Below, piece after piece: positions 1-64,000 of a DNA stretch of 64,000 nucleotides; within the stretch, counting starts at the first letter, position 1; each line of letters begins with the position of its first letter. The stretch lies in the IMG/VR virus record IMGVR_UViG_3300031952_004642, one strand, 5' to 3'. The stretch is from a virus. Its lineage: Duplodnaviria; Heunggongvirae; Uroviricota; Caudoviricetes. Under the pieces are notes generated by a model. The model was not told where the DNA came from. It saw only the letters and a program-made list of their open reading frames with translations, and did not search any database. The translations under genes were made by a program, and so were the position numbers.

Positions 1-57
1 AGCTTTGCCCCCACACTAAGGGCTCGGCACTCTTGACAGACTGAGTTACGCCCTCGA

Positions 58-206
58 TTGGGGTGCAGAGATTTGAACTCTGAAACATTCCAAGTATCTT
101 CATGGATTTCACATATAGGAACTTCGCCCTTCCGAAGCTTCGCCCTTTCGTAGCTACGCCCTTCATTTAGAAGCTTGGCGCTATATCCTAGTTAAGCGAC
201 ACCCCA
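58..206 (-). tRNA. Candidate intron-containing tRNA (tentatively anticodon TCT, Arg); insert of about 70 nt
   Basis: Minus-strand T-arm CAGAG-TTCAAAT-CTCTG at 66-82. Perfect 7/7 acceptor pairing TGGGGTG/CACCCCA. D-arm GCT..AGC. Anticodon stem CCAAG..CTTGG split by a long insert. U1 is unusual. Confidence 0.3.
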
Positions 207-329
207 TGGGAACAGAGAGAATCGGACTCTCAGCCTCTCGCTATCTGAAGCGAGCATATCAGATTCACCCCCATAAGACGAGGATGCGCCTTATAAGACG
301 AGCGCTCTGCCATTGAGCTATGCTCCCGA

Positions 330-408
330 TGCGTGAACAGGAACTCGAATCCTGAACTCAGCCATGGCAAGGCTGTGTGTTGCCTGTTATACCACTCACG
401 CAGAATAC
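330..408 (-). tRNA. tRNA-Gly (GCC)
   Basis: T-arm CAGGA-TTCGAGT-TCCTG. Anticodon stem CAGCC/GGCTG with loop TTGCCAT. Acceptor GCGTGAG/TTCACGC. 79 nt, no intron. Confidence 0.75.
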
Positions 409-983
409 ATCTCTTTCAATCTTTCAATACCCTTAAGAACGGTCTTATGTAGAGATATTGAGTAATATCTAACTGACAATGTTCCATGAGGGAGATTATG
501 TCTGTTCCATTTATTATCTGATTTTTTTGTAACGATTAATATTTTATTCGCTGCGACTCCACATGTTTCAGACCAAAAATTCAACGAGGACTCTCTGTCA
601 GAATTTTCATATAAAAAAAGCCGAAAAGCAAGCCGCTCTTTATTTATTGGAAGACGCTTCAAAAATTTAAGAAAAATGGAAATCATTTCAGGTGATGAAT
701 TGCAGAATTCACACACTCTCCCACGCTTAGTTCCTTCTCCCCAATAGAGCGCAAGACCGAGTATATCCAATTTATCAAATTTGAATTTATGGGCAAATGT
801 TTCCTCAGGATAATATCTTCTTGCCGTCATAATACCAGCACGTCTTAAATAATAGAGTTTATGATAAACACGTTCCTTTTTTTCATCCAACATTCTGGCA
901 ATGAGTGATATATCTTCACCAGATTCATAAAGTTTCTGGAGTTTAGAAACTTTCTTCTTATCAGTCCACCTCACATAATTCAT
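396..983 (-). CDS. Hypothetical 195-aa protein inside the tRNA array; N-terminal HTH-like segment, possible homing-endonuclease-like (weak)
   Basis: Long minus ORF between tRNAs. Motif LGLALYWGEG loosely resembles LAGLIDADG. Its 3' end overlaps the 5' end of tRNA-Gly by about 13 nt. Confidence 0.4.
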   Translation of the reverse strand: MNYVRWTDKKKVSKLQKLYESGEDISLIARMLDEKKERVYHKLYYLRRAGIMTARRYYPEETFAHKFKFDKLDILGLALYWGEGTKRGRVCEFCNSSPEMISIFLKFLKRLPINKERLAFRLFLYENSDRESSLNFWSETCGVAANKILIVTKKSDNKWNRHNLPHGTLSVRYYSISLHKTVLKGIERLKEMYSA

Positions 984-1019
984 AATGTGTAATTAGTGAA
1001 CATACATTTAAATGCGCAA

Positions 1020-1090
1020 TGCGAGTCACAGGACTCGAACCCATTCAGACCGCTTGGAAGGCGGGCATGCAACCAATACATCAGACTCGC
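1020..1090 (-). tRNA. tRNA-Gly (TCC)
   Basis: T-arm ATGGG-TTCGAGT-CCTGT. Acceptor GCGAGTC/GACTCGC. Anticodon stem CCGC/GCGG with loop CTTCCAA. 71 nt. Confidence 0.7.
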
Positions 1091-1094
1091 ATGA

Positions 1095-1169
1095 TGCTCC
1101 CTACCAGATTTGAACTGGTGTCCGAAGGTTGAGACCCTTCCATGCTTGGCCTGTCTACACCAAAGGAGC
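1095..1169 (-). tRNA. tRNA-Glu (CTC)
   Basis: T-arm ACCAG-TTCAAAT-CTGGT. Acceptor GCTCCTT/AGGGAGC. Anticodon stem GAAGG/CCTTC with loop GTCTCAA. 4-nt spacer from the previous tRNA. Confidence 0.7.
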
Positions 1170-1172
1170 AAG

Positions 1173-1245
1173 GGCCAGAGTTGAGATTCGAACTCAAACC
1201 TGAAGGCTCCACAAGCCTTTATGCTACCTTTACACCACACTGGCC
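1173..1245 (-). tRNA. tRNA-His (GTG) with encoded G-1
   Basis: T-arm TTGAG-TTCGAAT-CTCAA. Anticodon stem AAGGC/GCCTT with loop TTGTGGA. Extra 5' G pairs with discriminator C73, as expected for tRNA-His. Confidence 0.75.
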
Positions 1246-1399
1246 ATCAGCAGGCGGGACGCAACCATCATCACGGCATCTAGCTGGCGGCTCCCCGAAT
1301 AAACATTTCCAGCCGAAGTCGCAGCGGCACGTCCCGCACATGCCATGGTATTTATATGGTTCCATTTTAACCGCCTCCTCATCACCAAAGGTGAGCGCA

Positions 1400-1510
1400 T
1401 AGAGATGGGAAGAGTCGAACTTCCGTCAGTGGATTTCTTTCGTCAAGTTCAAATTATGTCCGAACTTTATGCTCAGAGTCCACGATGCTTGACCGCTACA
1501 CCACATCTCT
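1400..1510 (-). tRNA. tRNA-Gln (CTG) with an intron of about 38 nt at 37/38 (tentative)
   Basis: T-arm GGAAG-TTCGACT-CTTCC. Perfect acceptor AGAGATG/CATCTCT 111 nt apart. Anticodon stem GTGGA..TCCAC interrupted after loop CTCTGA. Confidence 0.5.
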
Positions 1511-1708
1511 ATTTGAGAACATGTTGGATTACTGGTTGAGGCAGGGCAATTCTAAACTGATGACCAGAGCCCTCCACTACTTCCTTATATTCATGCTTCA
1601 GGAAGCCTGCGTTAACACACATCATCAGCCTTTCTGTGCGCCGCTCTTTCGTCCAACGTGTTTTTCCCAAGGCTAAACGAACCTAATTAAACGATTAGGT
1701 TGATTAGA

Positions 1709-1782
1709 TGGGGAATGACCGATTTGAACGGTCGTTTCCAGCTCCCAAGGCTGGAGTGCTCACCAAGCTACACCAAATCCCC
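1709..1782 (-). tRNA. tRNA-Pro (TGG)
   Basis: T-arm GACCG-TTCAAAT-CGGTC. D-stem GTGT/GCAC. Anticodon stem CCAGC/GCTGG with loop CTTGGGA. Confidence 0.75.
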
Positions 1783-1785
1783 AAG

Positions 1786-1856
1786 TCTCCGCAGCATGAA
1801 TCGAACATGCATCTATCGGTCTACAGCCGACGGTTCTACCGTTGAACTATACGGAG
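1786..1856 (-). tRNA. tRNA-Tyr (GTA)
   Basis: T-arm GCATG-TTCGATT-CATGC. D-stem GTTC/GAAC. Anticodon stem GTCGG/CCGAT with loop CTGTAGA. 3-nt spacer from tRNA-Pro. Confidence 0.75.
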
Positions 1857-2004
1857 TCATGGGAGATGACGGTACTGCCCCGTCTTTTCCTGCTTGTAAG
1901 GCAGACGTGATGCTTTTACACCAATCTCCCTTCAGGGCAATGTGGAAAGCTAGTCGGAATATCCGTCACGATTCCTTTCACAATCCACATGACGGTTGCC
2001 CCGA

Positions 2005-2150
2005 TGGGCGATACCAGAATCGAACTGGTTTTGGGACTAACCCACAGGTTTCTCACCGAAACCACAAGTTGTCTTGAGCTTCGACCCTTAGCCTCGACCT
2101 CAATTCAGTGTCGAATTAAGCCTGTCGCATTTCCAACCTGCCCATCGCCC
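2005..2150 (-). tRNA. Class II tRNA-Leu (TAA) with an intron of about 60-70 nt (tentative)
   Basis: T-arm ACCAG-TTCGATT-CTGGT. Perfect acceptor GGGCGAT/ATCGCCC. Variable-arm hairpin GGG-TTAGT-CCC. Anticodon stem ACAGG..CCTGT split by a long insert after CTTAA. Confidence 0.5.
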
Positions 2151-2376
2151 AAAGGCCCAGAGGGGAGTTCAACCCCTTTCTCCAATTTTGCGGACTGGCG
2201 ACTTGACGTTCATTCACAGAGCCAGAGTAGACTGGATGGATTTCTCTAGGAACAGCCGACAACCAAGGTTTCTATCCTTGCAGGCCGTTTCTGAACGGGA
2301 ATCGTCGGCAGATAGTCTCTGGTGCAATACCATGTCACTACCCTTCTCGAGTCCATACAGTCTACATTTACATCAA

Positions 2377-2518
2377 CGCCAGCAGAAGGATTTGAACCTT
2401 CATGAGCCGAAGCCCCCAGATTTCCAGTTTAGCCACTTAAATTAGCGGTCTGACCTTCGAGTTTGACCCTTGAATCAAATTCAAGTCTGGCCCCGTCACC
2501 AGATTTGGGTATGCTGGC
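2377..2518 (-). tRNA. Class II tRNA-Ser (TGA) with an intron of about 58 nt at 37/38
   Basis: T-arm GAAGG-TTCAAAT-CCTTC. Perfect 7/7 acceptor GCCAGCA/TGCTGGC. 3-bp D-stem CCC/GGG with long D-loop. Variable-arm hairpin GGGC-TTCG-GCTC. Anticodon stem CCAGA..TCTGG with loop CTTGAA. Confidence 0.55.
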
Positions 2519-3208
2519 ATGAAACTAAATTTTACACATGTATGGTTTAGTTTACATTTGATGGACACTGCCTATTGCACGGCGAAATTCACGCCCAGAC
2601 AATCAGGGTCTGGACGCACATCAGAACCTTTTGGAAAAAAAGGTTCACGAAAACCTGAAACGAAAATCAGACAGATGGGCGACGTGAAAACGAGCTCACG
2701 CCCAAGGTCGTTGACGGAAAACGAATGCAGTCGGTTTTAATAGCCGACTGGATGCGGTTGCCCGCTCGTGATGGCGGTGGACTGCCTGACGGCATTGAGT
2801 GTTACGTCTAAAAAACTCAGCCACGATTCTCTCAAAGTCCGCTTGAATGCAGTCATATCCTTAAGATTTCCTCAGGAAGCTTTAAATAATCAACACATTG
2901 ATGGCAGCCGTTCCTTATTCAAAGAAACAGGCAAAAACTTTAATAAGGATTTTCTTATTCAAATTTCCTTTAATAGGGGAATGAAAAACCGTAGCTACGC
3001 TGGTTTTATAAAGCCCATGCAAGCGTCATATAAACGAGAGGCTTGTTTTTAAGCTGGTCTTTCACCCCAGCTCTGGGGGTTTCCTTGGAGCTGGGCGCAT
3101 ATTTATTTTTAAATCTTCTCGATAAAGACAGATACATGTCCGCACTGTCCAATGCTACGGACTCCCATATGTCGGTGGCCTGAGCCACTGGCTATGGGAG
3201 GGAAGTGA

Positions 3209-3430
3209 ATGAAAAGTTTGAGCATAGGATATTCGGACGGCGACAAGCACGTCCGCACGGAGAGATTTCTCAACAAGACTGAATTGAGGGAGATGTTCCC
3301 TGAAGCTGAGTATGTAACGCTCAGCATCATTACGAAGCGAAAGAGACTGCACAAGGCGCATTCGAAGGAAGGCAAGGCATGGCTCCGCAGGGAGAGGATG
3401 CACGTCAAAAACAGGGTGATTTGGCTTTGA
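3209..3430 (+). CDS. Small basic protein (73 aa), one of the few plus-strand genes
   Basis: ORF preceded by GGGAGGGAAGTGA about 7 nt upstream of the ATG. K/R-rich, with plausible amino-acid composition. Confidence 0.4.
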   Translation: MKSLSIGYSDGDKHVRTERFLNKTELREMFPEAEYVTLSIITKRKRLHKAHSKEGKAWLRRERMHVKNRVIWL

Positions 3431-3510
3431 ATGAACCACAACAATTAAAATATTTTAATCGTGTATTTTAAGTGTTTAAAAGATGATATTTAAAAAAAGC
3501 ATGGAAGGGC

Positions 3511-3708
3511 TCACCGCCAAGAGCCTTTTTTCTTGGAGGCGAGCCTGTTGAGGGTAGCAGCGATGGCCTGCACGGATTCCTCGAGGTTGCGCAGGTGTCG
3601 CTGAGCCCTCCTGCTGTCCTTGACATCCACCTTGAGCTCCTGTATGATGTCTATCAGCTCGTGCCAAAGCTCGTCCACATTATCAGGGTTTTCTGTCATA
3701 AGCATCAC
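3511..3708 (-). CDS. Hypothetical small protein (65 aa)
   Basis: Minus-strand ORF in the co-oriented gene run. Confidence 0.35.
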   Translation of the reverse strand: MMLMTENPDNVDELWHELIDIIQELKVDVKDSRRAQRHLRNLEESVQAIAATLNRLASKKKGSWR

Positions 3709-3743
3709 TATTCAAGTTGGTTCATGCCGATTTGATGGTGTGA

Positions 3744-4247
3744 TTATTTGAGCAACGCTACGCTGATGCCAAACGCAAGACCAGACAGCACGAGAGCAGC
3801 GCCGATTAGCAGCATGTGCGTCATGCCCTGCCTGTCAACCCTGTCGCTGAGCTTGTCCACCATGTTCTTCACAGCGCCGAGCGGTGTAATGTCGTTAGAT
3901 GGCTCATCTTCGTCAGCGGAAGGCATGCCCCTTGCAGGAGCGTATTGTTTGGTCGAAGATGGCAAATCAGCAGCTCCAGCCTTTCCGATTGGCTTCTGGA
4001 CTTCATTCCACTTCTTCGTGACGACGTTCATCTCATTCCCCTGAACGGTCGCTGGCAGTTTCCTCTTGTAGACTTCGATTCTCTCGCCATGTATCCTCTG
4101 CGAGAACTTGGCATTCAGGCCGTGATTCTCTTCATTGACGGTCACGGTGAGCGGCCTGACGATGGCTTCCCCAGTCTCAGGCTCGATTCCAGCATAACCC
4201 GTCACGTCTGTGAATCCAAGCAGCTCCATTTCTTCTTTTTTAACCAT
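3744..4247 (-). CDS. Hypothetical protein with C-terminal membrane anchor (167 aa)
   Basis: ORF with a C-terminal hydrophobic helix (LLIGAALVLSGLAFGISVALL). Confidence 0.5.
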   Translation of the reverse strand: MVKKEEMELLGFTDVTGYAGIEPETGEAIVRPLTVTVNEENHGLNAKFSQRIHGERIEVYKRKLPATVQGNEMNVVTKKWNEVQKPIGKAGAADLPSSTKQYAPARGMPSADEDEPSNDITPLGAVKNMVDKLSDRVDRQGMTHMLLIGAALVLSGLAFGISVALLK

Positions 4248-4264
4248 ATATCTTCCTCCAATTT

Positions 4265-4513
4265 TTAAATTCTCCCTTTCAGAAATTCCAAGAGAGCATC
4301 AATGAACGGTTTCTTCTGTGAGACGGCCAATGACTGGATATTGCCGATGGTGTTGCCCTGCTGCGACACATGCAATATGAACATGACTAAGATTGTCATC
4401 ATTGCGGTCTTGGTTATGCCCAGAGACTTGCAGACTGAGTTGAATTCTCTGTTCATCTTCTCATTGACAGTGAAGTGAATCGTGGGCATGTAAACTCCAT
4501 CGAATGATTTCAA
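4265..4513 (-). CDS. Hypothetical small protein, possibly RHH-like (82 aa)
   Basis: ORF. N-terminal TIHFTVNEKMNREF pattern resembles beta-strand-helix DNA-binding folds (weak). Confidence 0.4.
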   Translation of the reverse strand: MKSFDGVYMPTIHFTVNEKMNREFNSVCKSLGITKTAMMTILVMFILHVSQQGNTIGNIQSLAVSQKKPFIDALLEFLKGRI

Positions 4514-4962
4514 TAGATTCCCTTATGAGCTGGCTCATAGATGCACCGCATCGAAACCAACACATCATTGGAACACAAGAGTCCGTTTACGGGGACTCGC
4601 CTTTCGGTAAACTGGAACATTCCGCACCAAAAGGGATTCGATGAATATGTTTAGACATGGCGGTTTAAATACTTTTCGGCGCAGTTCTTTGTTTTTTTCG
4701 GAGTTGTAACTGGCACGTAGGAATTCATTGAAGGATGTACCGCACATAGGTTACTGCATTCATGATATCATGAAAAATTCAATAATATTGATTTATAAAG
4801 CAGGCTATTCTGAGTAGCTGTTATTCTGATTTTTTTCATAAGATGTGACGAGCTTATTCGGGAAGCGCAATCGCCTCACTGCCTTCTCCCACATTCCACA
4901 ATGGATTTAACAGTTACGGCAGGGTGAACAGACCCTTCACTGTGACTTCCGCTTGAACCCCA

Positions 4963-5172
4963 TCACACCACGATGCACGGCTCGAACATCTCATCGAAGT
5001 CCTCGTCGCTCATCGTCGCTTTGCTGCATCGACATGAATCACAGGGCAGGTCACAAAGCGTGCAGACCAAAACATGAAGGTCTGGATTATTTGAATCCAT
5101 TTTTATCGTTCTGGCTGGAGCACCGCATCTGCAACATGCCTCAGATTTCTGCTGCATAAAAAATTGTTGCAC
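4963..5172 (-). CDS. Cys-rich zinc-finger small protein (69 aa)
   Basis: Several CxxC pairs: CCRCG, CTLCD, CDSCRC. Confidence 0.45.
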   Translation of the reverse strand: MQQFFMQQKSEACCRCGAPARTIKMDSNNPDLHVLVCTLCDLPCDSCRCSKATMSDEDFDEMFEPCIVV

Positions 5173-5191
5173 TAACTAGAATATAAAGTTC

Positions 5192-5809
5192 TCAGGGGCC
5201 AAAGTATGTGGGGAACTCATCTGGAGTGATTATGTGGACGTATGGCGGAGTGCACTCAACCGGAAGCTCGACGACAGCGATTGCATGACGACCAAACTCA
5301 GTTTTGACGATTTTCCGATAGGCTGAATAACCCATCGACTGGAACAACTGGATGCAGCCTGCGCTGAACTCAGTGCAGTCGAATTCATTTAGAACGTATT
5401 CGTGGCTCTCGCCGAACGCTCTCGCCACATCAACAAAAGGCACGGAAGCCATGCATGATTCGTAATTGTAATGCTCGAGCTCGGTCTTGATTGTCTCGTT
5501 GAAAATAGCCATTGAACACTCATCGGCTGCTTCGTTCTTCTCATGGACGCAGGCACGCAGCTCAGACTCCATGACCCTCAGCGATTGCACGCCCGAATCA
5601 AGATTCAATTTCAGGCCTCGCACCTGAGCACGAAGGTCTGCATTGGTGAATTTCAACGACACCAATTCCTTATCCTTGGATTCAATGACATCGTAAAACA
5701 CACCCACGACGACGAGCACGAATGCTAAATAAAGTGAGAAGATTATCATGTATGTGAAGATGCTCGGGCGCATTTTCACGACTGGATGGCTAAAATATTC
5801 TTCAGACAT
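5192..5809 (-). CDS. Membrane protein (205 aa), unknown function
   Basis: N-terminal TM helix, then a soluble domain containing cysteines. Confidence 0.55.
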   Translation of the reverse strand: MSEEYFSHPVVKMRPSIFTYMIIFSLYLAFVLVVVGVFYDVIESKDKELVSLKFTNADLRAQVRGLKLNLDSGVQSLRVMESELRACVHEKNEAADECSMAIFNETIKTELEHYNYESCMASVPFVDVARAFGESHEYVLNEFDCTEFSAGCIQLFQSMGYSAYRKIVKTEFGRHAIAVVELPVECTPPYVHIITPDEFPTYFGP

Positions 5810-5853
5810 TGGATTCCGACCCCAAATAATATGAAATTCATATTACAGTACTA

Positions 5854-6033
5854 TTATTTCACTGGAATAGCTGCAATGGCGTTCTCGGCTGCCTTTGCGG
5901 ATTCTTCCCGTTGGCCGAAAAGGCGCTTTATCTCGGCAGCCACATCGCTGAGTGACATGTTCAGGTTCACCTTCACCCGAGCCTTCTCACACCTCTTCGG
6001 GTCATAGATTATGATTTTATAGACCTTGCTCAT
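5854..6033 (-). CDS. Unlisted 59-aa ORF MSKVYKIIIYDPKRCEKARVKVNLN...
   Basis: ATG at 6033, TAA at 5854-5856 on the minus strand. Lies directly downstream of a 14-bp tandem-repeat operator-like region. Confidence 0.35.
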   Translation of the reverse strand: MSKVYKIIIYDPKRCEKARVKVNLNMSLSDVAAEIKRLFGQREESAKAAENAIAAIPVK

Positions 6034-6050
6034 GCTTCACCAATTTCAAT

Positions 6051-6100
6051 TCAACAATTACCTTTCAACAATTACCATTCACCAATTACCAGAGTGGGCA
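6051..6100. repeat. 14-bp tandem repeat x3-4 (TTCAACAATTACCx), operator-like
   Basis: CAATTACC at 6065, 6079 and 6093 with exact 14-nt period, and a degenerate copy at 6051. Lies 18-67 nt upstream of the 59-aa ORF start. Confidence 0.7.
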
Positions 6101-6117
6101 AATTAACCGAGATGGTT

Positions 6118-6303
6118 CTACCAATCGAGTACGACCTCGACCTTCTTGGAACCAGATTCACCTGTAACCATAAATTTCTTCTCAGGGAACATGAACCCTA
6201 GGTCTGAGAGTTCCTTCTCGATGCGCTCGTCCTCGGTGAGCTGCCGCCTCTCTGGATAATTAAGACTATTAGCATCAATGATGAGTTCATTCAATGATGG
6301 CAT
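6118..6303 (-). CDS. Hypothetical small protein (61 aa)
   Basis: Minus-strand ORF. Confidence 0.35.
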   Translation of the reverse strand: MPSLNELIIDANSLNYPERRQLTEDERIEKELSDLGFMFPEKKFMVTGESGSKKVEVVLDW

Positions 6304-6599
6304 GTTTCAACACTCTTTCTTGTGGCCTTACATTCGGCAGCACAACCATACAGCTACCTCATGCAGGCCATTTCAAGGGAATGGTATCAGGCAACGGAAG
6401 TTCGTCCGAGCATAGTCGAATGCTTTCAAAGCTCCATCAACGATACCATTGTTATAGCCAACTATGTAGGCGGCAGAGATTAGCATACCAACACCTGCAA
6501 GCATGATGACGATTTTACAGTAAAAGAGAAATCTGTCATGATGGACAGTATCACGAATTATTTCAGGTGGTGATTCAGATGATGGTCGTAACGGTCTGC

Positions 6600-6947
6600 T
6601 CATTGGACGAAACCCCCGTTATTGACCTTATCGCCAACGATTGTCTTCCTGTCGATGTTCAGCACCCTGCAAATGATGACATAGGTTTTTCGGATGGTGG
6701 CCGTGCTGGTGTTGAAATTCCAAGAGAACGCTTCCTGCCTGATGGGTTTCTTTGACTGCTGGCGCATGATTATATATACACAGGCAAGTGCCATGGACAT
6801 GTCCCGAATCCTAGTCATGGCGATGTATGAGCTGTTGACTGCACGCTTGTAAAGCTCGAAAGAAGGGTCAATGAGCTCACGCTCGAGCTTCAGCTTGGTC
6901 ACAATCTTGGCTATAAGACCTTCGACGGCCTGATTTTCGATTGTCAT
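6600..6947 (-). CDS. TFIIB/TFB cyclin-fold-like protein (single repeat, 115 aa)
   Basis: Segment ALACVYIIMRQQSKKPIRQEAFSWNFNTSTATIRKTYVIICRVLNI matches the TFB cyclin-repeat pattern (A..YIACR..g.prTq.Eia......tIr..Yk.l). Confidence 0.4.
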   Translation of the reverse strand: MTIENQAVEGLIAKIVTKLKLERELIDPSFELYKRAVNSSYIAMTRIRDMSMALACVYIIMRQQSKKPIRQEAFSWNFNTSTATIRKTYVIICRVLNIDRKTIVGDKVNNGGFVQ

Positions 6948-7050
6948 GTTGCCCCTAACACTATTATTAGAAGGCTGGTTAATAAAAGTATCGCTACATT
7001 GCCCTTCACAATTCTATCCATTTTTAAATCAAATTGTGTTATAAATCATT

Positions 7051-8244
7051 ATGGAAGTCTGGAGGGCATATCGATATCGGTTGTACCCAAAAAGGGAAAC
7101 TGAACAGAAGATGATTGATATCCTTGAAACATGTAGACAGACCTATAATGAAATGCTAAATATTTGCCAATCCACTTATGAAATGACTGGAAAGTGTTTA
7201 AATAGATTTGACATGAATCGATGCATAAATTATGGGATTGATACTGATATCTCTAAGGTCAATAGTCAAGTCATTCAGAACATCAATGATAGAATTGCAA
7301 AAGCATTTTCAAATTTCTTCAGAAGAATCAAAGAAAAACAGAAAGGTAAGAATATCGAAGTCGGCCATCCTAGATATAAGAATATCTGTAAGTCTTTCAC
7401 CTTCCCACGTACAGGATTCAGATTAGAAAATAATACTTTATTTATGTCGAAAATAGGCATTGTTCAAATTCACATCGGAAGGAAGCAAAATAAAGTACAA
7501 GGACATATTAAAACATTAACGATAAAGAGGGAACTGAACGGGAAATGGTTTGCCTGTTTCACATGCATCGTAAACATCAAGAAAAAACAGAAAGCCGATA
7601 ACAGGAAGATTGGAATCGATGTCGGCATTGAACATTTTGCAAACCTATCAGATGGAACGATGATTGACAATCCAAGATTCTTAATTCAATCAGAAAGAAG
7701 ACTGAAAATATTGCAAAGAAGACTTTCGATGAAAAGGCTTGGAAGCACGAATAGGAAAAAGGCAAGACTGAAATTCGCCATGTTACATGATAAAATATCA
7801 AACCAGCGAAAAGATTTTATTCATAAGTTAAGTTGTTATGTTGTCAAGAAATATGGAACAATCGCTATTGAAGACCTGAATATAAAATCAATGGTGAGAC
7901 ATCCGTATCTTGCCAAGCATATCTGCGATGCGTCTTGGGGAATGTTTGCAAATATGATTCGCTACAAGGCTGTAAGTGCTGGAGCGGAGCTTGTTGAAGT
8001 GAACCCAAGTGGAACATCTCAGAAATGCTCTCAATGCAGGAATGAAGTGCCGAAAACATTAGCACAAAGATGGCATATATGTCCGTTTTGTGGACTGAGC
8101 CTACATAGAGATTTGAATTCCGCAAGGAACATACTTACCGTAGGAACTACGGGAATTTACGCCTGTGGAGATGGGAGTTCTGCTCTTACATCACTTGAGC
8201 ATAGCCCGTCAAGGAATCAGGAAGCCATTCAACTTGTTGGATGA
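7051..8244 (+). CDS. tnpB: TnpB (OrfB) RNA-guided endonuclease, RuvC-like with C-terminal zinc ribbon
   Basis: 397 aa. C-terminal CSQCRNEVPKTLAQRWHICPFCGLSLHRDLNSARNI is the TnpB/Cas12 zinc finger plus RuvC-III motif. The central region has the typical OrfB_IS605 layout. Confidence 0.9.
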   Translation: MEVWRAYRYRLYPKRETEQKMIDILETCRQTYNEMLNICQSTYEMTGKCLNRFDMNRCINYGIDTDISKVNSQVIQNINDRIAKAFSNFFRRIKEKQKGKNIEVGHPRYKNICKSFTFPRTGFRLENNTLFMSKIGIVQIHIGRKQNKVQGHIKTLTIKRELNGKWFACFTCIVNIKKKQKADNRKIGIDVGIEHFANLSDGTMIDNPRFLIQSERRLKILQRRLSMKRLGSTNRKKARLKFAMLHDKISNQRKDFIHKLSCYVVKKYGTIAIEDLNIKSMVRHPYLAKHICDASWGMFANMIRYKAVSAGAELVEVNPSGTSQKCSQCRNEVPKTLAQRWHICPFCGLSLHRDLNSARNILTVGTTGIYACGDGSSALTSLEHSPSRNQEAIQLVG

Positions 8245-8410
8245 TAGTTCACAAAAGTATCGATTGTTTTTGCTGGCAGCTCCTTGATGGAATGGACACG
8301 GGAACCGCAGAACAGGCAGACATTCTTTTTAACCCTGAGAGTCGGAGCACTGTAAACGATGACCCGATATTCAGCTTTACAATATTGACAGGAGACACGT
8401 AGCCTGATTT
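8245..8410 (+). ncRNA. Putative omega-RNA / right-end region of the TnpB element
   Basis: By analogy with IS200/605 elements, the guide RNA overlaps and extends past the tnpB 3' end. Not verified structurally. Confidence 0.3.
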
Positions 8411-8901
8411 CAGACATTGGAAACACCCACGATTTCTTTACAGACCCTGAAGAACCTTTCTGGTTTCATCGACTGATAGAGCGCACCGAACCTTATCCTC
8501 GGTTTTCCAGATGAGTCAATCGAATTGTTCAGATGGTTCAGAGCTTTCTGAGCTTCGATGAACCTGACACAGAGTATTTCCCTATCAAGCATAAGGACAA
8601 GAGCATAGTAGCCGTGCTCTACATCCATGAGAGCAGAATGTCGGTCACCATATACAGTCCAACCATGATTGACACGACGTACTTCTTTGAATCCAGTCCT
8701 GATAACACAAAGTTGAGTGGCTTTCACCTCAACTTTCACGCATCCCATGAAAAGCATATCATAACACCACTTTTTGCTGCGTGCAACCAAACCATGGGAG
8801 CTCAACATGTTCTCTACATATGTCTCGGCATCGTAGCCGAATTTCGTACGATGCTTCTGTTTGTATCTTTTGAATTTTGCAGCCATAGTAGGCTCTTTCA
8901 C
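8410..8901 (-). CDS. Hjc-like PD-(D/E)xK nuclease (Holliday-junction-resolvase-like)
   Basis: Motif GYDAETYVENMLSSHGLVARSKKW..YDMLFMGCVKVEVKAT matches the archaeal Hjc pattern (G..E..v...L...G..v.R....D....g...iEVK). Confidence 0.5.
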   Translation of the reverse strand: MKEPTMAAKFKRYKQKHRTKFGYDAETYVENMLSSHGLVARSKKWCYDMLFMGCVKVEVKATQLCVIRTGFKEVRRVNHGWTVYGDRHSALMDVEHGYYALVLMLDREILCVRFIEAQKALNHLNNSIDSSGKPRIRFGALYQSMKPERFFRVCKEIVGVSNV

Positions 8902-8909
8902 TCACCTTT

Positions 8910-9194
8910 TCATTCTTCTGATGGCAGCCAACCATTGAAATACCTTAGCAGCCCTCGTTTATTATATTTCTTTTCATCACGAAAACCCCAGATACTGTTG
9001 AGGAAAGTCATGACAAAACAGAATAAGAAGATAAGGAAGAAGGCAGCGGAGAAAATACCAAGGAATAGAAATAAGAATGTGATGGCCAAACATGTCTGGA
9101 TGTATTTTGGGGGAAGATGAAAGCATTCTTTGCGAATGCCTGAACGTCGGCTATATTCGACATCCCGCTTAAAGGCATCGAAGCTATCACCCAT
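8910..9194 (-). CDS. Small membrane protein (94 aa)
   Basis: Hydrophobic helix FLFLFLGIFSAAFFLIFLF. Confidence 0.4.
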   Translation of the reverse strand: MGDSFDAFKRDVEYSRRSGIRKECFHLPPKYIQTCLAITFLFLFLGIFSAAFFLIFLFCFVMTFLNSIWGFRDEKKYNKRGLLRYFNGWLPSEE

Positions 9195-9510
9195 GGAATC
9201 GCCTTCTTAACCAAAATCTTAACAGAGCAATCGCTGAACGGATTAACAGGTATGCTCCTGCGAATGATAGGACAAAACCGACGGTAAAGTAAATAAAGCA
9301 ATAAGGATATTGAGGCGGAACCTGCATGGAGCATCCGACACAAGTCTCATTGCAATCGTGGCAATAATTTAAAGTCCAGAATAACAACAATAGACCTATT
9401 ATCAGGTTGACGATTCCGACAACTATCGTCTGCCGCTCGAGGGACACATCAACGCCTTTCGGATTCATAGAATCACCTCGAGCATCTTCGAGACGAAGAA
9501 GTACACACAC
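9187..9510 (-). CDS. Small membrane protein with Cys cluster (107 aa)
   Basis: Two TM helices. CHDCNETCVGC motif. Confidence 0.4.
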   Translation of the reverse strand: MCVLLRLEDARGDSMNPKGVDVSLERQTIVVGIVNLIIGLLLLFWTLNYCHDCNETCVGCSMQVPPQYPYCFIYFTVGFVLSFAGAYLLIRSAIALLRFWLRRRFHG

Positions 9511-9725
9511 ACACCGATTGCGAAGCCAGTGAGCATACCAGCGATGAAGACGGTTCTATTGCCCTGCACTGGCCGCACTGCTGGCTGTGGGTAGGCTGAG
9601 CTCACATCTGACACAACGTCTTCGAGCTTCTTCTCCAGCATCTTCCTTTTCTTCGCAATCTCCCAGTTTTTAATCCTTGGCATGTCACTCCATCTCAGAT
9701 TGAAGTTTCGCACCAGAGGCCGCAA
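9465..9725 (-). CDS. Small membrane-anchored protein (86 aa)
   Basis: C-terminal TM helix. Confidence 0.4.
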   Translation of the reverse strand: MRPLVRNFNLRWSDMPRIKNWEIAKKRKMLEKKLEDVVSDVSSAYPQPAVRPVQGNRTVFIAGMLTGFAIGVCVYFFVSKMLEVIL

Positions 9726-10035
9726 TCAGGCGGGTTATCTTGGTGAATATGTTGCTTTTTGCCTTCTCCTGCTTTCCGAGGCGGTTGTAGTCGTATATCG
9801 CTTCCTGAATCTTCTCGACTGTCTCTTTGTCCCTTGAAACGGATTCATTCCGCTGGAGCTTTGCGTCTTTCCTCGACTGTATGGCAGCAGCCTTCTCCAA
9901 CTTCACTTTCTCACGAAGCTCCTTTCGCTGAGACTCGAGCTCTGCGAGCTGCTCGGCGGTTGACTTCTCAGCAGCCTTCTCCGATTGGGACATCTGATAT
10001 GTCTCCGAGACTTCTTTTTTCTTTTGACTTCCCAT
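9685..10035 (-). CDS. K/E-rich coiled-coil protein (116 aa)
   Basis: Charged heptad-like repeats. Confidence 0.45.
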   Translation of the reverse strand: MGSQKKKEVSETYQMSQSEKAAEKSTAEQLAELESQRKELREKVKLEKAAAIQSRKDAKLQRNESVSRDKETVEKIQEAIYDYNRLGKQEKAKSNIFTKITRLIAASGAKLQSEME

Positions 10036-10065
10036 GATTACACCTTCCCTTAATTTTAAAGTGAC

Positions 10066-10410
10066 TCACTGGTTACCCCGCTGGAGTATACTCCCTGACC
10101 CCTGCTTGGAACTATCACACTTGACCACGTTCTTGGCCTTCATTTTCTGACGGCGCTTGTGCTGATATGCCGTCATCTCCTTCCTATACTTCGCAGGGTT
10201 TCTCTTCCTCAGCTCGGTCGAGATTTTCTGGTTGTAGCATGACTTGCACAGATGCTTGGCATAATGAGGTTTGGTACGACCGCAGCATGCGCACGCAACC
10301 CTGACCGAGTTCACGCCTAGCTTGTGGTAGCAGTTCGAGCAAAGGCCTCGACCGTGAATCGTACGGGTTTTCGAACACTCACGGCAAATTCTTATATACA
10401 TCATCAACAC
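10066..10410 (-). CDS. Double zinc-ribbon protein with basic tail
   Basis: CRECS..CSNCYHK, then CACCG..CKSCYN, then a K/R-rich C-terminus. Confidence 0.55.
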   Translation of the reverse strand: MLMMYIRICRECSKTRTIHGRGLCSNCYHKLGVNSVRVACACCGRTKPHYAKHLCKSCYNQKISTELRKRNPAKYRKEMTAYQHKRRQKMKAKNVVKCDSSKQGSGSILQRGNQ

Positions 10411-10411
10411 C

Positions 10412-10672
10412 TCAGATGAATTCCAAGTCTCCCAGAGTCTTCAGAATCTTTCTGCTGAGCTTGGTCTTGTTCTTGATTTCCATGAAGCAGACATGCCAGC
10501 TCAACGGCTCCATCATATTATTCAGATTCACCACGATGCAGGCATTGTTTCTTTCGAAGAGTGGAAGATTAGGATAGACACGATAGAACCTGCAACGAAG
10601 GTCATCGAGCTTCTCCTTCTCAGTCTTTGGATACACACCTGAAGATTTGCTTATAAGCTGTTTTACCGCCAT
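10412..10672 (-). CDS. Hypothetical protein (86 aa)
   Basis: Minus ORF adjacent to its upstream neighbour, consistent with operon packing. Confidence 0.4.
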   Translation of the reverse strand: MAVKQLISKSSGVYPKTEKEKLDDLRCRFYRVYPNLPLFERNNACIVVNLNNMMEPLSWHVCFMEIKNKTKLSRKILKTLGDLEFI

Positions 10673-10686
10673 ATCATACCTCCCAA

Positions 10687-11016
10687 TTAATCATCCTTTT
10701 TATCTCCCACACGACCAATGAACCATGAACAGACCCCAGTGATAACTGGATTCACCAGTTTGATGTTGAGCAGGGAGCCGATGAATCCGAGGAGCGCACC
10801 AAGATGCACGAGACTCATGTCAGCGCCGACTGATATCAGCGCAGAATGAACCCACGTCCCCAAGAAGGTGAATGACAAAAGCCAGCCGCAGAAGCCGCCG
10901 AGCCATACACCGCCTGCGAAGAACAGGAAGATTACAAACGCAAGGACGAAGGCGATTCCTACGAACATCGCTCCGATTAATATCAACGCAAACAGATGCT
11001 CTAAAAAGTTTCCCAT
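10687..11016 (-). CDS. Polytopic small membrane protein (109 aa)
   Basis: Three or four hydrophobic helices. Confidence 0.45.
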   Translation of the reverse strand: MGNFLEHLFALILIGAMFVGIAFVLAFVIFLFFAGGVWLGGFCGWLLSFTFLGTWVHSALISVGADMSLVHLGALLGFIGSLLNIKLVNPVITGVCSWFIGRVGDKKDD

Positions 11017-11017
11017 A

Positions 11018-11362
11018 TCAACCGACCTCGCATCCTTCTTCTTTTTTATCGAATTTCACGACAGACATGTTGTGAGTATTGCCAGTCTTCTCTTTCCATC
11101 GTATTATGGCATCAATCCAATCACTTGAAGTCGCATCTGTGGTCTTGCAGACCTCGTTGATTGATTCCCTGATGGAACGCTGAATCTCTTCATCAAACGG
11201 ACTGATGTTCCCGACAACGGCGATGATTGTCTTCTCATTTTCGGCGAAAGCCTGTATGAACGCAGTGAGCTTCGGGAAAAGGATAGCAGGGCAGTCAAGA
11301 TATACATACATGCGCTTGTCGATTTTTCTGTCTGATTTTTTGGAACACTTTTCAGGATTCAT
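11018..11362 (-). CDS. Hypothetical protein (114 aa)
   Basis: Minus ORF. Confidence 0.4.
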   Translation of the reverse strand: MNPEKCSKKSDRKIDKRMYVYLDCPAILFPKLTAFIQAFAENEKTIIAVVGNISPFDEEIQRSIRESINEVCKTTDATSSDWIDAIIRWKEKTGNTHNMSVVKFDKKEEGCEVG

Positions 11363-11568
11363 GACTGCGCTCCTCGCAAAATCCCATCATAGCACTGCCA
11401 CATAAAACAAGAATGGCATAACACTTTATCACCAGACCTGTTTGTTTTTGGCAACTTGTCGGATTTTGCACCACAATAACCACATATGAAAGTCACTTTC
11501 ATAAACACACCTCCACCCAATCCACCCGAGAGCAATTCGGACACCACATCAACCTTTTCGATGGTCAT
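11359..11568 (-). CDS. Zinc-ribbon small protein
   Basis: CGYCG...CHSC. Confidence 0.45.
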   Translation of the reverse strand: MTIEKVDVVSELLSGGLGGGVFMKVTFICGYCGAKSDKLPKTNRSGDKVLCHSCFMWQCYDGILRGAQS

Positions 11569-12076
11569 GGCATCATCTTCTCCGATGAATTAAGATTCTC
11601 CAATTTTCGGCTTTCAAAGACTGCGAAAATTCCGAACCACAGCCAAGATATCACGTTAGATATCAGATTCGAGCCGAGCTTGGTGACATCAGTCAGATTA
11701 GTCATCAGTATCATCGAGACATTGACAATGAATACCAAGAGGCAGACATAGCCCGTAGATTTCAATGCCTGTATGACAGTGATTTTCCAAAGCGATTTCA
11801 AGCTGTACTTCATTTGGCATCCCCATTATGCACTTTACGACTGCTTATGATACATAATTCTACAACAGAGATTAACGCAAACGTGATGGCAAACATGTCA
11901 CCGACTGTAAAAACTGCTTTGATGACACCATCCTGCACCAAGGTAACAAAGTACATAGGTACGAACAATGAGAGCCATATAAATATCTTACCCAGACATA
12001 TTTGTTGCTCAGTGTCCATTTTTACCGACCTCCACAACTGGTTTCTTAGGCGTGCCACACACAGAGCAGATAACAC
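11565..12076 (-). CDS. Two adjacent small membrane proteins (11565-11813 and 11810-12076)
   Basis: Hydrophobic ORFs with overlapping stop and start. Confidence 0.4.
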
Positions 12077-12209
12077 CCTTCAGGATTTTACCTGAACGAT
12101 GCTTGGTATGACGCTTCAGCTTGAACTGGTTGCTGCATGTCCTGCAAACGCCAAACGACTTCCCGCCACGTGGCGCAGATTTTTGCTCGACGGATTCTTT
12201 GCTGCTCAC
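12009..12209 (-). CDS. Zinc-ribbon basic small protein
   Basis: CRTCS...CSVCG. K/R-rich. Confidence 0.4.
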   Translation of the reverse strand: MSSKESVEQKSAPRGGKSFGVCRTCSNQFKLKRHTKHRSGKILKGVICSVCGTPKKPVVEVGKNGH

Positions 12210-12457
12210 TTTTTCAGCTTCTCCTTCATCGATGCAAGCTCCTTTTCCTTCTGAGATATATCACGCTCGAGCCGCCTCACACCAAGCTCTGATTGAAGCA
12301 TCCTTCGTGAAACATATCCCACGATGTCAACTCCATATTTCTTTATCAGGGCTTTCAGAGACTGCTCCACAGCAGTAGCTTCCTTGTTCTTTCCCCGTAT
12401 CGTCAGCTTGACCCTGTTATGCAACTTCATCCTCTTCATCTCCTTGTTTTTTATCAA
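12206..12457 (-). CDS. Hypothetical basic protein (83 aa)
   Basis: Minus ORF. Confidence 0.35.
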   Translation of the reverse strand: MIKNKEMKRMKLHNRVKLTIRGKNKEATAVEQSLKALIKKYGVDIVGYVSRRMLQSELGVRRLERDISQKEKELASMKEKLKK

Positions 12458-12555
12458 GGCTCTAGCGCTGCCCCAGTAGCATGGTTCAGGCGTATCCCAG
12501 AGCTATACTCTACACATATCTGGTGGCCCTAGCAGCTTCGCCGCCTTTGATTTTA

Positions 12556-13149
12556 TCATAATCCTTCGAGTATTTTACGAACTTCTGATGCTACCCCGAA
12601 GTTCGTGTAGCCTTTCCCTATGGATATCTTGTGATAATGATTCCCATACATGACTTTCTCATGCTTCCCGTAGACGCATGTTCGCACAGTATCGAGAGAC
12701 CTTCCGCAGGCGATTACCTTCCTGAACGTCTCAAGGGTGATTTTCGCAAGCTCGTGTGAAGGATTCGTCACCATGATAATCCAAGGGTCGCTGTTCCATG
12801 GAACTATCTCGTGCAATATCGAATCAACGATTTTCGAGTTCTGCTCAAAATGAGCCATCCTTTCTTCTCTGGTTCCCGTACTAAGGGGTTTTCCAACGCA
12901 GATTATGTAGGCATCCGAGCTTGAATTTATCTCACCAGAGAACGTGATTTCAGTGTCGATGTTCTCTATCCTGCACGAGTCACGCAAATCGAGACATTCA
13001 GCCTCGGCCTTCTTCTTGTCGATGTCAACGAGGCTTATCTTCCCGACACAATCTCGTATAGCATAAGCTATCGTCGAGCCAGTGTTCCCCGCACCGATTA
13101 TTGTCACACGCATCGGTTTCCCTCCGCAACGACAGCGGGATAGCGCCAC
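12556..13149 (-). CDS. Lactate/malate-dehydrogenase-like NAD-binding protein, truncated or divergent C-terminus
   Basis: RVTIIGAGNTGSTIAYAI is a Rossmann GxGxxG. ..VDIDKKKAEAECLDLRD.. then ..IIMVTNPSHELAKI.. matches the LDH/MDH VTNPVD motif. Only 197 aa against about 310 for LDH/MDH. Confidence 0.5.
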   Translation of the reverse strand: MALSRCRCGGKPMRVTIIGAGNTGSTIAYAIRDCVGKISLVDIDKKKAEAECLDLRDSCRIENIDTEITFSGEINSSSDAYIICVGKPLSTGTREERMAHFEQNSKIVDSILHEIVPWNSDPWIIMVTNPSHELAKITLETFRKVIACGRSLDTVRTCVYGKHEKVMYGNHYHKISIGKGYTNFGVASEVRKILEGL

Positions 13150-14080
13150 CCCAAAGTTTCTGGAGTTATTGGAGTACTGAATTTTATGATACTCAGTTCT
13201 TTCATAAGCTCTTCCAGCGAATCGAATCCATCATCCATAGCATCATGCTCGGTCAAGTCCTTGACAAACTTCCCTTCAGGCTCAACAGCCTTTCCTATGA
13301 TTACTTTTCCCAGATGCTTGTAAGTCCCGCTTAATCGGCTTCCGCTTCCAGCACTATGAAGGCCTTCCATGACATGATGGAATCTTATCGTGGTCTTCTT
13401 GTTATGCGTGAAGAACCTGTTCCAGTTCCCCTTTGTGAAGAATATCATTCCATCATCTCCGAATGCGCCCTATGATAGTTCCCCAGTGCGAAACTTTTAA
13501 TTCAGTATCATCTCTCCTGAATTCCCTGAGCATATCCCTTGCGAACTCCTCAAGGGTGAGCCTGAATATATCCACATCCACGCCGTTCTTCTTTGCATCA
13601 TTGACTATCTCGTCCTTTACAAAGAGCTCGAATTTCATTTGCGTTCCTTCCTTGCACAAGTATCCCTGAAACATCTCTGGCATAGGGTCATTGGCGGCCT
13701 CACAACCCTTCCGCAAATCCTGCACAAACCTTCCTTGGGGTCGGTCATCTGGTTTTCCTCCCAGTCCCTGCGAACATTTCAACCTCTGGTATGTAGTAGA
13801 ATCCTTCGGCATCCCTGACATAGAATCTCCGCTTTCTTGGAATGATTATCTTGGTGAACCATTCCATTGCACTATTTTCATCATCAGACACTGGCACGAC
13901 TATGGTCTTCTGGTATCTCCCATGACCGCAGCACGAAGCGAGCGTCGGCGATTCCGAATGGTTCAAAACGGCCACTTCATGGGCGATGCAACTGTCAAGA
14001 CGCACTTCCTTCTCGTCAGGAAAGTCAGAGAACATAGTGAGTAATCGTGTGTCACCATTGCGCCTGCATTCGTGTTTCAT
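13104..14080 (-). CDS. Three hypothetical proteins (13104-13448, 13453-13821, 13745-14080)
   Basis: Consecutive minus ORFs, no recognised motifs. The third contains SCCGHGRY. Confidence 0.35.
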
Positions 14081-14087
14081 TTTCGAT

Positions 14088-15073
14088 TCAACTCCTCTCC
14101 ATTCTGGATTTCATATATTTGAAATATTCAGATAAGAGACCATTGGTTTCTATGAAATCCAGTCTCATCTGAGCAAGCATTGAGAGTGCATCGATTCCTC
14201 GTTTTATACTGTCGGCAATCGTCTTGTCGTTATGTTTTAGTTCAACCATGTCACTTATCCTGTCCAACTCACGCATCAAATCATATTTATCCTTCCTTAA
14301 ATCTTCAACTTCAGATTTAAGCGCATCATATTCCTGCTTGATTACCCAACCCTGATTTAATTTAAGTTTTCTGTTTTCCATGGATTCACCATTTCCACCT
14401 TTTTGTCGGGCCTCTTTCCGTCCCAGACTTATGCACCGCACCATGCTTTGAGCAAAACTCACCGATGGGAGCTGTGCACGAATTGTATTTTCTTTTGGAT
14501 GATGTCAAATGTTTAAGAAGACATCTTAAAAGTTTAATCGCTGGCTTCCTATCCATGAACCTGAATTTCCCGTCAGTGTAGACCTGCAAAGACCCATCCC
14601 TTATGACCTCGAGAGAGCAATTGAAACCAGTCGGATATTTGCTGTCTGTCTTGTCAAAAAGATTGATGCCTCTGATGAACCTCTTCTTGTCATATATATA
14701 TCTATGATGCATGTTGCTAGACCTCACGTTTTCCTATAAGACTCATCAGCTCGTCCCACATTTTCAGAGCAGAAAGTCGGGAAATATGAAGAGTCCATGG
14801 ATGATTCACGATTTCATTTTTCTTATTTCTTTCGAGCCGATGTAGTACGATGTAATCTTCCAATTCATAAGACCTGAACATCTCATTCGATGAATCTTTT
14901 ACACGTTCAACAAAAAAACCGCTCAAACACCAAAGCAGCATCTCTCTCTCATCATCAGAAATCTTTATTCGGACACAACCAAAATCAAAATCTTCGGCAG
15001 TGCTATTCCCCCATTTGTCCCTATATCCACGCCCTTGGATACCCATGAATTCTGTTGGTTCATACATACACAT
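14088..15073 (-). CDS. Three hypothetical proteins (14088-14462 coiled coil; 14386-14727; 14717-15073)
   Basis: Consecutive minus ORFs. Confidence 0.35.
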
Positions 15074-15242
15074 TCACATCCTTTTTCCAGCTTCATCAAA
15101 ATCGAAACAATAGAAAAATATCGAGATTGCCAAAAACAACAGGCCTGAAGCAGACAGTTTCCCTGCAATATACAGGTCTGGATACCAAATCGTAATAAGC
15201 AGCAGGACGAAACCAACGAAAGCATTAAAGAGAGAAACGACC

Positions 15243-16157
15243 TTATTTATCAGCATTCCGATTCACCCCCATCTTTTCAGGCTTTATGAAAGTTGACTTC
15301 CCATTTTTTGTCATAAAAGTCACTCGTCTTCTCTTATGACAATAACCAACTGATTCGAGAGTGGGCTTTGGCCCGATATCAAGCGCATCTGAATTGAACA
15401 ATGAAAGAAGTATCGCCTGCCTGTCGCTGTTGCACATAATCGCAAGGTTCTCGAGGTCTTGCTTTATCCTCGATTTCAGAATTTCTTTTGAGGGCTTTGG
15501 CTTCTCGACTATTTTACCGTTGCGATATTCACGAGTCGCACCGCAAGATTGGCATGTTGCCGCACCGAAAGATGACCACACATGAATATGTTTTTCCATA
15601 GAATCAGGGTTTGAGGGCTTTAGCAATCCTGATAAGCGTCCGTTCCTGCGGCTAACGTTAGGACTTTCACGGCTCTTCTTATCATTGAGTTCGCCGCCCC
15701 TTTCGAGTTCTTTCATTAGTTCCAGAATTTCACCATACTCTATATATTCTCCATCTACTTCGTAATGTTCTTTCACTCTCTGCTTTATTCTCTCTGGCAA
15801 CCTTTCCCATCGGGTTTTCCACATGGCATTCTCGGCTTTCAGTTCCTCATTCGAGACTTCGAGCTTTTTGTAGTATTCGAAATTATACTGAAAACTACTT
15901 GCCAGATTCGCTATCATCCCCGCCAATTCGGCATTATTCTCGCAAATTTCAATCAATTTGACCCTCGCTTCATCCCCATCAAGTCGGTCAACCCACCCGA
16001 AATCATCTTTCTTTTTCACATTGCTTCCTGCCACTAATGCATTATGATAGGCATTAGCCAAAACCTTCTCCTGCCCAATCGTATTCTTAAGCACGGCGTT
16101 CTCGGTATTGAGCTTCGTACAATTTGTGCATTTTAAAATAACTTTTTTATCGTTCAT
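15243..16157 (-). CDS. Hypothetical protein (304 aa), N-terminal CxxC plus coiled coil
   Basis: Long ORF. CTNCT at the N-terminus. Charged helical middle region. Confidence 0.5.
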   Translation of the reverse strand: MNDKKVILKCTNCTKLNTENAVLKNTIGQEKVLANAYHNALVAGSNVKKKDDFGWVDRLDGDEARVKLIEICENNAELAGMIANLASSFQYNFEYYKKLEVSNEELKAENAMWKTRWERLPERIKQRVKEHYEVDGEYIEYGEILELMKELERGGELNDKKSRESPNVSRRNGRLSGLLKPSNPDSMEKHIHVWSSFGAATCQSCGATREYRNGKIVEKPKPSKEILKSRIKQDLENLAIMCNSDRQAILLSLFNSDALDIGPKPTLESVGYCHKRRRVTFMTKNGKSTFIKPEKMGVNRNADK

Positions 16158-16294
16158 TTCACAGCCTCCGGCTTTGAATCTGACTTACTTTTTTCATGTA
16201 CATATTCCCCAAGTCAACATGTAACCAATGAAACCACCAATCACACCACCAACGAAAAACGATGAACACACAGCGACAAGCACCCAATCTATTT

Positions 16295-17248
16295 TCATTT
16301 CTCCACCTCAGATTTTGAGGGCTTTATTGGCCCCACTCCTTCTAAAAGCCAATGATGCTCTTTTTCATGCACGGTTTTACAGTGTGGACATTCGGGCTTT
16401 GGCTCTCCTTGCGGTAACTCTTCATCATCCTTTTCATTGTCAGCAACTCCGACCTTTTCAGGAGATTCGCCGCCCGAGTTGACGATTTCATCATAAGGTG
16501 TGTCGCATATAGTGCAGTTAACTTTCCAGTCTGGATGCTCCTTTTCAAAGTGCGCCTTTATGTGGTCATGGAAGATTTTATCTGAATGTTTTGATTCCAA
16601 GCCGCCCGTTGGAATCTTATAAACAATCCCTTTCTTCATTGGAACATTACAAGCTGGGCATATCATTTCTGAACCACCATTCTCGAGTTCATCCTTAATG
16701 AATCTTGTGAAAGCAAGAACCCTATGTCTTTGATATTCAGATGAATCCACATTCAAAACCTCTTCTGCTTTTCTCTTCAATTTCTGTATTAAATCCTCCA
16801 ATCGGGCTTCTGCTTTTTTCGCACAGCATTTGAGAGCGTAATATTCATCCTCGTCAAGGAGTTCTCCACCAACAGTTTTTTCAAGTTCTTCCATTTTTAT
16901 CTTCAACTCAAGAGCACTATGAATCTCTGGAATCGCTTCCTCCAGTTTCACCCATCTGGCTCCCCTTTCACGAGCCAGCTTTTCCCATCCAGACATAATC
17001 TCAAATAATTGTTCAAGCTGGACTTTGAGTTTATTCTCTCGCTCTCCTCCAAGCTGGATGAGCATCTTCAAATGAGTTATATCAGCCCTCAAATCGGCGT
17101 TCTCCTTCTCAGCTTCTATCGCCAAACTCTTCAAATAGAATTCTTTGTCAGCAGGTTTCAACATATATAACCAGCACCCTCGGCAATAATCATGGGCAGG
17201 CATAGAATTCCTTTTATTACATTCAATACAAATCTTGCTCGTGCTCAT
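16295..17248 (-). CDS. Zinc-finger / coiled-coil protein (317 aa)
   Basis: N-terminal CIECN..CRGC. C-terminal CPACN..CTICD. Confidence 0.5.
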   Translation of the reverse strand: MSTSKICIECNKRNSMPAHDYCRGCWLYMLKPADKEFYLKSLAIEAEKENADLRADITHLKMLIQLGGERENKLKVQLEQLFEIMSGWEKLARERGARWVKLEEAIPEIHSALELKIKMEELEKTVGGELLDEDEYYALKCCAKKAEARLEDLIQKLKRKAEEVLNVDSSEYQRHRVLAFTRFIKDELENGGSEMICPACNVPMKKGIVYKIPTGGLESKHSDKIFHDHIKAHFEKEHPDWKVNCTICDTPYDEIVNSGGESPEKVGVADNEKDDEELPQGEPKPECPHCKTVHEKEHHWLLEGVGPIKPSKSEVEK

Positions 17249-18089
17249 ATCAATCCCTCACGTGACGAGTGCCTGAACATCTTCTCCTTCTCCCTGCGCT
17301 TATCCCGAACACGGAGAGGCGGCAGAAACATCCCAGCCTCATTGAATCTTCTGCGGGCACGGGTGATGGTCTCGAAGGATGGGATTGGAAGCTGGTTCGA
17401 TTCACAGTAGAACATCACCTCACGGATGAGCCGCCTATCGCTGCCACGTGCTGGCTCACATTCTCCGAGAATCTTCTGGACGATGTTCTTGTAGGTGGAA
17501 TATCTCGGAAGGAATTTCCTGAACATCTGCTTCTCCTCATCTGTCTGAACATGGCCACGGACTTCGATAGGGCTCATATGCGCACCTTATCATCGACATA
17601 CGCATACAACGGCTTCACGCCGAGCTCGTCGACCGTTTTGATGATTTCCTCCAGAGAGCTTGAATGGGCAACGACATCATTCCCGAGGATGGCAACCCAC
17701 TGACCGAGATACTGGCTGAAATCAGCATTGATGAAAAATTCATATTCCTTGGAGACACGAGACGATTCCAATGATTTCTTCGTCCTCACTGACATCTCTA
17801 TGAAAATCGGGATGAGGTCGAATGGCTTCACATCAAACCGCTGGCATAACTGGAGCTCATAACCGATTGCACGGCTCTCGAGATTATGCTGGCGCTTTAT
17901 CAAAGAAAGAGATTCACTGCGCATGCTGACTATATCCTGAAGAATGCACCTAGATTCTTTGTTTTTCAAGAGACTGTCTACGAGCTTCTGGATTCTGCCA
18001 GATGACTGGCGGTTGCGACGGGACATGCCAATAGACCTGCCGCTTCCAGCAGGCCTGCTGTCTGGCCCATGGCCCGATATCTTAAGCAT
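17245..18089 (-). CDS. Two hypothetical proteins (17245-17577; 17574-18089 with DUF5678-like C-terminus)
   Basis: The C-terminus QWVAILGNDVVAHSSSLEEIIKTVDELG resembles the C-terminus of 35196-35441. Confidence 0.4.
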
Positions 18090-18339
18090 TCAAGTTCCTC
18101 CCCTTATGGATTTTCTGAAGGCATCTATCGCAGACCCATCTCCCATTCTTGTATTCAGTCGAGGCAATGGAACACAAATCACATGTTTCGATTTCATTGG
18201 AGCCGATGATGACACCGAAGACTCCGCCAAAGACCATCGCATACATCACATTCCATGGCCAGACATGTATGGTCATGAGCCAGAAGCTTAAAATCGCTGC
18301 TCCAGCGCATATCAGGAAAATAATTCCACTCATCCTCAT
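18082..18339 (-). CDS. Small membrane protein with C-terminal CxxC...CxxC
   Basis: TM helix then CDLCS..CDRC. Confidence 0.4.
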   Translation of the reverse strand: MRMSGIIFLICAGAAILSFWLMTIHVWPWNVMYAMVFGGVFGVIIGSNEIETCDLCSIASTEYKNGRWVCDRCLQKIHKGRNLNA

Positions 18340-18896
18340 GATGATACCTCGGCGGGTTTTACAGATGGTTTGGAAGGCTCAACAGAAGCTTCAAGGAAAG
18401 ACTCAATCTTCGCAGGCTTGACAGATTCTGATGGCTTGGCATGATACTTCCTGCGCTCACGGAACCACTGAACCTGATTGCGCTCGATAAATTTTCCAGC
18501 TAAGTTATTTTCACGGGAAACCCACTCAAAAGCGACATGGAGCTTATTTTCTTCTATGATGGAACGGGCCTCGTTGAACAACTCAACAAGATGGTCAAAA
18601 TTGATTTTCCATTGCAGGGTGAGCTGGTTGACGACGAGCTTGGAATCGGAACGGACAAGAAGGCGGGCTCCAGATTCGACGGATTTCAGCAGATTGATGA
18701 CGGCCATATATTCCATGACGTTGCATGACAGCAAGGAATGAGTATCTTCGATGAAACCATGAGTCGGCTTGTTGTCATCTATTATGAAACACCACATACC
18801 GAGACGATGCACTGGACTATATCCTCCGTCGCATTGGCAGATTATCTGCTTCTGCTCTGCTGGATTTGCCGCAGCTACTTCGATTCCTTCATACAT
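18336..18896 (-). CDS. RNase H (type 1)-like
   Basis: IICQCDGGYSP..G (DGG motif). MEYMAVINLL (Glu). LLVRSDSKLVV (Asp). VAFEWVSRENNLAGKF follows the RNase HI pattern. Confidence 0.6.
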   Translation of the reverse strand: MYEGIEVAAANPAEQKQIICQCDGGYSPVHRLGMWCFIIDDNKPTHGFIEDTHSLLSCNVMEYMAVINLLKSVESGARLLVRSDSKLVVNQLTLQWKINFDHLVELFNEARSIIEENKLHVAFEWVSRENNLAGKFIERNQVQWFRERRKYHAKPSESVKPAKIESFLEASVEPSKPSVKPAEVSS

Positions 18897-19345
18897 GGGA
18901 CACCTACAACCTTGAACCTGTTCTTTTCGACCTCGACGACCAGACCACGATGGATGATTGATGTGTCATTGATATACGTCTGTGGTGAATATCCAAAAAT
19001 CCGCAGTATCTGCTTCTTCGTGAAATGCTTGCCCGCATGGCGCTTGGCATTAATCTCATCACGGAGACCAGCATTCTCCTTGGACAAAGCATATCCCCTG
19101 CGCTGCTTGCTCATCAGCTTCTTCATCGCCCTGCTGGACAGTGAACGTTCCTCAAGAAGGACGGCTTTGAAAGATAATGGGATGCTCTTCGTTCCGAGCT
19201 TATGCTTATCAGGGAAGTCGATTATCTGGACTGACACGTATCTGCCTTTGCAGTCGGCGAGCTGATGCTCCACCCACCGCCTGAAAGTGGCGACTGTCAT
19301 GTACAGCTTGCCGCCCTCCGGGGCCATGACCAATCCGTTTGCCAT
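18875..19345 (-). CDS. Hypothetical protein (156 aa)
   Basis: Minus ORF with a GGTAATTG-type repeat upstream. Confidence 0.4.
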   Translation of the reverse strand: MANGLVMAPEGGKLYMTVATFRRWVEHQLADCKGRYVSVQIIDFPDKHKLGTKSIPLSFKAVLLEERSLSSRAMKKLMSKQRRGYALSKENAGLRDEINAKRHAGKHFTKKQILRIFGYSPQTYINDTSIIHRGLVVEVEKNRFKVVGVPCMKESK

Positions 19346-19675
19346 TTTATCACTTTCCTCATTATCACGACAAATTTCAACAATTACCCGATTACCCGAT
19401 TGGAACGATTAACCGAAAGGGTTCATCCACGCATGTGCTGAGACTGGTTGTTGACCACGCTAAACGTGTTCAGACCAAGCTTGTCGAACATGAGCTTCGC
19501 AAATTCGAACTCCTGCTCGGGCTTCAGCATATCTAAATCCTTGAGCTCAACAGCAGCCCTGACTGATTCCATCCATGCTTCCTTGTTGAATTCCGAGACA
19601 CGCTTCAGGAAATCACTCATTTCATCATCTGTGTATTCCTGCGTGACCCATTTACCGTCAACCTGATTTCTTCCC

Positions 19676-20284
19676 CTAAACATCTTCACCACTCTCCTTG
19701 ATTTCGAACTGGCTGGACTCCATGTCAGCCAGATGAATAAGAACACCGAGCTTTGACATATGTTTACGCATCGAAGACCAGCCACCATGAGCCTGAATGA
19801 TTCCACCCATCTCTTCATAGGTGAGCTGGAGACCGAACTTATTGGCCTCGGCAACAGTCCACAGGTCATCCTCAAAATCCCAGCCAGTGTAATATTCGAA
19901 GACGTTGCTATTAGGATTCACGAGCCTGTATCGGTGGATTTTAGAGAAATCATGCAAAACAGCAGCAATGTAGACGCTATCAGTTGTTAATCCAGACAAC
20001 TTGTGACCCTGCCTATCAAAGACCTGCAAGGCATAAGCCAGAACCTCGGCAGTATGATTAACGAGACCACCGATTCCTGCATGATGATGACGTGCGGCAG
20101 CAGTAGCTGCGCACATCTGCGGCTTATGGGCAGCAAGAAAATCATTCATCATGCCACGCCTTTTATCATCGGCTATCTTCGGTAAATTTCCAATGATATA
20201 CTCCCATGCATCATCTGGCTCGCCAGAGAATCTTACGCAACCCATATCATGCCCTCCTGAACCACCATTCACGCCCAACGCCAC
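19676..20284 (-). CDS. HD-domain phosphohydrolase
   Basis: H..HHHAG...H then AAVLHDFSK matches the HD motif. Confidence 0.55.
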   Translation of the reverse strand: MALGVNGGSGGHDMGCVRFSGEPDDAWEYIIGNLPKIADDKRRGMMNDFLAAHKPQMCAATAAARHHHAGIGGLVNHTAEVLAYALQVFDRQGHKLSGLTTDSVYIAAVLHDFSKIHRYRLVNPNSNVFEYYTGWDFEDDLWTVAEANKFGLQLTYEEMGGIIQAHGGWSSMRKHMSKLGVLIHLADMESSQFEIKESGEDV

Positions 20285-20568
20285 GGAAAAACTGGAATTC
20301 CATGCAAAGCATGTCGCTCACTTTCTCGGAAATCGAAATCTGGAGCTTTTCGGCATCCTTCTTGGGCTCGGAACTGAAATAGACGATGACGAACTCGCCG
20401 AGGAAGTTCACACGACTGACGTAGCTGGAAAATATGCCAACGGCATCGAGGAGCTCCGAATTCAGCTTTTTCGTGCTGACACGCTCCTGAGACAAAGAAA
20501 GATTCGCACACATATACATAATATTGGCATAATGATTTAAATGCTTTCTGTTTCCACGCTTTTTGAGC

Positions 20569-20889
20569 TCAGTAAATAAGCTTAAAATGTCGACCCTTTG
20601 CAGTGACGACAAACTCACGTGTCGGCTCTGGCTCAACCACAGAACTGCTGAATTCCCAGCGTTTATGCTTCCATTCGAGCAGCTTCTCAGGGGTATCGAG
20701 ATATTTTGCAAGCAGCCTGTTGTCAACGGCCCTATGCAGGTCGCAATGGCAGGCCCAGCAGAGCCTGACAGTCCTTTCCCAGTTCTCTGGTGGATGCCAA
20801 TTAGGAGGAGGGTCACCACCCTTTAAGATGTGCTTCCATTCCTGTGGAGTGTATAAAATAGACCTTGGAATCAGATGATGATTTCCCAA
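20569..20889 (-). CDS. HNH endonuclease
   Basis: NHHLIPRS ... RLCWACHCDLH is the HNH core. Confidence 0.6.
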   Translation of the reverse strand: MGNHHLIPRSILYTPQEWKHILKGGDPPPNWHPPENWERTVRLCWACHCDLHRAVDNRLLAKYLDTPEKLLEWKHKRWEFSSSVVEPEPTREFVVTAKGRHFKLIY

Positions 20890-21209
20890 TCTTTTCGACG
20901 AGCCGCAGAGAAGGCATGAGCCACGATGCTCTAGCCAAGGCTTAGAGTCGTGACTATGTTTCTGCTTATATTCCCTGATGGCTTTATGGTATCCACGTGA
21001 ATCGACCTCTCATCACCATGTTACAATGGAAAACGAAGATTTAAAAATTCATCACATAAACACCAGATATTTGCAGCGACGACCCCTATTGACACCTTTC
21101 TGGCGGTCGAAACAATGATGGAGCTTGGCATACTCTTCTGATATGATAATCAATTTCATACCGCAATACAGCTTCCGACCCATTTCCCGCTCCCATGTTT
21201 GGATTCAAC

Positions 21210-21545
21210 CTATTCGTATTTCCCGCCCAGCCACGAACGATGGGCATGAGTGACCACGCCTTCTGGACGGCTGGAGACCCATCCAAGATATTTCTGGATT
21301 TTCTCATTGGATTTAAGCTTTTCGAGAGTATTAAGCTCGGTATGTAGCTGGCTCAACATGAAGGTCGCATGAATCGTATGATGGCAGTCCATGCAGAGCG
21401 AGACCGTGAGCTTGTGACCGAGCTGGATGGCATAGGCACGCCTTCTCTTAGACAACAATTTACGACATAACAGATGGTGCTCACTGATTTCCTGCACAAC
21501 ACGATTGCAGAGCTCGCAAATCATTTGGACAGCTCCTTCTTCCAA
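21210..21545 (-). CDS. HNH-like endonuclease (short)
   Basis: EHHLLCRKLL ... LCMDCHHTIH. Confidence 0.45.
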   Translation of the reverse strand: MEEGAVQMICELCNRVVQEISEHHLLCRKLLSKRRRAYAIQLGHKLTVSLCMDCHHTIHATFMLSQLHTELNTLEKLKSNEKIQKYLGWVSSRPEGVVTHAHRSWLGGKYE

Positions 21546-21764
21546 TCATCAATGAACTCAGTAACGGCTGCCAAGAGCCCAGCGATGCAATTCTCAGTGT
21601 TATCATCATAAGTCGGACTGTCGAGCACAGCTTCGAGTTTTAATAATCTCGAAAGACTCTCTTCTTCCTTGGCTTTGCTTATCAGGTCACGAAGCTCAAA
21701 GTTCTTCCTGCATGTCGGGCAGTAAATGGTAGCGTCCAAAAGCCCATGATTCACACAGATTATT

Positions 21765-22433
21765 TTACTTTCGCTCATCATTGGACACCTGATTTTCACA
21801 AATGTTGATATCATTACCATAAGATATCGAATGTATTTCACCAACATCTGGACGCTTGGTGATGAGCTCATCCAAGAACTTCCTGAGACCCGAAATCGTC
21901 GGATACTCCTTCCCAAACAGGCGCTCGAGCATGTATAGCAGCTTGGCAAGGTCAGTGAAACAGATGGAATTACCGAGAAAGAATTTTCCATATGATGCAT
22001 GGACACGAATGAACTTCATGCCAAGGGAATGGGCAATGAAAACACGATGAAGGCCATCCTCGATGTGAATAACGCAGGGATAGTCTATGTCACGCTTCAC
22101 TGGAACTGGAAGGTAGGTATCGGCTAGAAGCTCCTCACGGATTCTGGTATAACGCTCTCCTTCGGTAGATATGTCTGGGAACTTCAATTTGATGCCAACG
22201 GTCTCCTCCTGCAACGGAAGCGAAGCAAGATTGATTTTTTCATCGAACATGTATTTGTGGCTTCTGAAAGGAGCATCCATCTGGAGCTCTTTGAAGAGCA
22301 TCTCCACGGACATCATCTCATCGGCCTCTGAGATTTTGCGGAACGACAATAATGTACAACGCCTGTAGAATTCACGGCGGGAGATAATCATCAGACCAGC
22401 TCCTCTGGTTTTGGCGCAATATAATGAGGGCAA
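21765..22433 (-). CDS. ParB-like nuclease-domain protein
   Basis: IHIEDGLHRVFIAHSLGMKFIRV matches the ParB N-terminal motif (DG.HR..A....G...IPV). Confidence 0.5.
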   Translation of the reverse strand: MPSLYCAKTRGAGLMIISRREFYRRCTLLSFRKISEADEMMSVEMLFKELQMDAPFRSHKYMFDEKINLASLPLQEETVGIKLKFPDISTEGERYTRIREELLADTYLPVPVKRDIDYPCVIHIEDGLHRVFIAHSLGMKFIRVHASYGKFFLGNSICFTDLAKLLYMLERLFGKEYPTISGLRKFLDELITKRPDVGEIHSISYGNDINICENQVSNDERK

Positions 22434-23122
22434 TCATTTGGATGCCAACTCGAACCAGAAGTCGCCATGTCAATTAAATACCATAACCCATCAGCGCCTT
22501 TGCAGAAATCGACAGACCAATGGCCTTCCACTGCACGGGAAACCTCTTCGGCATAGGTCGAGAGCTGGGCTATCTCGGAAGCGGATTCCTTATTCATTGC
22601 GGCTAACAGCTCTTTCCAGTTGTCTGGGAGCTTGGTGTTCCCATAAGCGCAAATCGCTTCCATGAACCAATACGGGTGATGACAGATGACCTTGCCGTCT
22701 TTCACGAAATATCGGCGCTCTGGATTGACTGGCATGCCCCTGAACGCCTTGTAGGATGACTGCATTGGAATATATTCACGGAAGACGAGAGCCTTGAACG
22801 GCAGGCCAAGCAGGCCAGCGCAAAGATTGTGACAGATGGTTTCGAAAATGCAGGTTCCAAGCATTTCCCGTGAGCTGACATAAGCACCACGCTCCCATTC
22901 ATGCTTGGCAGAGGCTTGGTCAGTGCGAAGGAATACTGGATAACCGAACGGGTTATGCTTGGCGGCTTCCTCGACAAACGAGTCAGGCACATTCTCATCT
23001 AGAAGCTCACGCATTGCGGACGGCGGGATTTCCCACATGACGGTCTTCGGCTGCGGGATTTTCAGGTTCTTTATTTTTGGAAACCAGAACATCATGCTGT
23101 CAGGATTAAAGCATTGAATCAT
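22391..23122 (-). CDS. ATP-grasp enzyme (phage-type)
   Basis: PVFLRTDQASAKH, ALVFREYIP, RRYFVKDGKV, WSVDFCKGADGLWYLIDMATSGSS follow the ATP-grasp fold pattern. Confidence 0.5.
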   Translation of the reverse strand: MIQCFNPDSMMFWFPKIKNLKIPQPKTVMWEIPPSAMRELLDENVPDSFVEEAAKHNPFGYPVFLRTDQASAKHEWERGAYVSSREMLGTCIFETICHNLCAGLLGLPFKALVFREYIPMQSSYKAFRGMPVNPERRYFVKDGKVICHHPYWFMEAICAYGNTKLPDNWKELLAAMNKESASEIAQLSTYAEEVSRAVEGHWSVDFCKGADGLWYLIDMATSGSSWHPNDCPHYIAPKPEELV

Positions 23123-23715
23123 GATTTACACCCGCAAATAGCAAGCTTGATACGCTCTATCTGGTCTGGTTTAGAAACGGAAAGCATATACGCAAAATCA
23201 GATGTCTCCCCGCTGACTTTATCGGTGGCAGCAAATTCAGAAGTTATAACGACTTCATTATTGGGCCCACGTTTGAATTGCATATGCATGCTGCGTGTGC
23301 ACCGATAAGCCCTATTACCATTCCGAACCTTCAATATTGCGTATTCTACTGGTACAAGGAGCGAATCAACAAGTCCATCAATAAAATCACGAATCGAACG
23401 GACATTTGCTGGCTGCACATATACATCAAAATCAAGGGTACATCTGCCGCCATGAGCATAAGAGACCTTCCACATCATATGTAAATGTAGTTGCCTATCG
23501 ACATGCATGCAAGAATTGGAAGCACCATCGATGATTCCCCAATTAACTCCGAACGCCCTAGGTTTAAGGAGAGGCAGAGATGAATTGTCAGATTTTATGG
23601 AAACAACATCTGCAAAAATCATGAAGTCCACAGACTTGTCATACAGCACTTTCTTATTCACTTTGACAATAGGACTTACATCCCCTACAGCACGACCTCT
23701 TACCTCGATGACCAT
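23119..23715 (-). CDS. dCTP-deaminase/dUTPase-superfamily-like protein (tentative)
   Basis: LKPRAFGVNWGIIDGASNSC resembles the Dcd/Dut motifs (RlGL ... GwIDpGf.G). Confidence 0.35.
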   Translation of the reverse strand: MVIEVRGRAVGDVSPIVKVNKKVLYDKSVDFMIFADVVSIKSDNSSLPLLKPRAFGVNWGIIDGASNSCMHVDRQLHLHMMWKVSYAHGGRCTLDFDVYVQPANVRSIRDFIDGLVDSLLVPVEYAILKVRNGNRAYRCTRSMHMQFKRGPNNEVVITSEFAATDKVSGETSDFAYMLSVSKPDQIERIKLAICGCKS

Positions 23716-23718
23716 TAA

Positions 23719-24105
23719 TTACCCCCTGTCAAAATGAAATTCTCTTCTACTGATTACTGGTTCACGCTGCCAGTTCTTCTCGAGCTTCTTCATGAAGATT
23801 TTACTGCCATCCACATCAAGAATGGCGAGCATGCTGGCAACGAAAAAGAAAATGTCGATGGCCTCTTCCGCAAGCTTCACCTTATCATTATGTTTGTAGG
23901 CGTGAACAAGCTCACCCAGCTCCTCGGTCATCCAGATGATTTTCTTTCCGAGCAGCTCATTTTCCGAGAGCCCGAGATTGAATCCTTTCGCTTCTTCGAG
24001 CTCATGGACGAGCTTCTGGGCATCACTGATTGTGACACCATTCACAGACAACAGTTTAAACCATTTATCGTAAAGCTTACCTGTCATTGGCACACCTATT
24101 TTCAA
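23719..24105 (-). CDS. MazG-like NTP pyrophosphohydrolase
   Basis: EELGELVHAYKH ... EEAIDIFFFVASMLAILDVD matches the MazG EExxE/D helices. Confidence 0.55.
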   Translation of the reverse strand: MKIGVPMTGKLYDKWFKLLSVNGVTISDAQKLVHELEEAKGFNLGLSENELLGKKIIWMTEELGELVHAYKHNDKVKLAEEAIDIFFFVASMLAILDVDGSKIFMKKLEKNWQREPVISRREFHFDRG

Positions 24106-24109
24106 AACC

Positions 24110-24313
24110 TTATTTCAGGTCTTCGGTTTTCGTTAGAGTCCAGATTTCGCCGACGCTGAAAGAGCACTCACCCTCTTCCTTGACCCTTATCACAACGCCG
24201 CTATCTTCGTCCTCGAGATGAGCAATCACGATTGGCGGTTTTGGCTCATCCTTCTTCGCCTTGAACGTCGTCTTCTGGATTTCCTTCACTTCGAAGTTGA
24301 ATTCTTCTGACAT
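24110..24313 (-). CDS. Hypothetical small acidic protein (67 aa)
   Basis: Minus ORF. Confidence 0.35.
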   Translation of the reverse strand: MSEEFNFEVKEIQKTTFKAKKDEPKPPIVIAHLEDEDSGVVIRVKEEGECSFSVGEIWTLTKTEDLK

Positions 24314-24336
24314 GCTGATTACCTCCTATGTTTAAC

Positions 24337-24714
24337 TTAATCAACGATTGGAATGTCGACTCCACCAACCCTGAGCTCGATGCATCCGTCCTTCGTCTTC
24401 ATAACAGGCTTACGCCTCTTATTTGACTTGAACTTCTCTTCTATGGCCTTCAGGTCTTTTAGAGGCAACCTGTTGAGGCAATAACGCAGGAGTTTCTCCG
24501 TATCGAGAGCGCCCGCAATGCCCTTCATTATATTCCCAACCATCTCATCATATTTCTTCAGGTCGATTTCAATGAGCACAAGTTTATGGCCATCACCAAA
24601 ATCAAGCCTGTAGAATTTACCGTTTATCTTGAATATATGACGTTCAGAGTCCATCTGAACATCATCACTCTTCACTGACACATGCTCGAATTCTGACATA
24701 ATGATTACCTCCAT
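24337..24714 (-). CDS. Protein with one copy of an about 60-aa repeat domain (125 aa)
   Basis: YRLDFGDGHKLVLIEIDLKKYDEMVGNIMKGIAGALDTEKLLRYCLNRLPL is homologous to two repeats in the neighbouring gene. Confidence 0.5.
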   Translation of the reverse strand: MEVIIMSEFEHVSVKSDDVQMDSERHIFKINGKFYRLDFGDGHKLVLIEIDLKKYDEMVGNIMKGIAGALDTEKLLRYCLNRLPLKDLKAIEEKFKSNKRRKPVMKTKDGCIELRVGGVDIPIVD

Positions 24715-24720
24715 ATATTA

Positions 24721-25578
24721 TCATCGATTGCCGACTCCCAAGAAACATGGGTCACGTTTGCCGACGACCAAGTAAATATCTTCATGGGTTCGAAACATCT
24801 CAAACTTCATGGACTTCGAACGGCATTTTCGTTCAAACCAATCCAAGTCAAAAAGCAAAAGCTTCTTGAGGCAACGACGCAGCACAGCATCTGCATCAAA
24901 AGCGCAGCGCAATCTCCCAACAAGCTCATCAATCATCTTACAATAATCGGCCAAATCAACTTCAGTTAAGAATGGAGTTTCGACATCGACAGAACCCAAT
25001 GCATACCAGAAACCATTGATGGAAAGAATATTATATTCAATGTAATCGAAAATTTCCTGATGAAACCCCTCAGCGACATACCAAGGGGTGAACTTTCCAT
25101 CAAGCAGTTTCAATCTTTTCGACTGCACACAAGCAGCAATGCCTGCACGACCGGGAGAGAAGCCATTAGTTATAGGAATATGATGCTCACCAATTTCGAT
25201 TTCAACATACTCTCCACCACCAATTAATCGCATGGCTGGTTTGATGCCCAAACAGAGTGCTTGGTCAATCAACTTCAGTTTACCGAGAGGCTGACCAGTG
25301 AGGCAATGACGCAGGACAGCATCAACATCGAGAGAGCTGCGCAACTTCGCAATGAGCGCATCAATCCTTGCATTATACACATTCACATCCACCTCAAAAA
25401 GCAGCGTCGTGCCTATGTTATCACAATCGGCAATATAACTTCTGCCATTTATGATGAGAAGTTCATTCTCGACATCATCACGAACAACCTGCCTCTCGCC
25501 AACGATGGAACATTTCTTTAACTCAACCATATGAATCTTCCTCCTCCTGTTGAACGATATCACCAGCAAGCTCATCAT
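24721..25578 (-). CDS. Protein with two copies of the same about 60-aa repeat domain (285 aa)
   Basis: Internal repeats ..LLFEVDVNVYNARIDALIAKLRSSLDVDAVLRHCL.. and ..FLTEVDLADYCKMIDELVGRLRCAFDADAVLRRCL.. Confidence 0.5.
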   Translation of the reverse strand: MMSLLVISFNRRRKIHMVELKKCSIVGERQVVRDDVENELLIINGRSYIADCDNIGTTLLFEVDVNVYNARIDALIAKLRSSLDVDAVLRHCLTGQPLGKLKLIDQALCLGIKPAMRLIGGGEYVEIEIGEHHIPITNGFSPGRAGIAACVQSKRLKLLDGKFTPWYVAEGFHQEIFDYIEYNILSINGFWYALGSVDVETPFLTEVDLADYCKMIDELVGRLRCAFDADAVLRRCLKKLLLFDLDWFERKCRSKSMKFEMFRTHEDIYLVVGKRDPCFLGVGNR

Positions 25579-25644
25579 GGAATGATGAACATGCCAGATA
25601 GCGACGATTTACAAATTTTCCGCAAACACCACAATGTTTGGTGT

Positions 25645-26025
25645 TCATATGCGTTTCCTTATCATCTCATCGGCAAGCTTCATGGTCTGACGCTTCACAT
25701 GACCAAGCGTCTGGGTTATCGGATGCTCGCTATTCCATATATGTGTGGTATCAAAACCAAGAAACCAGAGACTTTTCGGTATGTCGCTATTCGGCAAATG
25801 GCCAAGCACACCAAAATAGGTCAATTCAACGGTTTTTATCCTATCAGTGAAAGCCCAAAGCTTTGCCAGATAATCTCTACGGCTCCTCGGAATGACGGAC
25901 ACATAGCCGTTGTAGCAAACACCATTCGGAGCAACACGCAACGGCACATTCACCAGTTTTACTATGACACACGTTCTGCGCCTGTAAATGAACTTCTCAG
26001 CAATTTCATCGGCGATATCACTCAT
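25645..26025 (-). CDS. Hypothetical protein (126 aa)
   Basis: Minus ORF, preferred over the antisense plus ORF 25531-26118. Confidence 0.4.
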   Translation of the reverse strand: MSDIADEIAEKFIYRRRTCVIVKLVNVPLRVAPNGVCYNGYVSVIPRSRRDYLAKLWAFTDRIKTVELTYFGVLGHLPNSDIPKSLWFLGFDTTHIWNSEHPITQTLGHVKRQTMKLADEMIRKRI

Positions 26026-26846
26026 TCATCAACCACCACCTGCTCAACTGGAACCTGCCTGTCTGGGAAAAGGCGATTATGCAGGGCTGGATTATTGTTT
26101 GAAGCGCACTCTTCCTGATAAGAGCAATATCTGCACTGCCATTTTTCACCTACAACTTTTGGCGGCAGCTTGGACTGCTGCAAATTGGAATTAATCATAT
26201 TCAGGTTCCGCATGACGCTGGCATGCATCTTCTCATCATATCCGAAACGGAAGGCACGCACTGCGAGGTCGGTCTTGTTGATATAGACAAGAAGGCCGTG
26301 ATGAAGGCCTTCGGAATGAAGGTAGGTATTGAGCTGGCATCGATGTGAATATGAAGCGGATTTCTTCATACCGAAGCCTTTCTCGTTGATGGATTTCAGC
26401 TCCACGACGAAAGGCTCGCCCTCATGAGGGACAACGATTATGTCCATCCTGCCGCTTATCACGATGCCAGTCTCCTTGTCGGTGAATTCAGTGCGCCTTT
26501 CCAGAATGACATCCTTGAACATTTTACCATGCTGACCGACAGCAGCCTTCTGCAAATAATCATGTATGATGCTACCAGCCATGAAGATTCTCTGGCTTTT
26601 CGGCGTGAAGGTTTTTGGGCTGATGAATGAATAGTAGACCTGACGATGGCATTTTCCCAAATCAGTCGCCCAGAAATGACCGATGATACGCTTACGCTTC
26701 TCCTGCTTTTCAGTGATATGCTCGTTCAGGAACGCATCGAAGTCGAAATCGGAAAAGCTCATTGGCATAGTCATCCTATCGATACTTTGACGCTTGTATT
26801 TAAATAGAAAATGAAAAAAATGGCGGCAACGCCGCCTGAAATCCAC
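26022..26846 (-). CDS. Cas4/RecB-family PD-(D/E)xK exonuclease with C-terminal Fe-S Cys cluster
   Basis: ATDLGKCHRQVYY; GRMDIIVV..VVELKS (D..ELK); QLNTY; C-terminal CRYCSYQEEC (Cx2Cx5C). Confidence 0.6.
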   Translation of the reverse strand: MDFRRRCRHFFHFLFKYKRQSIDRMTMPMSFSDFDFDAFLNEHITEKQEKRKRIIGHFWATDLGKCHRQVYYSFISPKTFTPKSQRIFMAGSIIHDYLQKAAVGQHGKMFKDVILERRTEFTDKETGIVISGRMDIIVVPHEGEPFVVELKSINEKGFGMKKSASYSHRCQLNTYLHSEGLHHGLLVYINKTDLAVRAFRFGYDEKMHASVMRNLNMINSNLQQSKLPPKVVGEKWQCRYCSYQEECASNNNPALHNRLFPDRQVPVEQVVVDE

Positions 26847-26853
26847 TCATTCA

Positions 26854-27429
26854 TCAGAATTCAACGATTGGAACGTCCTGAGCGCCTTCCTTGGACTCAA
26901 AGAAGAGCTTCGGCTTCATTCCCATCATGTTCGCAATCATGTTCGATGGGAAGACCCTCAAAGCGGTGTTGAATTCACGGACTACGCCATTATAGTCATT
27001 CCTCGCAACGGCAATCCTGTTCTCGGTTCCCTCCAACTGCACCATCAGCGTCTTGAAGTTCTCAACGGCCTTCAGCTCTGGATAGTTCTCCACGACCACG
27101 ATGAGCCTGCCAATCGCAGATTCAAGAGATGCCGATGCATCCATCTTCTCAGAAGGCGTTACCGCACTTCCCCACTGGCTTCTCAGCTCCGTGATTTCAG
27201 TGAGAAGACCCTTCTCGAATTCCATGTATCCCTTTGCCGTATTCACGAGATTTGGGATGAGGTCATATCTTCTCTGATACTGAGACTCGACATTCGCCCA
27301 CGCAGTCTGGGTCTTCACATCCAAGCTCACTAGGCTGTTGTAGATTCCGATATATATCACGGCAATGACCGCAATCACTATCAGAAAACCAAGCAAGACC
27401 AAAGTCACTGGATTAGTTTGCGCTTTCAT
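26854..27429 (-). CDS. lemA: LemA family protein
   Basis: N-terminal TM. QYQRRYDLIPNLV, ENYPELKA, VARNDYN, RVFP are LemA hallmarks. Confidence 0.85.
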   Translation of the reverse strand: MKAQTNPVTLVLLGFLIVIAVIAVIYIGIYNSLVSLDVKTQTAWANVESQYQRRYDLIPNLVNTAKGYMEFEKGLLTEITELRSQWGSAVTPSEKMDASASLESAIGRLIVVVENYPELKAVENFKTLMVQLEGTENRIAVARNDYNGVVREFNTALRVFPSNMIANMMGMKPKLFFESKEGAQDVPIVEF

Positions 27430-27634
27430 ATTTACCTCCTAATTTTATTCTGACAATAAGAATAATTAAAAAACAAATAAAGCACCCGACAGTCATGCCG
27501 AGCAGAGTCCTGAAAAGAGCATCTGCTATGCTGCAAGTCATTTTATTGGAAATGAGACATGCACAGGCAAAAGACCCCAAGAAAAGACCAAATAGCATCG
27601 ATAAAATCAGGCTAATCCTTGACATCATGGACAC
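27413..27634 (-). CDS. Small membrane protein (73 aa)
   Basis: Two TM helices. Overlaps neighbours by a few nt. Confidence 0.45.
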   Translation of the reverse strand: MSMMSRISLILSMLFGLFLGSFACACLISNKMTCSIADALFRTLLGMTVGCFICFLIILIVRIKLGGKYESAN

Positions 27635-29111
27635 CTCCGATTCTTATCTGACGGCACTCGATTAAATCTTTAGGCGAGCATCCAGCAGCACCACCACCAG
27701 CACAGGCACAGGCACAAGCACACGCACTCACACAGGCACAGGAAACGCACCCACCACCATCAGATGAGCCGCCGCCTGTCGAGCCTTCAGAGCCACCACC
27801 ACCAGAAGACCCACCACCGAGATGGTTTATGGCATATGCAGATGAATGGCCAGTCGACGCAATCCATGGATAGAAGATGAACCATGTCAACAGGAAGTCG
27901 TCCTCATCCTTCTTTTTCTTCTCATCGAATTCCTTCTCCTGCCCGAGGCGCTTGGCCTTAATCAGGTCGAACATGCCCTTGTCAAGCCAGATTCCATTAC
28001 ATCCGCTGCAACCATATAACACAAGACCTTCCTTGTGGGTGGCCTTGATTTCAGTACCATTGCATCTCGGGCATTTCGATACATGCTTCCAAGGTGTCAC
28101 GGTGGATTTCACATCAGCATCGAAAACAGCCCAATCGCTCTCCTTGGCTTCTTGTTTGACGAGAGACTCGATTTCACCTTTGTCGAACCAAGCACCACCG
28201 CAGACCGCACAACCATTTATGACAACGCCTTTCACATATTTCCTGTTGATAGGAGAGCCGTCCCTCGGACACTTCATGTTTATATTCCTGACTACAGGGT
28301 CGTCCTCGTAATCTTCGATATGGCTTCCGAGAGAGATGGATGGTGAATCATAAGATTCACTTTTTCCAAGTCCCGTCGCAAATCGCAAGATAACATAAGA
28401 AAGACAAGCAAGCAAACCGATTAGAAGCATTAACGGTATCACATCATTGCTTATGTCAGGAACAGAACCAACAGAATTATCAGAAGGCTGGAGATTTGTA
28501 AACGCCTCGACGGGCATCCTCATCCCGACAGTTTTCTTGTCCCCACGACCAACGTTCTCCCATTCCCATATGACCTTGCCCTCTTTGAATACGGTCGGCT
28601 GGGAAGATGTTATAACAGAAGTGACATTCGTATCATTGGAGATTTGCATGATGACGGAAAGGAACTTGGTCTGAGCCCTGTCCCACCATGATGGAGTGAA
28701 CTGGACAGTGGCATTGCCGTCATAAAGGTAGACGAAATTATGCTGAGTGGCTTTGAAGGTGAACTCAGAATGCTGGCCCGCATAGATGGTATCGGATAGC
28801 TCGACGTACACGCCAGACCAGCCCATCTTGTCGTCATGGCGCACCGAAGAGGCGGAACCACCCCATTCGATTATCTCATAGTCAGCGGTCGGGAGACCAA
28901 TCATGACCCAAGGGATGTTTCCAGAATCGCACTGGATATCAACAGTATATCTGATATCGGCATCACCATTAGAATGGATTGTCAGCTCAGCGATTTCACG
29001 GTTGATTGTATAAGTGCCAGTGTCAGCGAGCACTGAAGACACGGACAGCGCAAAGATGAGCAGCAGCGTGCCCAAAATGACCAGATTCATGTCAAAATCC
29101 ACCATCAGCAT
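27612..29111 (-). CDS. DUF2207/TPM-like membrane protein with two zf-TFIIB-type zinc ribbons and Gly/Ser then Cys/Ala low-complexity tail; start probably at an internal Met near 29111 or 29090
   Basis: Signal/TM at the N-terminus, about 250-aa ectodomain, TM. CPRDG..CAVCGGAWFDKGE and CPRCN..CSGCNGIWLDKGM match the CPxC..CxxCxGxWxDxGE pattern. Tail GGGSSGGGGSEGSTGGGSSDGGGCVSCACVSACACACACAGGGAAGC. The ORF-table start at 29249 overlaps the rSAM gene by 145 nt. Confidence 0.6.
   Translation of the reverse strand: MLMVDFDMNLVILGTLLLIFALSVSSVLADTGTYTINREIAELTIHSNGDADIRYTVDIQCDSGNIPWVMIGLPTADYEIIEWGGSASSVRHDDKMGWSGVYVELSDTIYAGQHSEFTFKATQHNFVYLYDGNATVQFTPSWWDRAQTKFLSVIMQISNDTNVTSVITSSQPTVFKEGKVIWEWENVGRGDKKTVGMRMPVEAFTNLQPSDNSVGSVPDISNDVIPLMLLIGLLACLSYVILRFATGLGKSESYDSPSISLGSHIEDYEDDPVVRNINMKCPRDGSPINRKYVKGVVINGCAVCGGAWFDKGEIESLVKQEAKESDWAVFDADVKSTVTPWKHVSKCPRCNGTEIKATHKEGLVLYGCSGCNGIWLDKGMFDLIKAKRLGQEKEFDEKKKKDEDDFLLTWFIFYPWIASTGHSSAYAINHLGGGSSGGGGSEGSTGGGSSDGGGCVSCACVSACACACACAGGGAAGCSPKDLIECRQIRIGGVHDVKD
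27682..27745. repeat. GCACAG/GCACAC microsatellite-like tract encoding (Cys-Ala)n
   Basis: CACAGGCACAGGCACAAGCACACGCACTCACACAGGCACAGG inside the 3' end of gene 27612-29111. Confidence 0.6.
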
Positions 29112-30418
29112 CTCCTCTCTATTTTGCGATAGCTGAGCGGGCATCCGCCGCCGCATTCCTCGAAATCGAAACAGGATTCGCATTCCTTGGGAGCAAACCC
29201 ATGAGACCTCAGCTTCACGGCAAGCTTGGAATTCCACATCGATTCCCATGAATCGGTCAGGATATTCCCAAGATTCTCATGAGTCCAAGACTGGCAGGGA
29301 ATGACATTCCCATTCGGCTCAATCATCATGTTCACGGAACACGCAGAGCAGGAACGGATACCGAACCCGAGCTTCATCGGATTCAGATTCTTGTAGCATG
29401 TAGGCAAGAACCAGTTGAACGAGACCCCGCCATTTTCGGCGACCTTCTTGGTATTCTTCAGAATCTTGGCAAGAGTGCTTTCGGGAACAGAGTTCACCTG
29501 CATCACATTCGTGGCATCGCCCGAATTGATGAGGGCATTGCAAGAGAACTGCATGACTCCAAGAGATTTACCGAACCGAATCAGGTCGCAAATCATATGA
29601 AAATTCGCATTTGTGATGGTCGTGTTGATGCTCACATCAAGACCAGCATCAACGCAATTCTGGATGCCATGGATAGTCTGTGCGAACGCACCAGCCCTCC
29701 CGACCATCTCATCATGGATGTATGGGTCTGATGATTCGAGCGTTACCTGAACCCAATCGACCTCGGCCACCCTGAGCTCATCAGCGAGCTTTTTGGTAAT
29801 CCGAGTGCCATTGGTTATCACACCGACTGAGAATTTCCTCGCAAATCCTGCGAGCTCTGGAAGGTCTTTCCGCAGGGTGCATTCCCCACCAGTGAAAACA
29901 ATTTGAGGGATTCCTATTTCCCAGAGCTTCGTGATGACCTGCTTCCATTGCACAGTAGAAAGCTCATCAGAGGTCACCTTCCTCGATTCTTTCGAAAGGT
30001 AGCAGTGAGGACACTCATTGTTGCATGAATATGAAAGAGAGATGTCCATCCGATTAGGAGCTTTCCTGTCATTCGGATTGACATATTTCATACCGACAAG
30101 GTTCTCAGGAATCTTGCCAGCAGCTACAGAATTTATGATTCCGAGAAGCTGATTAAGGTCTTGCTTGACACTCACATAACCGACTTTATATTTGCGCACC
30201 ATCTGCTCGACTACCCTGTCCTCGATACCAGAATCAGAAACATAACAAGAATCGATGAAACGGCTCAGAAGCTCCGTCGCAGAACGATTTAGAAAAAGAA
30301 CGAAAGTATTGTTGACCCAGAGCTTGCCCTCATCGGTGCGCAGGTGAAGCCTGACACCATCCACAGTCACATGCTTGAGGACTGCATCCTTCTCAAATAT
30401 TCCACGACGCAAGTTCAT
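29105..30418 (-). CDS. Radical SAM enzyme with C-terminal SPASM domain and about 130-aa N-terminal extension (RRE-like), peptide-maturase-like
   Basis: CNNECPHCY (CxxxCxxC); GGECTL glycine-rich SAM motif. C-terminal SCSACS ... PCQS ... CESC..ECGGGC is SPASM/twitch. Confidence 0.8.
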   Translation of the reverse strand: MNLRRGIFEKDAVLKHVTVDGVRLHLRTDEGKLWVNNTFVLFLNRSATELLSRFIDSCYVSDSGIEDRVVEQMVRKYKVGYVSVKQDLNQLLGIINSVAAGKIPENLVGMKYVNPNDRKAPNRMDISLSYSCNNECPHCYLSKESRKVTSDELSTVQWKQVITKLWEIGIPQIVFTGGECTLRKDLPELAGFARKFSVGVITNGTRITKKLADELRVAEVDWVQVTLESSDPYIHDEMVGRAGAFAQTIHGIQNCVDAGLDVSINTTITNANFHMICDLIRFGKSLGVMQFSCNALINSGDATNVMQVNSVPESTLAKILKNTKKVAENGGVSFNWFLPTCYKNLNPMKLGFGIRSCSACSVNMMIEPNGNVIPCQSWTHENLGNILTDSWESMWNSKLAVKLRSHGFAPKECESCFDFEECGGGCPLSYRKIERRC

Positions 30419-30576
30419 CCATCAACACCCGTCGGATTTTCACCAATCTTCTTGTTCCAAGCCTGATGATTCATGATGAGCTGGTCAACAGCTTGATACA
30501 TATGTTTGAAATCATGCAATCTCATGAACTTGTGAAGCCATGTATATGCATCAGGAGTTACTAGAATTTTCGGCAT
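30418..30576 (-). CDS. Unlisted 53-aa ORF MPKILVTPDAYTWLHKFMRLHDFKHMYQAVDQLIMNHQAWNKKIGENPTGVDG, candidate substrate peptide
   Basis: ATG at 30576 overlaps the TPM stop (TGATG). Its TGA overlaps the rSAM ATG (ATGA). Translational coupling on both sides. Confidence 0.35.
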
Positions 30577-31268
30577 CACAAATCACCCTCCGAGCCGCCA
30601 CCACCTGAGGAACCACCGCCGAGCGAGCGAGCGCCTAGGCTGAAACCCAGAAACAGAAGGCTTTCCGCACCAATCAGAAAAAGAACCACTATGATAATAA
30701 TTATGATTATCACAACCCACACCAACTGCTCCCAAGTGAATTCGAAACCGCCTATGCCGATAGTCTCGACTACAGTCTCATTGCCGACAAGCATGCCTGA
30801 AATCTCACCGTATGTAGACAGCAGGCCTTCACAGAACATGTCCTTGGAAGCTGATGGTTTCAAGTAATCATCAGCAAGGCGCAAAGTGTCAGCATCTGTT
30901 ATGTCGCCCTCAAGGCCATATCCGACCTCAAACCTGTATTTCCTGACATCCGAAACGATGAGAATCAGCAGACCATTGTTCTTATCACGCTCACCTATCC
31001 CAGCTTCACGGAAAAGACCATTCGCATACTCACTGAGGTCGGAATCGCCGATAGTTGGGATGGTCACGGTCACGATTTCGGCAGTGGTCTTGTCATCTAT
31101 ATTTTTGGCGATGGTTTCGAGCTGGTTTTCGCATGGTGTGTCAAGAATTCCAGCATAGTCGTTGATATATGGTTCGACGACTGGATATTTAACGGCACTG
31201 GCAGCAACGGAAAGCAGGACAGATGCTAGGCATAAAAACAGCAACATTTCAAGAGCATTTTTCAGCAT
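30576..31268 (-). CDS. TPM-domain (YgcG-like) membrane protein
   Basis: Signal peptide. YINDYAGIL ... EIVTVTIPT ... YANGLFREAGIG ... NGLLILIV ... RFEVGYGLEG. C-terminal TM of VVIIIIIIIIVV. Gly-rich tail GGGSSGGGGSEG. Confidence 0.8.
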   Translation of the reverse strand: MLKNALEMLLFLCLASVLLSVAASAVKYPVVEPYINDYAGILDTPCENQLETIAKNIDDKTTAEIVTVTIPTIGDSDLSEYANGLFREAGIGERDKNNGLLILIVSDVRKYRFEVGYGLEGDITDADTLRLADDYLKPSASKDMFCEGLLSTYGEISGMLVGNETVVETIGIGGFEFTWEQLVWVVIIIIIIIVVLFLIGAESLLFLGFSLGARSLGGGSSGGGGSEGDL

Positions 31269-31297
31269 TTCATCACACTATTACAATTGATGTTAAG

Positions 31298-31323
31298 ATA
31301 TTTAAAGTTTCGATAGTTTACGG
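31298..31323 (-). promoter_or_regulatory. BRE/TATA promoter-like element for the TPM operon
   Basis: Minus strand reads CCGTAAACTATCGAAAC-TTTAAATAT about 30 nt upstream of ATG 31268. Nearly identical to the element at 32499-32524. Confidence 0.4.
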
Positions 31324-31511
31324 ACGCTCTTATTCCCCCAGCGAGTGGGTTGAGCAAGAGTATGAGCCCCGAAGGGTCGACAACTACGCCGAAGCGCTTG
31401 TGGTTATCTCCTGCTGAATGAAACTAAGCAGGCAGGAATCTGATTGAGGTCTTATATCTGCCGAACGCCTCGGCGGAATCCCGCCCGCCGCTGTTTAGGG
31501 AAGATGTGAAA

Positions 31512-32480
31512 TCATTTCTTCTTTCCGCTCATCGGTATCGGCGTAACGCCCGCCGCATCGGAAATGACATTCACAAGGCTCACTTTCGCTGGGACGATTA
31601 TCTTGGTTCCACGCTTCAGCGCATTCTGGGCAGTCTCCAGCTTCTTGAATGTCACTGCCTCATCCTTGAAATATTTCTGGATTGAAGTGTTCACGGTCTG
31701 GATGGCCTTCGCCTGCCCCTCAGCTTCAAGGATTGTAGCCTGCTTCTTGCCCTGTGCTATAAGTATCTGAGCCATCTTATCACCCTGAGCGGATTTGATG
31801 TTAGCACGACGTTTGCCATCCGCTTCAGTTTCCGCAGCGGTAGCCAAGTCCAGAGCAGCCTTCTTTGTGTTCTCGGCCTTGTTCACGTTGTTCATGCTAT
31901 CCTGAACGTCCTTCGGTGGCCTAATCTCCTTGATTTCGGCCCGCACGATTTCCAGACCCCAAGGCTTCGCTTCCTTTGCCAGCAGATTCTGCAACTTGGT
32001 GTTTATCTCGTTCCTCTTGCAATTGGCATCCTGATACGACATGTTGCCGATGATGTTCCTCAGCGTGGTCTTCGCAAGGCTCGTAATCTGATAGCGGTAA
32101 TTGCTCACATTATATTGGGATGCCTTCACAGATGTCTCATCGGGCTTGACCTTGAAATAAACCTGAGCATCGATGGTCGCATTCAGCCTGTCCTTGGTGA
32201 TTATCTCCTGCGCTTCCAAGTCCTCAATCTGCTCAGTTATGTTAACTTTAATCATCCTTTCCAAGAACGGGATTATCACATGGAACCCTTGGTCGGAAAG
32301 GCGCTTATATTTTCCAAGACGCTCAACTAAACCCTTCTCGGTAGGGCGCACAACCCGAATGCCCATGAAAAAGATAACGCATAAGATGGCCAGCAATCCA
32401 AGAATGCTCATCCATTCTCCGATATAGAAAAGAAATACAGATAACACAAACAGCACGATGACGGATATCAGGCCTTTCAT
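31512..32480 (-). CDS. SPFH/band-7 (stomatin/prohibitin-like) protein
   Basis: N-terminal TM. VRPTEKGLVERLGKY..G.H.IIPF .. ITKD .. IDA.VYF .. LAKTTLRNIIG .. WGLEI..VEIKEI.PP. Ala/Lys-rich coiled-coil tail. Confidence 0.85.
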   Translation of the reverse strand: MKGLISVIVLFVLSVFLFYIGEWMSILGLLAILCVIFFMGIRVVRPTEKGLVERLGKYKRLSDQGFHVIIPFLERMIKVNITEQIEDLEAQEIITKDRLNATIDAQVYFKVKPDETSVKASQYNVSNYRYQITSLAKTTLRNIIGNMSYQDANCKRNEINTKLQNLLAKEAKPWGLEIVRAEIKEIRPPKDVQDSMNNVNKAENTKKAALDLATAAETEADGKRRANIKSAQGDKMAQILIAQGKKQATILEAEGQAKAIQTVNTSIQKYFKDEAVTFKKLETAQNALKRGTKIIVPAKVSLVNVISDAAGVTPIPMSGKKK

Positions 32481-32498
32481 ATGATATCATTGGCAGAA

Positions 32499-32524
32499 AG
32501 CTTTATAAAGTTTCGATAGTTTAC
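32499..32524 (-). promoter_or_regulatory. BRE/TATA promoter-like element for the SPFH gene
   Basis: Minus reads GTAAACTATCGAAAC-TTTATAAAG 21-30 nt upstream of ATG 32480. Directly abuts the transposon end. Confidence 0.4.
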
Positions 32525-32541
32525 GGCTTTGCACTTAAAGT
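32525..32541. repeat. Left 17-bp terminal inverted repeat of the transposon
   Basis: GGCTTTGCACTTAAAGT, identical to the reverse complement of 35958-35974. Confidence 0.8.
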
Positions 32542-32611
32542 GATTTCTGCACCTAAAGTCTGAAATTTGCACCTAAATTAACGAGTAAAGGGGTCAAAAA
32601 CGTGTTTAAAT

Positions 32612-33469
32612 ATGAAAAATACAATTTTTAATATGCCATTAGATTTTAGTCAGGCTTACTTTCAGGGAGAATTGGAGAAGAAAGTGAGAAACTTTGAAAA
32701 GATAAGAAAAACAACAGTATTATTATTCAATGCTGATATGGAACCTCCTGCTGTAGATTGGATTTGTAATATGGTAAGAAAGAGAAAAATTAAGGGGGGT
32801 GTTGATTTTTTCATTGAATCTGCTGGGGGTGATTTGGATTCTGCTTATCATATTGGCAAATTACTCCAAGAAAGTGTAAAGGGTAAGCTCACATTTATTG
32901 TTCCAAGGTATGCGAAGAGTGCAGCGACTTTGTTGTGTTGCGCTGGGGATGAAATAATAATGACGAGAAAAGCGGAATTGGGACCATTAGACCCACAAAT
33001 TAGGCTTAAAGGTGAAAGGTTTTCGGCTCTTGCAGTAAAAGCTGCATTGGGTCTTATTAATCAGAATTATACTGATAAGAAAACCAGTTTGGCAAACAAA
33101 CTTGCGACACTTTTGCCTTCACCCTTAATGCTCGGCGAACTTGATAGGTCATTGGAGATTTCTAAATCTTATTTAAATAAACTTTTGATGGGTAGAATGT
33201 TCAGAAACGGAAACAACAAGAAAAAAGTAAATGATATATCAGAAAAGCTTGCAAAGAAATATACTCACCATTTATATGTAATAAATCATGAAGAGGCAAA
33301 AAATGAGTTAAAACTGAAAGTAAGATTACCGAGTCTGAAGGAAAACGATTATATTTATGAGATACACAATCTTCAAGCGAAGATTAATGAAATCAGGGTC
33401 ATTCAAAAGAAATTATCCGAACACGCATTGATGAAACGTATTATAAACAAAATGGATGTGAATTTATGA
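32612..33469 (+). CDS. ClpP/crotonase-fold serine protease of the SDH (serine dehydrogenase proteinase, S49-like) family
   Basis: GGVDFFIESAGGDLDSAYHIGKLL ... TFIVPRYAKSAATLLCCAGDEIIMTRKAELGPLDPQI matches the family core (fIhSpGG ... vP..A.SAgTliAlaaDeIvM...A.LGPiDPQ). Confidence 0.65.
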   Translation: MKNTIFNMPLDFSQAYFQGELEKKVRNFEKIRKTTVLLFNADMEPPAVDWICNMVRKRKIKGGVDFFIESAGGDLDSAYHIGKLLQESVKGKLTFIVPRYAKSAATLLCCAGDEIIMTRKAELGPLDPQIRLKGERFSALAVKAALGLINQNYTDKKTSLANKLATLLPSPLMLGELDRSLEISKSYLNKLLMGRMFRNGNNKKKVNDISEKLAKKYTHHLYVINHEEAKNELKLKVRLPSLKENDYIYEIHNLQAKINEIRVIQKKLSEHALMKRIINKMDVNL

Positions 33470-33603
33470 ACAATGAGAAGACAATGAAGGAAAAAGGAAA
33501 TAAAAGTAGATTTGAAGACAAGGATTTTGTAATAACCGATAATATGATTTTACAAGTAGACGAGAAAAAGTGCTTTACGTGCAAAAATAGATTATTCTTA
33601 TAG
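33466..33603 (+). CDS. Unlisted 45-aa ORF MNNEKTMKEKGNKSRFEDKDFVITDNMILQVDEKKCFTCKNRLFL, coupled to the protease gene
   Basis: Its ATG overlaps the protease TGA (ATGA). Confidence 0.3.
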   Translation: MNNEKTMKEKGNKSRFEDKDFVITDNMILQVDEKKCFTCKNRLFL

Positions 33604-33611
33604 AATAAATC

Positions 33612-33809
33612 CTATTTTTTGTTCTTTAATTCTTTTTTCAGCGCATCTTCCACGAGGCTCGATGCATCAGTATTTCTATCTATGGCTTCGTGTTTTACAG
33701 CTTTCACTAAGTCCTCGTTTATACTCCAAGTTATCTTGACCCGTTTGCTCTTCTTTTCTACCATATGTATATACATATATACCGATAAGTATTTAAAGCT
33801 TACTATCAA
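33612..33809 (-). CDS. Ribbon-helix-helix (CopG-like) small DNA-binding protein
   Basis: KITWSINEDLVKAVKHEAIDRNTDASSLVEDALKKELK follows the RHH pattern. The real start is probably an internal Met near 33764. Confidence 0.5.
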   Translation of the reverse strand: MIVSFKYLSVYMYIHMVEKKSKRVKITWSINEDLVKAVKHEAIDRNTDASSLVEDALKKELKNKK

Positions 33810-33832
33810 ATACTTATACAGAAATACCGAAA

Positions 33833-35062
33833 GTGGTATTAAATATGGTGATAAATATAACTCAAAGAGAGATTAAGGGGTTCCAAATCGCCCAGAACGG
33901 AAGGATAGCCGAGACGCCGAAGGGCTGGATAGTCCCTTCGCAGAGCGGTAACGGCTCTTATCTGGTCTACAAGGACGGATTCCAGACAAGATGCACCTGT
34001 CCCGACAGCGAACTTAGAGGGGCAGAATGCAAGCACCAGATAGCCGTCAAGCTCTTCTACCACGAAGTCGAAGACGGACAGGGCAACGTAACGGTCACGA
34101 AAACCGTAAAGGTCACATATCCGCAGGATTGGAAAGCCTACAACGAAGCCCAGACCTCGGAAATACGCCTTTTTGATGCTCTCCTGAAGGATTTGGTGGC
34201 TGGAATCGAGGAACCAAAACAGGAGAAGGGCAGACCCAGATTAAGCCTTCAGGATACCGCCTTTTGTGCCATCCAAAAGGTCTATTCCCAGCTATCCCAG
34301 AGAAGGGCTCATACGCTTTATAGAAACGCAGAGGGGAAGCAACAGATAGGGCATTCCCCACATTTCAACGCAGTGGGTAAACTGCTTAACAGGACTGATA
34401 TAACGCCGACATTATACAACCTTTTATCGGTCTCCGCTTTGCCATTGAGGGGCTTAGAGACCACATTCGCCCCCGACAGTTCCGGTTTCAGGACAAGCAA
34501 ATTCGGGCAGTATGCAATCGAGAAATACGGCATCATGCGTAAGCACAAATGGGTCAAGGCTCACATTCTGACCGGAACCAAGACCAACATCATAGCATCA
34601 GCGAGGATTACAGAGGAGAACGGAGCGGATTGCCCCCAGTTCGAGCCTATGGTTTCCGAAGCCCACAACAACGGTTTCACAATCAAGGAAATACCGGCAG
34701 ATATGGGCTATTCAAGCCGGGAGAACTACAACCTCGCAACGAGCATAGGGGCCAAGGCTTACATACCATTCAAATCCAATTCAACCGGCAAATCCAGAGG
34801 CTCCTACACATGGATGAAGGCATACCATTATTTCATGCTGCATAGGGACGAATTCATGGAACATTATCACCAGAGGAGCAACGTGGAATCAGCCTTCAAC
34901 ATGGTAAAGGCGAAGTTCGGCGACAAGCTGAAATCGAAGAATTGGATAGCACAGCAGAACGAACTCCTATGCAAGCTCATTTGCCATAATATCGTGGTGC
35001 TAATACATGAAATGTATGAATTGGGAGTAAAACCGGATTTCTCAGTTAATAGCGTCAATTAA
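33833..35062 (+). CDS. IS4/IS5-family DDE transposase with N-terminal SWIM zinc finger
   Basis: CTCPDSELRGAECKHQ is a SWIM CxCx(n)CxH. ADMGY carries the second catalytic Asp. YHQRSNVESAFNMVKAK gives an exact Y-x2-R-x3-E-x6-K signature. Confidence 0.85.
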   Translation: MVLNMVINITQREIKGFQIAQNGRIAETPKGWIVPSQSGNGSYLVYKDGFQTRCTCPDSELRGAECKHQIAVKLFYHEVEDGQGNVTVTKTVKVTYPQDWKAYNEAQTSEIRLFDALLKDLVAGIEEPKQEKGRPRLSLQDTAFCAIQKVYSQLSQRRAHTLYRNAEGKQQIGHSPHFNAVGKLLNRTDITPTLYNLLSVSALPLRGLETTFAPDSSGFRTSKFGQYAIEKYGIMRKHKWVKAHILTGTKTNIIASARITEENGADCPQFEPMVSEAHNNGFTIKEIPADMGYSSRENYNLATSIGAKAYIPFKSNSTGKSRGSYTWMKAYHYFMLHRDEFMEHYHQRSNVESAFNMVKAKFGDKLKSKNWIAQQNELLCKLICHNIVVLIHEMYELGVKPDFSVNSVN

Positions 35063-35195
35063 TGTTTGTTTTGTTTTAAATTGATTTATAAATTAGTTTT
35101 ACGCATATATACTCATGGAACATCTTGATGGGAGGGCAAGATGTGGCGACACATATGCTTTTATTTCTTCCATATAAGTTAAAAGGGAGTATGAT

Positions 35196-35441
35196 ATGAC
35201 CGAAGAGCAACTTTTAATGGAAATGAAAAATTTCGATAGGGATAGTGATTTGTTTAACAAATCAATTAAAGCATTAAGAAAAGATTTTAAAGACAAATTT
35301 GTTGCATTCAAAGATGGTAAAGTCATTGCTAATGGGTGTACTTTCGATGAACTTAGAGATGTAACTGAAAAAAAACACATCGATTTGGGTTCTTGTGTTG
35401 TTCAGTTCATTCTGGAAAAGGATGTTCTTTATATCTTATAG
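35196..35441 (+). CDS. DUF5678-like small protein (81 aa)
   Basis: KFVAFKDGKVIANGCTFDELRDVTEK pattern. Own TATA (TTTATAAATT) about 100 nt upstream. Confidence 0.45.
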   Translation: MTEEQLLMEMKNFDRDSDLFNKSIKALRKDFKDKFVAFKDGKVIANGCTFDELRDVTEKKHIDLGSCVVQFILEKDVLYIL

Positions 35442-35467
35442 TTCAAACAGTGAACCGGCGAACTTAT

Positions 35468-35902
35468 ATGAAGATTAAACTGAAGAGTGCTAAATCTTTG
35501 GGATTCGATAGAGATATGGCGAGCATTGGCTTTAAGCACCCACAATTCGCAAGGGTTTTTGATAATGCCATAATTGATACGGGTTGTCCCTATGTTATCA
35601 TTTCTGAGAGTGTAATTAAAACGAGGAGGATGCCTTATAAAAAATATCCCAAACTTGAACTGGAAAGCCCACTTAACTTGGGTGGCATATTAATGGAATT
35701 GCGAGATTTGGGTGAATGCTCGATATTTATGTTTGATACAAACGATAAATTAAACGAATTCAAACATCGGGCATATGTGGGTGTTTCATTAACTCCAATC
35801 AACATGAAATTGCCTTCTTTCATCGGTATCGATTTTTTGAAAAAAAATAAATTGTCAATAAATTTTGAAGAAGATGGGAGTTATTTGATAAAAAGTCAAT
35901 AG
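35468..35902 (+). CDS. Retropepsin-like (clan AA) aspartic protease, archaeal AF_0612-type
   Basis: AIIDTGCPYVIIS contains the D-T-G catalytic triad in a hydrophobic context. Size is about 145 aa. Start taken at MKIKLKS; the listed ORF begins upstream at 35393. Confidence 0.5.
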   Translation: MKIKLKSAKSLGFDRDMASIGFKHPQFARVFDNAIIDTGCPYVIISESVIKTRRMPYKKYPKLELESPLNLGGILMELRDLGECSIFMFDTNDKLNEFKHRAYVGVSLTPINMKLPSFIGIDFLKKNKLSINFEEDGSYLIKSQ

Positions 35903-35957
35903 GTTCTATTCTGCACTTATATTCTATCATCTGCACCTAAAGTAGGGTTTTGAGGCG

Positions 35958-35974
35958 ACTTTAAGTGCAAAGCC
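35958..35974. repeat. Right 17-bp terminal inverted repeat of the transposon
   Basis: ACTTTAAGTGCAAAGCC, followed by the 9-bp target duplication ATAGTTTAC. Confidence 0.8.
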
Positions 35975-35979
35975 ATAGT

Positions 35980-36731
35980 TTACCGCTTCTTGAAGATGTC
36001 AAACATGTCCTTCAGGAAGTCATTCAACATCTTGATGTAATCCTTCAACTGGGAAGTGTCATCGACAGGAAGATTGCTGGTCGGAGAGAGGATGTTTCCG
36101 AGCCACATGTAGGTCTGGTAGACGAAATAAGCGATGTAGATTAGCAGGCATATCGCAACTATCCAGAAGATTGATTTAAGAGTGCCCATCAGATTTCACC
36201 GATTGCTCCTTGACCAATTACCTGAGCTGTTTGATTAACGATTTTGACGGTAACATGCTTTCGCCTGAGCAGGACAAGAAAGTCGGCGATGTCACGCAGA
36301 CAGGTCTCCTCATAAAGGGTGAAGCCGATTGGAAAGAAGGCGTACTGCCGCCACGAGCACGACCATTTTATCTCACCGAGCTCGATATGCGATATTCTGG
36401 AAACGACGCTATAGATATCAGTCTTGTCGCATTTGCGCTTCAGCTTGAATTCAACCCATTTAGACATCTTCATCACCCTTCATGATTTCACAACATCGAA
36501 ATCATCTGGAACGATGGTACAGTTCATTTCGAAATTCTGAGAGTCGCAAAGACTGGCGCACTCTCCGAGAGCGGCATAGGTCTGCTCGAGCAAATCGATG
36601 GCCTTCTTCCACCCTTCGAATACAGGCTGGACTATCAGGAAGTTGGCGAGCAGGAAGCCTATCATGACCCCAATAAGGATGAACCTGAGCATGTTCAGAT
36701 AGCTCATCTCGACAATGATAGGCAGCTTCAT
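35980..36731 (-). CDS. Three small proteins (35980-36189 TM; 36189-36476; 36480-36731 TM)
   Basis: Consecutive minus ORFs whose stop and start codons are directly adjacent. Confidence 0.4.
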
Positions 36732-37279
36732 TTCGTACCACCAGCCTCAGCTATCAAACTCGTCACCACCTTCACAGACAAGTTCATCTTGATGGCTATA
36801 TCCATGATACTGACACCTTCACGCCAAAGCCGAATGACATCTGGCTTGACACGATTCCGATTCTCACGACAACGGAACATCATGGCTTGTGCAGCTTCAG
36901 GAAGCTTGTCCCGCTCCTTGCTATAGAGTTCCTCGGCTGCATCCCTGTCATCCAGATAGCACACCCGTATATTAGAAGAACCGTACAAAGAAGGAAAGAC
37001 ACTGAAATAACCAGACTGAGCCATCTCGGAAAGCGTCTTCCCGACCTCATGAATCGAGACATGAGTCTTATCGGCAAGCAGAGTGCGGACAACAGGCCAA
37101 ATCACTGGTTTAGCTAGCATGCTTCGCCCATGATTTTTGAAGTAATCAATCACGAGATTCCTGTTTTCCATGGTTATGGCATGGCCTTTACGCTTGCACT
37201 CATTATTGCAATATCTGTTAGTGGACAAAGATTTCACGCTTCCGCACGAATAGCATTTTTCGTACATCTTCCCTGTCAT
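36728..37279 (-). CDS. Zn-ribbon plus C-terminal HTH DNA-binding protein (183 aa)
   Basis: CYSCG..CNNEC at the N-terminus. C-terminal GVSIMDIAIKMNLSVKVVTSLIAEAG is sigma-r4/LuxR-like. Confidence 0.5.
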   Translation of the reverse strand: MTGKMYEKCYSCGSVKSLSTNRYCNNECKRKGHAITMENRNLVIDYFKNHGRSMLAKPVIWPVVRTLLADKTHVSIHEVGKTLSEMAQSGYFSVFPSLYGSSNIRVCYLDDRDAAEELYSKERDKLPEAAQAMMFRCRENRNRVKPDVIRLWREGVSIMDIAIKMNLSVKVVTSLIAEAGGTK

Positions 37280-37782
37280 GATTTCACCCTACAACCTTTC
37301 TTCAAGTTTTCTTTTCTAATAACAGCAGCAATTCCATAATATATCGCCAACACACCACCCACAACACCCAAAGAAATAACCGTCTCCACCCTATCACGCT
37401 CCTGATAAACACGACAAAAATCCATGCAACGTCTACAAATCCGTCTATTCACATACACAGGTCTTTTGCTAAAGATAAAATTACTATGAAGATAAGTTGT
37501 TATTTTACCATATCTAAATTTCCTACAAATTTCACATCTCGGATGAAACAACTCAGAAACCATAGGAAAAGAAAGTTTGAGCACCATATCATACACCCAT
37601 GAAAGAAGGATACTCCATGAAATCCTTCCCATTGAAAATCCATTCTGTGAGACCCTTGTAGTAATCGCCCATGATTTTAAAGTTGATTGGGCTGATAACC
37701 GGGTCGCACTTGAAAAGAAGCATTTCCCCATCGAAGCAACGGACTCCAAGTATCCTGACCTTATCTGGACGGACTGCAACAT
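37276..37782 (-). CDS. Cys-rich zinc-finger protein (168 aa)
   Basis: CEICRK, CRRCMDFC and others. Confidence 0.4.
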   Translation of the reverse strand: MLQSVQIRSGYLESVASMGKCFFSSATRLSAQSTLKSWAITTRVSQNGFSMGRISWSILLSWVYDMVLKLSFPMVSELFHPRCEICRKFRYGKITTYLHSNFIFSKRPVYVNRRICRRCMDFCRVYQERDRVETVISLGVVGGVLAIYYGIAAVIRKENLKKGCRVKS

Positions 37783-38122
37783 TTCCCATATATTGTAGGC
37801 TTATCTTAGCAAGCTTCTTGAACCGCTTCAGGTTTATCTCATCAAGCTGGGCCTGATTATATTTAGGATATCCGAGCATGAACATCACGAAATCATCCTC
37901 TGGATAAATATCCTTGTCATCGACCTCGACTTTAATGAGGGCGAGACGGTTGCCGTTCTTGTTGGCGGCCATGGCATAGAAAGGCGAGTAGGCTGAAGAC
38001 AGGTAGACAAAACCTTTCTTGCTCTTTACGTCCCAGTTATAACGCTGGTCTGGTCTGAATCCATCACGCTGTATCTGAAGGGCACGCTTTTCGGATGTGC
38101 CGTGATAGAGGATTAGTTTCAT
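37589..38122 (-). CDS. Hypothetical protein with N-terminal LYHGTS motif (ADP-ribosyltransferase/Tpt1-like?)
   Basis: LILYHGTSEKRALQIQRDGF resembles the H-G-T motif of Tpt1/DarT-type ART folds. Weak. Confidence 0.3.
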   Translation of the reverse strand: MKLILYHGTSEKRALQIQRDGFRPDQRYNWDVKSKKGFVYLSSAYSPFYAMAANKNGNRLALIKVEVDDKDIYPEDDFVMFMLGYPKYNQAQLDEINLKRFKKLAKISLQYMGNVAVRPDKVRILGVRCFDGEMLLFKCDPVISPINFKIMGDYYKGLTEWIFNGKDFMEYPSFMGV

Positions 38123-38514
38123 GGTTTCACATCCTCCAGAAGCTCGGGATTCTCGTAAATGTTACCAATTACAACAATCCTCTCATTTCTATTATCAAAG
38201 AACAGTGTTGTTCCATTTCCACTTTTATGTCTTATTATACGCTCACCAGATTTAGCTATTTCAATCACACCACCAATATCAATATGAGCCACAATATCTC
38301 CCTCAAAAATTTCTTTGTTGTTCTTGTCTTTGAGACCTGTGGACTGCATTAGAACAACATCATTCAGCTCGCATGGGACTCTTGGGTCATCAGCCATTCT
38401 TTTTGGTGACAGGCAGACCAAAGTCACTAGCCTTTCCCCATCGAACTCCATGCTAAGTATTCCCATCATCTCTTTTTCTTTGATATGCCACGCACGGTAT
38501 TTTTGAATCATCAA
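38119..38514 (-). CDS. YopX-family phage protein
   Basis: KYRAWHIKEKEM ... EIFEGDIV ... VIGNIYENPELLE is the YopX hallmark. Confidence 0.75.
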   Translation of the reverse strand: MMIQKYRAWHIKEKEMMGILSMEFDGERLVTLVCLSPKRMADDPRVPCELNDVVLMQSTGLKDKNNKEIFEGDIVAHIDIGGVIEIAKSGERIIRHKSGNGTTLFFDNRNERIVVIGNIYENPELLEDVKP

Positions 38515-38789
38515 CCAACACCTCCCATTGGTTCAGTTCCTAGCTCAATCAAAGAAATCCAGACCCATAGCATCGTTCCACCTGTAAAAGTCCAGAATAA
38601 TAAGAACCTGAAAGAAAGATTCAGATATGCGGGAAAGATATACGATGTCATGAAAGGCAACATCCCACAAACTAACATCGTAAAATATGAATATATAACA
38701 TTCTCCAAAGGGCTGATTTCGCTCGTCATTTTCTTCTGGACTCCTTAATTGAGGACTTTTCATTTTTCATAAATGCTCCCTGAGTTTCT

Positions 38790-39290
38790 TCATAATATCG
38801 TCTCTGAATGATAATAGAATTTTTTGAAACAGTTGGAACATTCGAAGCACATCAAAACGCCCCTTTCAGCCTTGACAGCACCAACAAACTCCTTGTCTCT
38901 TCTTTTCCAAAAATCGCCCCTCGAATTTCTAAACCCACAATGCGGACAGCAACGCTGGTCTCTTGCACTATCTGAAATAGTATATTCATGACCTTTGAAA
39001 AGGAAATAATAAGTCTTGCCCAGAACCATCCGGTCTAACATTTCTGGAACATCAGCGGCATCACCTCTCTGCACGCCAAGTTTAATTAAAGCCTTTATTT
39101 CATCTACTCTGACTTTCACCGCATCTTCTTTATAGTAACATCCAAAGGTCTCTCTCATTCCGAATGCACATATCCTAAATGTCTTATCGTCAGACAATAA
39201 ATTAAATTTACAATCTTTTACTTCACACCTTCCGAGATGATTGGTCGCAATTTCTAAATTTTTCATGCTTTCCCCTTCGATAACTTTCAT
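38790..39290 (-). CDS. Zinc-ribbon protein (166 aa)
   Basis: CPHCGF ... CFECSNC. Confidence 0.45.
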   Translation of the reverse strand: MKVIEGESMKNLEIATNHLGRCEVKDCKFNLLSDDKTFRICAFGMRETFGCYYKEDAVKVRVDEIKALIKLGVQRGDAADVPEMLDRMVLGKTYYFLFKGHEYTISDSARDQRCCPHCGFRNSRGDFWKRRDKEFVGAVKAERGVLMCFECSNCFKKFYYHSETIL

Positions 39291-39960
39291 TTCCCCGCCT
39301 CAGGTTTTGGGTTTTGGGACTCTTTTTTCTTACAATCAGGGCACTGATGCAAAGAGAACCTTTTCATCCAATCAAAAAGGGATTGCCAGCAACAGAACTC
39401 ATATTCCTCTATCACATGGTCTGTTGAAATACCATATTTTTGCCACACATGAACTTTAATTGTCATACTTACTTCCTTCCCTTAACGAATTTGCAGGATA
39501 TCCACGCAACGATTTCATGCATCATGATTCACCTCAAACTTGGTATCGTGGCTTGTTTTCAGGCCTGCTGTAAAACTCGGCTTCGGTTGGCAGCCTGTCA
39601 AATGACGAATAACGTTTGCCGTCTGTTCCACCATGGCTTGCATTCATATCGCTTTGGAATTGCTGCATCCATTGCCTGCTGTCTGCCTCTTTTCTTTGAG
39701 CCGCTTCCTGTCCAGCCGCATCAATCAGCGCAGGTATCCCTAAAAGACCCGCCAATAATCCCGCATCTCCGCCACCCATAATCTCATCTCCTTAAAGCTG
39801 TATCCTTTCCCGCCTTTCACAAGCATATATCTCTCTCTGTAGCTCCCTGATATATCTCATGCTCGCCTCGTATTTCATGGCTTCATCCCGCTGCATTTGC
39901 TCATAGTACGGAAGGAAGAGAAAGAATCCCAGACCATAGAGGCCAGCAAGAATACCGCAA

Positions 39961-40338
39961 TCAGCTACCATTTTGTTTCACCTCGTCTTCTGGCACGAGC
40001 CTGATAGAACATTCTGGAATAAGGTTGCTCGGATGATTGGGAAACTCACGGCAGAACCTAGGTCTTACAAGATAGATGGAACAACGGGTCGTAACACCCA
40101 GAAATTTTAGTTTAGGACAGATTCCATTCCTTACACCTTTGAAGATTTCCTCAGCAGAAGGGTCGAACATCCTCATGAGCGCACGCTTATCATCACCAAG
40201 ACTGTCCCAATGAGGAAGGCTCATGCAACAGGCTCCGCAGCGGTTGCATTCACCGATTCGACGAAAACCAGTAGAAGTCATCATATCGGCCCACGACCCC
40301 TTATGTCCCTGATAAGATGCATCCTGCAAGATTTGCAC
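39961..40338 (-). CDS. YkgJ/UPF0153-family CxxCxxCC Fe-S/zinc-binding protein
   Basis: CNRCGACC ... CPKL ... CSIY..RP.FCREFP. Confidence 0.5.
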   Translation of the reverse strand: MQILQDASYQGHKGSWADMMTSTGFRRIGECNRCGACCMSLPHWDSLGDDKRALMRMFDPSAEEIFKGVRNGICPKLKFLGVTTRCSIYLVRPRFCREFPNHPSNLIPECSIRLVPEDEVKQNGS

Positions 40339-40607
40339 ATATGGATATGGTATCTTTTCTTCTCAGTCCATTCCCTGCCAAGAGGATTTCCACACAAAAG
40401 GCATCGCAGCTCGAGCTCACGGCGAACCAGCAGCTCCACTGACAAATCACCATATTCAGAACGTTTCAATCGCAGTTTGTCGCATCGAGCACATTCTAAC
40501 TCCTGAGGCGGAGCATGTGAAATATTAAGCCACCAAGCATGACCATGATAAAAGCATTTGAGCTTTGATAATAGATTCATTTCCCCACCTTTTTTTCTTT
40601 GCAACAA
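40281..40607 (-). CDS. Zinc-ribbon protein, paralog A
   Basis: LLVRRELELRCLLCGNPLGREWTEKKRYHIHMCKSCR. Confidence 0.45.
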   Translation of the reverse strand: MLQRKKGGEMNLLSKLKCFYHGHAWWLNISHAPPQELECARCDKLRLKRSEYGDLSVELLVRRELELRCLLCGNPLGREWTEKKRYHIHMCKSCRMHLIRDIRGRGPI

Positions 40608-40679
40608 CGCTCAGCATCTTTCTTGTCGACATACCGCTCTTCACATATAGAGCAATCCCAGAAAACCATTTTGTAAGCT

Positions 40680-40994
40680 TTAATCATTCTTAGACCCCGT
40701 GATTTCGAGACCAGATTTTATATCGGATATATAATCATCCACATATCTCAACAAAATAGGTTTCCTGCATTTCTTGCATATATGGGAACGCAACCCAGAT
40801 TTCTCAGTCCAATCCGGCCCCAACATCTTTCCACACACGAGACACCTTAACTCCAGCTCCCTGACAATCATTATATCGAAGACACGACTGGAGGCTTCCA
40901 CCATAAACAATAAAGATAAGTGTTGTGCATCAATTCCTGCACTCTTGAATTTCGCCATAATAGCATCAAAAGTCTCACCGTCAATCGACATCAT
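40680..40994 (-). CDS. Zinc-ribbon protein, paralog B
   Basis: IMIVRELELRCLVCGKMLGPDWTEKSGLRSHICKKCR; clear homolog of 40281-40607. Confidence 0.45.
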   Translation of the reverse strand: MMSIDGETFDAIMAKFKSAGIDAQHLSLLFMVEASSRVFDIMIVRELELRCLVCGKMLGPDWTEKSGLRSHICKKCRKPILLRYVDDYISDIKSGLEITGSKND

Positions 40995-42677
40995 CCATCG
41001 CCTCCACCAGACCTCAGGTCTTCAAGGATTTTCCGCCTTTCGGTTTCGGCTTTTTCTAAATCGATGCCGAAAAAGCGGGCGAGCACCTGCTCAATTGATT
41101 CACGGTGAGGCAGATATCCGACGGGGTACTCATCTCCACATTCGCTGCATTTATCCATCAAAACAGAATCCTTTGCAAGGACGATGTTCTGTGAGCTTAA
41201 CCAGTCCAAGAACTCACCGATTATCTGCGATTTCTCATGCACGACACGAATCTTGTCGCATTCAGGTGTAGCACTAACAGGCGATTCAGCTTTCCGTTTC
41301 ATCAACCAATCCCCTTCTTATCATAGAGCTTCTTGCTAACAAGCCGCCCAGTCTTTCCACCAGAGCCCCCACGGAAGACGAGCCAGAAGATTTTCCCGCA
41401 TGAACATTTGTATCTTGCAGAAGTAACCCCACGCTCGAAACAGCACTTCATCTTCCTGCCGCAACATGGAGTCACTATGTTTCTTCTCTGAGTTTTCCTT
41501 TTGCTCATATCACCAGCTCCTCAGCTCAGCGAAGCGACCACCAATCTGCTTATAATCATCATCCTCACTGAAACCCGAGTAATGTTCGGTAGGTGCATTG
41601 AAAAAGATTTTGCCGCAATCACCCTTCTCGAAAGGAAGCATGATTTCAACCATCTTGCCATCACGCTGGTTGAAAATAATCATGAGGGATTCCTGCCTAT
41701 CCTTCGCAAGCGATGGGCGCTCTATCACGTCATCCGGCTGGCGCTGAATCATCCACACTTCACTGACATGGACAAAATAGTCCGAATTGAACTCGGCAAG
41801 CATATGCCTGATTTTATCGATGGAAGCATCCTTTGCAAGGTCAGTACTAAAGTCTGGCACAATCATAGCAAAGCCGTCTGGTTTCTTCTCCAGAAAGAAC
41901 ATAGGCACATGGCATCCGAACTTCTGAAGGGTCTCTTTCGATTGCTTGACAAAGAAATCGAGCTGAGCACGGCAGTTGGATTTCTGCTTGGCAACAACAG
42001 TCTTGTCCATCATTTCGAAAACTCCCTCATTTTTTTAATAAGAAGCTCAAGCTCAGCTTTCTTCAATCGAGCATGATAATAAGCCTTCTTCCTGACTATA
42101 CTCAAGTTCACTGTCACAAAAAAAGGCGGAGCATATGGAAGAACCCTTTCAAAATCGAGCCTTTCGATACTCGCATCATCGAAAAGGTTCCAAATAGAAT
42201 CAAGCACATCATCGAAAACATCTCTCCCACTCATCCAATCTGACAGAGCAATTAAATCGAAAGTAAGCATGTTATCATCCACGATTTCACTCATAACCAT
42301 TGCCCCCTAATCTTATATTCTCCGAACAGGTATCTCGTGTCTTTCTTCCTATTAAAAGAGAAAAGCGGTATATGGATTCCGCAATATTTGCACCAAGCAT
42401 GCGGCCTGCCGATGCCATCCTTATAGGCATTCCTGAATCCATGGTCTGGGGAATGCCAACCCAGTTTGCAGGAAAGCCACGCTTTCATGTCATGCAACAT
42501 ATCAATCAGACTCCAAAAGCTCATAAAACTCAGCCTCTGTATGGTCATCGAAGATATGCTCATAGATTTCATCCACATCAACCGACACAAATTCCAGACC
42601 ACAAATCGGACACGAATAATAAGGGTCAGCATCATCTGATATTTGTCTCGGTTGAACATCAGTATAATAGCGCTCAT
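40991..42677 (-). CDS. Five hypothetical proteins (40991-41305; 41302-41508 Zn; 41510-42013; 42010-42300; 42291-42677)
   Basis: Consecutive minus ORFs with small overlaps. Confidence 0.35.
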
Positions 42678-43704
42678 GGATAAGCCTCATAAGCATGACC
42701 TTCGTGCGCAGGTCGTCCCTGTCGAACTTATAGGCTTCAGGAGGCTGTAATCCTCTTTTATTCAGTCCAAGCAGGGTCTTCGCAAAGTCCTCGATGCTCT
42801 TCATGTCTTCCTTCTCCTTGCGCTTGACGGCATCGAGCTTCGGCAGGTCAACGTATTTCGCAATCGCATCATTCACAAGCTTTATCATGACCTCAGGACG
42901 CAGGGCATCCACTTCCCAGCTCTTGTCACCATATTTGGCGATATACCACTTCGCACGTGGGTCTGTAAGCTTGGCTGGATTTGGCGGAGGATTGTATTGT
43001 CGCACCTGAGCCGTTGTGAGGGCGATAGGGACTACTTCGAAGGCTGGATAGGTATAATCACGGCCTTTAATCAGGAACTCGGTATTCCGCTCATTTATGT
43101 CACGGAGCATATCTAAACCAGAAGAATCATGGTCGCCCAGATAGAGGATTTTACAATGCTTCCCTGCCTCGATTTGGGCCTTTATGCGCTTGCTCAGCTT
43201 GTACATAGCTGTCGCCGAGGAATATCCACGATTCACGCAAAAATGGATATGCCACTCATTTGCAATCGGCTGAAGCACGGAGCTTAGCGCATCCTTCTCG
43301 GTGAACAGCTCTATATAGAAAGGCTGGCCAACCCATCTCGGAAGGCGGTAAGAGAATTTCGCCGATTTTATGAGCTCCAGCACGTTATCCCATTCAGCAT
43401 GCATCTCTGGGACACGAACACGGTCTTCTATGGCTTCCCAGTCGATGAGACCATTGTAACGTGCATCAGTGAGAAGGACACCAAGCTTGTCGTACACCTT
43501 GTCATGGTTGATGATGAACCCACGGGCGACCATCTGGTAATACAATTGCCTAAGGGTTAGCATGATGCCCTGCTGCATGTACTCGTTAACGATATCCTCA
43601 CAATGGCGGATTATATCATGGGTAACGGCCTCCCAGACACGCCCATCGCCAAGGCTGATTTTGATTGCCTTCCCGAACGACTTGTCACGGAATTGTTCTT
43701 TCAT
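42502..43704 (-). CDS. Topoisomerase VI subunit A / Spo11-family protein, stand-alone (mini-A-like), with C-terminal Zn ribbon
   Basis: TLRQLYYQMVARG is the 5Y-CAP catalytic-Tyr motif. Toprim FYIELFTEKDAL (Glu) ... NRGYSSATAMYKL (as in TopVIA KGYPDVATRRFL) ... KILYLGDHDSSGLDML (DxD). No Top6B-like ATPase nearby. Confidence 0.65.
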   Translation of the reverse strand: MKEQFRDKSFGKAIKISLGDGRVWEAVTHDIIRHCEDIVNEYMQQGIMLTLRQLYYQMVARGFIINHDKVYDKLGVLLTDARYNGLIDWEAIEDRVRVPEMHAEWDNVLELIKSAKFSYRLPRWVGQPFYIELFTEKDALSSVLQPIANEWHIHFCVNRGYSSATAMYKLSKRIKAQIEAGKHCKILYLGDHDSSGLDMLRDINERNTEFLIKGRDYTYPAFEVVPIALTTAQVRQYNPPPNPAKLTDPRAKWYIAKYGDKSWEVDALRPEVMIKLVNDAIAKYVDLPKLDAVKRKEKEDMKSIEDFAKTLLGLNKRGLQPPEAYKFDRDDLRTKVMLMRLIHERYYTDVQPRQISDDADPYYSCPICGLEFVSVDVDEIYEHIFDDHTEAEFYELLESD

Positions 43705-44399
43705 GCCTTCTCCTCATGCTTCTCGATGTCGCTCAGGATTGAATTCAGGATGTCTGGCCGTTTTATGCGCTCACGGGCGGATTCTGCTTCATAACGCTTC
43801 TTGACACGCTCTGGATGCTGAATCTTCTCCTCAAGAGAGCTCAGCGTAATGGAAAGGTCACGAATCAGGGTGTCAAGCACATAGACCTCTTCATTTCGCT
43901 CCAGAGCCCATCTCTTGGCCTCTATATCTCTACGTTCTTTGTCAATCGGATAGTTCTGCTCCTTGAGCTTCTCGAGGCCAGCATGCTTCCTATTCGCCAT
44001 GACGATGAGCATTTTGACAGTATCCTTGACGTTCTCTTCAGTCAGCTTCGAAATCGGAGTCACCTTGCTGATGGCAGAGAGCACATGAGGCCTGATATTC
44101 GTGCCACCGCTTATGCGCCACGAATCTGCCCTAGAATAGTGAACCCATTCATTATCACCAGAAAGAAAACGCATGCGTATCTCCTTGCTCAGATTGCCGA
44201 TTTTCGCTGAGAGTTTTTTACACTGCTCATCAAGCTCCTTCTCACGGGCCTCAAGCGCAAGGTACTCTGGACTGGTCTTGATGGCTTTTTGCTTGGCATC
44301 ACGCTCCCTGATGAGCTTGGTTCGCAGCTTGGTGAAATCATCGAAGGCCTGCTGGTTTGACTGGATTGTCTGTTCAACCATCTGAATCAGCATCCTCAT
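43701..44399 (-). CDS. Coiled-coil protein (232 aa)
   Basis: Heptad-rich K/E sequence. Overlaps the stop of the TopVIA-like gene. Confidence 0.45.
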   Translation of the reverse strand: MRMLIQMVEQTIQSNQQAFDDFTKLRTKLIRERDAKQKAIKTSPEYLALEAREKELDEQCKKLSAKIGNLSKEIRMRFLSGDNEWVHYSRADSWRISGGTNIRPHVLSAISKVTPISKLTEENVKDTVKMLIVMANRKHAGLEKLKEQNYPIDKERRDIEAKRWALERNEEVYVLDTLIRDLSITLSSLEEKIQHPERVKKRYEAESARERIKRPDILNSILSDIEKHEEKA

Positions 44400-45588
44400 T
44401 GTTCAGACCCATGCGAATGTCGAAAGCATCTTCCTCCATGGCGACACGATTCAGCTCGATTTCGCACTCTGGACAAGTCTCACCGACCTCGGCGACTGGC
44501 TTCTCCCTGCACTCACGGCACGTTGCCTGCAAGGCGAGACCCGCAGGAGAAGGCGTGAGGATTTCCCTCACGAGCTTCTCGCCGCCTTTCAATAAGAAAT
44601 GGGCTGCCTGCTCGATTACGAGCTTTGACTGGTCAGGTTTCACGTCATGGCTCGAAACGTAGGTGAACGCATTCACGAGCCCCCAAAGAGTCTTGTCTTC
44701 CTTATCGAGTCGATACCTGATTGAACGCTGGACGTATTCGGCGAAGCCACGCTTCACGGAGACCTCACGAACGAGAAGCTCCATCTCGGATGTCTGAAGG
44801 CGGATTTCACGGGCCTGCTGCATCAGCTTGTCGAAACCGAAGGCCTGATTCAGCGCCTCATCGAGAGTCTGCTTCACGGACTGAAGGATATCGACCTTCA
44901 GGCCCACGTGGGTCGTAGCTGGCTTCCAAATGCCCTTACTCGACGTGAGCCCATTACTGCACACAAGACGTTTCCAGAACGGATAAAAAATTATCGAGCT
45001 TGTCGCTTTGCAAGAATTTGCAATTCTGAGTCCGCACTGGATTATGTCGCCGACCTGAACGCCGCCGACCTGAGCACCGATGTTCTTCTCGAACAGATAT
45101 GTTCGCCACACACGTCGGTTCGTCCTGAACTCCTCAATTCCAGTCCACGCAAGACCACGGGCCACGAACTCGTTCTCCACCATCTTGTAGAGCTCGGCAT
45201 GGCCGACCTCGGTGAACCTAGCAGTCACGACGGCATAACAATGCCAATAACCGTTAGACCGCACAAGCCTCAGTATGACAGGCTCAGGACGCTGGGTGAC
45301 GAGACCAGTGAAAACACGGTCACGCTTCTGATAGTCGTAAATCCTGCGAAGCTCGCTTATCTTTCCACCGACCCTCGAAACAAGCTGAGTCTTGGACACG
45401 CCATCAAAGAAATAAACCATCCTGCTATCAGGCGCTTTGGCAGAGATGTACTCAACTAGCCGCCCGCCCTGTCCACGCTTCCTGACGAAATGGACATCTG
45501 CAAGCTGGCTCGGACTGACTTCTATATCAGCGAACTCGTGCTTTTCAGCACCACTGATTTCCTGATTCTGATTTTCCATATCTAACAC
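44374..45588 (-). CDS. Large hypothetical protein (404 aa) with C-terminal CxxC...CxxC ribbon
   Basis: Long ORF. CRECRE ... CPECE near the C-terminus. Confidence 0.5.
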   Translation of the reverse strand: MLDMENQNQEISGAEKHEFADIEVSPSQLADVHFVRKRGQGGRLVEYISAKAPDSRMVYFFDGVSKTQLVSRVGGKISELRRIYDYQKRDRVFTGLVTQRPEPVILRLVRSNGYWHCYAVVTARFTEVGHAELYKMVENEFVARGLAWTGIEEFRTNRRVWRTYLFEKNIGAQVGGVQVGDIIQCGLRIANSCKATSSIIFYPFWKRLVCSNGLTSSKGIWKPATTHVGLKVDILQSVKQTLDEALNQAFGFDKLMQQAREIRLQTSEMELLVREVSVKRGFAEYVQRSIRYRLDKEDKTLWGLVNAFTYVSSHDVKPDQSKLVIEQAAHFLLKGGEKLVREILTPSPAGLALQATCRECREKPVAEVGETCPECEIELNRVAMEEDAFDIRMGLNNEDADSDG

Positions 45589-45615
45589 CTCACATAGCCC
45601 ACGAAGGGCTTCTGT

Positions 45616-45690
45616 TTAAACCCCAACAGGCAGGCCCGCCGCTTCACAGCAGGCGAACCTGCCAGCGCAGTGGGTCGGAATCCAATGCAT
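45616..45690 (-). CDS. Possible 24-aa Cys-rich peptide MHWIPTHCAGRFACCEAAGLPVGV (inner ATG of a TTG-started 67-aa ORF)
   Basis: TATA-like GGATTTATAAAG about 40 nt upstream. Three Cys. Lies at the distal end of the rSAM/MBL cluster. Coordinates within 1 nt. Confidence 0.2.
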   Translation of the reverse strand: MHWIPTHCAGRFACCEAAGLPVGV

Positions 45691-45870
45691 GTTGGGAGTG
45701 CTTTCGCACGTTAGATAATTGACATAAGGATTTATAAAGTTATGTATGTTGGTGCGAATGAGGAAATCGGTATGGTGAGAACATATTAATGCATTCCTAG
45801 ACCAGAAACACGAGAGCAAATGATATCCCTGCGAAAACTCCGAACAGAGCCCATAATCCGCACAATATAG

Positions 45871-46332
45871 TCAGCTTTTTTGCCTTATTTTGCATCTAAC
45901 CCCTCCTATTATTAAGCGTGTGAGTAATATAATTCCAGTCCCAAAGAACGCAAATGAAAATCCAAGAACAACCAGACCTGTGGAAAGCACTAAATAATAA
46001 AGAAAACTGGTCATAGCAATTTCATGCAAAGCAGACCTGATTATTTCCGTTACCATGAACCCAGCCAAGCCAGCAAACAGCAAAAAGAACGATTCAAACC
46101 TGCTCATTCAGCACACCAACCCCATAGATACACAGTTCTCCAATCTGTTAACATCATAACAAGTTGGAATACCCAGAATCCAAGAATTCGTTATCAGATT
46201 AGTGCATCTCGTGGTATTCTCATAACGTGGAAACGGATAACTGACTTCAAGAAATACTCCGAAAAACAGAAGGAATAATACACATAAAGCAATGACTATA
46301 ATACAAAAGTTTCTATCAATATTATTGCCCAT
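45871..46332 (-). CDS. Two small membrane/Cys proteins (45871-46107, 78 aa; 46108-46332, 74 aa with 6 Cys)
   Basis: Hydrophobic N-termini. Adjacent start/stop. Immediately downstream of the MBL gene. Confidence 0.45.
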
Positions 46333-46346
46333 TAGTTCACCACATC

Positions 46347-47252
46347 TTATTTTCGAGTCAGGTACATAACGTTCTTATCGAAGGCGAAACATAATTCACC
46401 TTTTTCATAAAGATGACTTACGAAACCGCTAATCACGGTCTTCATCAACACATACCGCTGGAGACTGTCTATTGGCGCACTGTAGCCATCACAAACAGTC
46501 CTCAGCAAATCATCGAAAGTCATCTTGCCCCGAAGAGAATTCCTCACATAATCCTCGACCGAATCCACGACTTCCTCATGGGCGGAAACAACGCTGGCGA
46601 TATCACCGAAAGGCTCGCCATGGGATGGCACATAAAGCTGGTAGTCGCTCTGGCGAAGCCATTCAAAGGTCTTCCTCGTTGAGCCGATGTCCATGTAAAA
46701 AGGTATCTTATGCTTCGCCAAGACCTCTTCTCCAAAAACACTATCAGCGCAGAACAGGACATTCTTGCCGACACCAATCCCGATTTGATTCGGACTATGG
46801 CCCTGCAAAGGAACGACATCAAGAAGGTAATCATGCCACATGAAACGACCAGCAGGCAGGACAGCAACATTGCGGGTCGGCTGGGCCTGAAGGAACTTGT
46901 TCCTCAGCTCTTTCGGGACATCTGGCGAACCGAAAAGGTACATCGGCTCGAGTTCTGGTGATGAAATCAAAGCAGCCTCGACATCGGGAGCCAAGAAGGC
47001 CATTTGAGGATGGACACGCTGCAAATAAGCGTTGCCGCCGCAATGGTCAGCATGATGATGCGTGCTTATGACGGTATGCAGACCAACATTCTTCCCGACA
47101 GCAATCCTGTCGATTTTCTTGGCGGCATCATCATCAAGCCCGCTGTCAATCAGAAGAGCATCACGGTCTATGCAGACCAAGCCAACGTTAGTATGCGAGG
47201 CTAGGTAATAAACTCTCCCCTTTCCAGTCGTCTGAATATCACTGAGTTCCAT
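46347..47252 (-). CDS. MBL-fold metallo-hydrolase
   Basis: VISTHHHADHCGGN is the HxHxDH motif; later His/Asp ligands are present. Confidence 0.8.
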   Translation of the reverse strand: MELSDIQTTGKGRVYYLASHTNVGLVCIDRDALLIDSGLDDDAAKKIDRIAVGKNVGLHTVISTHHHADHCGGNAYLQRVHPQMAFLAPDVEAALISSPELEPMYLFGSPDVPKELRNKFLQAQPTRNVAVLPAGRFMWHDYLLDVVPLQGHSPNQIGIGVGKNVLFCADSVFGEEVLAKHKIPFYMDIGSTRKTFEWLRQSDYQLYVPSHGEPFGDIASVVSAHEEVVDSVEDYVRNSLRGKMTFDDLLRTVCDGYSAPIDSLQRYVLMKTVISGFVSHLYEKGELCFAFDKNVMYLTRK

Positions 47253-47256
47253 ATTA

Positions 47257-48666
47257 TCACACCAGAGTATAACAATGCTTCATCTTCGGCTCGATGCGAC
47301 CATCGACCAACTGCGCAAACAGGCCATCGGACATCACCAGAGTCTTAGGTGATTTAGCGAGTTCGGCAAAGAGCTTCACCTTATCAGGCAGCAAAAAGTT
47401 CTCAGTCCCACAGCCAGCCGCATGATATGTATTATGCAACCAGCTAGCCTTGCAGACGCACCCACCAGCACACGAAGGCAGGAAGATATGCCTCGAGCAT
47501 TGGTCAATCATCGTCGGGTCACGTTTCAGCACATCACCATAGACGGCTGTCTTAGTGAAAACACCATTATCAGAAAGCGTTCCAACCACATGCTTCTTCT
47601 GGCCAACGAGCTCCCAGCATTTATAGACATCCCCGAACGGGTCAATGATATAAGAGCCATCAGCAATGCTGGAACATGGTAACGCCTGAGGCGAAGGCCT
47701 GATATCAAGCCTGAAGCCCCTCTCATGTGCAGCACGCCACAATTCTGGCATCACGCTGAAAAGCTTTGTATCAGGGATGACATGATTCTTGTATGCATCA
47801 CAGGCCTCAGTGAAGGCAGTTATATAGCAGAAATCAGTGTAGATATGAGTCAAGTCCTTCGATTTCAACTGGTCAAGCATATTAATCATCGTAGGGTAGG
47901 TCTCATTAGTGAGGCTTATCCTTATGTGAGTCTCTACGTTCGTGCCCCGAACGAAAGAAAGCACACCATCCGTCACATCATCGAACGAGCCCCTCTTATC
48001 CTTCACATAAAACCTCATCTTGTTATGCATGTCCCTATCACCATCGATGGGCACTTGCAGCCTCATCCTGAACTGGTCAGCCCATTCGATGAATTCTTTG
48101 GTAATCAGGGAACCGTTAGATAGCATCTGCAACTTGAATTTCATGCCAACATCATTAACCCATTCACTGAGCTCATCTGTCGTTCGCATCGCATCATAAG
48201 CTCTCAACATTGGCTCACCACCGTAAAGGATGAGCTCCAGAGTCTTCGGATTGCGCTCAAGCACAGTCATCTTCACGAATTCCTTGAAAGAAGATATCAT
48301 AGACGGACTCATTGACTTGAAACCATGAATCTTCTTTCCGGCTTCACCACGGCCCTGATAGCAATATGGGCATGCGAAATTGCAGTCATAAGTCAACAGC
48401 ATGTTGAACTCGACCTTCTCTTTTCCAGATTTCCAGTGGTTATGGATGCCCCTGTATACAGCAAGCTCATCTGTATCAGGCGAGACAAGAAACCCCTGCT
48501 CATGCATAATCTTCTCGAGGTCGGCATCGAGGTTTTTCGTGTTCAGGTCAGCGACGAACTTTGAATTGCATCTCAATATCGCACCCGAGAGCGTGTTGTA
48601 AATCAGAACCAGATTAGTGCTCGATGGAACCGTGAGATTATACCTCGAAGGCTTCAGCTTTCTCAT
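47257..48666 (-). CDS. Radical SAM/SPASM-domain enzyme (peptide-maturase-like); start likely Met-15 at 48666
   Basis: CNFACPYCY; GGEPML. C-terminal CSSIADG..CWEL ... CSRH..CAGGCVC. N-terminal YNLTVPSSTNLVLIYNTLSGAILRCN is an RRE-like leader-binding region. TTTATAAAC lies 23-31 nt upstream of that Met. Confidence 0.8.
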   Translation of the reverse strand: MRKLKPSRYNLTVPSSTNLVLIYNTLSGAILRCNSKFVADLNTKNLDADLEKIMHEQGFLVSPDTDELAVYRGIHNHWKSGKEKVEFNMLLTYDCNFACPYCYQGRGEAGKKIHGFKSMSPSMISSFKEFVKMTVLERNPKTLELILYGGEPMLRAYDAMRTTDELSEWVNDVGMKFKLQMLSNGSLITKEFIEWADQFRMRLQVPIDGDRDMHNKMRFYVKDKRGSFDDVTDGVLSFVRGTNVETHIRISLTNETYPTMINMLDQLKSKDLTHIYTDFCYITAFTEACDAYKNHVIPDTKLFSVMPELWRAAHERGFRLDIRPSPQALPCSSIADGSYIIDPFGDVYKCWELVGQKKHVVGTLSDNGVFTKTAVYGDVLKRDPTMIDQCSRHIFLPSCAGGCVCKASWLHNTYHAAGCGTENFLLPDKVKLFAELAKSPKTLVMSDGLFAQLVDGRIEPKMKHCYTLV

Positions 48667-48750
48667 TATGATTAATTTCATAGTAAGATTTATAAACTTT
48701 CGCACCAATTTACATTTTCACTATATACAAGTCCAACAGTTAACTGTTAT

Positions 48751-49782
48751 TTAGTATTTAGCACCAAGGAAGCTTTTGATAGCTCCACCGAAGAAATAGA
48801 CGAGAGCAAGCACGACAAAAACGACACCTATAGCTAAAATGAACACAGTGACTGGCTGGGTGATTCCAGTCAGGAAACCCGATATCCCATATCCTACAGA
48901 AGTGAGCATCTGAGTCATCGGCATCTCCTCGAGGATTTCCGCAGAGACATCATAGCCGCTTCCAGAATCAGCAAGGACATTCGGCATTACGATGAACGCA
49001 AATAAGAACGGAAGCAGAATGGAAATATAGCCAACACCATGCCTGAAAGACTGATTCGCTGAACGCTTCCATCTGACGAACATCAGGCAAGCCGCACACA
49101 TGATTACGATTAAAGCTCCAGCAATAAAAAAGACGGCCCCATCATTTCCACTGGAAACTGGTTCAGGCTTTGGCGGCACTGGAAAGCTCGTCACGACCGC
49201 TGGCTCATAGAAGCCCGCACCCAGTTCATTATCCGCATAACGGAATGATGTCATAGGCTGGCCAGTTGCCTTGAGAACCGCATGGATATCATTCGTGCCG
49301 ACCTGATTCTGCTGGCCAACGACAATAGCCATCCAACCCCTGATGCCTTTCTTGAGAACGACATTCTTGGCTGTCGCCTTATCGACATACGCAACCTCGA
49401 AAGGAACATCTGCGAAATCACCGACAGCATAGTGGATATCATCAGGCAGCATTATCGTGAATGTCATTTTCTTGGAGCTGAACGGCGCAACTGTGACCAT
49501 CTGGCTTTCCAAGTAGATAAGAGGCGATTCGACCAGAATCGCAACATCAACAGGATTCTCGCCATTGTTCTGGAGCTCGAAAGACCAGTAATGAGGGCTG
49601 CCTATCTCATTGAGAGGCACATAAACGACCTTTTGGCCATAGTATTCAACGAGCCCGAGACCAAACGCAGAGCCGCTCAACAACACCCAGACAAACGATG
49701 CCATCAGGGCTAACCTGATACCAGCGTTAATCACCTGAGTCCTCGCTTTAGGAGGAGATATACCATTCCTGTCCGACATCAT
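48751..49782 (-). CDS. Membrane protein (343 aa): signal/TM, ectodomain, C-terminal polytopic segment
   Basis: Hydropathy pattern. Its start overlaps the giant-gene stop by about 35 nt. Confidence 0.55.
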   Translation of the reverse strand: MMSDRNGISPPKARTQVINAGIRLALMASFVWVLLSGSAFGLGLVEYYGQKVVYVPLNEIGSPHYWSFELQNNGENPVDVAILVESPLIYLESQMVTVAPFSSKKMTFTIMLPDDIHYAVGDFADVPFEVAYVDKATAKNVVLKKGIRGWMAIVVGQQNQVGTNDIHAVLKATGQPMTSFRYADNELGAGFYEPAVVTSFPVPPKPEPVSSGNDGAVFFIAGALIVIMCAACLMFVRWKRSANQSFRHGVGYISILLPFLFAFIVMPNVLADSGSGYDVSAEILEEMPMTQMLTSVGYGISGFLTGITQPVTVFILAIGVVFVVLALVYFFGGAIKSFLGAKY

Positions 49783-52700
49783 TCACGTACACCTGCTTGG
49801 CTGTTTCTGAAGGCAGAGCTGACGGGTCTATTCCGAAGTACAAGGTCAGCAGACCAGTGCCCGACCCACGCCTGTCGAGATAAGCGCCATCGATGACAAC
49901 GGCAATCCCATCCAATAGTCCAGTTGAAGTTGCCCATATTCCGGTAGGCCCAGCCTTGAAGACATTCCCATCCACTGGCAGCAGATAAGTCGGCTGGCTG
50001 ACACCAACGAGACTATAGGCGGTTATCGTTATGTTTGTCTGGTTCACATTGCCAGTGTTCCTGAGAGTCACATAATCAGGGAAAGTCGGGCCATCATTTA
50101 ACATATATGAACCGAAAGAGATGGTGCTTGTATCGCTGACCCAAGCCTTCAGCTCATTGTAAGTCAGGCTGCCGATTAGCGATGTGTTGCACAGCAGGCC
50201 CAAATCACACACATGAAGCTCGGCTGCCCAGATTCCAGCAGCATAGTAATACTGCATCGGCAAAGTGCATTCGAACCTTCTGGCAGTCGCACTGATGTTG
50301 TAATTCCTGCACGAGGAATTGATAACGCTCTCGGAGCCTTTATATATTTTCCCATAATGCACTGCGCCAGTCACGCCAGACACATCATCCGCACTGAAGT
50401 TGACCGACACATACACAACAGAATCCTCGAGTGGAGTCGCAATCGGCTGCACTGACACATCATAAATGAATGGTGGGCTGGTATCAACCTTGAACATCAC
50501 ATCAACACTCTTCACATTGAATGCAGTGTCGTTGGCAGTTACCCTGAGATAGTATGTACCATCTGGAAGGCCCGTCGCCACGAAATTGAAATCAGTCAGG
50601 TTGCCAGTGTTGTTGAATCTGGAATCATTGATGAACACCAAATCGAGATGAGCATCATACACAACACCGAATATTGTCACATTCCCGACTGGATAGACAG
50701 TGCCATTGACTGGATAATATACATCAACAACGGGCAGCGAATTATCATCATCCTCCCAGATGTTTGGATTCGTACCATAAAAATTAATCTCCTGACCATC
50801 AGTGAACCCACCCTCATCGGTGTCTGCACTGAACGGATTCGTGTAATAAGTGAACAGCTCAACGAAATCAGTCAGATTGTCAGAATCGGAATCCATGCCC
50901 TGCAAGGTCGCATTATCAGGCAGGTTGAATATCACGAATGCCTGCTGGTATCTGCCGAACATGACATTTGTCCACATCGCATCAAGATGCAGTCCATAAT
51001 CATAAATATCATCATCCGAAGTGAATTGAATCTCAGAAAATTCCTTGAAATATACACCAAGACTCTCAGGATATGTCGCATTGAAGATATTCGCAGCAAC
51101 GCCCTCAATCACATCATTTTCCTGAGTCAACATTGTCGACGGGTTCGCATGAAAATCCCTTGTCATGGCGTTAAGGTCATACTGCCAACTGAAAATCGCA
51201 TTGTAATCCATAACGTAATTCTGAGCATGCCAGAAGTATATGCTCCACCAGCTATCTGAATGCCAGTAATGGGTATAATAGTTCCTGATTCCATTTGAAG
51301 GGATGATAGTCTCATTCCACCAGAAATCCAAGAATGCAAAACAGTACCTGTACTGGTCAGTCCCTTCTGGAGAATCAGCATTGAAACCATCAACAGGCTG
51401 ACCGCCATAAGGTATCTCCTCGCCAGACGGCAGGCGAATCTTGTTCTTGTCAAAAGTATGGACACCCCTTGTCGGATTAAGGACACCAGTATCGAAAGAC
51501 TCACCATTCCATATCCCACCCCTGAACAGCTCACCAGCATCATAAAGAGTGCCAGACCTTTCAGGGCCGAGTCCAGACTCACGGCCACCACCATAATATT
51601 CCACCATCATGCATTCATAGAGGTCTCCACCAGATTCGATGCACCACCTATAGACGGAATAATTGAACCTCGGCATTCCTTCCATGTAAAGAAGCTTGTA
51701 TTCCAGAGGCTCTGGAATGCAACCAAATGAAACGTATTTGCGCTCATTCTGATTCGGCTGGTTGAGCGGATGACTCAAGCTCGGCTTAGTCCAGTTTATC
51801 ACCATCATCGTATCATTCCAGACCTCGAAAGTGTACCAGCTCTGGACGAGATTCTCCTTTTCTATATACCACATATCTGAAGTGTTGGACATCGACTCAA
51901 AAGCCCAGACAGTCCCGTTCCACCATCTCAGACGAAGATTACCAGAGCCAGTCACATTGGTCTCTATCCATATGGAATCCTCACGCTGGCAGGAACCTTC
52001 CCTATACCCAGAGCAGAGCCTGACCCTGTTGTCATCATCATCAGTAATCGGACTGCCAGCAAAGCAGAATTCTGGAACCCTGAACTCATTCTCATACGCA
52101 TCGGAATATCCAGTTGACTGGTCACCCTCGGCAACAGCCCTGTAAAAGAACGTTTTCCCATAAACTACTGGAACAATGAAACAACTAACCATTGGAGCAG
52201 ACACGATTCCAGTCACCTTGCTGGACTCATTGAAAAACTCATTCAAAGTGTCCTCTTCCCAATACTGGAAATACAGGTCAACAGTCTGAGAATCTGCATC
52301 AGTCAGGTTGAGACAGACAGTCACCTGCTCATTCGGTCTGTCCTCTGTATAATTCAGGAATTCAACAATCGGAACGGAAGGCAGGCTGCCAAGCGTTATG
52401 TTGGCATCAGCATATCCACAGGTTTCTTCAGCACCCGAAACACAGGACATTGCACGTATATAATAAGTTGAATTTTCCTGAAGACCTGAAATATTGAACT
52501 TCGGGATTGCGGACTCATTGAAATAACCAGTCATATTCTCACCAACGAACCACGGATTGAACGAATACCTTACCCAGTTATCAGAGGTCGGGTCAACATC
52601 CCATGAAACATTTATGGCAGTATCGTTTATCGCCTCAACCGTAAGATTAGATAAAACAGCCAACGGGTATTCGAGTTCAATTTCAGGGCCGATGGTCACA

Positions 52701-55700
52701 TTCTGCCAGACACCTGAATAAGACAGCGACTGGGACTCCGAGGAAGCGCCAGATTTCCCGTAATACATCCAGAATTTCATCTCATAATCACCATCAAGAT
52801 GGTCGAGATAGACTGTGAGCCAAACATTTGCCTGATAGAACCATGTCATCTCTATATGGTAAACATGGTAATAATTCGTGGCAGACCTGAGAGTATACCA
52901 GCTCTGGTCTGAATTATTCTGGCACTGCCATACTACCAGCGTATCATTATAGCTCGCAAGAGCCCTGAACTTAAGCTCAGTATCACCATCCCAGCAATCT
53001 GTCGGAACATCCATCCACCAGCCATAGCCCTCGCCATCCTTCACATTAACCTTGCTCGAAGGCTTCGAACCACTCGGCTTCGTGAAGTTGAAATAAACTG
53101 AAGCATTCGTCTCAACGAAAGGCGAGCCAAAGGTGTTCATGTCACCGTCATAAGTGTGATTGCAGTTCACCCACACACCATCACAACGAGTCGCATTCGG
53201 AATTATCTGGGTAGCCGTCCCTCCAGCCTGAGTCACATTAATATATTGCAAAGTATAATTGAGCTTCGAGACTTCCTCGAAATCAACGAACCTGAAATCA
53301 GCACCAGTATCCGGCTCACCAAGACTTCCGAAATTGAAACCCTCATCATCCAGCGTCACGTTCACTGCATAGCTTTCCAAATCGGAAGGCACATCCTTGA
53401 CAGTAACGAGTCTCTTCTTCGGGAAATCGGTAAGCTCATCAAGCCAGCCCTCAGTCCTCACGAGAAACGAATATTCTCCACCAATCACACCCCATATATC
53501 TCCAGAATAATGGGTGAAATTATAAACGGTATTCCATTTCAGGAGCTCATGATTCGCAGTCCACTCATCGGAAGTCGTCAGAGCAGTCCTTATCGTCTCA
53601 GACTGTTCGAGGATTTTCAGCGAAATCCATTCATTGTCTGGCGCATTGTCCCATTTGAAAGTGAGATAATTCGTACCCTTATCATGGACACGCATGTTCA
53701 GCGCACGTGGCTCATCATTTGCCATGAACTGATAGATTCCAGATGTCGTCACGTAAATCCCATCGGTCACATTGACGAACCATGTGTAATTCTGGAAAAT
53801 CGTGAAATTGATGCTCCAGACGACCTGAGCAACCCCGCCAGATGCCACAGCATAATCAACGCCTATCAGTGCATCATCAGTGCCATTGTAGAAATACACA
53901 TCCATCACATCGGCATCAGGGTCTGTCACTGTAATCTGTAAAGAGACAGGAGGAATCACACCACTGCCATTGTAAGGCTCCTCATTTGTCGGCTGGTCTG
54001 GAGGCGAAGAAGTGAACGCACCATACGATGAATTCGTTCCCGCATCATTTGATTCGTTGGCGAACGTGAAAATGAACACACCAGAAGGCAGTCCGCTGAC
54101 AGCCCATGTGTAATTGCAGGACAAGTCAGAATCACAGCCAGCATCAGCCATCGTCACCGATGAATCGATGAGCTCCTCACCAACACCCTGAACAGTGCTC
54201 CAGTGAATCTGGAAATCGCCGTAATCATTATCTCCACGTGTCCAGTTGATGTAATAAGAAAATCCATTCCTGAGAATCTGGCCACCACTGTTCGGCTCGA
54301 GAGCTGTAATAGGTTTCGGATAAAACTTGTATGGAATGCCAGCGACACCAGCACGGATGCCAGTCAGACCCTGAAGGCCGCCAGAAACGAAACTGATTTC
54401 ATTGCTATAAAAAGTGTTGCCTGTCGAGCTTAGCAGGTAGACCGCAGCACCTGCACCACCATCTCCCTTATATGTCAGTCCGTCATTGTGAGCATTGCCT
54501 CCACGACCGCCACTCACATTATATATAGAGTTATAGCCAACGAAGTTCGTACCTGATGAATTAAGCATGATTCCCGCACCGATTCCACCAGTCCCGCCAT
54601 GAGCATTCTGGTTCGTCGAACCGCCAAGACCACCTTCGATTTCCGAAATGTCATTGCTGGACACATTATTACCAGAGCCGCCGAACACATAAACGCCCGC
54701 CCCATAAGAGCCTATCCCGCCAAAACTGCCAACCATGTCACCAGATTCACCGATATAATTGGCAATCGTATTGCCTATGACATCCGTGTTGTCGGTATCT
54801 ACGAGTGCGATTTTACCGTAATTTGTTGTCGATGCAAACGAAGTCAGCGTAAGGCCCGTAATCGAAAGGCCGTTCTTATTATACAGGTAAACGATATAAT
54901 CGCTGTCCTGAATGTTGAAGACAGATGTGCCGCTTCCAAGGTCATTCGCCATTGAGTCGCCCTCCAAGAAAATGCCAAACGCAGTGCCATTAGAACCATC
55001 CTTCGCAGTGTAATCAGCGGCATATCCCTGCAAGCCGCCAGAAAGCGAGCTGATAACGTTATTCTGTATTATATTGTCTTCCGATGCGCCGCCAAGATAT
55101 ATGCCATAAGCGTCCATTCCCGAGCTCGCAAGAGCATAGTCGCCGCCAGATGCACCATGTCCACCAGTCACATTAGAAACGATGTTATAAGACACATTAG
55201 ATGCAGTCACATTCCACAGGTAGATTCCAATGCCGTGAGTGCCATGATAACCGCTGCTATTGTAAGATGGATTCGTAAAACCAGAAAGGCCATTGACATA
55301 ACGGAAGGTGCTCCCAGTCACGTTGACATTGACAGAATTCACAATGGCAATCTTTCCAAGGTTCATCGGGCTCACATCCGATATCAACGATAAACCGCTA
55401 ATGACGAGACCACTCTTCCCATATATGTATATAATGTAATCTCCATCAACGGTATTGAAATCAGCAGCCGAAACACCAAGGTCGTTGTCTGTCAAAGCAT
55501 AAACTGGCTCCGAGCCAGTAGCAGACAGAGAACCCGGCTCAAAGTAAACACCATATCCGCTTTGATTGAAAGAACCATAGACATCACTGCCGACCTGAAG
55601 GCCACCAGCACCAGCATATCCACCACGCACAGAGCTCATCGCATTCTTCTGGATGGTATTTCCCGAGACAGTGTTCGAAAGGAAGACTCCCGCACCGATA

Positions 55701-58700
55701 CCACCCGTTCCACCAGTCCTCGAGCCTGAACCAGCAAAGACCACACCATATCCACCGAGGCCGCCAGACACATTGGTCATGTTATTCAGCGTCACGGTGT
55801 TGCCGCTCGCAGAAGACGCAAAGTAGATAGCTGAACCTGCACCACCAACATTCCCTCCGCCACGACCCCTGTAATGGCTGCCTTCACCACCTGTTATGTT
55901 GGAAAATACATTCAAAGAGATGAAATTATCGGAGGATGCCGCATAAACACCAGCACCGATTCCACCAGAAGTCGCAGTGCTGCTTCCACCGCCACACACG
56001 GAATCGCTGAGACCACCTGCGATTTCGCTGATTATGTTGCTGGACACATTATTGGCAGAGCCAGTGATAAGAAAAGCAGCACCCGTTCTCCCACTTGTCG
56101 CTTCAGCGCATGGCGGCACAGATGCAACAATTCCATGGACATGGTTTTCAGTGAATAAGCCACCAGTTGACGCAGCGATGATTCCGTAGCTGTTGTAAGT
56201 CGAGTTGATTCCACCGCTGACGTTGCAATTCTGGATTGTCACATTAGGCACAGTCACATTGAAACCACCATCAATCAACGTGCTGTTCACGAACTGGCAG
56301 ATTATCGTGACCATCTTGTCCACAACAACGCTCTCAGGATAAGTTCCATTGTAGATTCCAATGACATCACCATCGCTGGCAGCATTTATCGCCGACTGTA
56401 TGCTCTGACCATTCACAACAAGCTGGTCATAAGATGCAAGCTGAAGATTGATATGAGCATCACTTGAAAAGTTGAACGCAGTAGAATTATCATAATAACC
56501 GAAAGCACCTGTTGCACTGAGAGTGTACGGCTGTTTATACGCAGTCGCTCCACTGTCATAATAGTATTCAGTCTGCGGAGTCGTTCCAGCATTCACCACT
56601 GAAGAATATACGGTATTTCCAAAAACGTCTTTCAGAGTCACAGAATTCGGAACTCCAACAACATCGTAAATCACATTCCATTTCCTGAAGTATTTGGAAG
56701 TCCCAGTTACATCGTTTATCATCGGAGCAGTAACATTAAGCAGAGTAAGATTGTTCGAACCAGAAAGATTGATGTAACGATTTATCTTGGAATTATTAAT
56801 CATGTTTTCTGTTCCACCCCAATCGAAAACGTATTCAGATGTCATTCCATTGAACGTATTATAGTTAGAAGATGCATCCATCGAGATTGTATAGGCAACA
56901 ATGTTCTCAGCACTTTTTCCATCACAGCTCTGTCTTAGTATCTGACCAAGATTCCCGTTGCTCATGTTGACGCAATCACTAATGACCTGTCCGTAAGGAT
57001 GCACTGAGCCGTTTCCTCCATTGGATTTTGACGCTATCAGGTTTCCGAGTCCGAGAGTCGTCGGCAATCCCATTGACGGCATTTCCCATCCAATAGTACT
57101 GTTGAAATAATTTCCAGTTCTTGTTCCAGTAGTTGCAGAAGGAAAACGTATCCCAATATAGCATCCAGTATAATTACTATTCACCGTATCAAATGATGCT
57201 GAAGAAGTTCCTCTCACACAATAGGTCTTTCCATAACCATCGATAGTAAAATTGTCAGCAACATAAAAAGTTTGCAGATTATTTATGTTTCCATATAATA
57301 TGGAATCCTGAAAAATAAGCCCTGAACCTGTAGCTGGTGGAATACTGTTAAACGTATCTGCACTCAGATGGCTACCATTTATAGCGCTGCCTATGAAAAT
57401 TGCATAACATGGATTTGAATTTGCACTAAAAGCACCTATCAAATGTGAATTAAAAAAATAACCCCATCTTGGAATGAACTGTGTAGTCACACTGTTCCCA
57501 TGATTATCAGAATAATACACAACATTGTAAAAATAATAGTTTTTATGAGCGCCACCAATATAGCTGAACTGGATACCCACGTTGTCAGGGTCTATTGTGA
57601 GATTATAGACATTAACATTATTTGAGACAGTATCATGGTATTTTAGTAAATATGAAGAATCGCCTGAAAGAGTATATGAATTTCCGTAAACATTTATGCC
57701 ACTTCCAGCAAAATATATCCCTTCTGCTGTTGAGCATGACCAATCCCTAGTGAAATTAAATCTTCCCCCAGCATACATCCGCTCTCCACAGTACAGTGGA
57801 TAAACCCTTCTTCTATCAGTCACAAAAAGGTTGCCAGTATGATTCACATAAACCTGAATGTCTGTCGGATTTGATGTGAGCCAAGTCAGATTAAGATAGC
57901 AGTAATCGCCATTAACTGTCATCGTTTCATTTGTGTCATAGCCCTCATCAGTCCAAGTGAGAATGCAATTATCTATCCCATTTCCAGATGGCTGGCTGAC
58001 ATTTACATAGATATATTTCCCTTCAGTGTAACTCGCATTTTCAGGGGTCGGAGAAACGAACACTGGATACAGGTCTACAGTTGAAAATGAATCTGTCCCA
58101 ACAGTGTTATTATAGGCAGCCTTTATCTCATCAGCCGACAGGCTGTAATTGTAAAACCTCACCTCATCAATATAGCCGACAAAACCAGAAGTTCCATCAA
58201 CATATGCACCGACTGTCACATTCTCACCTGTCAACAGGTTCGGATTTATTACACCAGTCCAACCTTCGAGTTTTCCATCAGTATAGACATACGCAGAACC
58301 AGCATCATACACAAAAGCACATAAATGCCAATTATTGTCTGTTATCGTCGTCGTGCCTGTCACATAAACATACCCCGGCCCATATCCACTTATAGCGCAT
58401 TTATTAGAATCCACCACCAACGCAGTTGATTTGCCAGTACCTGAAATTCCGACAGTCACTACATATTTGTTGTTCGTCGATGTCTTGACCCAAGCCATGA
58501 CAGTGTGGTCATTATCGTCAGTTGGCCCATTTGTAATAGATACCTGCAAAAATTCCGCAGAGGTGAATTCAAAAGCATTTCCTACTTTGCCACTCACCAA
58601 TCCATTGGAAATTCCATAAACAGTGTTGCCATATGGGCTCGAATCCACATATTCGTTCATATGCATTATCGAAAGAGCCTGTGAACCCCAAGGATTCAGG

Positions 58701-59050
58701 TAGTCGCTTGCGTTCCCCTCATCAACATCCATAGGCAGCTTAATCGTCTCCGTTACATCAGAACATTCATAGGTTGACGAATCATTGAAACGAAAATATC
58801 CAACAGTTTGTGTTATTGTACCGACCGTGAAATTGCAAAAAATTATCTGTTTTTCAGCAAAAATATTGACAAAAGAATCTTTAAGCAAAACTGGCAAAGA
58901 AACCGCCGATGACCCATAGCTTGTCGCATTTATCGCATATCTGTATACGTAGCTGTCGAGCGCTGAAACAGAACTAAACAGGCAAGAAATGGCTATAAAG
59001 AAAGCGATAGATACCAAAATCCTGCTGTTTCCGACCATAAAACCCTTCAC
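49748..59050 (-). CDS. Giant (3100 aa) secreted surface/adhesin-like protein with LamG/ConA-like lectin domain and multiple right-handed parallel beta-helix (NosD/disaggregatase-like) repeat blocks
   Basis: N-terminal signal peptide. GNAFEFTSAEFLQV ... HTVMAWVKT ... NWHLCAFVYDAGSAYVYTDG ... VRFYNYSLSADEI is a LamG domain. Long runs of G/N/S/T-rich repeats (GGxGG.G..G..V.L.S...N.) are typical of beta-helix arrays. Uninterrupted 9.3-kb ORF. Confidence 0.85.
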   Translation of the reverse strand: MKGFMVGNSRILVSIAFFIAISCLFSSVSALDSYVYRYAINATSYGSSAVSLPVLLKDSFVNIFAEKQIIFCNFTVGTITQTVGYFRFNDSSTYECSDVTETIKLPMDVDEGNASDYLNPWGSQALSIMHMNEYVDSSPYGNTVYGISNGLVSGKVGNAFEFTSAEFLQVSITNGPTDDNDHTVMAWVKTSTNNKYVVTVGISGTGKSTALVVDSNKCAISGYGPGYVYVTGTTTITDNNWHLCAFVYDAGSAYVYTDGKLEGWTGVINPNLLTGENVTVGAYVDGTSGFVGYIDEVRFYNYSLSADEIKAAYNNTVGTDSFSTVDLYPVFVSPTPENASYTEGKYIYVNVSQPSGNGIDNCILTWTDEGYDTNETMTVNGDYCYLNLTWLTSNPTDIQVYVNHTGNLFVTDRRRVYPLYCGERMYAGGRFNFTRDWSCSTAEGIYFAGSGINVYGNSYTLSGDSSYLLKYHDTVSNNVNVYNLTIDPDNVGIQFSYIGGAHKNYYFYNVVYYSDNHGNSVTTQFIPRWGYFFNSHLIGAFSANSNPCYAIFIGSAINGSHLSADTFNSIPPATGSGLIFQDSILYGNINNLQTFYVADNFTIDGYGKTYCVRGTSSASFDTVNSNYTGCYIGIRFPSATTGTRTGNYFNSTIGWEMPSMGLPTTLGLGNLIASKSNGGNGSVHPYGQVISDCVNMSNGNLGQILRQSCDGKSAENIVAYTISMDASSNYNTFNGMTSEYVFDWGGTENMINNSKINRYINLSGSNNLTLLNVTAPMINDVTGTSKYFRKWNVIYDVVGVPNSVTLKDVFGNTVYSSVVNAGTTPQTEYYYDSGATAYKQPYTLSATGAFGYYDNSTAFNFSSDAHINLQLASYDQLVVNGQSIQSAINAASDGDVIGIYNGTYPESVVVDKMVTIICQFVNSTLIDGGFNVTVPNVTIQNCNVSGGINSTYNSYGIIAASTGGLFTENHVHGIVASVPPCAEATSGRTGAAFLITGSANNVSSNIISEIAGGLSDSVCGGGSSTATSGGIGAGVYAASSDNFISLNVFSNITGGEGSHYRGRGGGNVGGAGSAIYFASSASGNTVTLNNMTNVSGGLGGYGVVFAGSGSRTGGTGGIGAGVFLSNTVSGNTIQKNAMSSVRGGYAGAGGLQVGSDVYGSFNQSGYGVYFEPGSLSATGSEPVYALTDNDLGVSAADFNTVDGDYIIYIYGKSGLVISGLSLISDVSPMNLGKIAIVNSVNVNVTGSTFRYVNGLSGFTNPSYNSSGYHGTHGIGIYLWNVTASNVSYNIVSNVTGGHGASGGDYALASSGMDAYGIYLGGASEDNIIQNNVISSLSGGLQGYAADYTAKDGSNGTAFGIFLEGDSMANDLGSGTSVFNIQDSDYIVYLYNKNGLSITGLTLTSFASTTNYGKIALVDTDNTDVIGNTIANYIGESGDMVGSFGGIGSYGAGVYVFGGSGNNVSSNDISEIEGGLGGSTNQNAHGGTGGIGAGIMLNSSGTNFVGYNSIYNVSGGRGGNAHNDGLTYKGDGGAGAAVYLLSSTGNTFYSNEISFVSGGLQGLTGIRAGVAGIPYKFYPKPITALEPNSGGQILRNGFSYYINWTRGDNDYGDFQIHWSTVQGVGEELIDSSVTMADAGCDSDLSCNYTWAVSGLPSGVFIFTFANESNDAGTNSSYGAFTSSPPDQPTNEEPYNGSGVIPPVSLQITVTDPDADVMDVYFYNGTDDALIGVDYAVASGGVAQVVWSINFTIFQNYTWFVNVTDGIYVTTSGIYQFMANDEPRALNMRVHDKGTNYLTFKWDNAPDNEWISLKILEQSETIRTALTTSDEWTANHELLKWNTVYNFTHYSGDIWGVIGGEYSFLVRTEGWLDELTDFPKKRLVTVKDVPSDLESYAVNVTLDDEGFNFGSLGEPDTGADFRFVDFEEVSKLNYTLQYINVTQAGGTATQIIPNATRCDGVWVNCNHTYDGDMNTFGSPFVETNASVYFNFTKPSGSKPSSKVNVKDGEGYGWWMDVPTDCWDGDTELKFRALASYNDTLVVWQCQNNSDQSWYTLRSATNYYHVYHIEMTWFYQANVWLTVYLDHLDGDYEMKFWMYYGKSGASSESQSLSYSGVWQNVTIGPEIELEYPLAVLSNLTVEAINDTAINVSWDVDPTSDNWVRYSFNPWFVGENMTGYFNESAIPKFNISGLQENSTYYIRAMSCVSGAEETCGYADANITLGSLPSVPIVEFLNYTEDRPNEQVTVCLNLTDADSQTVDLYFQYWEEDTLNEFFNESSKVTGIVSAPMVSCFIVPVVYGKTFFYRAVAEGDQSTGYSDAYENEFRVPEFCFAGSPITDDDDNRVRLCSGYREGSCQREDSIWIETNVTGSGNLRLRWWNGTVWAFESMSNTSDMWYIEKENLVQSWYTFEVWNDTMMVINWTKPSLSHPLNQPNQNERKYVSFGCIPEPLEYKLLYMEGMPRFNYSVYRWCIESGGDLYECMMVEYYGGGRESGLGPERSGTLYDAGELFRGGIWNGESFDTGVLNPTRGVHTFDKNKIRLPSGEEIPYGGQPVDGFNADSPEGTDQYRYCFAFLDFWWNETIIPSNGIRNYYTHYWHSDSWWSIYFWHAQNYVMDYNAIFSWQYDLNAMTRDFHANPSTMLTQENDVIEGVAANIFNATYPESLGVYFKEFSEIQFTSDDDIYDYGLHLDAMWTNVMFGRYQQAFVIFNLPDNATLQGMDSDSDNLTDFVELFTYYTNPFSADTDEGGFTDGQEINFYGTNPNIWEDDDNSLPVVDVYYPVNGTVYPVGNVTIFGVVYDAHLDLVFINDSRFNNTGNLTDFNFVATGLPDGTYYLRVTANDTAFNVKSVDVMFKVDTSPPFIYDVSVQPIATPLEDSVVYVSVNFSADDVSGVTGAVHYGKIYKGSESVINSSCRNYNISATARRFECTLPMQYYYAAGIWAAELHVCDLGLLCNTSLIGSLTYNELKAWVSDTSTISFGSYMLNDGPTFPDYVTLRNTGNVNQTNITITAYSLVGVSQPTYLLPVDGNVFKAGPTGIWATSTGLLDGIAVVIDGAYLDRRGSGTGLLTLYFGIDPSALPSETAKQVYVNDVGQEWYISS

Positions 59051-59177
59051 GTGATGACACCCGATAACTGCTATTAATTATCTAAGGGGAAAGCAGTTTA
59101 AATGCCTGTCGTTTCTGCCATACAGAAACACATTAACGCAATTCACTCCTCAACGGTAATACACATACACGAAATAT

Positions 59178-59663
59178 TTATTTTTGGTCACGGTCAACTT
59201 TGCCAGCAGGGCCAGTCAGCTCCAGCGTAACCAAGTCCTGCGGCGCAGATGGAATCTCAATCATCTGCTGGCTCGTTCTCATAGGTATATCAAGCGAGTA
59301 TTTCTGGGCAATCTGGACAACGAACTGAGCGAGCTCGAAGTACGATTCCTTGGCGTAGCGGATGAGCTGATGGAGCGGGTATTCACGCTCAGTGCCATTA
59401 TTGTCCTTGAATTCTATGACTTTCGAGATGTTCGACCCAAGGTTGGTCAGGATTGCCATCTCCGTGACAGAAAGCGGAAGCATTATTTTCTCATGAGTGT
59501 TCTTGTTGATAAAGTCCAGACGCTTGATGATAGCCTCATCTGGGTTCGGCTCGGATTTTGTAAGGCAATAACAGATAGTAAGCGACAACGTATAGAATTC
59601 ACGCATTGCATAAATTTTAAAAAACAAATCGAATAAATATTGTAGGACTTTCAAATTAACCAC
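59178..59663 (-). CDS. Hypothetical protein (161 aa)
   Basis: Minus ORF. Confidence 0.4.
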   Translation of the reverse strand: MVNLKVLQYLFDLFFKIYAMREFYTLSLTICYCLTKSEPNPDEAIIKRLDFINKNTHEKIMLPLSVTEMAILTNLGSNISKVIEFKDNNGTEREYPLHQLIRYAKESYFELAQFVVQIAQKYSLDIPMRTSQQMIEIPSAPQDLVTLELTGPAGKVDRDQK

Positions 59664-60042
59664 TTCTCAGTTTTGACAAAGCAATCTGCGCTTCCCGCCC
59701 ACTCACTGGAACCAACTTCGTAGTACAGTCTGGAGATTTGTATGTATCAGCTTCGAGGCTGGCATATCGGCGGCAAATCCATGGACGCTTCGCATAGATT
59801 TCACATTTTCCAGTTTTCTCATCAAGATAATTGCACGGCTGGTACACAAGGACAGCGAGCTTGCCGTCCTTTCGGACACGGGCCTCAGCCCCATGGATTT
59901 CATAATATTTCACATCATCTGGATTGGATGGGTTTACTACAAAGACCAGCCATTTACAGCACCACGAACCACAACGAGAAGGCTCGCATATACCCTGAAC
60001 TTTGTGAATGTGGTCACCTATCAGACGATATTCTTCCTGCAA
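59656..60042 (-). CDS. YkgJ-family CxxCxxCC protein (second copy)
   Basis: CEPSRCGSWCC ... CNYL ... CEIYAKRPWICRRYAS. Confidence 0.45.
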   Translation of the reverse strand: MQEEYRLIGDHIHKVQGICEPSRCGSWCCKWLVFVVNPSNPDDVKYYEIHGAEARVRKDGKLAVLVYQPCNYLDEKTGKCEIYAKRPWICRRYASLEADTYKSPDCTTKLVPVSGREAQIALSKLRSG

Positions 60043-60235
60043 GTTACCACCAAATATGTAAATCTGGTATCACGACACTCAGGACGTACCACAGCAACAG
60101 GAAAGCGATGAGAACCATCCCACCCATCCACCATAAGTCCATCGGGTCGAATCCACCACGCATCTTCCTGACTACATAGGCCGCCTTCACAAAGCTGATT
60201 ATCCTGCCTAACATGTTCTTTTTACCTCCGGCACA

Positions 60236-60943
60236 TCAGTGCTTCTGGAACTTAGTCCGCTTCCCACCAGCAGGCTGCACTCCCTGCACAAGATTCAGCC
60301 GCTCAAACAAATGGTCAAGCTGCTGGTCAAGCTGTTGCAGGTATTCCTCGATGGCAAAAAGCCTCGCATTGAAGCTCTTCAGATGCTCTGCAAGGCTCAT
60401 ATCTGCCATCATCAGTTGCTCGAGTATGCTCGGGCCAGCAGCAATCGGCTGAGGCGGAGCTGGCCTTCCCATAGGCCGCTGAACTGGAGCCATAGGCTGC
60501 TGCACTGGCGGCTGCATCGGCTGCTGCACAGGCTGAGCTTGCTGAACTTCCATTGGCTGTTGCGGATACGGATATTCCTGAGCAGGCGGCTGAACTTGCT
60601 GTTGTTGATATGGATAGCCTCCTCCCACCAACTGCTGATTGAACTGCGCCATCTGCTGAGCAGCCATAGGCGAAGCGAACGACGGGTCGCCCTTATCTTT
60701 CTTTTTCCTGCCAAAAACCATTCTGAATCCCCCCTTTATCAATTTCAAGACTGGCCTTAAAAGCTTGCCAAAAATCCAGCCTGAAAATATAAACGTTCTC
60801 AAAGATGCCTTCGTCGCCTGAGCAATCATCTCCCGCTCGTTCCTCGGATTCTTGTCCATCCCATCCATCATCCATTCCGTCATCCCCCTGAACTGCTCAT
60901 AGGTCGACTTCGGCTTGGCTTCCTGAGCCTTCTTCTTTCCCAA
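60236..60943 (-). CDS. Q/P-rich low-complexity protein with C-terminal coiled coil (235 aa)
   Basis: QQQVQPPAQEYPYPQQPMEVQQAQPVQQPMQPPVQQPMAPVQRP. Long alternative-frame ORFs on both strands show it is compositional, but the minus orientation fits the context. Confidence 0.4.
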   Translation of the reverse strand: MGKKKAQEAKPKSTYEQFRGMTEWMMDGMDKNPRNEREMIAQATKASLRTFIFSGWIFGKLLRPVLKLIKGGFRMVFGRKKKDKGDPSFASPMAAQQMAQFNQQLVGGGYPYQQQQVQPPAQEYPYPQQPMEVQQAQPVQQPMQPPVQQPMAPVQRPMGRPAPPQPIAAGPSILEQLMMADMSLAEHLKSFNARLFAIEEYLQQLDQQLDHLFERLNLVQGVQPAGGKRTKFQKH

Positions 60944-63900
60944 TCAAATCACCATCCCATTCAAGCACGAAACCCGAAATCATCCACCACTCAGAACTGA
61001 ACAAATTCTCATATTTAGATATCTTCACCTTGGCCCCTAGCTGACACCTGAGAATATTCAGAGAATCACCGCAAAGACCAGACTGAAGATTTACAGGATT
61101 TTCGATTATCACACCAACTGGAGTGTCTTCTGCGACACGCTCAACAGTGACCCAATAACCAGAAGAATCATAGCCAGTGATTACACCATAGGCGCTGTAT
61201 TTGTAATCAGGATACAAGTACATGAAAAGCAGAGACGCAATGATTACCGCAAATGCCGAAAGATAAAGAACGAACAATTTATTCTTGTGAATACGTTCAA
61301 GAAGCAACGAATGCATCGATGAGTTGAAACCACCATCTTCATCAACAGAACGTCTGAACATCATTTTGCAGCACCCTTGACTCTGACATCAGCATATTCC
61401 GAATCCTTCGGCATAACGAGTTCGACCTTGATTTCTGGAGTGAGGACAAAATCATCTGGAACATTGAGCTTCGCATGCGGTATAAACCGCTCAAAGAATT
61501 TGTCCGAAAGATTGATATCGAGCTTGATGGCAATCTCGCTCTGAGCGAGAGCTGGAACATACTTAGTAGTTCGAACACTTCCACCATTGCTCACAATAAG
61601 AAAGCAATTCAATTTCATTTTTTCACCACCTTGATTTTAACGGAATTCTTCTGCTCACGGAGCTTCTTAACGACTTCACGCTTGCGCTCCGCCGACATCA
61701 TGCCAGTGAAAGTCAGGCTATGCAGGTCATTGACCTTCTCCTCAAGCTGAACCAGCCGCTCACCGAACCTTTCATTTGGCCGCTTGGCAATCTCATCAAG
61801 AACTCCAAACATCGTGTAACGGATGACAAGCAGCATGCCGATTGACTGGACAACTGTAATCGCTGGAGAAGACGGTGGGAGTTTCGCACCAGCAAAAACT
61901 GAAAGAAGCAGGGCGAATCCGATAGTTCCTTCCCAGAGCATATAGCAATACAATCCTCCAAGCACACAGAGCATGGAAACCAAATAATAATACATTATTC
62001 TTCCGATGCGATGCTCTAAATATGTCTGGTAAATGAGCTTCCACGCATTAATAAGAGCACCAATCATGGAGACACCTCGATGGTTATTTTCTCAATGGAA
62101 TACAATTTCTGCCGCATCACGGAGAGGAAGTCATCAGATGCGCATATCTGAGAATCCATAGCTCTCTCAAGTGTCTTAGCCATGTCCACTGCAACTGATG
62201 CCATGCATTTTCTCATAAACCCTTCACCATATCACTCGGCTTGCGTGGTGCACGAATGGTCATCTCAACATCTTCGGACATTTTACACTTAGCACCGCAA
62301 GAGCAGCATTCCACGAACGACTCATCTGGATTTATCCTGTTATCGAATATCCTGAACTTTGGATTCTTATTCTTTACGCTCACGTTTCCTGCCTCCAATA
62401 ATCTTCCGCAATAAATTCGAATCATTCATTAGGTCGATGATGCTCACTTTCGGAACACCCGTATATGTCTCAAAATATACACGGCAATCAACATCCGCAT
62501 CTATATCGATGAACCTGCTGATGAATTCATCCTTCATATCACTGAACTTCATAACCGCATCCTCAAGTATTTGCTTCGGCACACGATTCTTCTTGAAGAT
62601 TATCTCGATGACGACCTTGGCTGTCCGCATCAAAGCACCTTTCCTGAAATTTCAATCTTCACTTTGCTATCCAACTCCTTCAGCGGGCCCGTGAACTGCG
62701 GCGTATTCTGCATAACACGCCTGTAGTCCGTAACGAGGCCGTCAACAAGTTGTTTTACATTGATATGCTGGCCACTCTCCACAAGCTTCTTGACATACCC
62801 TTCAAGCTTTTCGCTGAAATGGATTTCGATTGAAATTACCGCAACATCTTTCATCTAATACCCTCCCATGTTTTTCATCTCAACAACATCCGAAACCTTG
62901 TCATAGAACAGGTTGAGCTTATCATAAAGGTCACGATTCCTAGCACGCAGGACTCGCAACATCGTCGCAAGCTGGAACTCATTGATGTGAATGCAGACAT
63001 CATTATCCGTGATAACGAGCCTGCCATATTTGCCGCAATGCTCACATTTCGATTGCGGTTCCTTCTTATTTGCATCATCTGACACCTTGAACCTTGATGA
63101 ATCGACCAGTTTCAGCTCAAACACGAGCATGAACTCAGCCCCCCTCCTCTGCACCAGTTATGGTATCACCCTTCGTTCTCATGATGTAACGCACATTCGG
63201 ATTCATGTTGATGGCCTGACGCTGCACCTTTGAAAAGTCCTCTGTCTGCTGATACATCGTATCAATCAGAGCGACATCCTTTGCCCTCGCATAAGCGAGC
63301 AAGTCCATGTTGATGATATTGCCTTTTTCATCAGCTATCAACGGATAATAATAATAGCCGCCCTTATCAACACCTTCACCTTTAACAAGGATAATAGAAT
63401 CCCCCTCGAGAATCAGGTCTTTCGGGATTTCATGCTCAACGATACTACGCTGCTTCGTTTTGCTATCAACGACTTCAATCCTGATTTTATCGTTCATATT
63501 GACCTTGACTATGAACGAATTTTTCCAGAAGACGTATTTCCTCGAGTTCCAGAGCATGAAATTCCTGTTGCCATCTGCGGTAACGCACTCACCGAGATAA
63601 TATCCTATCACCTTGACCCCGAAACGACCAGCAACAATCAGTATGTCATGCTGGGCAAAAAAGCCAGCGAGCTTGATAACGATGGAAATGAGGACACCAG
63701 CAAAGAAAATCCCAATACCAAGGAAGAATGCTGATACATCATCAGTGATGAGAGCTATCACAAGCAGTAGGACAGGAACAAAAATAGCGACCGCAAGGAT
63801 ATACATCCAGATTGGCCGCTGCCTGATGCGCTTCTGATTCTTGCCTATTTTACACAACGTAACAGTGCGAACATAATCTTTCAGGAATATATTGTCCTTC

Positions 63901-63998
63901 TCCTTTTTGGTTTTCAGCCATTTCAGCAAAAACATCAGGATGATGAAAACACCACCACAGATTACCAGAGGCATCCACCAAGTCGCCAAGAAGTTCAC
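60897..63998 (-). CDS. Run of eight hypothetical proteins (60897-61364 TM; 61361-61618; 61615-62067 TM; 62213-62425 Zn; 62367-62633; 62630-62854; 62855-63154 Zn; 63135-63998 polytopic membrane protein)
   Basis: Consecutive, mostly overlapping minus ORFs. No recognised catalytic motifs. Confidence 0.35.
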
Positions 63999-64000
63999 GA

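Follow-up and report, generated by a model that had tools for sequence, protein, structure and literature searches.

The window, as we call the whole stretch of 64,000 nucleotides (64 kb) analysed here, comes from an archaeal, virus-like element and carries a compact set of minus-strand genes in which a radical-SAM (rSAM) enzyme lies among membrane proteins. An SPFH gene is followed by an operon that encodes, in order, a TPM protein, a 53-aa open reading frame (ORF), an RRE-rSAM-SPASM enzyme, a Zn-ribbon membrane protein, a transmembrane (TM) ORF of about 70 aa and LemA. All the genes listed in an earlier note on this DNA are present on the minus strand, and their Pfam scores exceed the gathering cut-offs. 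The SPFH/stomatin-family membrane protein (322 aa; 31512..32480, minus strand) matches Band_7 (PF01145; 130.6 bits, 8.7e-38, cut-off 23.6). The TPM-domain membrane protein (230 aa; 30576..31268, minus strand; PF04536, 105.4 bits, 2.7e-30, cut-off 22.1) consists of a signal/anchor, the TPM ectodomain, a TM helix and a Gly-rich tail. The LemA-family membrane protein (191 aa; 26854..27429, minus strand) is equally clear (PF04011, 191.7 bits, 8.2e-57, cut-off 26.2) and stays below the cut-off of the MamQ model (101 vs 250). The small TM ORF (27634/27625-27413, minus strand), of 70 to 73 aa depending on an uncertain start, has no Pfam family match and is poorly conserved (37% identity and a dN/dS of 0.33 against locus L003, a closely related element).

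The genes are tightly coupled. Reading the sequence confirmed the overlapping stops and starts that had been claimed: TGATG joins TPM to the 53-aa ORF, ATGA joins that ORF to the rSAM gene, and TGATG again joins the rSAM gene to the Zn-ribbon gene, which overlaps the TM ORF by about 20 nt; the TM ORF in turn overlaps LemA by about 17 nt. The suggestion that SPFH and the TPM operon have a promoter in common was likewise borne out. An exact 21-mer, CCGTAAACTATCGAAACTTTA, with a TATA-like box after it, is found just twice in the 64-kb window (0 copies expected by chance), in each case 30-40 nt upstream of a start codon: at 32506..32526 (minus strand), with the TATA-like TTTATAAA, upstream of SPFH, and at 31303..31323 (minus strand), with the TATA-like TTTAAATA, upstream of the TPM-to-LemA operon. 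The view that the cassette is a functional unit is supported.

The radical-SAM enzyme

The enzyme (437 aa; 29105..30418, minus strand) belongs to the radical SAM superfamily both by sequence (PF04055, 88.7 bits against a cut-off of 29.5) and by fold, the core of its AF2 model matching known rSAM structures. Its CX3CX2C motif (C132/C136/C139) is invariant among 73 homologues. It also falls within the SPASM subgroup (TIGR04085-type; PF13186, 40.7 bits against 21.5), which is defined by a C-terminal CX9-15GX4C ... CX2CX5CX3C motif for auxiliary 4Fe-4S clusters and is represented here by C357, C375, C413, C416, C422 and C426. All the homologues share C357, G370-X4-C375, C422 and C426; for C413 and C416 conservation is at least 90%, and the final, seventh SPASM Cys varies.

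The N-terminal extension does contain an RRE-type domain, as had been proposed, but it measures about 100-115 aa and not the 130 aa or so first given. Profile searches placed rSAM, SPASM, TPM and LemA above their cut-offs; PF05402 (PqqD) was reached only through the enzyme family, 28 of whose 73 members match it (best E 1.8e-8), and the window enzyme's own N-terminal domain, without a direct match, aligns over the whole family. In the AF2 model (overall pLDDT 92.9) this domain is built of strands (14-42) and three helices (45-58, 65-77 and 81-99), with pLDDT >90. Foldseek returned SkfB (1.7e-19) and SuiB as the best matches, SuiB being aligned over its full length including the RRE, and a profile search of the PDB gave SkfB, PqqE, SuiB and CteB; the closest solved relatives of the enzyme are thus peptide cross-linkers. 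It fits none of the named NCBIfam rSAM equivalogs (PqqE, MftC, AlbA, SkfB, StsB, NirJ, AhbC/D, ScmE/F, GeoRSP, HxsC and others), since all 64 matches lie far below the cut-offs (the best, NirJ2, at 136.7 vs 500 bits), as do those of three distant members of the family. The RRE, the SPASM domain and the cross-linker matches agree with the original assignment to a peptide-maturase type of rSAM outside the cofactor and lipid subfamilies.

The tail protein

Next to the enzyme lies a 497-aa Zn-ribbon protein (27612..29105, minus strand; two Zn_ribbon_TFIIB domains, 64 bits), which we call the tail protein. Its gene most likely begins at 29105 (MVDFDM...) instead of 29249, so that the start overlaps the rSAM stop, as gene calls for this element also have it. 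A signal/anchor is followed by a beta-sandwich ectodomain, a TM helix, two Zn ribbons, a WFIFYPWI helix, a Gly/Ser linker and a (Cys-Ala)n tail. The predicted topology places the Zn ribbons and the tail in the cytoplasm, where the tail would be accessible: Lys and Arg are enriched past the second TM helix, the Zn ribbons point to the cytoplasm, and disorder is predicted for the tail. In its layout (a signal, then an ectodomain, a TM helix and a Gly-rich C-terminus) the protein is DUF2207-like, but the sequence does not bear out the label "DUF2207/TPM-like" used in the earlier note, as PF09972 gives no match even at E<=1. Only one distant tail-bearing relative, from locus L010, passes the PF09972 cut-off, and phmmer joins it to the window protein (9e-11). 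Searches of Pfam and NCBIfam turned up no named family for either the rSAM subfamily or the tail protein.

No part of the protein is better conserved than its tail. Homologues range from about 320 to 650 aa, and their Gly-rich linker varies in sequence and length over the family, whereas the Cys-Ala block is constant. The proposed core substrate, CVSCACVSACACACACAGGGAAGCSPK (27669..27749, minus strand), is the most conserved block of alignment A3, in which mean column identity is 36%, C456, C462, A463, C466, A467, C474 and K477 are invariant, and the Cys, Ala and Gly positions that flank these show at least 90% conservation. The near-invariant block reads CxxCACVSxCACACACAGGGAAGCxPK, and across loci the tail takes the form ...CAC(V/A)(S)CACACACAGGG(A/G)AGCx(P/R/K)K or ...CACACAGCACACAGGGR*. 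Among the best 120 of 1095 tail-protein homologues, 119 carry the same tail or one very close to it. The core region is predicted to be disordered (pLDDT 30-44) and is the only polymorphic site between two assemblies.

Pairing of enzyme and tail protein across genomes

The tail protein adjoins the enzyme on the same strand in 83 of 92 homologous loci, spread over many bacterial and archaeal groups. Adjacency is kept whether the tail gene lies downstream (23 loci) or upstream (60 loci), and 40 loci with the upstream type add a methyltransferase. When the set was confined to the 80 fetched genome loci, one per species representative, 72 had an adjacent tail protein; five of the other eight are truncated at contig edges, and L026, L039/L012 and L065 have intact flanks and an rSAM gene without an adjacent tail protein. 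A motif search of 8229 ORFs from these loci, with a lower length limit of 40 aa, found a single other match, a spurious antisense ORF in L005. The pairing also holds in reverse: for all three tail proteins chosen independently of the rSAM, the gene directly upstream encodes an rSAM/SPASM protein, and TPM and LemA lie downstream. Such adjacency is a functional linkage, not necessarily an enzyme-substrate relation.

The rSAM gene had appeared to be an unprecedented insertion into the LemA/TPM trio, but it is not a one-off: the neighbourhood search shows rSAM homologues co-occurring with LemA and TPM, and a chromosomal operon of rSAM, tail protein, TPM and LemA recurs in bacteria and Methanosarcinales. 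In type B operons TPM comes after the tail protein and LemA is last. On bacterial chromosomes the same operon sits amid housekeeping genes (MreB, NusA, ClpB). A phage collection yielded one homologue only, 33% identical and with a tail protein, on a human-gut scaffold, and a scan of IMG/VR with the rSAM alignment yielded one distant locus only, which did not confirm a viral origin of the element. None of the 20 proteins scanned from the window's own element was identified as a capsid or terminase protein.

Discussion

The conserved adjacency and conservation of the (Cys-Ala)n tail strongly back what had been only a secondary suggestion, that this tail is a substrate of the enzyme. From what is shown here, namely the domains present, the constant adjacency, the conserved tail and the predicted topology, we infer that the tail is the rSAM substrate; the type of chemistry and the role at the membrane we infer more weakly. 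Of the marks of a RiPP-like substrate, the tail shows co-occurrence with a maturase and a conserved core; a third, covalent modification, is predicted. We consider it probable that the enzyme, guided by its RRE, matures the cytoplasmic tail of the adjacent membrane protein, most likely through thioether links. The 437-aa protein combines an N-terminal PqqD-like RRE, a radical-SAM barrel and a SPASM domain expected to hold two auxiliary Fe-S clusters. Docking on the tail protein via the RRE, it would act by 5'-deoxyadenosyl radical chemistry on the (Cys-Ala)n block, which stays attached to the protein, the most likely product being intramolecular thioether cross-links from Cys sulfur to carbon of neighbouring Ala or Gly. 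The matured protein may then act at the membrane together with TPM and LemA and, in the virus-like element, also with the co-regulated SPFH/stomatin scaffold. Neighbourhoods of the homologous loci contain no conserved protease or exporter, so that modification of a protein fits better than production of a secreted peptide.

The earlier note had favoured the 53-aa ORF (30415..30576, minus strand) as the modified peptide, a reading that we now consider highly improbable. Its start and stop codons do overlap the TPM and rSAM genes between which it lies, and it is under purifying selection (dN/dS 0.145 against L003). Yet it contains no Cys and no recognisable core, and the conserved small ORF looked for beside homologous rSAM genes is absent from all the loci examined outside the window element (recovered as L001/L002 among the homologous loci) and the closely related L003; it is lacking in L004, L005 and L008 (about 55% rSAM identity) and in cellular loci alike. 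A check against Pfam at E<=10 was included, and a HMMER scan of 1.84 billion representative proteins gave two other matches, a spurious TPR and one true homologue, which is the N-terminal part of a MazG-domain protein. Neither conserved co-occurrence with the maturase nor a modifiable core, the marks of a RiPP precursor, is thus found for this ORF. The gene is genuine but accessory, and its product is not what the rSAM enzyme modifies.

The tail could instead be a metal- or Fe-S-binding element, resembling a metallothionein or cluster carrier, with the enzyme acting on some other target, be it lipid, cofactor or protein, and the tail protein serving as scaffold, cluster or sulfur donor, or regulator. 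The 8-10 Cys in C-x-C spacing, the membrane proteins that are its operon neighbours, the methyltransferase of the upstream-type loci and some matches of the enzyme to the cofactor families NirJ, AhbD and MoaA, each well under its cut-off, would fit this. We nevertheless think it rather unlikely, given that the enzyme has an RRE-type peptide-binding domain and in structure as in sequence matches peptide cross-linkers best, and that the tail hardly varies even outside its Cys residues (Ala, GGG, AG, K), beyond what metal ligation needs. The constancy of the Cys-Ala block beside the variable linker weighs against the proposal that the Gly-rich tails GGGSSGGGGSEG are the substrates. This 12-residue motif is common to the TPM and Zn-ribbon proteins of the window, but TPM is found in only 11 of the 92 loci, which makes the proposal very unlikely. 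We give hardly any credence to the idea that a known type of anti-virus or inter-element conflict system is encoded here. The cassette does lie in a mobile, virus-like element beside a Cas4-like nuclease; PADLOC, however, gave no system-level match, only a generic rSAM-core likeness to pVip, and Cas4 for the neighbouring nuclease, and a defence role sits poorly with the housekeeping surroundings of the operon on bacterial chromosomes.

Maturation of the (Cys-Ala)n tail would have its nearest parallels in sactipeptide and ranthipeptide systems. SkfB/SkfA, AlbA/SboA and CteB/SCIFF likewise combine an RRE (or N-terminal domain), rSAM and SPASM with a Cys-rich substrate encoded beside the enzyme; their maturases are the best PDB matches of the window enzyme by sequence and fold, and the thioether mechanism proposed here, Cys sulfur to carbon, is theirs. 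The enzyme falls short, however, of the AlbA (100.6 vs 850) and SkfB (87.5 vs 300) cut-offs, the substrate would be the tail of a full-length membrane protein and not a free peptide of 40-60 aa, and these systems differ in the protease and exporter that are not conserved here. We know of no counterpart to an alternating Cys-Ala core. QhpD/QhpC and anSME resemble the proposed system in that an rSAM/SPASM enzyme acts on a Cys of a protein that retains the modification; QhpD makes Cys thioether cross-links, and anSME is a Foldseek match of the window enzyme. There is no sequence-level membership in either group, and neither substrates nor motifs are the same: the motif for anSME, which lacks an RRE, is C/S-x-P/A-x-R, while QhpC is a small soluble subunit.

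RRE-bearing rSAM/SPASM maturases are known for making small secreted peptides. In the present case an integral membrane protein, with more than 1000 homologues found, appears to provide the substrate in its tail, whose alternating Cys-Ala core is kept over bacterial and archaeal phyla. If this is true, radical-SAM chemistry would gain a new class of substrate and probably also a new modification, the widespread LemA/TPM/DUF2207 membrane genes, whose function is obscure, would be open to biochemistry for the first time, and a virus-like element would be seen to carry such a maturation system plus an SPFH scaffold. A wider picture is possible and is offered tentatively: an undescribed bacterial and archaeal system may exist in which a dedicated RRE-rSAM-SPASM enzyme makes a new structure out of the invariant tail that a DUF2207-like protein bears (perhaps a thioether-ring ladder, or a membrane-inserting alternating D/L segment), one needed by LemA/TPM/DUF2207 complexes, and archaeal virus-like elements may have captured it and wired it to an SPFH scaffold for remodelling of the host membrane. 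The literature on DUF2207, LemA, TPM, SPFH, Cys-Ala repeats and radical SAM yielded no paper describing the pair; PMC9431491, considered as a candidate, concerns unrelated Methanococcus rSAMs. LemA-DUF2207 pairs are a recurrent neighbourhood (PMC12631010), and the window LemA and TPM are bona fide members of the LemA/DUF2207/TPM group; the tail protein of the window has the DUF2207-like layout but no PF09972 match. The rSAM and the (Cys-Ala)n tail appear in no description of the trio that we found.

SPFH genes also occur near the rSAM module in L003-L005, L010, L032, L051 and L059. In the window, the SPFH gene adjoins a divergent gene for an NfeD/SDH-type ClpP-like serine protease (32612..33469, plus strand; PF01972, 3e-14; NfeD1b_N, 2.4e-5), which is likely an SPFH partner outside the rSAM module proper. 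The arrangement recalls the stomatin-NfeD pair but, unlike the stomatin-NfeD operon, has the two genes diverging, with SPFH carrying the promoter element of the TPM-rSAM-LemA operon.

Gene cassette of the window

ORF listing, Pfam scans and the gene junctions bear out the membrane cassette that the earlier note had described. On the minus strand it comprises an SPFH/Band_7 gene (32480-31512) and then six genes: TPM (31268-30576), a 53-aa ORF found by ORF listing (30576-30415), a Radical_SAM and SPASM protein (rSAM, 30418-29105), a membrane protein with two Zn_ribbon_TFIIB domains (the tail protein, 29105-27612), a TM ORF of 70-73 aa, and LemA (27429-26854). Start and stop codons overlap at each junction from TPM through LemA, and the tail protein is 497 aa long if the ATG overlapping the rSAM stop is taken as its start. 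Both SPFH and TPM have, 30-40 nt 5' of their start codons, a 21-nt element with a TATA-like box after it; these are the only two copies of the element in the 64 kb, where chance would supply none, and this arrangement suggests that SPFH and the six-gene operon are probably co-regulated.

Between SPFH and TPM is a 240-nt spacer with GC-rich self-complementary stretches (31324-31511, minus strand; e.g. GGCGGGCGGGATTCCGCCG), candidates for a terminator or a structured RNA. Divergent from SPFH is a gene for a ClpP-like NfeD/SDH serine protease (32612-33469, plus strand), which we take to form with SPFH the classic stomatin-NfeD pair, carried here by a mobile element.

The radical SAM enzyme

The rSAM (437 aa) carries a CX3CX2C motif at C132/C136/C139 and SPASM cysteines at C357, G370-X4-C375 and C413-X2-C416-X5-C422-X3-C426. 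No NCBIfam equivalog came near its cut-off (the best, NirJ2, scored 137 bits against 500), which places the enzyme outside every named subfamily. Its N-terminal ~100 residues are conserved across a large family, with PF05402 (PqqD, the RRE fold) matching this region in 28 of 73 members, and they form a strand-plus-three-helix domain in the AF2 model (pLDDT 92.9, pTM 0.91). The closest solved relatives are SkfB (3e-35), PqqE, SuiB and CteB by sequence profile, and SkfB (1.7e-19) by fold, SuiB being aligned over its full length; these best relatives are peptide cross-linking maturases. The presence of an RRE and of maturase relatives, rather than membership of a cofactor or lipid subfamily lacking an RRE, agrees with the earlier proposal of a peptide-maturase-type enzyme, and the rSAM resembles enzymes that mature peptides or proteins.

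The 53-aa ORF and the Cys-Ala tail as candidate substrates

The interpretation placed on this cassette fared unevenly: the headline, that the 53-aa ORF is the modified peptide, fell, whereas an aside, that the tail might be the substrate, named the right candidate. The 53-aa ORF is a real gene (dN/dS 0.145 against the copy in the related element L003), has no cysteine at all, and is absent from all homologous loci beyond two closely related elements. Within these elements it counts as accessory. When all 1.84 billion representative proteins were scanned with HMMER, only the ORF itself and two others came up, one of them a spurious TPR match. The other, a 149-aa protein (P0242), contains the same segment fused to a MazG domain resembling the stand-alone MazG/PRA-PH-like gene of the window (23719-24105, minus strand). 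With its only real homologue fused in this way, the 53-aa module may be a shuffled accessory domain of these elements.

The tail protein of the window has near its C-terminus a (Cys-Ala)n block that includes CVSCACVSACACACACAGGG, and its family has the tail motif CACACAGGG. At rSAM homologue loci of 83%, ~55%, 52% and 40% identity, the adjacent membrane protein always had a C-terminal alternating Cys-Ala block. A locus scan with one genome per GTDB species gave 80 loci, from archaea (Thermoplasmatota, Bathyarchaeia, Heimdall-, Hod- and Promethearchaeota, Methanosarcinales), many Chloroflexota, Krumholzibacteriia, Zixibacteria, Acidobacteriota, Coatesbacteria, Nitrospirales, Planctomycetota and others. 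A MAG assigned to Anaerolinea thermophila was also encountered. A Cys-Ala-tailed protein adjoins the rSAM on the same strand in 83 of 92 loci; five of the nine loci lacking one are cut by a contig end, and the true exceptions among the 92 are L026, L039 (on the same contig as L012) and L065. A search for the tail motif in the 8229 ORFs that these loci contain (40 aa or longer) gave a single other match, an antisense ORF in L005 that is spurious. The tail or a close variant is also present in 119 of the top 120 of the 1095 tail-protein homologues detected. Overall column identity in an alignment of tail proteins is 36%, most invariant and near-invariant columns falling in the tail, and codons within the Cys-Ala block vary (tgt/tgc; gcc/gct/gcg), so that the constraint acts on the protein. 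The rSAM-tail protein pairing is strongly conserved, widespread, apparently unnamed and open to direct test.

Two loci extend this picture. In an acidobacterial locus (L025, 9275-12312) one rSAM is followed by three tandem tail-protein paralogues with near-identical tails, and then by LemA. In a human faecal "Bacteriophage sp." scaffold (L093, MT837216.1, 2440-5087) an rSAM with 33% identity precedes a protein whose C-terminus reads ...SSCACACASSCACACACAGGGRAGCSVK, which brings the pair into human-gut sequence as well.

Architectures and wider operon

Four architectures, labelled types A-D by us, can be distinguished. In type A (the window, related elements, Thermoplasmatota) the tail gene lies downstream of the rSAM and encodes two Zn ribbons and a tail of the form ...SCACVSCACVSxCACACACAGGGAAGCxPK followed by ~15-20 further residues. 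The tail gene is also downstream in type B (Dehalococcoidia, Krumholzibacteriia, Zixibacteria, Acidobacteriota, Bacillota, Methanosarcinales), where the protein has 310-400 aa and ends ...SCACACVSCACACACAGGGGAGCxRK..C..C. It is upstream in type C (Bathyarchaeia and others; ~530 aa; ...SCVCACAxCACACACVSCACACAHGGAR*) and in type D (Chloroflexota, Heimdallarchaeota and others; ~550 aa; GGGCACACACAGCACACAGGGR*). That adjacency persists while gene order flips argues for a functional pair.

The type B order of rSAM, tail protein, TPM and LemA was confirmed with Pfam in two loci (L024, L016). In a reciprocal test, all three tail proteins chosen irrespective of the rSAM were directly preceded by an rSAM/SPASM gene and directly followed by TPM and LemA, the first locus being set among the housekeeping genes MreB, NusA and ClpB. 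Of the 92 loci, 11 have TPM and 10 have LemA, the tail gene being downstream in all of them. Since this order recurs, the window cassette, to judge by gene order, is a variant of a four-gene operon in which TPM has shifted to the front and two small ORFs specific to the element have been inserted. Independent lineages also have SPFH genes close to the module (Band_7 in L001-L005; Band_7_1 in L010, L032, L051 and L059).

In types C and D the tail gene is preceded by a gene for a small TM and Zn-ribbon protein (42 loci), an echo of the Zn ribbons that form part of the type A protein, and the rSAM gene is followed by one for a class-I methyltransferase (40 loci). In L063 (9320-10486) a second, degenerate rSAM/SPASM-like ORF lies between the rSAM and the class-I SAM methyltransferase. 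Both genes hint at further tailoring steps, absent from the window.

Proposed mechanism

In the best-supported reading, the RRE would dock the enzyme onto the C-terminal region of the tail protein, and radical chemistry would modify the (Cys-Ala)n-GGG block, which would remain on the protein. No protease or exporter is conserved in the homologous neighbourhoods. We infer the chemistry from the Cys-rich substrate, the cross-linking relatives and the fact that the rSAM family has no fully conserved additional Cys ligand ahead of the SPASM motif. In CteB a substrate Cys is bound at an open iron site of auxiliary cluster I, and sactionine links to Gly or Ala alpha-carbons have precedents. Epimerisation of alternate residues, or Cys oxidation, is a possible form of the modification. 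Alternatively, a tail so rich in cysteine might itself be a metal or Fe-S site, the rSAM acting on something else; this reading is plausible but much less likely.

Hydropathy and charge counts place the Lys/Arg-rich side of the second TM helix of the tail protein downstream, and the Zn ribbons likewise point to a cytoplasmic location. In the AF2 model the beta-sandwich ectodomain is confident and is followed by a TM helix, two Zn ribbons and a tail predicted to be disordered (pLDDT 30-44). From the charge pattern, the Zn ribbons and this modelled layout, a cytoplasmic rSAM can presumably reach the tail.

No Pfam/NCBIfam model was passed by the rSAM family or by the tail-protein family, and in the literature searched none of the nine papers that mention DUF2207 also names radical SAM. 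LemA-DUF2207 pairs are recurrent, with membrane restructuring as a possible LemA role (PMC12631010), and a DUF2207 mutant of Streptococcus mutans has defects in stress tolerance and biofilm (PMC12631010, PMC10457818). What emerges is a probable RRE-rSAM-SPASM maturase system, new in its putative substrate class, its core motif and its membrane setting.

The element and its surroundings

A 106-kb metagenomic contig matches the window. The context is virus- or plasmid-like, with nearly all genes on a single strand, and includes a YopX protein, a MazG-like protein, a Cas4-like nuclease, two transposases, a phage-type "topoisomerase" family protein and a 3100-aa lectin-domain protein; no capsid or terminase gene was found among the 20 proteins scanned. 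A minus-strand tRNA cluster (207-2518) comprises ten matches, the ARAGORN calls being Gly-GCC, Gly-TCC, Glu, His, Pro and Tyr. Introns would fit within three of the Rfam matches (207-327, 1400-1510, 2377-2518), which suggests an archaeal origin.

An ENA assembly of the same element agrees with the window over 21.3 kb with zero mismatches and one 6-nt indel in the tail repeat (27699-27722), which by protein comparison takes out a single Cys-Ala unit of the tail. Slippage of the repeat, polymorphism in the population and an artefact of assembly are all possible causes. Directly downstream of LemA is a Cas4/PD-(D/E)XK-like nuclease gene (26022-26846, minus strand). An IS605-type OrfB/TnpB transposase is encoded at 7051-8244 (plus strand), and a DDE_Tnp_1 transposase (33833-35062, plus strand) beside the SPFH/NfeD pair. 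A second, unrelated radical-SAM gene (phrog_1802, 47257-48708, minus strand) and an adjoining metallo-beta-lactamase-fold gene (46347-47252, minus strand) lie just downstream of the 3100-aa ORF with its ConA-like Laminin_G_3 domain (whole region 46347-59050, minus strand).

Follow-up and report, generated by a model that had tools for sequence, protein, structure and literature searches.

Positions 32525-35974 of the window (the whole 64-kb stretch of DNA that was analysed) very probably constitute an autonomous, structurally intact DDE transposon of an archaeal IS4/IS5 lineage, the cargo of which may represent conflict or addiction modules. The element is 3,450 bp long and holds six ORFs, all of them uninterrupted (Table 1). 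A first-pass annotation of this DNA had described an IS4/IS5-type DDE transposon with passengers, terminal inverted repeats (TIRs) and a 9-bp target-site duplication (TSD) lying just upstream of an SPFH gene, and our analysis supports that description, with family-level evidence strengthening it. The element would have inserted into an intergenic spacer of about 40 bp on an archaeal virus-like or extrachromosomal contig, duplicating 9 bp of target, and it would belong to a large archaeal branch of the IS4/IS5 superfamily that has 5'-GGCTTTG termini and a 9-bp duplication as the IS903 group does.

Table 1. Features of the transposon and its immediate surroundings (positions in the window)
Feature	Position	Strand	Remarks
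Host SPFH/Band_7 gene, outside the element	31512..32480	-	PF01145, 9e-38
Putative SPFH BRE/TATA, CGAAAC-TTTATAAA	~32503-32516	-	predicted from sequence alone; starts immediately inside the left TSD copy
Left TSD copy, ATAGTTTAC	32516..32524		identical to 35975-35983
Left TIR, GGCTTTGCACTTAAAGT	32525..32541	+	starts GGCTTTG, as IS903 does
Left end module	32525..32580	+	three same-orientation TTGCACYTAAA copies at element positions 5, 23 and 43
SDH-type ClpP-fold serine protease, 278 aa	32633..33469	+	285 aa from an alternative start at 32612
45-aa ORF	33466..33603	+	ATGA overlap with the protease stop codon
Small RHH-like DNA-binding protein, 54 aa	33612..33776	-	divergent from the transposase
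Perfect 16-bp palindrome, ATATGTATATACATAT	33763..33778		RHH/transposase control region, as read from the sequence
Transposase, 405 aa	33845..35062	+	N-terminal SWIM zinc finger and IS4/IS5-type DDE domain
DUF5678 protein, 81 aa	35196..35441	+	PF18929, 2.4e-5, 24.5 bits (cut-off 23.2)
Retropepsin-like (clan AA) aspartic protease, 144 aa	35468..35902	+	assigned at profile level only
Right end module	35909..35974		inverted terminal motif copy and two plus-strand subterminal copies
Right TIR	35958..35974	-	perfect complement of the left TIR
Right TSD copy, ATAGTTTAC	35975..35983		overlaps the stop codon of a 69-aa host ORF, 35980-36189(-)

Boundaries, ends and transposase

Re-extraction of the two ends and a repeat finder both returned the perfect 17-bp inverted repeats and the perfect 9-bp direct repeat bracketing them that had been read at first pass. 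With up to three mismatches allowed, 0.21 copies of the 17-mer would be expected in the window, as against the two perfect copies present, and the 9-mer ATAGTTTAC, of which 0.15 copies are expected, occurs three times, namely as the two flanking copies and an unrelated one at 31313. The match of TIRs and TSDs is far beyond chance. Across the window there is a single transposase gene with a single TIR pair, and passengers and transposase together lie within that single TIR/TSD pair, as in unit transposons or transporter ISs. A composite transposon was rejected, since the cargo lacks two bracketing IS copies.

Both ends also carry the extra subterminal motif copies that had been noted earlier, at coordinates that agree with ours to within one base. 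The motif TGCACYTAAAG has seven matches in the window (1.9 expected), and its subterminal copies lie at 32548-32558 (no mismatch), 32568-32578 (one), 35912-35922 (two) and 35932-35942 (none). The three 11-bp copies of the left end could be transposase-binding sites, and their spacing is common to most of the 33 related elements described below. At the right end, both subterminal copies (35911-35921 and 35931-35941) have the same orientation as the left end, the reverse of that of the right terminal copy, and their ends lie 54 and 34 bp inward of the right terminus; this layout is asymmetric relative to that of the left end, and the 34/54 spacing is kept across the family. The first ~53 bp of the left end module match the ends of elements that are unrelated in other respects, at 80-92% identity, and the last 66 bp of the right end module are 76-82% identical to other elements' ends.

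The earlier identification of a SWIM-finger DDE transposase with a YREK signature is borne out by matches to PF01609 DDE_Tnp_1 (2e-21) and PF04434 SWIM (23.8 bits, above cut-off) and by the catalytic signature Y-HQ-R-SNV-E-SAFNMV-K, that is, Y(2)R(3)E(6)K, which is read in the translation as YHQRSNVESAFNMVK. Its best NCBIfam match is NF033579 (IS5_2), with other IS5, IS4, IS1182 and ISNCY models scoring far lower; since this match reaches 116.2 bits and the curated IS5 cut-off is 140, formal IS5/IS903 membership is not established. The transposase has more than 6000 homologues, the best of them 77% identical. We picture an enzyme that would recognise the 11-bp repeats via its N-terminal region, synapse the two non-equivalent ends, cleave at the GG termini and insert the element by staggered 9-bp cuts.

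It is conceivable that this copy is instead a decayed, immobile relic that has become fixed in its host replicon, with its genes domesticated or decaying. The transposase occurs in three contigs or assemblies, which share one neighbourhood, and no empty-site allele or second copy of the exact element was found in the related sequences searched. However, the TIRs match at 17 of 17 positions and the TSDs at 9 of 9, the DDE and YREK motifs are as intact as the reading frames, and relatives that have decayed look different, having truncated transposases and mismatched TSDs. We consider immobility of this copy quite unlikely.

A family of cargo-carrying archaeal transposons

A census that required a perfect 9-bp TSD and a TIR match of at least 12/16, for which we estimate about 0.01 false pairs per locus, delimited 33 non-redundant elements with GGCTTTGC-type ends. 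Apart from the present element, archaeal genome bins supplied 30 of them and metagenome contigs two; three more are gained if one or two TSD mismatches are allowed. The elements measure 2326-6637 bp (median 4127), and no bare IS version was found among them. Their duplicated target 9-mers have no strong consensus and give no sign of site-specific targeting. Three copies of the 11-bp motif per end, in a fixed asymmetric layout, are common to the family, and the arrangement (5/23/43 on the left, 5/34/54 on the right) is kept from Micrarchaeota to Methanoregulaceae; the sequence of the motif varies between clades and goes with the transposase clade rather than with the kind of small regulator. 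The family also includes a non-autonomous derivative of 873 bp (L133) and a head-to-tail array (L039), which point to mobilisable ends, and the array hints at transposition through a circle or tandem junction rather than by cut-and-paste.

What related elements share is confined to the left ~56 bp (90-96% identical) and a ~1.5-kb block of regulator, transposase and right end (76-84%), the cargo between these blocks being unrelated even in two elements on one contig (L016 and L024). A fixed chassis underlies the family, made up of the left end and a right module with a small DNA-binding gene, the transposase and the right end. A small gene divergent from the transposase is present in ~29 of the 33 elements and belongs to at least four non-homologous classes (RHH, AbrB/MazE, Zn-ribbon and wHTH). 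In the present element its product matches DUF6364 (4e-5), RHH_1 (1e-3) and Arc-like phrogs, all weakly and just below the Pfam cut-offs. An RHH protein had been listed at first pass among plus-strand cargo; the protein is there, but its gene is on the minus strand, so that the interior is not all plus-strand as had been stated, and the slot it occupies is a conserved core regulator component of the transposon family, not cargo. The small RHH protein would repress the divergent promoter region, in which the palindrome ATATGTATATACATAT may be an operator or a TATA region.

Nor is the interior uniformly AT-rich, as had been described: the transposase gene has a GC content of ~49-50%, near the 45-52% of the flanks, and the level of ~33% is confined to the cargo on either side of it. 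So sharp a mosaic might suggest a nested or composite origin, whether a GC-richer IS that entered an older AT-rich element or cargo caught between independent IS/MITE copies. Against this, there are neither inverted repeats nor duplications around the transposase gene itself, and the window has, as stated, a single transposase and a single TIR pair. Moreover, in all 33 family members the cargo has a lower GC than the transposase, and in every one of them the TIR/TSD pair encloses the transposase together with all flanking cargo; in ~13 of the 33, exactly 64 bp separate the transposase stop from the right terminus. These observations largely refute a nested or composite origin, which we regard as very improbable, and we retain the reading of one transposon with its own passengers.

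Family cargo is dominated by restriction-modification genes. Sixteen of 84 cargo proteins are DNA methyltransferases, and the remainder include type I S subunits, HsdR N-terminal domains, BsobI, BglII, GmrSD, type IIG enzymes and two further SDH proteases.

Cargo of the present element and its SPFH neighbour

The cargo of this copy comprises two two-gene modules, the SDH protease with the 45-aa ORF and the DUF5678 protein with the retropepsin-like protease. In the first, the earlier call of an SDH-type ClpP-fold protease is upheld by a match to PF01972 SDH_protease (3e-14, 53.2 bits, gathering cut-off 31.3); a match to NF047768 (7e-18, 64.9 bits) does not reach the equivalog cut-off of 250, and that to phrog_11747, a group of unknown function, is strong (6e-39). 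The ORF calls agree with the ATGA coupling of the 45-aa ORF reported before, and this ORF had no family match in the profile databases searched. Homologous SDH proteases are cargo in two other elements, L034 and L046; the nearest relatives of the protease likewise precede a small ORF, of 59-60 aa, which has no visible homology to the 45-aa ORF.

The first-pass annotation attached weight to a ClpP-class protease landing beside a stomatin/SPFH gene, given that NfeD-type proteases are stomatin partners. Were the protease to partner the neighbouring SPFH protein in the manner of NfeD, the insertion would have created or restored a stomatin operon, and the ~150 bp between the two genes and weak matches of the protease to NfeD1b_N and CLP_protease fit such a pairing. 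The NfeD1b_N score, however, is 24.4 bits where the cut-off is 40, no NfeD C-terminal domain was detected, and the protease has no transmembrane or hydrophobic segment (maximum Kyte-Doolittle 19-residue mean 1.14). The two genes are divergent with a transposon end between them. On all these counts we reject an NfeD-stomatin operon, and the variable target 9-mers of the 33 elements also speak against a functional pairing. Furthermore, L034 and L046 have no SPFH neighbour, and only 2 of ~150 related loci have an SPFH homologue. A stomatin partnership is therefore extremely unlikely, and the adjacency looks coincidental.

In the second module, the DUF5678-like call made at first pass is sustained by a profile match above cut-off, and the call of a retropepsin-like aspartic protease holds at profile level. 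The 144-aa protein itself has no Pfam or NCBIfam match as a single sequence, and its AF2 model was of too low quality to help. A profile of its 94-sequence family matches PDB entries for DDI2 (3.9e-6) and also DDI1, ApRick and FIV protease, and D37-T38-G39 and G120-x-D122 (G-x-D-F-L) are invariant in the 94 relatives; the D-T/S-G and C-terminal G-x-D-x-L motifs of clan AA thus coincide with profile homology to known retropepsins. TIGR03698, the model proposed earlier, found no match in the 144-aa protein at E<=0.1 and matched one of the 94 relatives (E 0.002); TIGR02281 is nearer, being matched by 14 of the 94.

The DUF5678 protein and the 144-aa family are kept together as a pair in other genomes. 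With the PADLOC candidate system PDC-M08 the pair shares a weak match of the 144-aa protein to PDC-M08B (1e-5), whereas the DUF5678 partner has no match to PDC-M08A; and whereas the family profile and the invariant DTG align the 144-aa protein with DDI1, ApRick and retroviral proteases of clan AA, the protein itself reaches no Pfam or NCBIfam model. No strong match of the cargo to validated defence systems was found. The earlier suggestion that the cargo resembles toxin-antitoxin or abortive-infection modules is plausible; its backing is circumstantial, namely the two-gene organisation kept in other genomes and, as sole database support, the weak PDC-M08B match.

The cargo could alternatively serve the virus or extrachromosomal element that carries it, for example as counter-defence or maturation proteases, and not the maintenance of the transposon. 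The contig has a viral or ECE-like appearance, with YopX, TnpB, a Cas4-like nuclease and a tRNA array, and with nearly all genes on one strand, and the protease has weak matches to phage head-maturation models besides its strong match to phrog_11747. Yet the head-maturation scores are far under cut-offs (34 vs 120 bits), the same protease class occurs in family members on genome-bin contigs of Methanosarcinales and Methanotrichaceae, and the cargo is enclosed by the ends of the transposon and has the low GC typical of the family. A role in the service of the carrier is, in our judgement, unlikely.

Relation to known elements and significance of the family

A first point of comparison is IS903, an IS5-family element of enterobacterial plasmids. 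IS903 makes a 9-bp target duplication, and its end, GGCTTTGTTG..., was verified beside the annotated IS903 transposase. GGCTTTG termini with a 9-bp TSD are found here and in 32 relatives, the DDE_Tnp_1 type with Y(2)R(3)E(6)K is shared, and the two transposases align in their DDE regions at E 1e-10. Identity over these C-terminal 205 aa is, however, 23%, and the present transposase has an extra N-terminal SWIM region of ~100 aa. In addition, IS903 is a simple IS of ~1.05 kb with a single ORF, whereas the present family measures 2.3-6.6 kb, carries passengers, resides in archaeal hosts and has asymmetric end repeats in three copies, with a small regulator gene divergent from the transposase.

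Eukaryotic Mutator-like elements (MULEs and Pack-MULEs) also have transposases with a SWIM zinc finger, make target duplications of the 9-bp class and tend to carry captured genes. A link between SWIM and MULEs is discussed in PMC1702500. In the present element the catalytic domain is PF01609 (IS4/IS5), not MULE/IS256, and the SWIM finger is N-terminal, not C-terminal, and the likeness is a resemblance only.

Bacterial tIS or unit transposons consist of one TIR pair around a transposase and passengers (ISfinder; TnCentral, bioRxiv 10.1101/2021.05.26.445724). The present family is like them in its single TIR pair, its unrelated passengers and the absence of flanking IS copies; in tIS, however, passengers are occasional and of resistance or regulatory type, whereas here carriage is the rule, the cargo is mainly restriction-modification and the hosts are archaeal. 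Tn7-like elements with defence cargo (PMC8649781; archaeal, bioRxiv 10.1101/2025.07.27.667033) likewise have asymmetric multi-repeat ends and a variable cargo bay rich in defence genes. Those elements have unrelated machinery, TnsA/B/C with target selectors, and make a 5-bp duplication, whereas the present family has a single IS5-type DDE protein, a 9-bp duplication, no sign of site-specific targeting and a much smaller size. Casposons and aloposons (PMC4046053; PMC11529989, citing Wu et al. 2022), which were described before as cargo-carrying integrated elements, are archaeal, have TIRs and/or duplications and move passengers; they are much larger and depend on a Cas1 integrase with PolB or on tyrosine-recombinase-type machinery, which has no homology to the present DDE transposase.

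According to a 2019 survey, no passenger-carrying DNA transposons had been detected in archaea (PMC6563490), and we found no published description of the present family in the literature. The elements delimited here belong to a large archaeal transposon family, apparently undescribed so far, that nearly always carries extra genes. Given that the cargo of the rest of the family is mainly restriction-modification, we infer that the protease modules of this copy most likely act in addiction, in a toxin-antitoxin-like manner, or in antiviral or inter-element conflict.

The transposon ends and the insertion site

The window carries a genuine mobile insertion with intact ends, a target-site duplication (TSD) and a transposase that retains its catalytic motifs, and on this main point the first-pass annotation was right. 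When positions 32300-36200 were re-read and passed through a repeat finder, the perfect 17-bp terminal inverted repeats (TIRs) and the 9-bp direct repeat outside both of them (see table) were recovered exactly as claimed. In shuffled sequence, the 17-mer with up to three mismatches is expected 0.21 times by chance and the flanking 9-mer 0.15 times. The extra subterminal copies of TGCACYTAAAG described at both ends were likewise borne out, with seven matches against 1.9 expected. Since the two right-hand subterminal copies share a strand with the left-hand ones, the two multi-site ends are not mirror images of each other. The 9-mer occurs exactly once more, between genes and upstream of the TPM-phosphatase gene; no transposon ends lie near this copy, which is probably due to chance.

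Features of the transposon and of the surrounding window
Feature	Position	Strand	Description
tRNA gene array	207-2518	-	at least 10 tRNA genes
IS605-type OrfB/TnpB gene	7051-8244	+	PF01385, PF07282; phrog_506 (1e-104)
Third copy of the 9-mer	31313-31321		ATAGTTTAC
SPFH gene	31512-32480	-	outside the element
TSD, left copy	32516-32524		ATAGTTTAC
TIR, left	32525-32541		GGCTTTGCACTTAAAGT
Transposon	32525-35974		3,450 bp
SDH-type protease gene	32633-33469	+	278/285 aa
Small ORF	33466-33603	+	45 aa
RHH-like gene	33612-33776	-	54 aa
Palindrome, candidate operator	33763-33778		perfect, 16 bp; ATATGTATATACATAT
Transposase gene	33845-35062	+	PF01609 (2e-21), SWIM finger
DUF5678 gene	35196-35441	+	81 aa
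Retropepsin-like gene	35468-35902	+	144 aa
TIR, right	35958-35974		perfect reverse complement of left TIR
TSD, right copy	35975-35983		ATAGTTTAC
Large ORF	49748-59050	-	3100 aa

The interior of the element had been described as AT-rich and plus-strand. Its composition is instead a mosaic, with a GC content of about 49% in the transposase gene, about 33% in the cargo and about 45% in the flanks of the element, and the RHH gene sits on the minus strand. A nested insertion sequence was considered as the origin of this mosaic. However, cargo is AT-richer than the transposase gene in 33 of 33 elements of the family (mean GC 0.385 versus 0.476, with host flanks at 0.517), which makes the mosaic a family trait rather than evidence of nesting, and on this contrast and the output of the repeat finder the nested origin was rejected.

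The element is flanked on one side by the SPFH gene and on the other by a 69-aa ORF, whose stop codon is overlapped by the right TSD copy. On the minus strand, CGAAAC-TTTATAAA starts just within the left copy of the TSD and precedes the first ATG by about 21 nt; from its sequence, it is a plausible candidate for the SPFH BRE/TATA element that had been said to abut the left end. The proposal that the ClpP-class protease is a partner of the neighbouring stomatin-type protein, by analogy with NfeD-type proteases, did not hold up. The NfeD model scored under its threshold, no membrane segment was found in the protease, and the two genes are divergent; in addition, the target 9-mers have no strong consensus and the other elements that carry SDH proteases have no SPFH neighbour. 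That the insertion lies beside SPFH is probably accidental.

The suggested look for an empty-site allele returned none: the reconstructed pre-insertion sequence TTTCGATAGTTTACCGCTTCTTG (empty site GTTTCGATAGTTTACCGCTTC) had no matches in viral_contigs, where the TIR had none either, and a look-up of the flanking SPFH protein gave the occupied locus only. At least 120 metagenome contigs share the 17-mer TIR, part of them perhaps by chance given the very large collection, and among 80 of these there was no exact second copy of the element, the similarity being confined to the ends and the transposase.

The transposase and the genes of the window element

The transposase matches PF01609 and, over the Pfam threshold, an N-terminal SWIM finger, and its segment YHQRSNVESAFNMVK fits Y(2)R(3)E(6)K exactly, in agreement with the SWIM-finger DDE enzyme and YREK signature read initially. 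Its best NCBIfam model is the IS5 model NF033579 (116 bits versus a cut-off of 140). It has more than 6000 homologues, the best of them 77% identical, and the named ones come from Aenigmarchaeota, Altiarchaeota, Helarchaeota and similar groups. For comparison with IS903 we took the end of that element to be GGCTTTGTTGAATAAATC..., a sequence then found to be exact in more than 5000 plasmids, where it adjoins a CDS annotated as an IS903-family transposase. The window and IS903 transposases are 23% identical over 205 aa (E 1e-10), with the D, D and E/YREK regions in register, and the best matches among bacterial plasmids are IS5-family transposases with about 25% identity to the window enzyme.

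With its GGC termini, 9-bp TSD and IS5-type DDE domain, the element would work like a member of the IS903 group. However, its transposase falls under the curated IS5 model threshold and has an added SWIM domain, and the element possesses triple asymmetric end repeats, a regulator gene and cargo. We therefore file it as a new variant in the IS4/IS5 superfamily and not as a certified IS903-group member. The transposase would bind the six 11-bp sites via its N-terminal region, synapse the non-equivalent ends and insert with a 9-bp stagger.

The 54-aa minus-strand protein announced as an RHH protein gave several RHH-like matches, all just below threshold. A perfect palindrome covers its start codon in the divergent RHH/transposase control region and is a candidate operator, which in such an AT-rich region could be fortuitous; the RHH protein would autoregulate the divergent promoter region that holds it.

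The PF01972 search upheld the assignment of the first cargo protein as a ClpP-fold protease of the SDH type (53 bits versus a cut-off of 31; phrog_11747, 6e-39). The 45-aa ORF overlaps its stop codon (ATGA), as had been read, and has no homologues in family searches. The closest relatives of the protease (39-43% identity) are encoded outside transposons at two other loci (L074:4089-5121 and L075:5001-6040), in each of which a 59-60-aa ORF follows within 17-18 bp; these two small ORFs are alike and bear no resemblance to the 45-aa ORF of the window.

Of the second cargo pair, the 81-aa protein clears the DUF5678 threshold, as predicted from the sequence. The 144-aa protein has no Pfam or NCBIfam match as a single sequence; an exhaustive HMMER search found 109 relatives, and in an alignment of 94 sequences D-T-G and G-x-D-F-L vary hardly or not at all. 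The profile of these 94 sequences matches the PDB entries for DDI2 (3.9e-6), DDI1, ApRick and FIV protease, and the protein is therefore retropepsin-like, as had been proposed; the accompanying assignment to TIGR03698 fell away, this model being matched by one of the 94 relatives and TIGR02281 by 14. A sigma-factor match in a PDB search with a 4-sequence profile was spurious, the 94-sequence profile being the informative one, and the AlphaFold2 model, built from a 4-sequence alignment, reached a pLDDT of 52.6. DUF5678 and the 145-aa protein recur as a pair in unrelated contexts, and the 144-aa protein matches the PADLOC candidate PDC-M08B weakly. Both protease modules might be addiction or conflict systems.

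A family with a constant chassis and exchangeable cargo

The census drew on 68 genome loci and several metagenome loci around transposase homologues. An element was called where a perfect 9-bp direct repeat and an inverted-repeat match of at least 12/16 lay on either side of the transposase, a rule under which we estimate about 0.01 false pairs per locus. This gave 33 non-redundant elements (30 in genome bins, two on metagenome contigs and the window element), all with termini of the GGCTTTGC type or close variants. Two pairs with different TIR sequences (L052 and L062) were set aside, as was one that spans 11.8 kb and has AGCTTTGTTAAAC, a variant resembling GGCTTTGC (L072), and three further elements are found when one or two TSD mismatches are allowed. 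The loci that failed the rule mostly have contig ends near the transposase or truncated transposase genes. The elements measure 2326-6637 bp (median 4127), and none of the 33 is a bare insertion sequence of about 1.4 kb. The family is apparently widespread, spanning DPANN archaea, methanogens, Thermoplasmata and their viruses or extrachromosomal elements, and probably Nitrososphaeraceae.

The left end holds an 11-bp motif three times in one orientation, at positions 5, 23 and 43, and the right end an inverted terminal copy at position 5 and two oppositely oriented copies, whose ends lie 34 and 54 bp from the terminus. Most elements, from Micrarchaeota to Methanoregulaceae, keep to this layout, and the motif itself varies by clade (TTGCACGTAAA, TTGCTAATAAA, TTGCTACTAAA, TTGCCCTTAAA). 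About 29 of the 33 elements also have, on the strand opposite the transposase and with its start 60-185 bp upstream of it, a small gene of 45-78 aa; depending on the element, its product is a Zn-ribbon, AbrB/MazE-type, RHH or winged-helix protein. Because elements with different regulator classes can have the same end motif, we infer that it is the transposase, not the regulator, to which the end repeats belong. In about 13 of the 33, exactly 64 bp separate the transposase stop codon from the right terminus.

In pairwise comparisons, related elements are alike only in their first ~56 bp (90-96%) and in a block of about 1.5 kb comprising regulator, transposase and right end (76-84%), whereas the DNA between the two is unrelated; cargo has thus been exchanged on a constant chassis. 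Two elements that share one Methanoregulaceae contig (L016 and L024; CAVTTL010000001.1) have left ends 90% identical over 58 bp, regulator-transposase-right-end blocks 84% identical and wholly different cargo (450 and 340 aa versus 468 and 184 aa). Among the 84 cargo proteins that reach 90 aa, 16 are DNA methyltransferases. A methyltransferase is also carried by a 3830-bp element with a perfect TSD on a metagenome contig (L096). The remaining cargo includes type I S subunits, HsdR N-terminal domains, BsobI, BglII, GmrSD and type IIG enzymes, KaiC-like ATPase, NYN and DUF488 proteins and, in two further elements (L034 and L046), SDH proteases.

Two loci show other arrangements. An 873-bp element on a metagenome contig (L133:490-1362, Ga0265296_1001339) shares the perfect 17-bp TIRs and is flanked by a repeat that matches at 8/9 positions. 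It has no transposase and a single 170-aa ORF, PIN-like as read by eye; it looks like a non-autonomous, cargo-only derivative. A Methanothrix MAG contig (L039, from 110-5051 onward; JAQTXY010000114.1) holds at least two identical 2462-bp copies head to tail, with a third beginning at 5052, parted by exactly the 9-bp duplication TCATGCAGA that also flanks the array on the left. Such an array could be a tandem or circle-junction intermediate, a product of unequal exchange between the duplications or an assembly loop.

The carrier and the place of the family in archaeal gene flow

The source contig, ENA ERZ27247989 k141_2189677, is 105.9 kb long and is carried by two further samples. Nearly all window ORFs are on the minus strand (e.g. 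8000-31000 and 36000-64000) and most have no family match; the recognisable genes encode YopX, a Cas4-like PD-(D/E)XK nuclease, RNase H, an R2K ATP-grasp protein, DUF932, a topoisomerase-like phrog, radical SAM/SPASM enzymes, LemA, TPM phosphatase and SPFH. No structural genes (capsid, terminase) were seen within the window. Three genes of the dense tRNA array measure 111-142 nt, which hints at introns; arrays of this kind are characteristic of large viruses or extrachromosomal elements. Besides the transposon, the window has an unrelated mobile element in the TnpB gene, which is among the few genes on the plus strand. In the 3100-aa ORF the only recognisable domain is an N-terminal, concanavalin-like Laminin_G_3, and the carrier may use the protein as an adhesin or to bind receptors. 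The features of the window fit an archaeal virus or a large extrachromosomal element.

DNA transposons with passenger genes play a central part in bacterial gene flow and have been regarded as rare, if present at all, in archaea: according to a 2019 survey of integrated elements in archaea, none had been detected there (PMC6563490), and a 2024 paper names aloposons as the only cargo-carrying transposons reported from Asgard archaea (PMC11529989). Exceptions described so far comprise casposons, aloposons and, since 2025, Tn7 relatives (bioRxiv 10.1101/2025.07.27.667033). A systematic study of mobile restriction-modification had no archaeal cases past its filters (PMC2853133). A full-text literature search, with ISfinder outside its scope, found no description of the present family, and we judge the chances that it has so far gone undescribed to be about even. 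The broader reading, which we hold to be evenly balanced, is that of a previously unrecognised autonomous DDE unit-transposon family of many archaeal lineages, with a cargo bay between the 56-bp left end and the regulator-transposase-right-end chassis, acting as a general shuttle for restriction-modification and conflict systems, in which the SDH-protease/small-ORF and DUF5678/retropepsin-like modules are new defence or addiction systems.

In summary, the window element brings to light a widespread and apparently undescribed family of transposons that carry cargo in archaea, in which one compact chassis (56-bp end, regulator, SWIM-DDE transposase, 66-bp end) recurs with interchangeable cargo. 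If confirmed, the family would help to explain mechanistically why restriction-modification systems are so patchily distributed among archaea, DPANN archaea and methanogens included, and would offer a guilt-by-association catalogue for new archaeal defence and addiction genes, with both protease modules of the window as candidates. A small single-protein transposon with defined ends might also become a genetic tool for archaea, for which few exist.

Follow-up and report, generated by a model that had tools for sequence, protein, structure and literature searches.

Organization of the locus

The window analysed here is a stretch of viral DNA (IMGVR_UViG_3300031952_004642) with a length of 64,000 nucleotides. 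On its minus strand it harbors the gene of a radical-SAM/SPASM enzyme (rSAM) and that of an MBL-fold hydrolase, together with a giant gene upstream and several small ORFs downstream. The features are listed in the order of transcription:

49748..59050, minus strand: gene of the giant 3100-aa protein
48751..49782, minus strand: 343-aa ORF, sharing 35 nt with the end of the giant gene
47257..48708, minus strand: longest rSAM/SPASM ORF, TTG start at 48708
48689..48696, minus strand: TTTATAAA, TATA-box-like element read from the sequence, preceding the rSAM ATG by about 26 nt
47257..48666, minus strand: RRE-rSAM-SPASM maturase with putative fused precursor tail, 469 aa from the ATG at 48666; stop codon at 47257..47259
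48412..48666, minus strand: predicted RRE-like domain for peptide binding at the N-terminus (residues 1 to about 85; AlphaFold model and CteB alignment)
48361..48384, minus strand: CX3CX2C radical-SAM cluster motif CNFACPYC, invariant in alignments A1 and A2
47407..47676, minus strand: SPASM auxiliary-cluster region (TIGR04085 match and conserved Cys in A1 and A2)
47329..47361, minus strand: hypervariable linker between SPASM domain and tail, tail positions -34 to -24
47290..47328, minus strand: leader-like segment DGLFAQLVDGRIE, semi-conserved, consensus GD[LFY]x[LIF][QE]x[IV][ED]G[RK]Q[EQ]
47260..47289, minus strand: putative core peptide PKMKHCYTLV, consensus P-x-[MI]-[SRK]-H-C-Y-V-L-V followed by the stop codon
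46347..47252, minus strand: MBL-fold binuclear metallo-hydrolase, starting 4 nt past the rSAM stop codon
46108..46332, minus strand: 74-aa membrane ORF
45871..46107, minus strand: 78-aa membrane ORF
45797..45895, minus strand: 32-aa ORF with one helix
45731..45738, minus strand: TTTATAAA box preceding the 24-aa ORF
45616..45690, minus strand: 24-aa ORF MHWIPTHCAGRFACCEAAGLPVGV

All ORFs named in the original prediction were found in their places on this strand, including the 24-aa ORF with its upstream TATA-like box; the 32-aa ORF is an addition. The true start of rSAM is most likely the ATG at 48666, where the protein begins with MRKLKPSRYN and homologues open with MKxSRYN. The TATA-box-like element at 48689..48696 may constitute a promoter of rSAM's own, from which a leaderless mRNA would be transcribed.

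It had been proposed that this module is physically tied to the giant surface protein and modifies either that protein or the Cys-containing 74-aa or 24-aa ORFs. The genes are tightly packed in the window, with the 74-aa, 78-aa and 32-aa ORFs (45797..46332) abutting or overlapping, and a gene exceeding 800 codons is located no more than 8 kb from the module here and in four of eight other independent archaeal loci (L002, L004/5, L088 and L174). However, these neighbouring giants are mutually unrelated and variable in strand and distance, and the giant, 343-aa, 74-aa, 78-aa and 32-aa proteins have homologues in no related locus. The giant protein does not contain a single formylglycine-type motif [CS]x[PA]xR (0.66 expected by chance), and rSAM reaches only 77 bits against the anaerobic sulfatase maturase (anSME) family TIGR03942 with its cut-off of 349, both of which count against an anSME-type action. 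The 24-aa ORF is located inside a very stable RNA fold (z = -5.8), and rSAM is preceded by its own TATA-like box. We regard these targets as extremely improbable; most likely, the rSAM-MBL cassette is without functional tie to the giant surface protein or the small Cys ORFs. Judged by sequence comparison, the 74-aa, 78-aa and 32-aa membrane ORFs appear specific to this element and would fall outside the conserved cassette, although they are possibly co-transcribed.

The probable maturase and its C-terminal tail

The rSAM protein matches the Pfam family Radical_SAM PF04055 (36.9 bits, cut-off 29.5) and, in residues 348-424, the NCBIfam SPASM domain TIGR04085 (37.9 bits, cut-off 27). About 44 close homologues share 41-64% identity with it, and its catalytic motifs, like those of the MBL, are intact in the alignments. 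The AlphaFold model (pLDDT 92.9) places three strands (10-14, 19-24 and 30-34) and three helices (35-43, 48-57 and 67-79) in the N-terminal part and aligns over its full length, including this part, with the RRE-containing CteB. The RRE-like N-terminus assigned to rSAM at first is thus backed by the model for residues 10-79 and by the CteB alignment; the PqqD HMM gave no match there in the Pfam profile search. The known role of an RRE is the binding of a leader peptide.

The best NCBIfam families for rSAM are CefB (276 bits), TIGR04463 (195), geopeptide (136), Clo7bot (130) and PapB (118), all of them RiPP maturases acting on Cys-containing peptides, and the top PDB folds are CteB (E = 2e-19) followed by TigE. 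No curated family cut-off is reached (600 for CefB). By sequence and modelled fold, rSAM therefore appears to resemble the RRE-containing, thioether-forming RiPP maturases of the CteB and CefB-like type. The NCBIfam comparison also places it outside any cofactor-biosynthesis family. Its assignment to an uncharacterised peptide-maturation module is supported. An identification as MftC (TIGR03962) was rejected at 36 bits against a cut-off of 265, with a precursor that does not end in Val-Tyr.

Behind the SPASM domain, the protein continues into a linker with insertions, deletions and a column entropy of 2.8-3.6 bits (35 sequences), followed by the leader-like segment and the core. All 35 tail-bearing members end in P-x-[MI]-x-H-C-Y-[VT]-L-V and a stop codon. 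Six of these residues (P, H, C, Y, L and V) do not vary in this set, and the entropy of the core columns is 0-1 bit compared with about 3-3.6 bits in the linker. The core motif occurs in a single copy per locus and always at the end of rSAM or just after it; elsewhere, a six-frame search of 2.05 Mb of fetched loci gave one chance match. In the AlphaFold model, residues 451-460 of the leader-like segment form a predicted beta-hairpin (pLDDT 94), and the last nine residues of the protein are flexible (pLDDT 59). The core carries a single Cys, which counts against its reading as a substrate.

In a sister clade (P0037 and P0039-P0043), rSAM has no tail. Both readable loci of this clade instead carry a 29-aa ORF in the space from rSAM to MBL. 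That of L007 is MEKNQKAKFEIEVIEEKSKPKISHCFVLV and that of L006 is MIKVKKENFEIEVIEKYIKPTISHCFVLV, the latter in frame and directly past the rSAM stop codon. The N-terminal part of these free peptides aligns with the leader-like segment, and they end in SHCFVLV, so that the Tyr of the fused core is replaced by Phe. A presumed cognate precursor for an RRE-dependent maturase is accordingly present as a fused tail in 35/35 cases and as a separate ORF in 2/2. Because of the conservation of the tail and its occurrence as a free peptide in the split form, rSAM's own C-terminal tail is the better substrate candidate and most likely what the enzyme modifies. It corrects the assignment of the target and sets the cassette apart from the giant surface protein.

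Alternatively, the tail and the free 29-aa peptide might be a structural or regulatory element, such as an auxiliary Fe-S ligand or a pseudo-substrate lid, with something else as the true substrate. The SPASM motif CX2CX5CX3C of the window rSAM has His at its second Cys (C-S-R-H), as do 30 of 34 members of the fused clade, whereas the Cys is kept in 6/6 split-clade members and in 130/133 distant relatives. This exchange of a Cys ligand could point to a structural role of the tail, with its invariant His-Cys and its leader-like part modelled as an ordered hairpin, and export or protease genes are not conserved at the loci. On the other hand, a separately translated subunit of 29 aa would be unusual, the enzyme retains its RRE-like domain, and the tail is laid out like a RiPP precursor, with a variable linker, a leader-like strand and an invariant core at the C-terminus. 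We therefore consider a structural tail unlikely. In the locus L174, which has lost rSAM, an in-frame TGA interrupts the peptide ORF that directly precedes the MBL gene; this decay is compatible with the substrate and the structural readings alike.

The MBL-fold partner

The MBL protein matches Pfam Lactamase_B with 60.3 bits and was modelled with a pLDDT of 89.8. Across 31 sequences there is no variation in H65, H67, D69, H70, H152, D170 and H211, which comprise the HxHxDH motif and the downstream ligands; Cys168 is invariant and Cys71 nearly so. The top folds are LACTB2, TTHA1429 and PqsE (E = 9e-15 to 1e-10, TM 0.6-0.7), and no curated NCBIfam family cut-off is reached. By sequence and model, the protein is a LACTB2/glyoxalase-II-type binuclear hydrolase with a canonical site and not a PqqB. 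The anti-Pycsar protein Apyc1 (PF23023) was discarded as a candidate at 16.4 bits against a cut-off of 50, and PADLOC gave no match.

The pairing of both genes, which had been suspected from the window, is conserved: MBL is the next gene downstream of rSAM in 10/10 fetched loci of the clade (nine independent contigs), one of them in the setting of a conjugative element (L002) and another in surroundings of bacterial type (L170). For 12 further pairs, both partners are found on contigs of identical size. Conversely, none of about 160 distant rSAM relatives is adjoined by an MBL of this kind in the locus comparison. Most likely, rSAM and MBL form a cassette of two genes that belongs to tiny (DPANN) archaea. 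The fetched loci show no conserved transporter, immunity gene or recognised leader peptidase alongside them. The MBL family is far wider than the rSAM clade and occurs alone in Selenihalanaerobacter, Pseudothermotoga and Archaeoglobales. Since such lone members are widespread and intermixed with the paired ones in the tree, the MBL activity is probably not specific to the tail peptide.

Anaerobic sulfatase maturases act on a sulfatase encoded alongside, and rSAM might likewise mature the neighbouring MBL protein itself. This would suit the strict adjacency of both genes, the conservation of Cys168 and Cys71, and the presence of anSME among the structural relatives of rSAM. We nevertheless judge it very unlikely, as the same Cys residues are kept in lone MBLs of bacteria and Archaeoglobales that have no rSAM, anSME has no RRE and is matched at 77 bits against 349, and the conserved peptide would be left unexplained.

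A further explanation is that the cassette makes a peptide-derived redox cofactor similar to PQQ or mycofactocin, which the MBL would use or finish rather than act as a peptidase. The pairing of rSAM-SPASM and MBL had already suggested such an analogy, and the cassette combines them with a Tyr-containing peptide. In addition, of the two partners the MBL is more widespread and forms the core, the pair sits amid housekeeping genes in small archaeal genomes (L004), and a fused substrate allows at most one product per enzyme molecule, a single-turnover output that would suit a low demand for a cofactor. The homology to PQQ and mycofactocin enzymes is no closer than superfamily level, however (MftC, 36 bits against 265), and PqqE is missing from the top 25 NCBIfam families and the top 50 PDB folds of rSAM, as is PqqB from those of the MBL. 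Moreover, the split clade has Phe in place of the Tyr, the Glu ahead of the core varies among the 35 tail sequences, and lone MBLs function without the cassette. A redox cofactor as the product is decidedly unlikely on these grounds, and the PQQ analogy was abandoned together with the proposed targets, while the uncharacterised module and the rSAM-MBL pairing of the original prediction stand.

Proposed pathway and comparison with known systems

With modest confidence, we favor a compact two-gene peptide-maturation cassette consisting of a maturase with a fused substrate tail and an MBL partner; in this view it is a minimal cassette for a RiPP or a peptide cofactor whose precursor is fused to the maturase. 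The enzyme would be arranged as RRE-like domain, radical-SAM core and SPASM twin-cluster, followed by the linker, the leader-like beta-strand and the 10-residue core PKMKHCYTLV. Its tail would be its own substrate, modified in cis or by a neighbouring copy. Going by model confidence values and secondary structure, the leader-like segment may dock on the RRE and the core may reach the active site, where the 5'-deoxyadenosyl radical would introduce a modification around the invariant His-Cys-Tyr/Phe. Judging from the closest relatives that have been characterised, a thioether cross-link joining the Cys sulfur and a carbon of some nearby residue would be most likely. The MBL would then act on the product, most likely by releasing the modified C-terminal peptide from its carrier. 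Against this scheme stand the absence of MBL-fold enzymes from a review of RiPP leader peptidases, the finding of no conserved transporter, immunity gene or recognised leader peptidase, the width of the MBL family, and the limit of one product per enzyme molecule that a fused substrate sets.

If true, this would be a new architecture of radical-SAM peptide maturation, with the substrate fused to the enzyme and a naturally split sister form, and an MBL-fold hydrolase would join the known partner enzymes as a new type. Together, the fused and split forms would provide a ready-made system for comparing modification in cis and in trans. A defined, very short product (around HCYVLV) would come from organisms that do not grow in pure culture and are believed to be nearly without secondary metabolism. 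The cassette is carried by mobile elements, a virus- or plasmid-like element here and a conjugative context in L002. A more far-reaching version is possible but doubtful: a self-sacrificing rSAM that turns its own C-terminus into a small Cys-centred peptide product serving as cofactor or signal, which an MBL releases or uses. This would be a mobile, DPANN-characteristic pathway that has gone unrecognised so far, and the first radical-SAM RiPP system in which the precursor is fused to the maturase and the processing enzyme has an MBL fold.

Among known systems, the maturases of thermocellin (CteB) and other SCIFF-ranthipeptides (PDB 5WGG and 5WHY) and PapB resemble rSAM in having an RRE at the N-terminus together with a radical-SAM core and SPASM twin clusters. 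For rSAM, CteB is the best match in fold (TM about 0.65-0.70 over the full length) and in PDB sequence (2.4e-15), with an identity of only 18%, and its type of substrate core contains Cys, as does the tail core here. Differences are the several Cys of those cores compared with one here, the fusion of precursor and enzyme, and the MBL partner in place of the usual protease and transporter; rSAM also remains below the cut-offs for PapB (118 against 340 bits) and SCIFF (67 against 425). The highest-scoring curated families with a full-length match are CefB (NF038107, a Cys-every-fifth maturase) and TIGR04463 (a maturase of very Cys-rich peptides), both defined by bioinformatics alone. Their scores are far under the cut-offs (276 and 195 bits against 600 and 525), and the tail with its single Cys shows neither the Cys-every-fifth nor the Cys-rich pattern of their precursors.

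The MBL shares with LACTB2, TTHA1429 and PqsE the core and the C-terminal helical domain at 14-19% identity; RNA and thioesters are the substrates of these types and give no direct clue for the MBL here. The PQQ (PqqA/PqqE/PqqB) and mycofactocin (MftA/MftC) pathways likewise apply an rSAM-SPASM enzyme and an RRE to a short peptide with its key residues near the C-terminus, and PQQ biosynthesis uses an MBL-fold protein, too. The tail differs from their precursors in having neither E-x3-Y nor a C-terminal Val-Tyr, with V-L-V as the consensus end of the clade, and the MBL differs from PqqB in keeping the canonical HxHxDH binuclear site. In TigE-like cyclopropyl synthases, auxiliary cluster I is ligated by the Tyr of a Gly-Tyr-Trp motif (PMC10878394); visual reading of the translation found no such GYW motif in the window rSAM, despite TigE being the second-best fold. 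The fused precursor itself has its parallel in the borosins of the OphMA type. The modifying enzyme there is an N-methyltransferase and not a radical-SAM protein, and the likeness is one of architecture without homology: the borosin core peptide is located at the C-terminus of its own modifying enzyme (PMC7878506), and split forms occur besides fused ones within one family (bioRxiv 10.1101/2021.12.24.474128).

The radical-SAM gene and its neighbours

The radical-SAM/SPASM enzyme (rSAM) and the adjacent MBL-fold metallo-hydrolase (MBL) are encoded on the minus strand of the window within a row of open reading frames (ORFs). Their coordinates bear out the gene order of the original prediction, to which a 32-aa ORF is added, and the domain assignments made there for both enzymes were upheld.

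Genes and elements around the rSAM/MBL cassette
49748..59050, minus strand: giant 3100-aa gene (ORF)
48751..49782, minus strand: 343-aa membrane ORF
48689..48696, minus strand: TTTATAAA element 5' of rSAM, about 26 nt upstream of the ATG at 48666
47257..48708, minus strand: rSAM/SPASM gene, longest ORF (Pfam Radical_SAM and NCBIfam SPASM domain)
47467-47478: SPASM Cys-to-His site (rSAM residues C404-H407, numbered from the TTG start)
46347..47252, minus strand: MBL (Lactamase_B match)
46108..46332, minus strand: 74-aa ORF
45871..46107, minus strand: 78-aa ORF
45797..45895, minus strand: 32-aa ORF with one helix
45616..45690, minus strand: 24-aa ORF, 3' of a TTTATAAA box

The true start of rSAM is probably the ATG at 48666, since homologues begin with MKxSRYN and the TTTATAAA element is found about 26 nt before it; this element suggests that rSAM is transcribed from its own putative promoter. 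An identical octamer precedes the structured RNA/DUF932 unit (45731-45738, minus strand) and may represent a promoter consensus of the window element.

As targets of rSAM, the giant protein or the small Cys-containing ORFs had been proposed. The 24-aa Cys-rich ORF is located in a 141-nt GC-rich stretch (45580-45720, minus strand) with a predicted folding energy of -67 kcal/mol (z = -5.76), a stability reached by 0 of 200 shuffled sequences, and no family was assigned to this stretch by Rfam at the gathering score. It is flanked by a TTTATAAA box (45731..45738) and the DUF932 start codon (ATG at 45579). Given this stable fold and the position between a TATA-like box on its upstream side and DUF932 on its downstream side, a structured 5' leader or a small RNA is more probable here than a peptide gene. 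In the giant protein, Laminin_G_3 was the sole domain found, and the formylglycine-type motif [CS]x[PA]xR occurs 0 times against 0.66 expected. Neither this protein nor the 343-aa protein, the 74-, 78- and 32-aa ORFs or DUF932 has a homologue in any related locus, which speaks against conserved partnership. Modification of these proposed targets by rSAM is thus highly improbable.

The window and four of eight other independent archaeal loci have a gene of more than 800 codons no farther than 8 kb from the module (window 49748-59050; L002 2-4471; L004 14938-18522; L088 12362-15559; L174 1-4797). The encoded proteins show no detectable mutual similarity, and strand and distance vary; this possible enrichment is not counted as evidence of linkage.

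The conserved rSAM/MBL pair

About 44 close homologues of rSAM were found (41-64% identity), the few named ones stemming from Aenigmarchaeota and Micrarchaeota genome bins. Among 1.84 billion representatives at 50% identity, the clade is confined to two clusters (778 and 704 bits), with a drop to 379 bits for the next relative. Scans of viral contigs with the single protein and then with the family alignment A1 yielded no close relative, and in A1 scans of genomes and metagenomes, which were swamped by the generic CNFxCPYC pattern, L008 and L088 were the sole close loci recovered.

The predicted pairing of rSAM with MBL proved to be conserved: MBL is the next gene in every fetched locus with sequence 3' of rSAM, tblastn included (L002/L003, L004/L005, L006, L007, L088, L168, L169, L170 and the window). 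For 12 further pairs, both genes reside on contigs of equal size. As a negative control, loci of more distant rSAM relatives from the A1 genome and metagenome scans were inspected, and an MBL of this type was present at 0 of about 160. As the other neighbours lack homologues, the conserved unit consists of rSAM and MBL. The pair is found on mobile elements (the window; L002, beside TrwC, TraG and ArdA) and in a bacterial-type context (L170), and this joint movement argues for functional coupling. In both readable loci of the tail-less split clade, a YbaK/tRNA_edit-domain gene adjoins MBL on differing strands (L006 2605-3111; L007 7458-7994), which may be mere shared synteny.

MBL carries an invariant HxHxDH motif and, further downstream, equally invariant His, Asp and His ligands, which identifies it as a canonical binuclear hydrolase. 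Its model (pLDDT 89.8) matched best LACTB2, TTHA1429, several Burkholderia MBLs and PqsE. The MBL family extends far beyond the rSAM clade: over 250 homologues (35-44% identity) were found in DPANN archaea, Archaeoglobales, Halanaerobiales, Thermotogae and Thermodesulfatator. Although rSAM is always accompanied by MBL, the converse is untrue: lone MBL genes occur in Selenihalanaerobacter, Pseudothermotoga and one Archaeoglobales contig, and paired and lone MBLs are intermixed in a neighbour-joining tree. That rSAM matures MBL itself, as the strict adjacency might suggest, is considered very doubtful.

The window itself resembles a viral or mobile element of archaea. Rfam recognises ten tRNA genes in an array (207-2518, minus strand; ARAGORN calls six), three of which contain introns and are 111-142 nt long; such a set suggests an archaeal element of viral or plasmid type with tRNAs of its own. 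A phage-type topoisomerase, DUF932, a Cas4-like nuclease, a TFIIB zinc-ribbon protein and transposases are also encoded. A membrane-stress-type cluster (26854-33469) comprises LemA, a TPM-domain protein, an SPFH/Band 7 protein and an NfeD-like ClpP-type protease, near the Cas4-like nuclease (26022..26846). For the other radical-SAM/SPASM gene (29105-30418, minus strand), NirJ2, AhbD and MftC were the top-scoring families at 137-117 bits, none reaching its cut-off; there is overlap with the end of the gene (27612..29249) encoding a 545-aa protein that bears two TFIIB-type zinc ribbons.

The C-terminal tail and free 29-aa peptides

The originally described anatomy of rSAM was correct as to its domains and missed a conserved C-terminal tail. 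In the family alignment, the SPASM domain is followed by a hypervariable linker with indels (column entropy about 3-3.6 bits), a semi-conserved segment GD[LFY]x[LIF][QE]x[IV][ED]G[RK]Q[EQ], and an essentially invariant C-terminus P-x-[MI]-[SRK]-H-C-Y-V-L-V directly before the stop codon. All 35 tail-bearing sequences show this pattern, the window version ending in PKMKHCYTLV.

The sister (split) clade, with proteins of 441-445 aa, lacks the tail, and in both of its readable loci a 29-aa ORF lies between rSAM and MBL. The free peptide of L007 reads MEKNQKAKFEIEVIEEKSKPKISHCFVLV; that of L006, MIKVKKENFEIEVIEKYIKPTISHCFVLV, is in frame immediately after the rSAM stop codon. Each locus has the tail motif once, and the 2.05 Mb of fetched sequence contained a single match by chance. 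More distant relatives are also without the tail, their ends resembling those of the split clade, so that by sequence comparison the fusion looks derived. At L174, which harbors MBL and no rSAM, a relic precursor ORF interrupted by an in-frame TGA (MEYRKILITRQI*NKIVKDEWRQQPKMFHCYVLV*, 4876-4981) directly precedes the intact MBL gene; about 75 nt separate the relic from a surface-protein gene on its 5' side that encodes at least 1581 aa, and the contig is archaeal and 759 kb in size.

A search for free peptides with a 42-aa tail profile recovered the L007 peptide alone, since small ORFs are rarely called as genes. A 57-aa ORF between rSAM and MBL in L168 was rejected as a free precursor, being an unrelated acidic peptide. 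An internal translation start for the tail was likewise discarded: an in-frame Met is present in some tails only, its position differs between them, and in the window no ribosome-binding spacing is usable. The region near a Collinsella CefB-like gene (L014) held no informative precursor. P0047, a 450-aa relative of about 30% identity, carries a different short tail (...IAEDLEGCSFKLS), which could represent a further Cys-containing core fused to its maturase, here in a related clade.

Proposed function and relation to known systems

The best curated families of rSAM are peptide maturases for Cys-containing cores, none of them matched at its cut-off.

Scores of rSAM against curated families
CefB: 276 bits (cut-off 600)
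TIGR04463: 195 bits (cut-off 525)
Geopeptide family: 136 bits
Clo7bot family: 130 bits
PapB: 118 bits (cut-off 340)
anSME: 77 bits (cut-off 349)
MftC: 36 bits (cut-off 265)

The AlphaFold model (pLDDT 92.9, pTM 0.91) has an N-terminal domain of three strands and three helices resembling a RiPP-recognition element (RRE). Foldseek ranked CteB first (E = 2e-19, full length), followed by TigE, anSME, ChlB, SuiB and SkfB. The Gly-Tyr-Trp motif which defines TigE-type cyclopropyl synthases (PMC10878394) was not found on visual reading of the translated window rSAM. PADLOC gave a partial viperin-core match for rSAM and none for MBL. A cofactor pathway resembling those of PQQ or mycofactocin, suggested by the enzyme pairing, is improbable: the likeness to PqqB and PqqE drawn originally did not hold, as PqqB is absent from the top 50 folds of MBL and PqqE from the 25 best families and top 50 folds of rSAM.

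The tail is most likely a maturase-fused precursor, a reading held with slightly better than even confidence. Its leader-like part is modelled as a beta-hairpin (pLDDT 94) and its last nine residues are flexible (pLDDT 59). The leader-like strand would bind the RRE and the core peptide would enter the active site, where radical chemistry would modify it around the invariant His-Cys-Tyr/Phe; MBL would then act on the modified product and most plausibly release it by hydrolysis. A thioether, as formed by CteB and PapB, is the likeliest type of modification by analogy, with a confidence below even. Alternatively, the tail could be a structural or cluster-ligating element, for which the SPASM motif CX2CX5CX3C speaks: its second Cys is replaced in the fused, tail-bearing clade (n = 34; His 30, Asp 3, Cys 1) and is Cys in six of six split-clade proteins and 130 of 133 distant relatives, so that loss of this canonical cluster ligand correlates with peptide fusion. 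Set beside the free 29-aa peptides, this alternative appears unlikely.

In the literature searchable here, there was no description of a radical-SAM maturase with a fused precursor or of an MBL-fold partner of a radical-SAM/SPASM enzyme and precursor, and no match for DPANN together with RiPP. Within this literature, the rSAM with its putative fused precursor and MBL-fold partner is apparently an undescribed variant of RRE-dependent radical-SAM/SPASM RiPP systems, which it is proposed to resemble in its mode of action, although it reaches no curated family cut-off. In architecture it is akin to the borosins, in which the core is fused to its own enzyme and split forms exist as well (PMC7878506; bioRxiv 10.1101/2021.12.24.474128).
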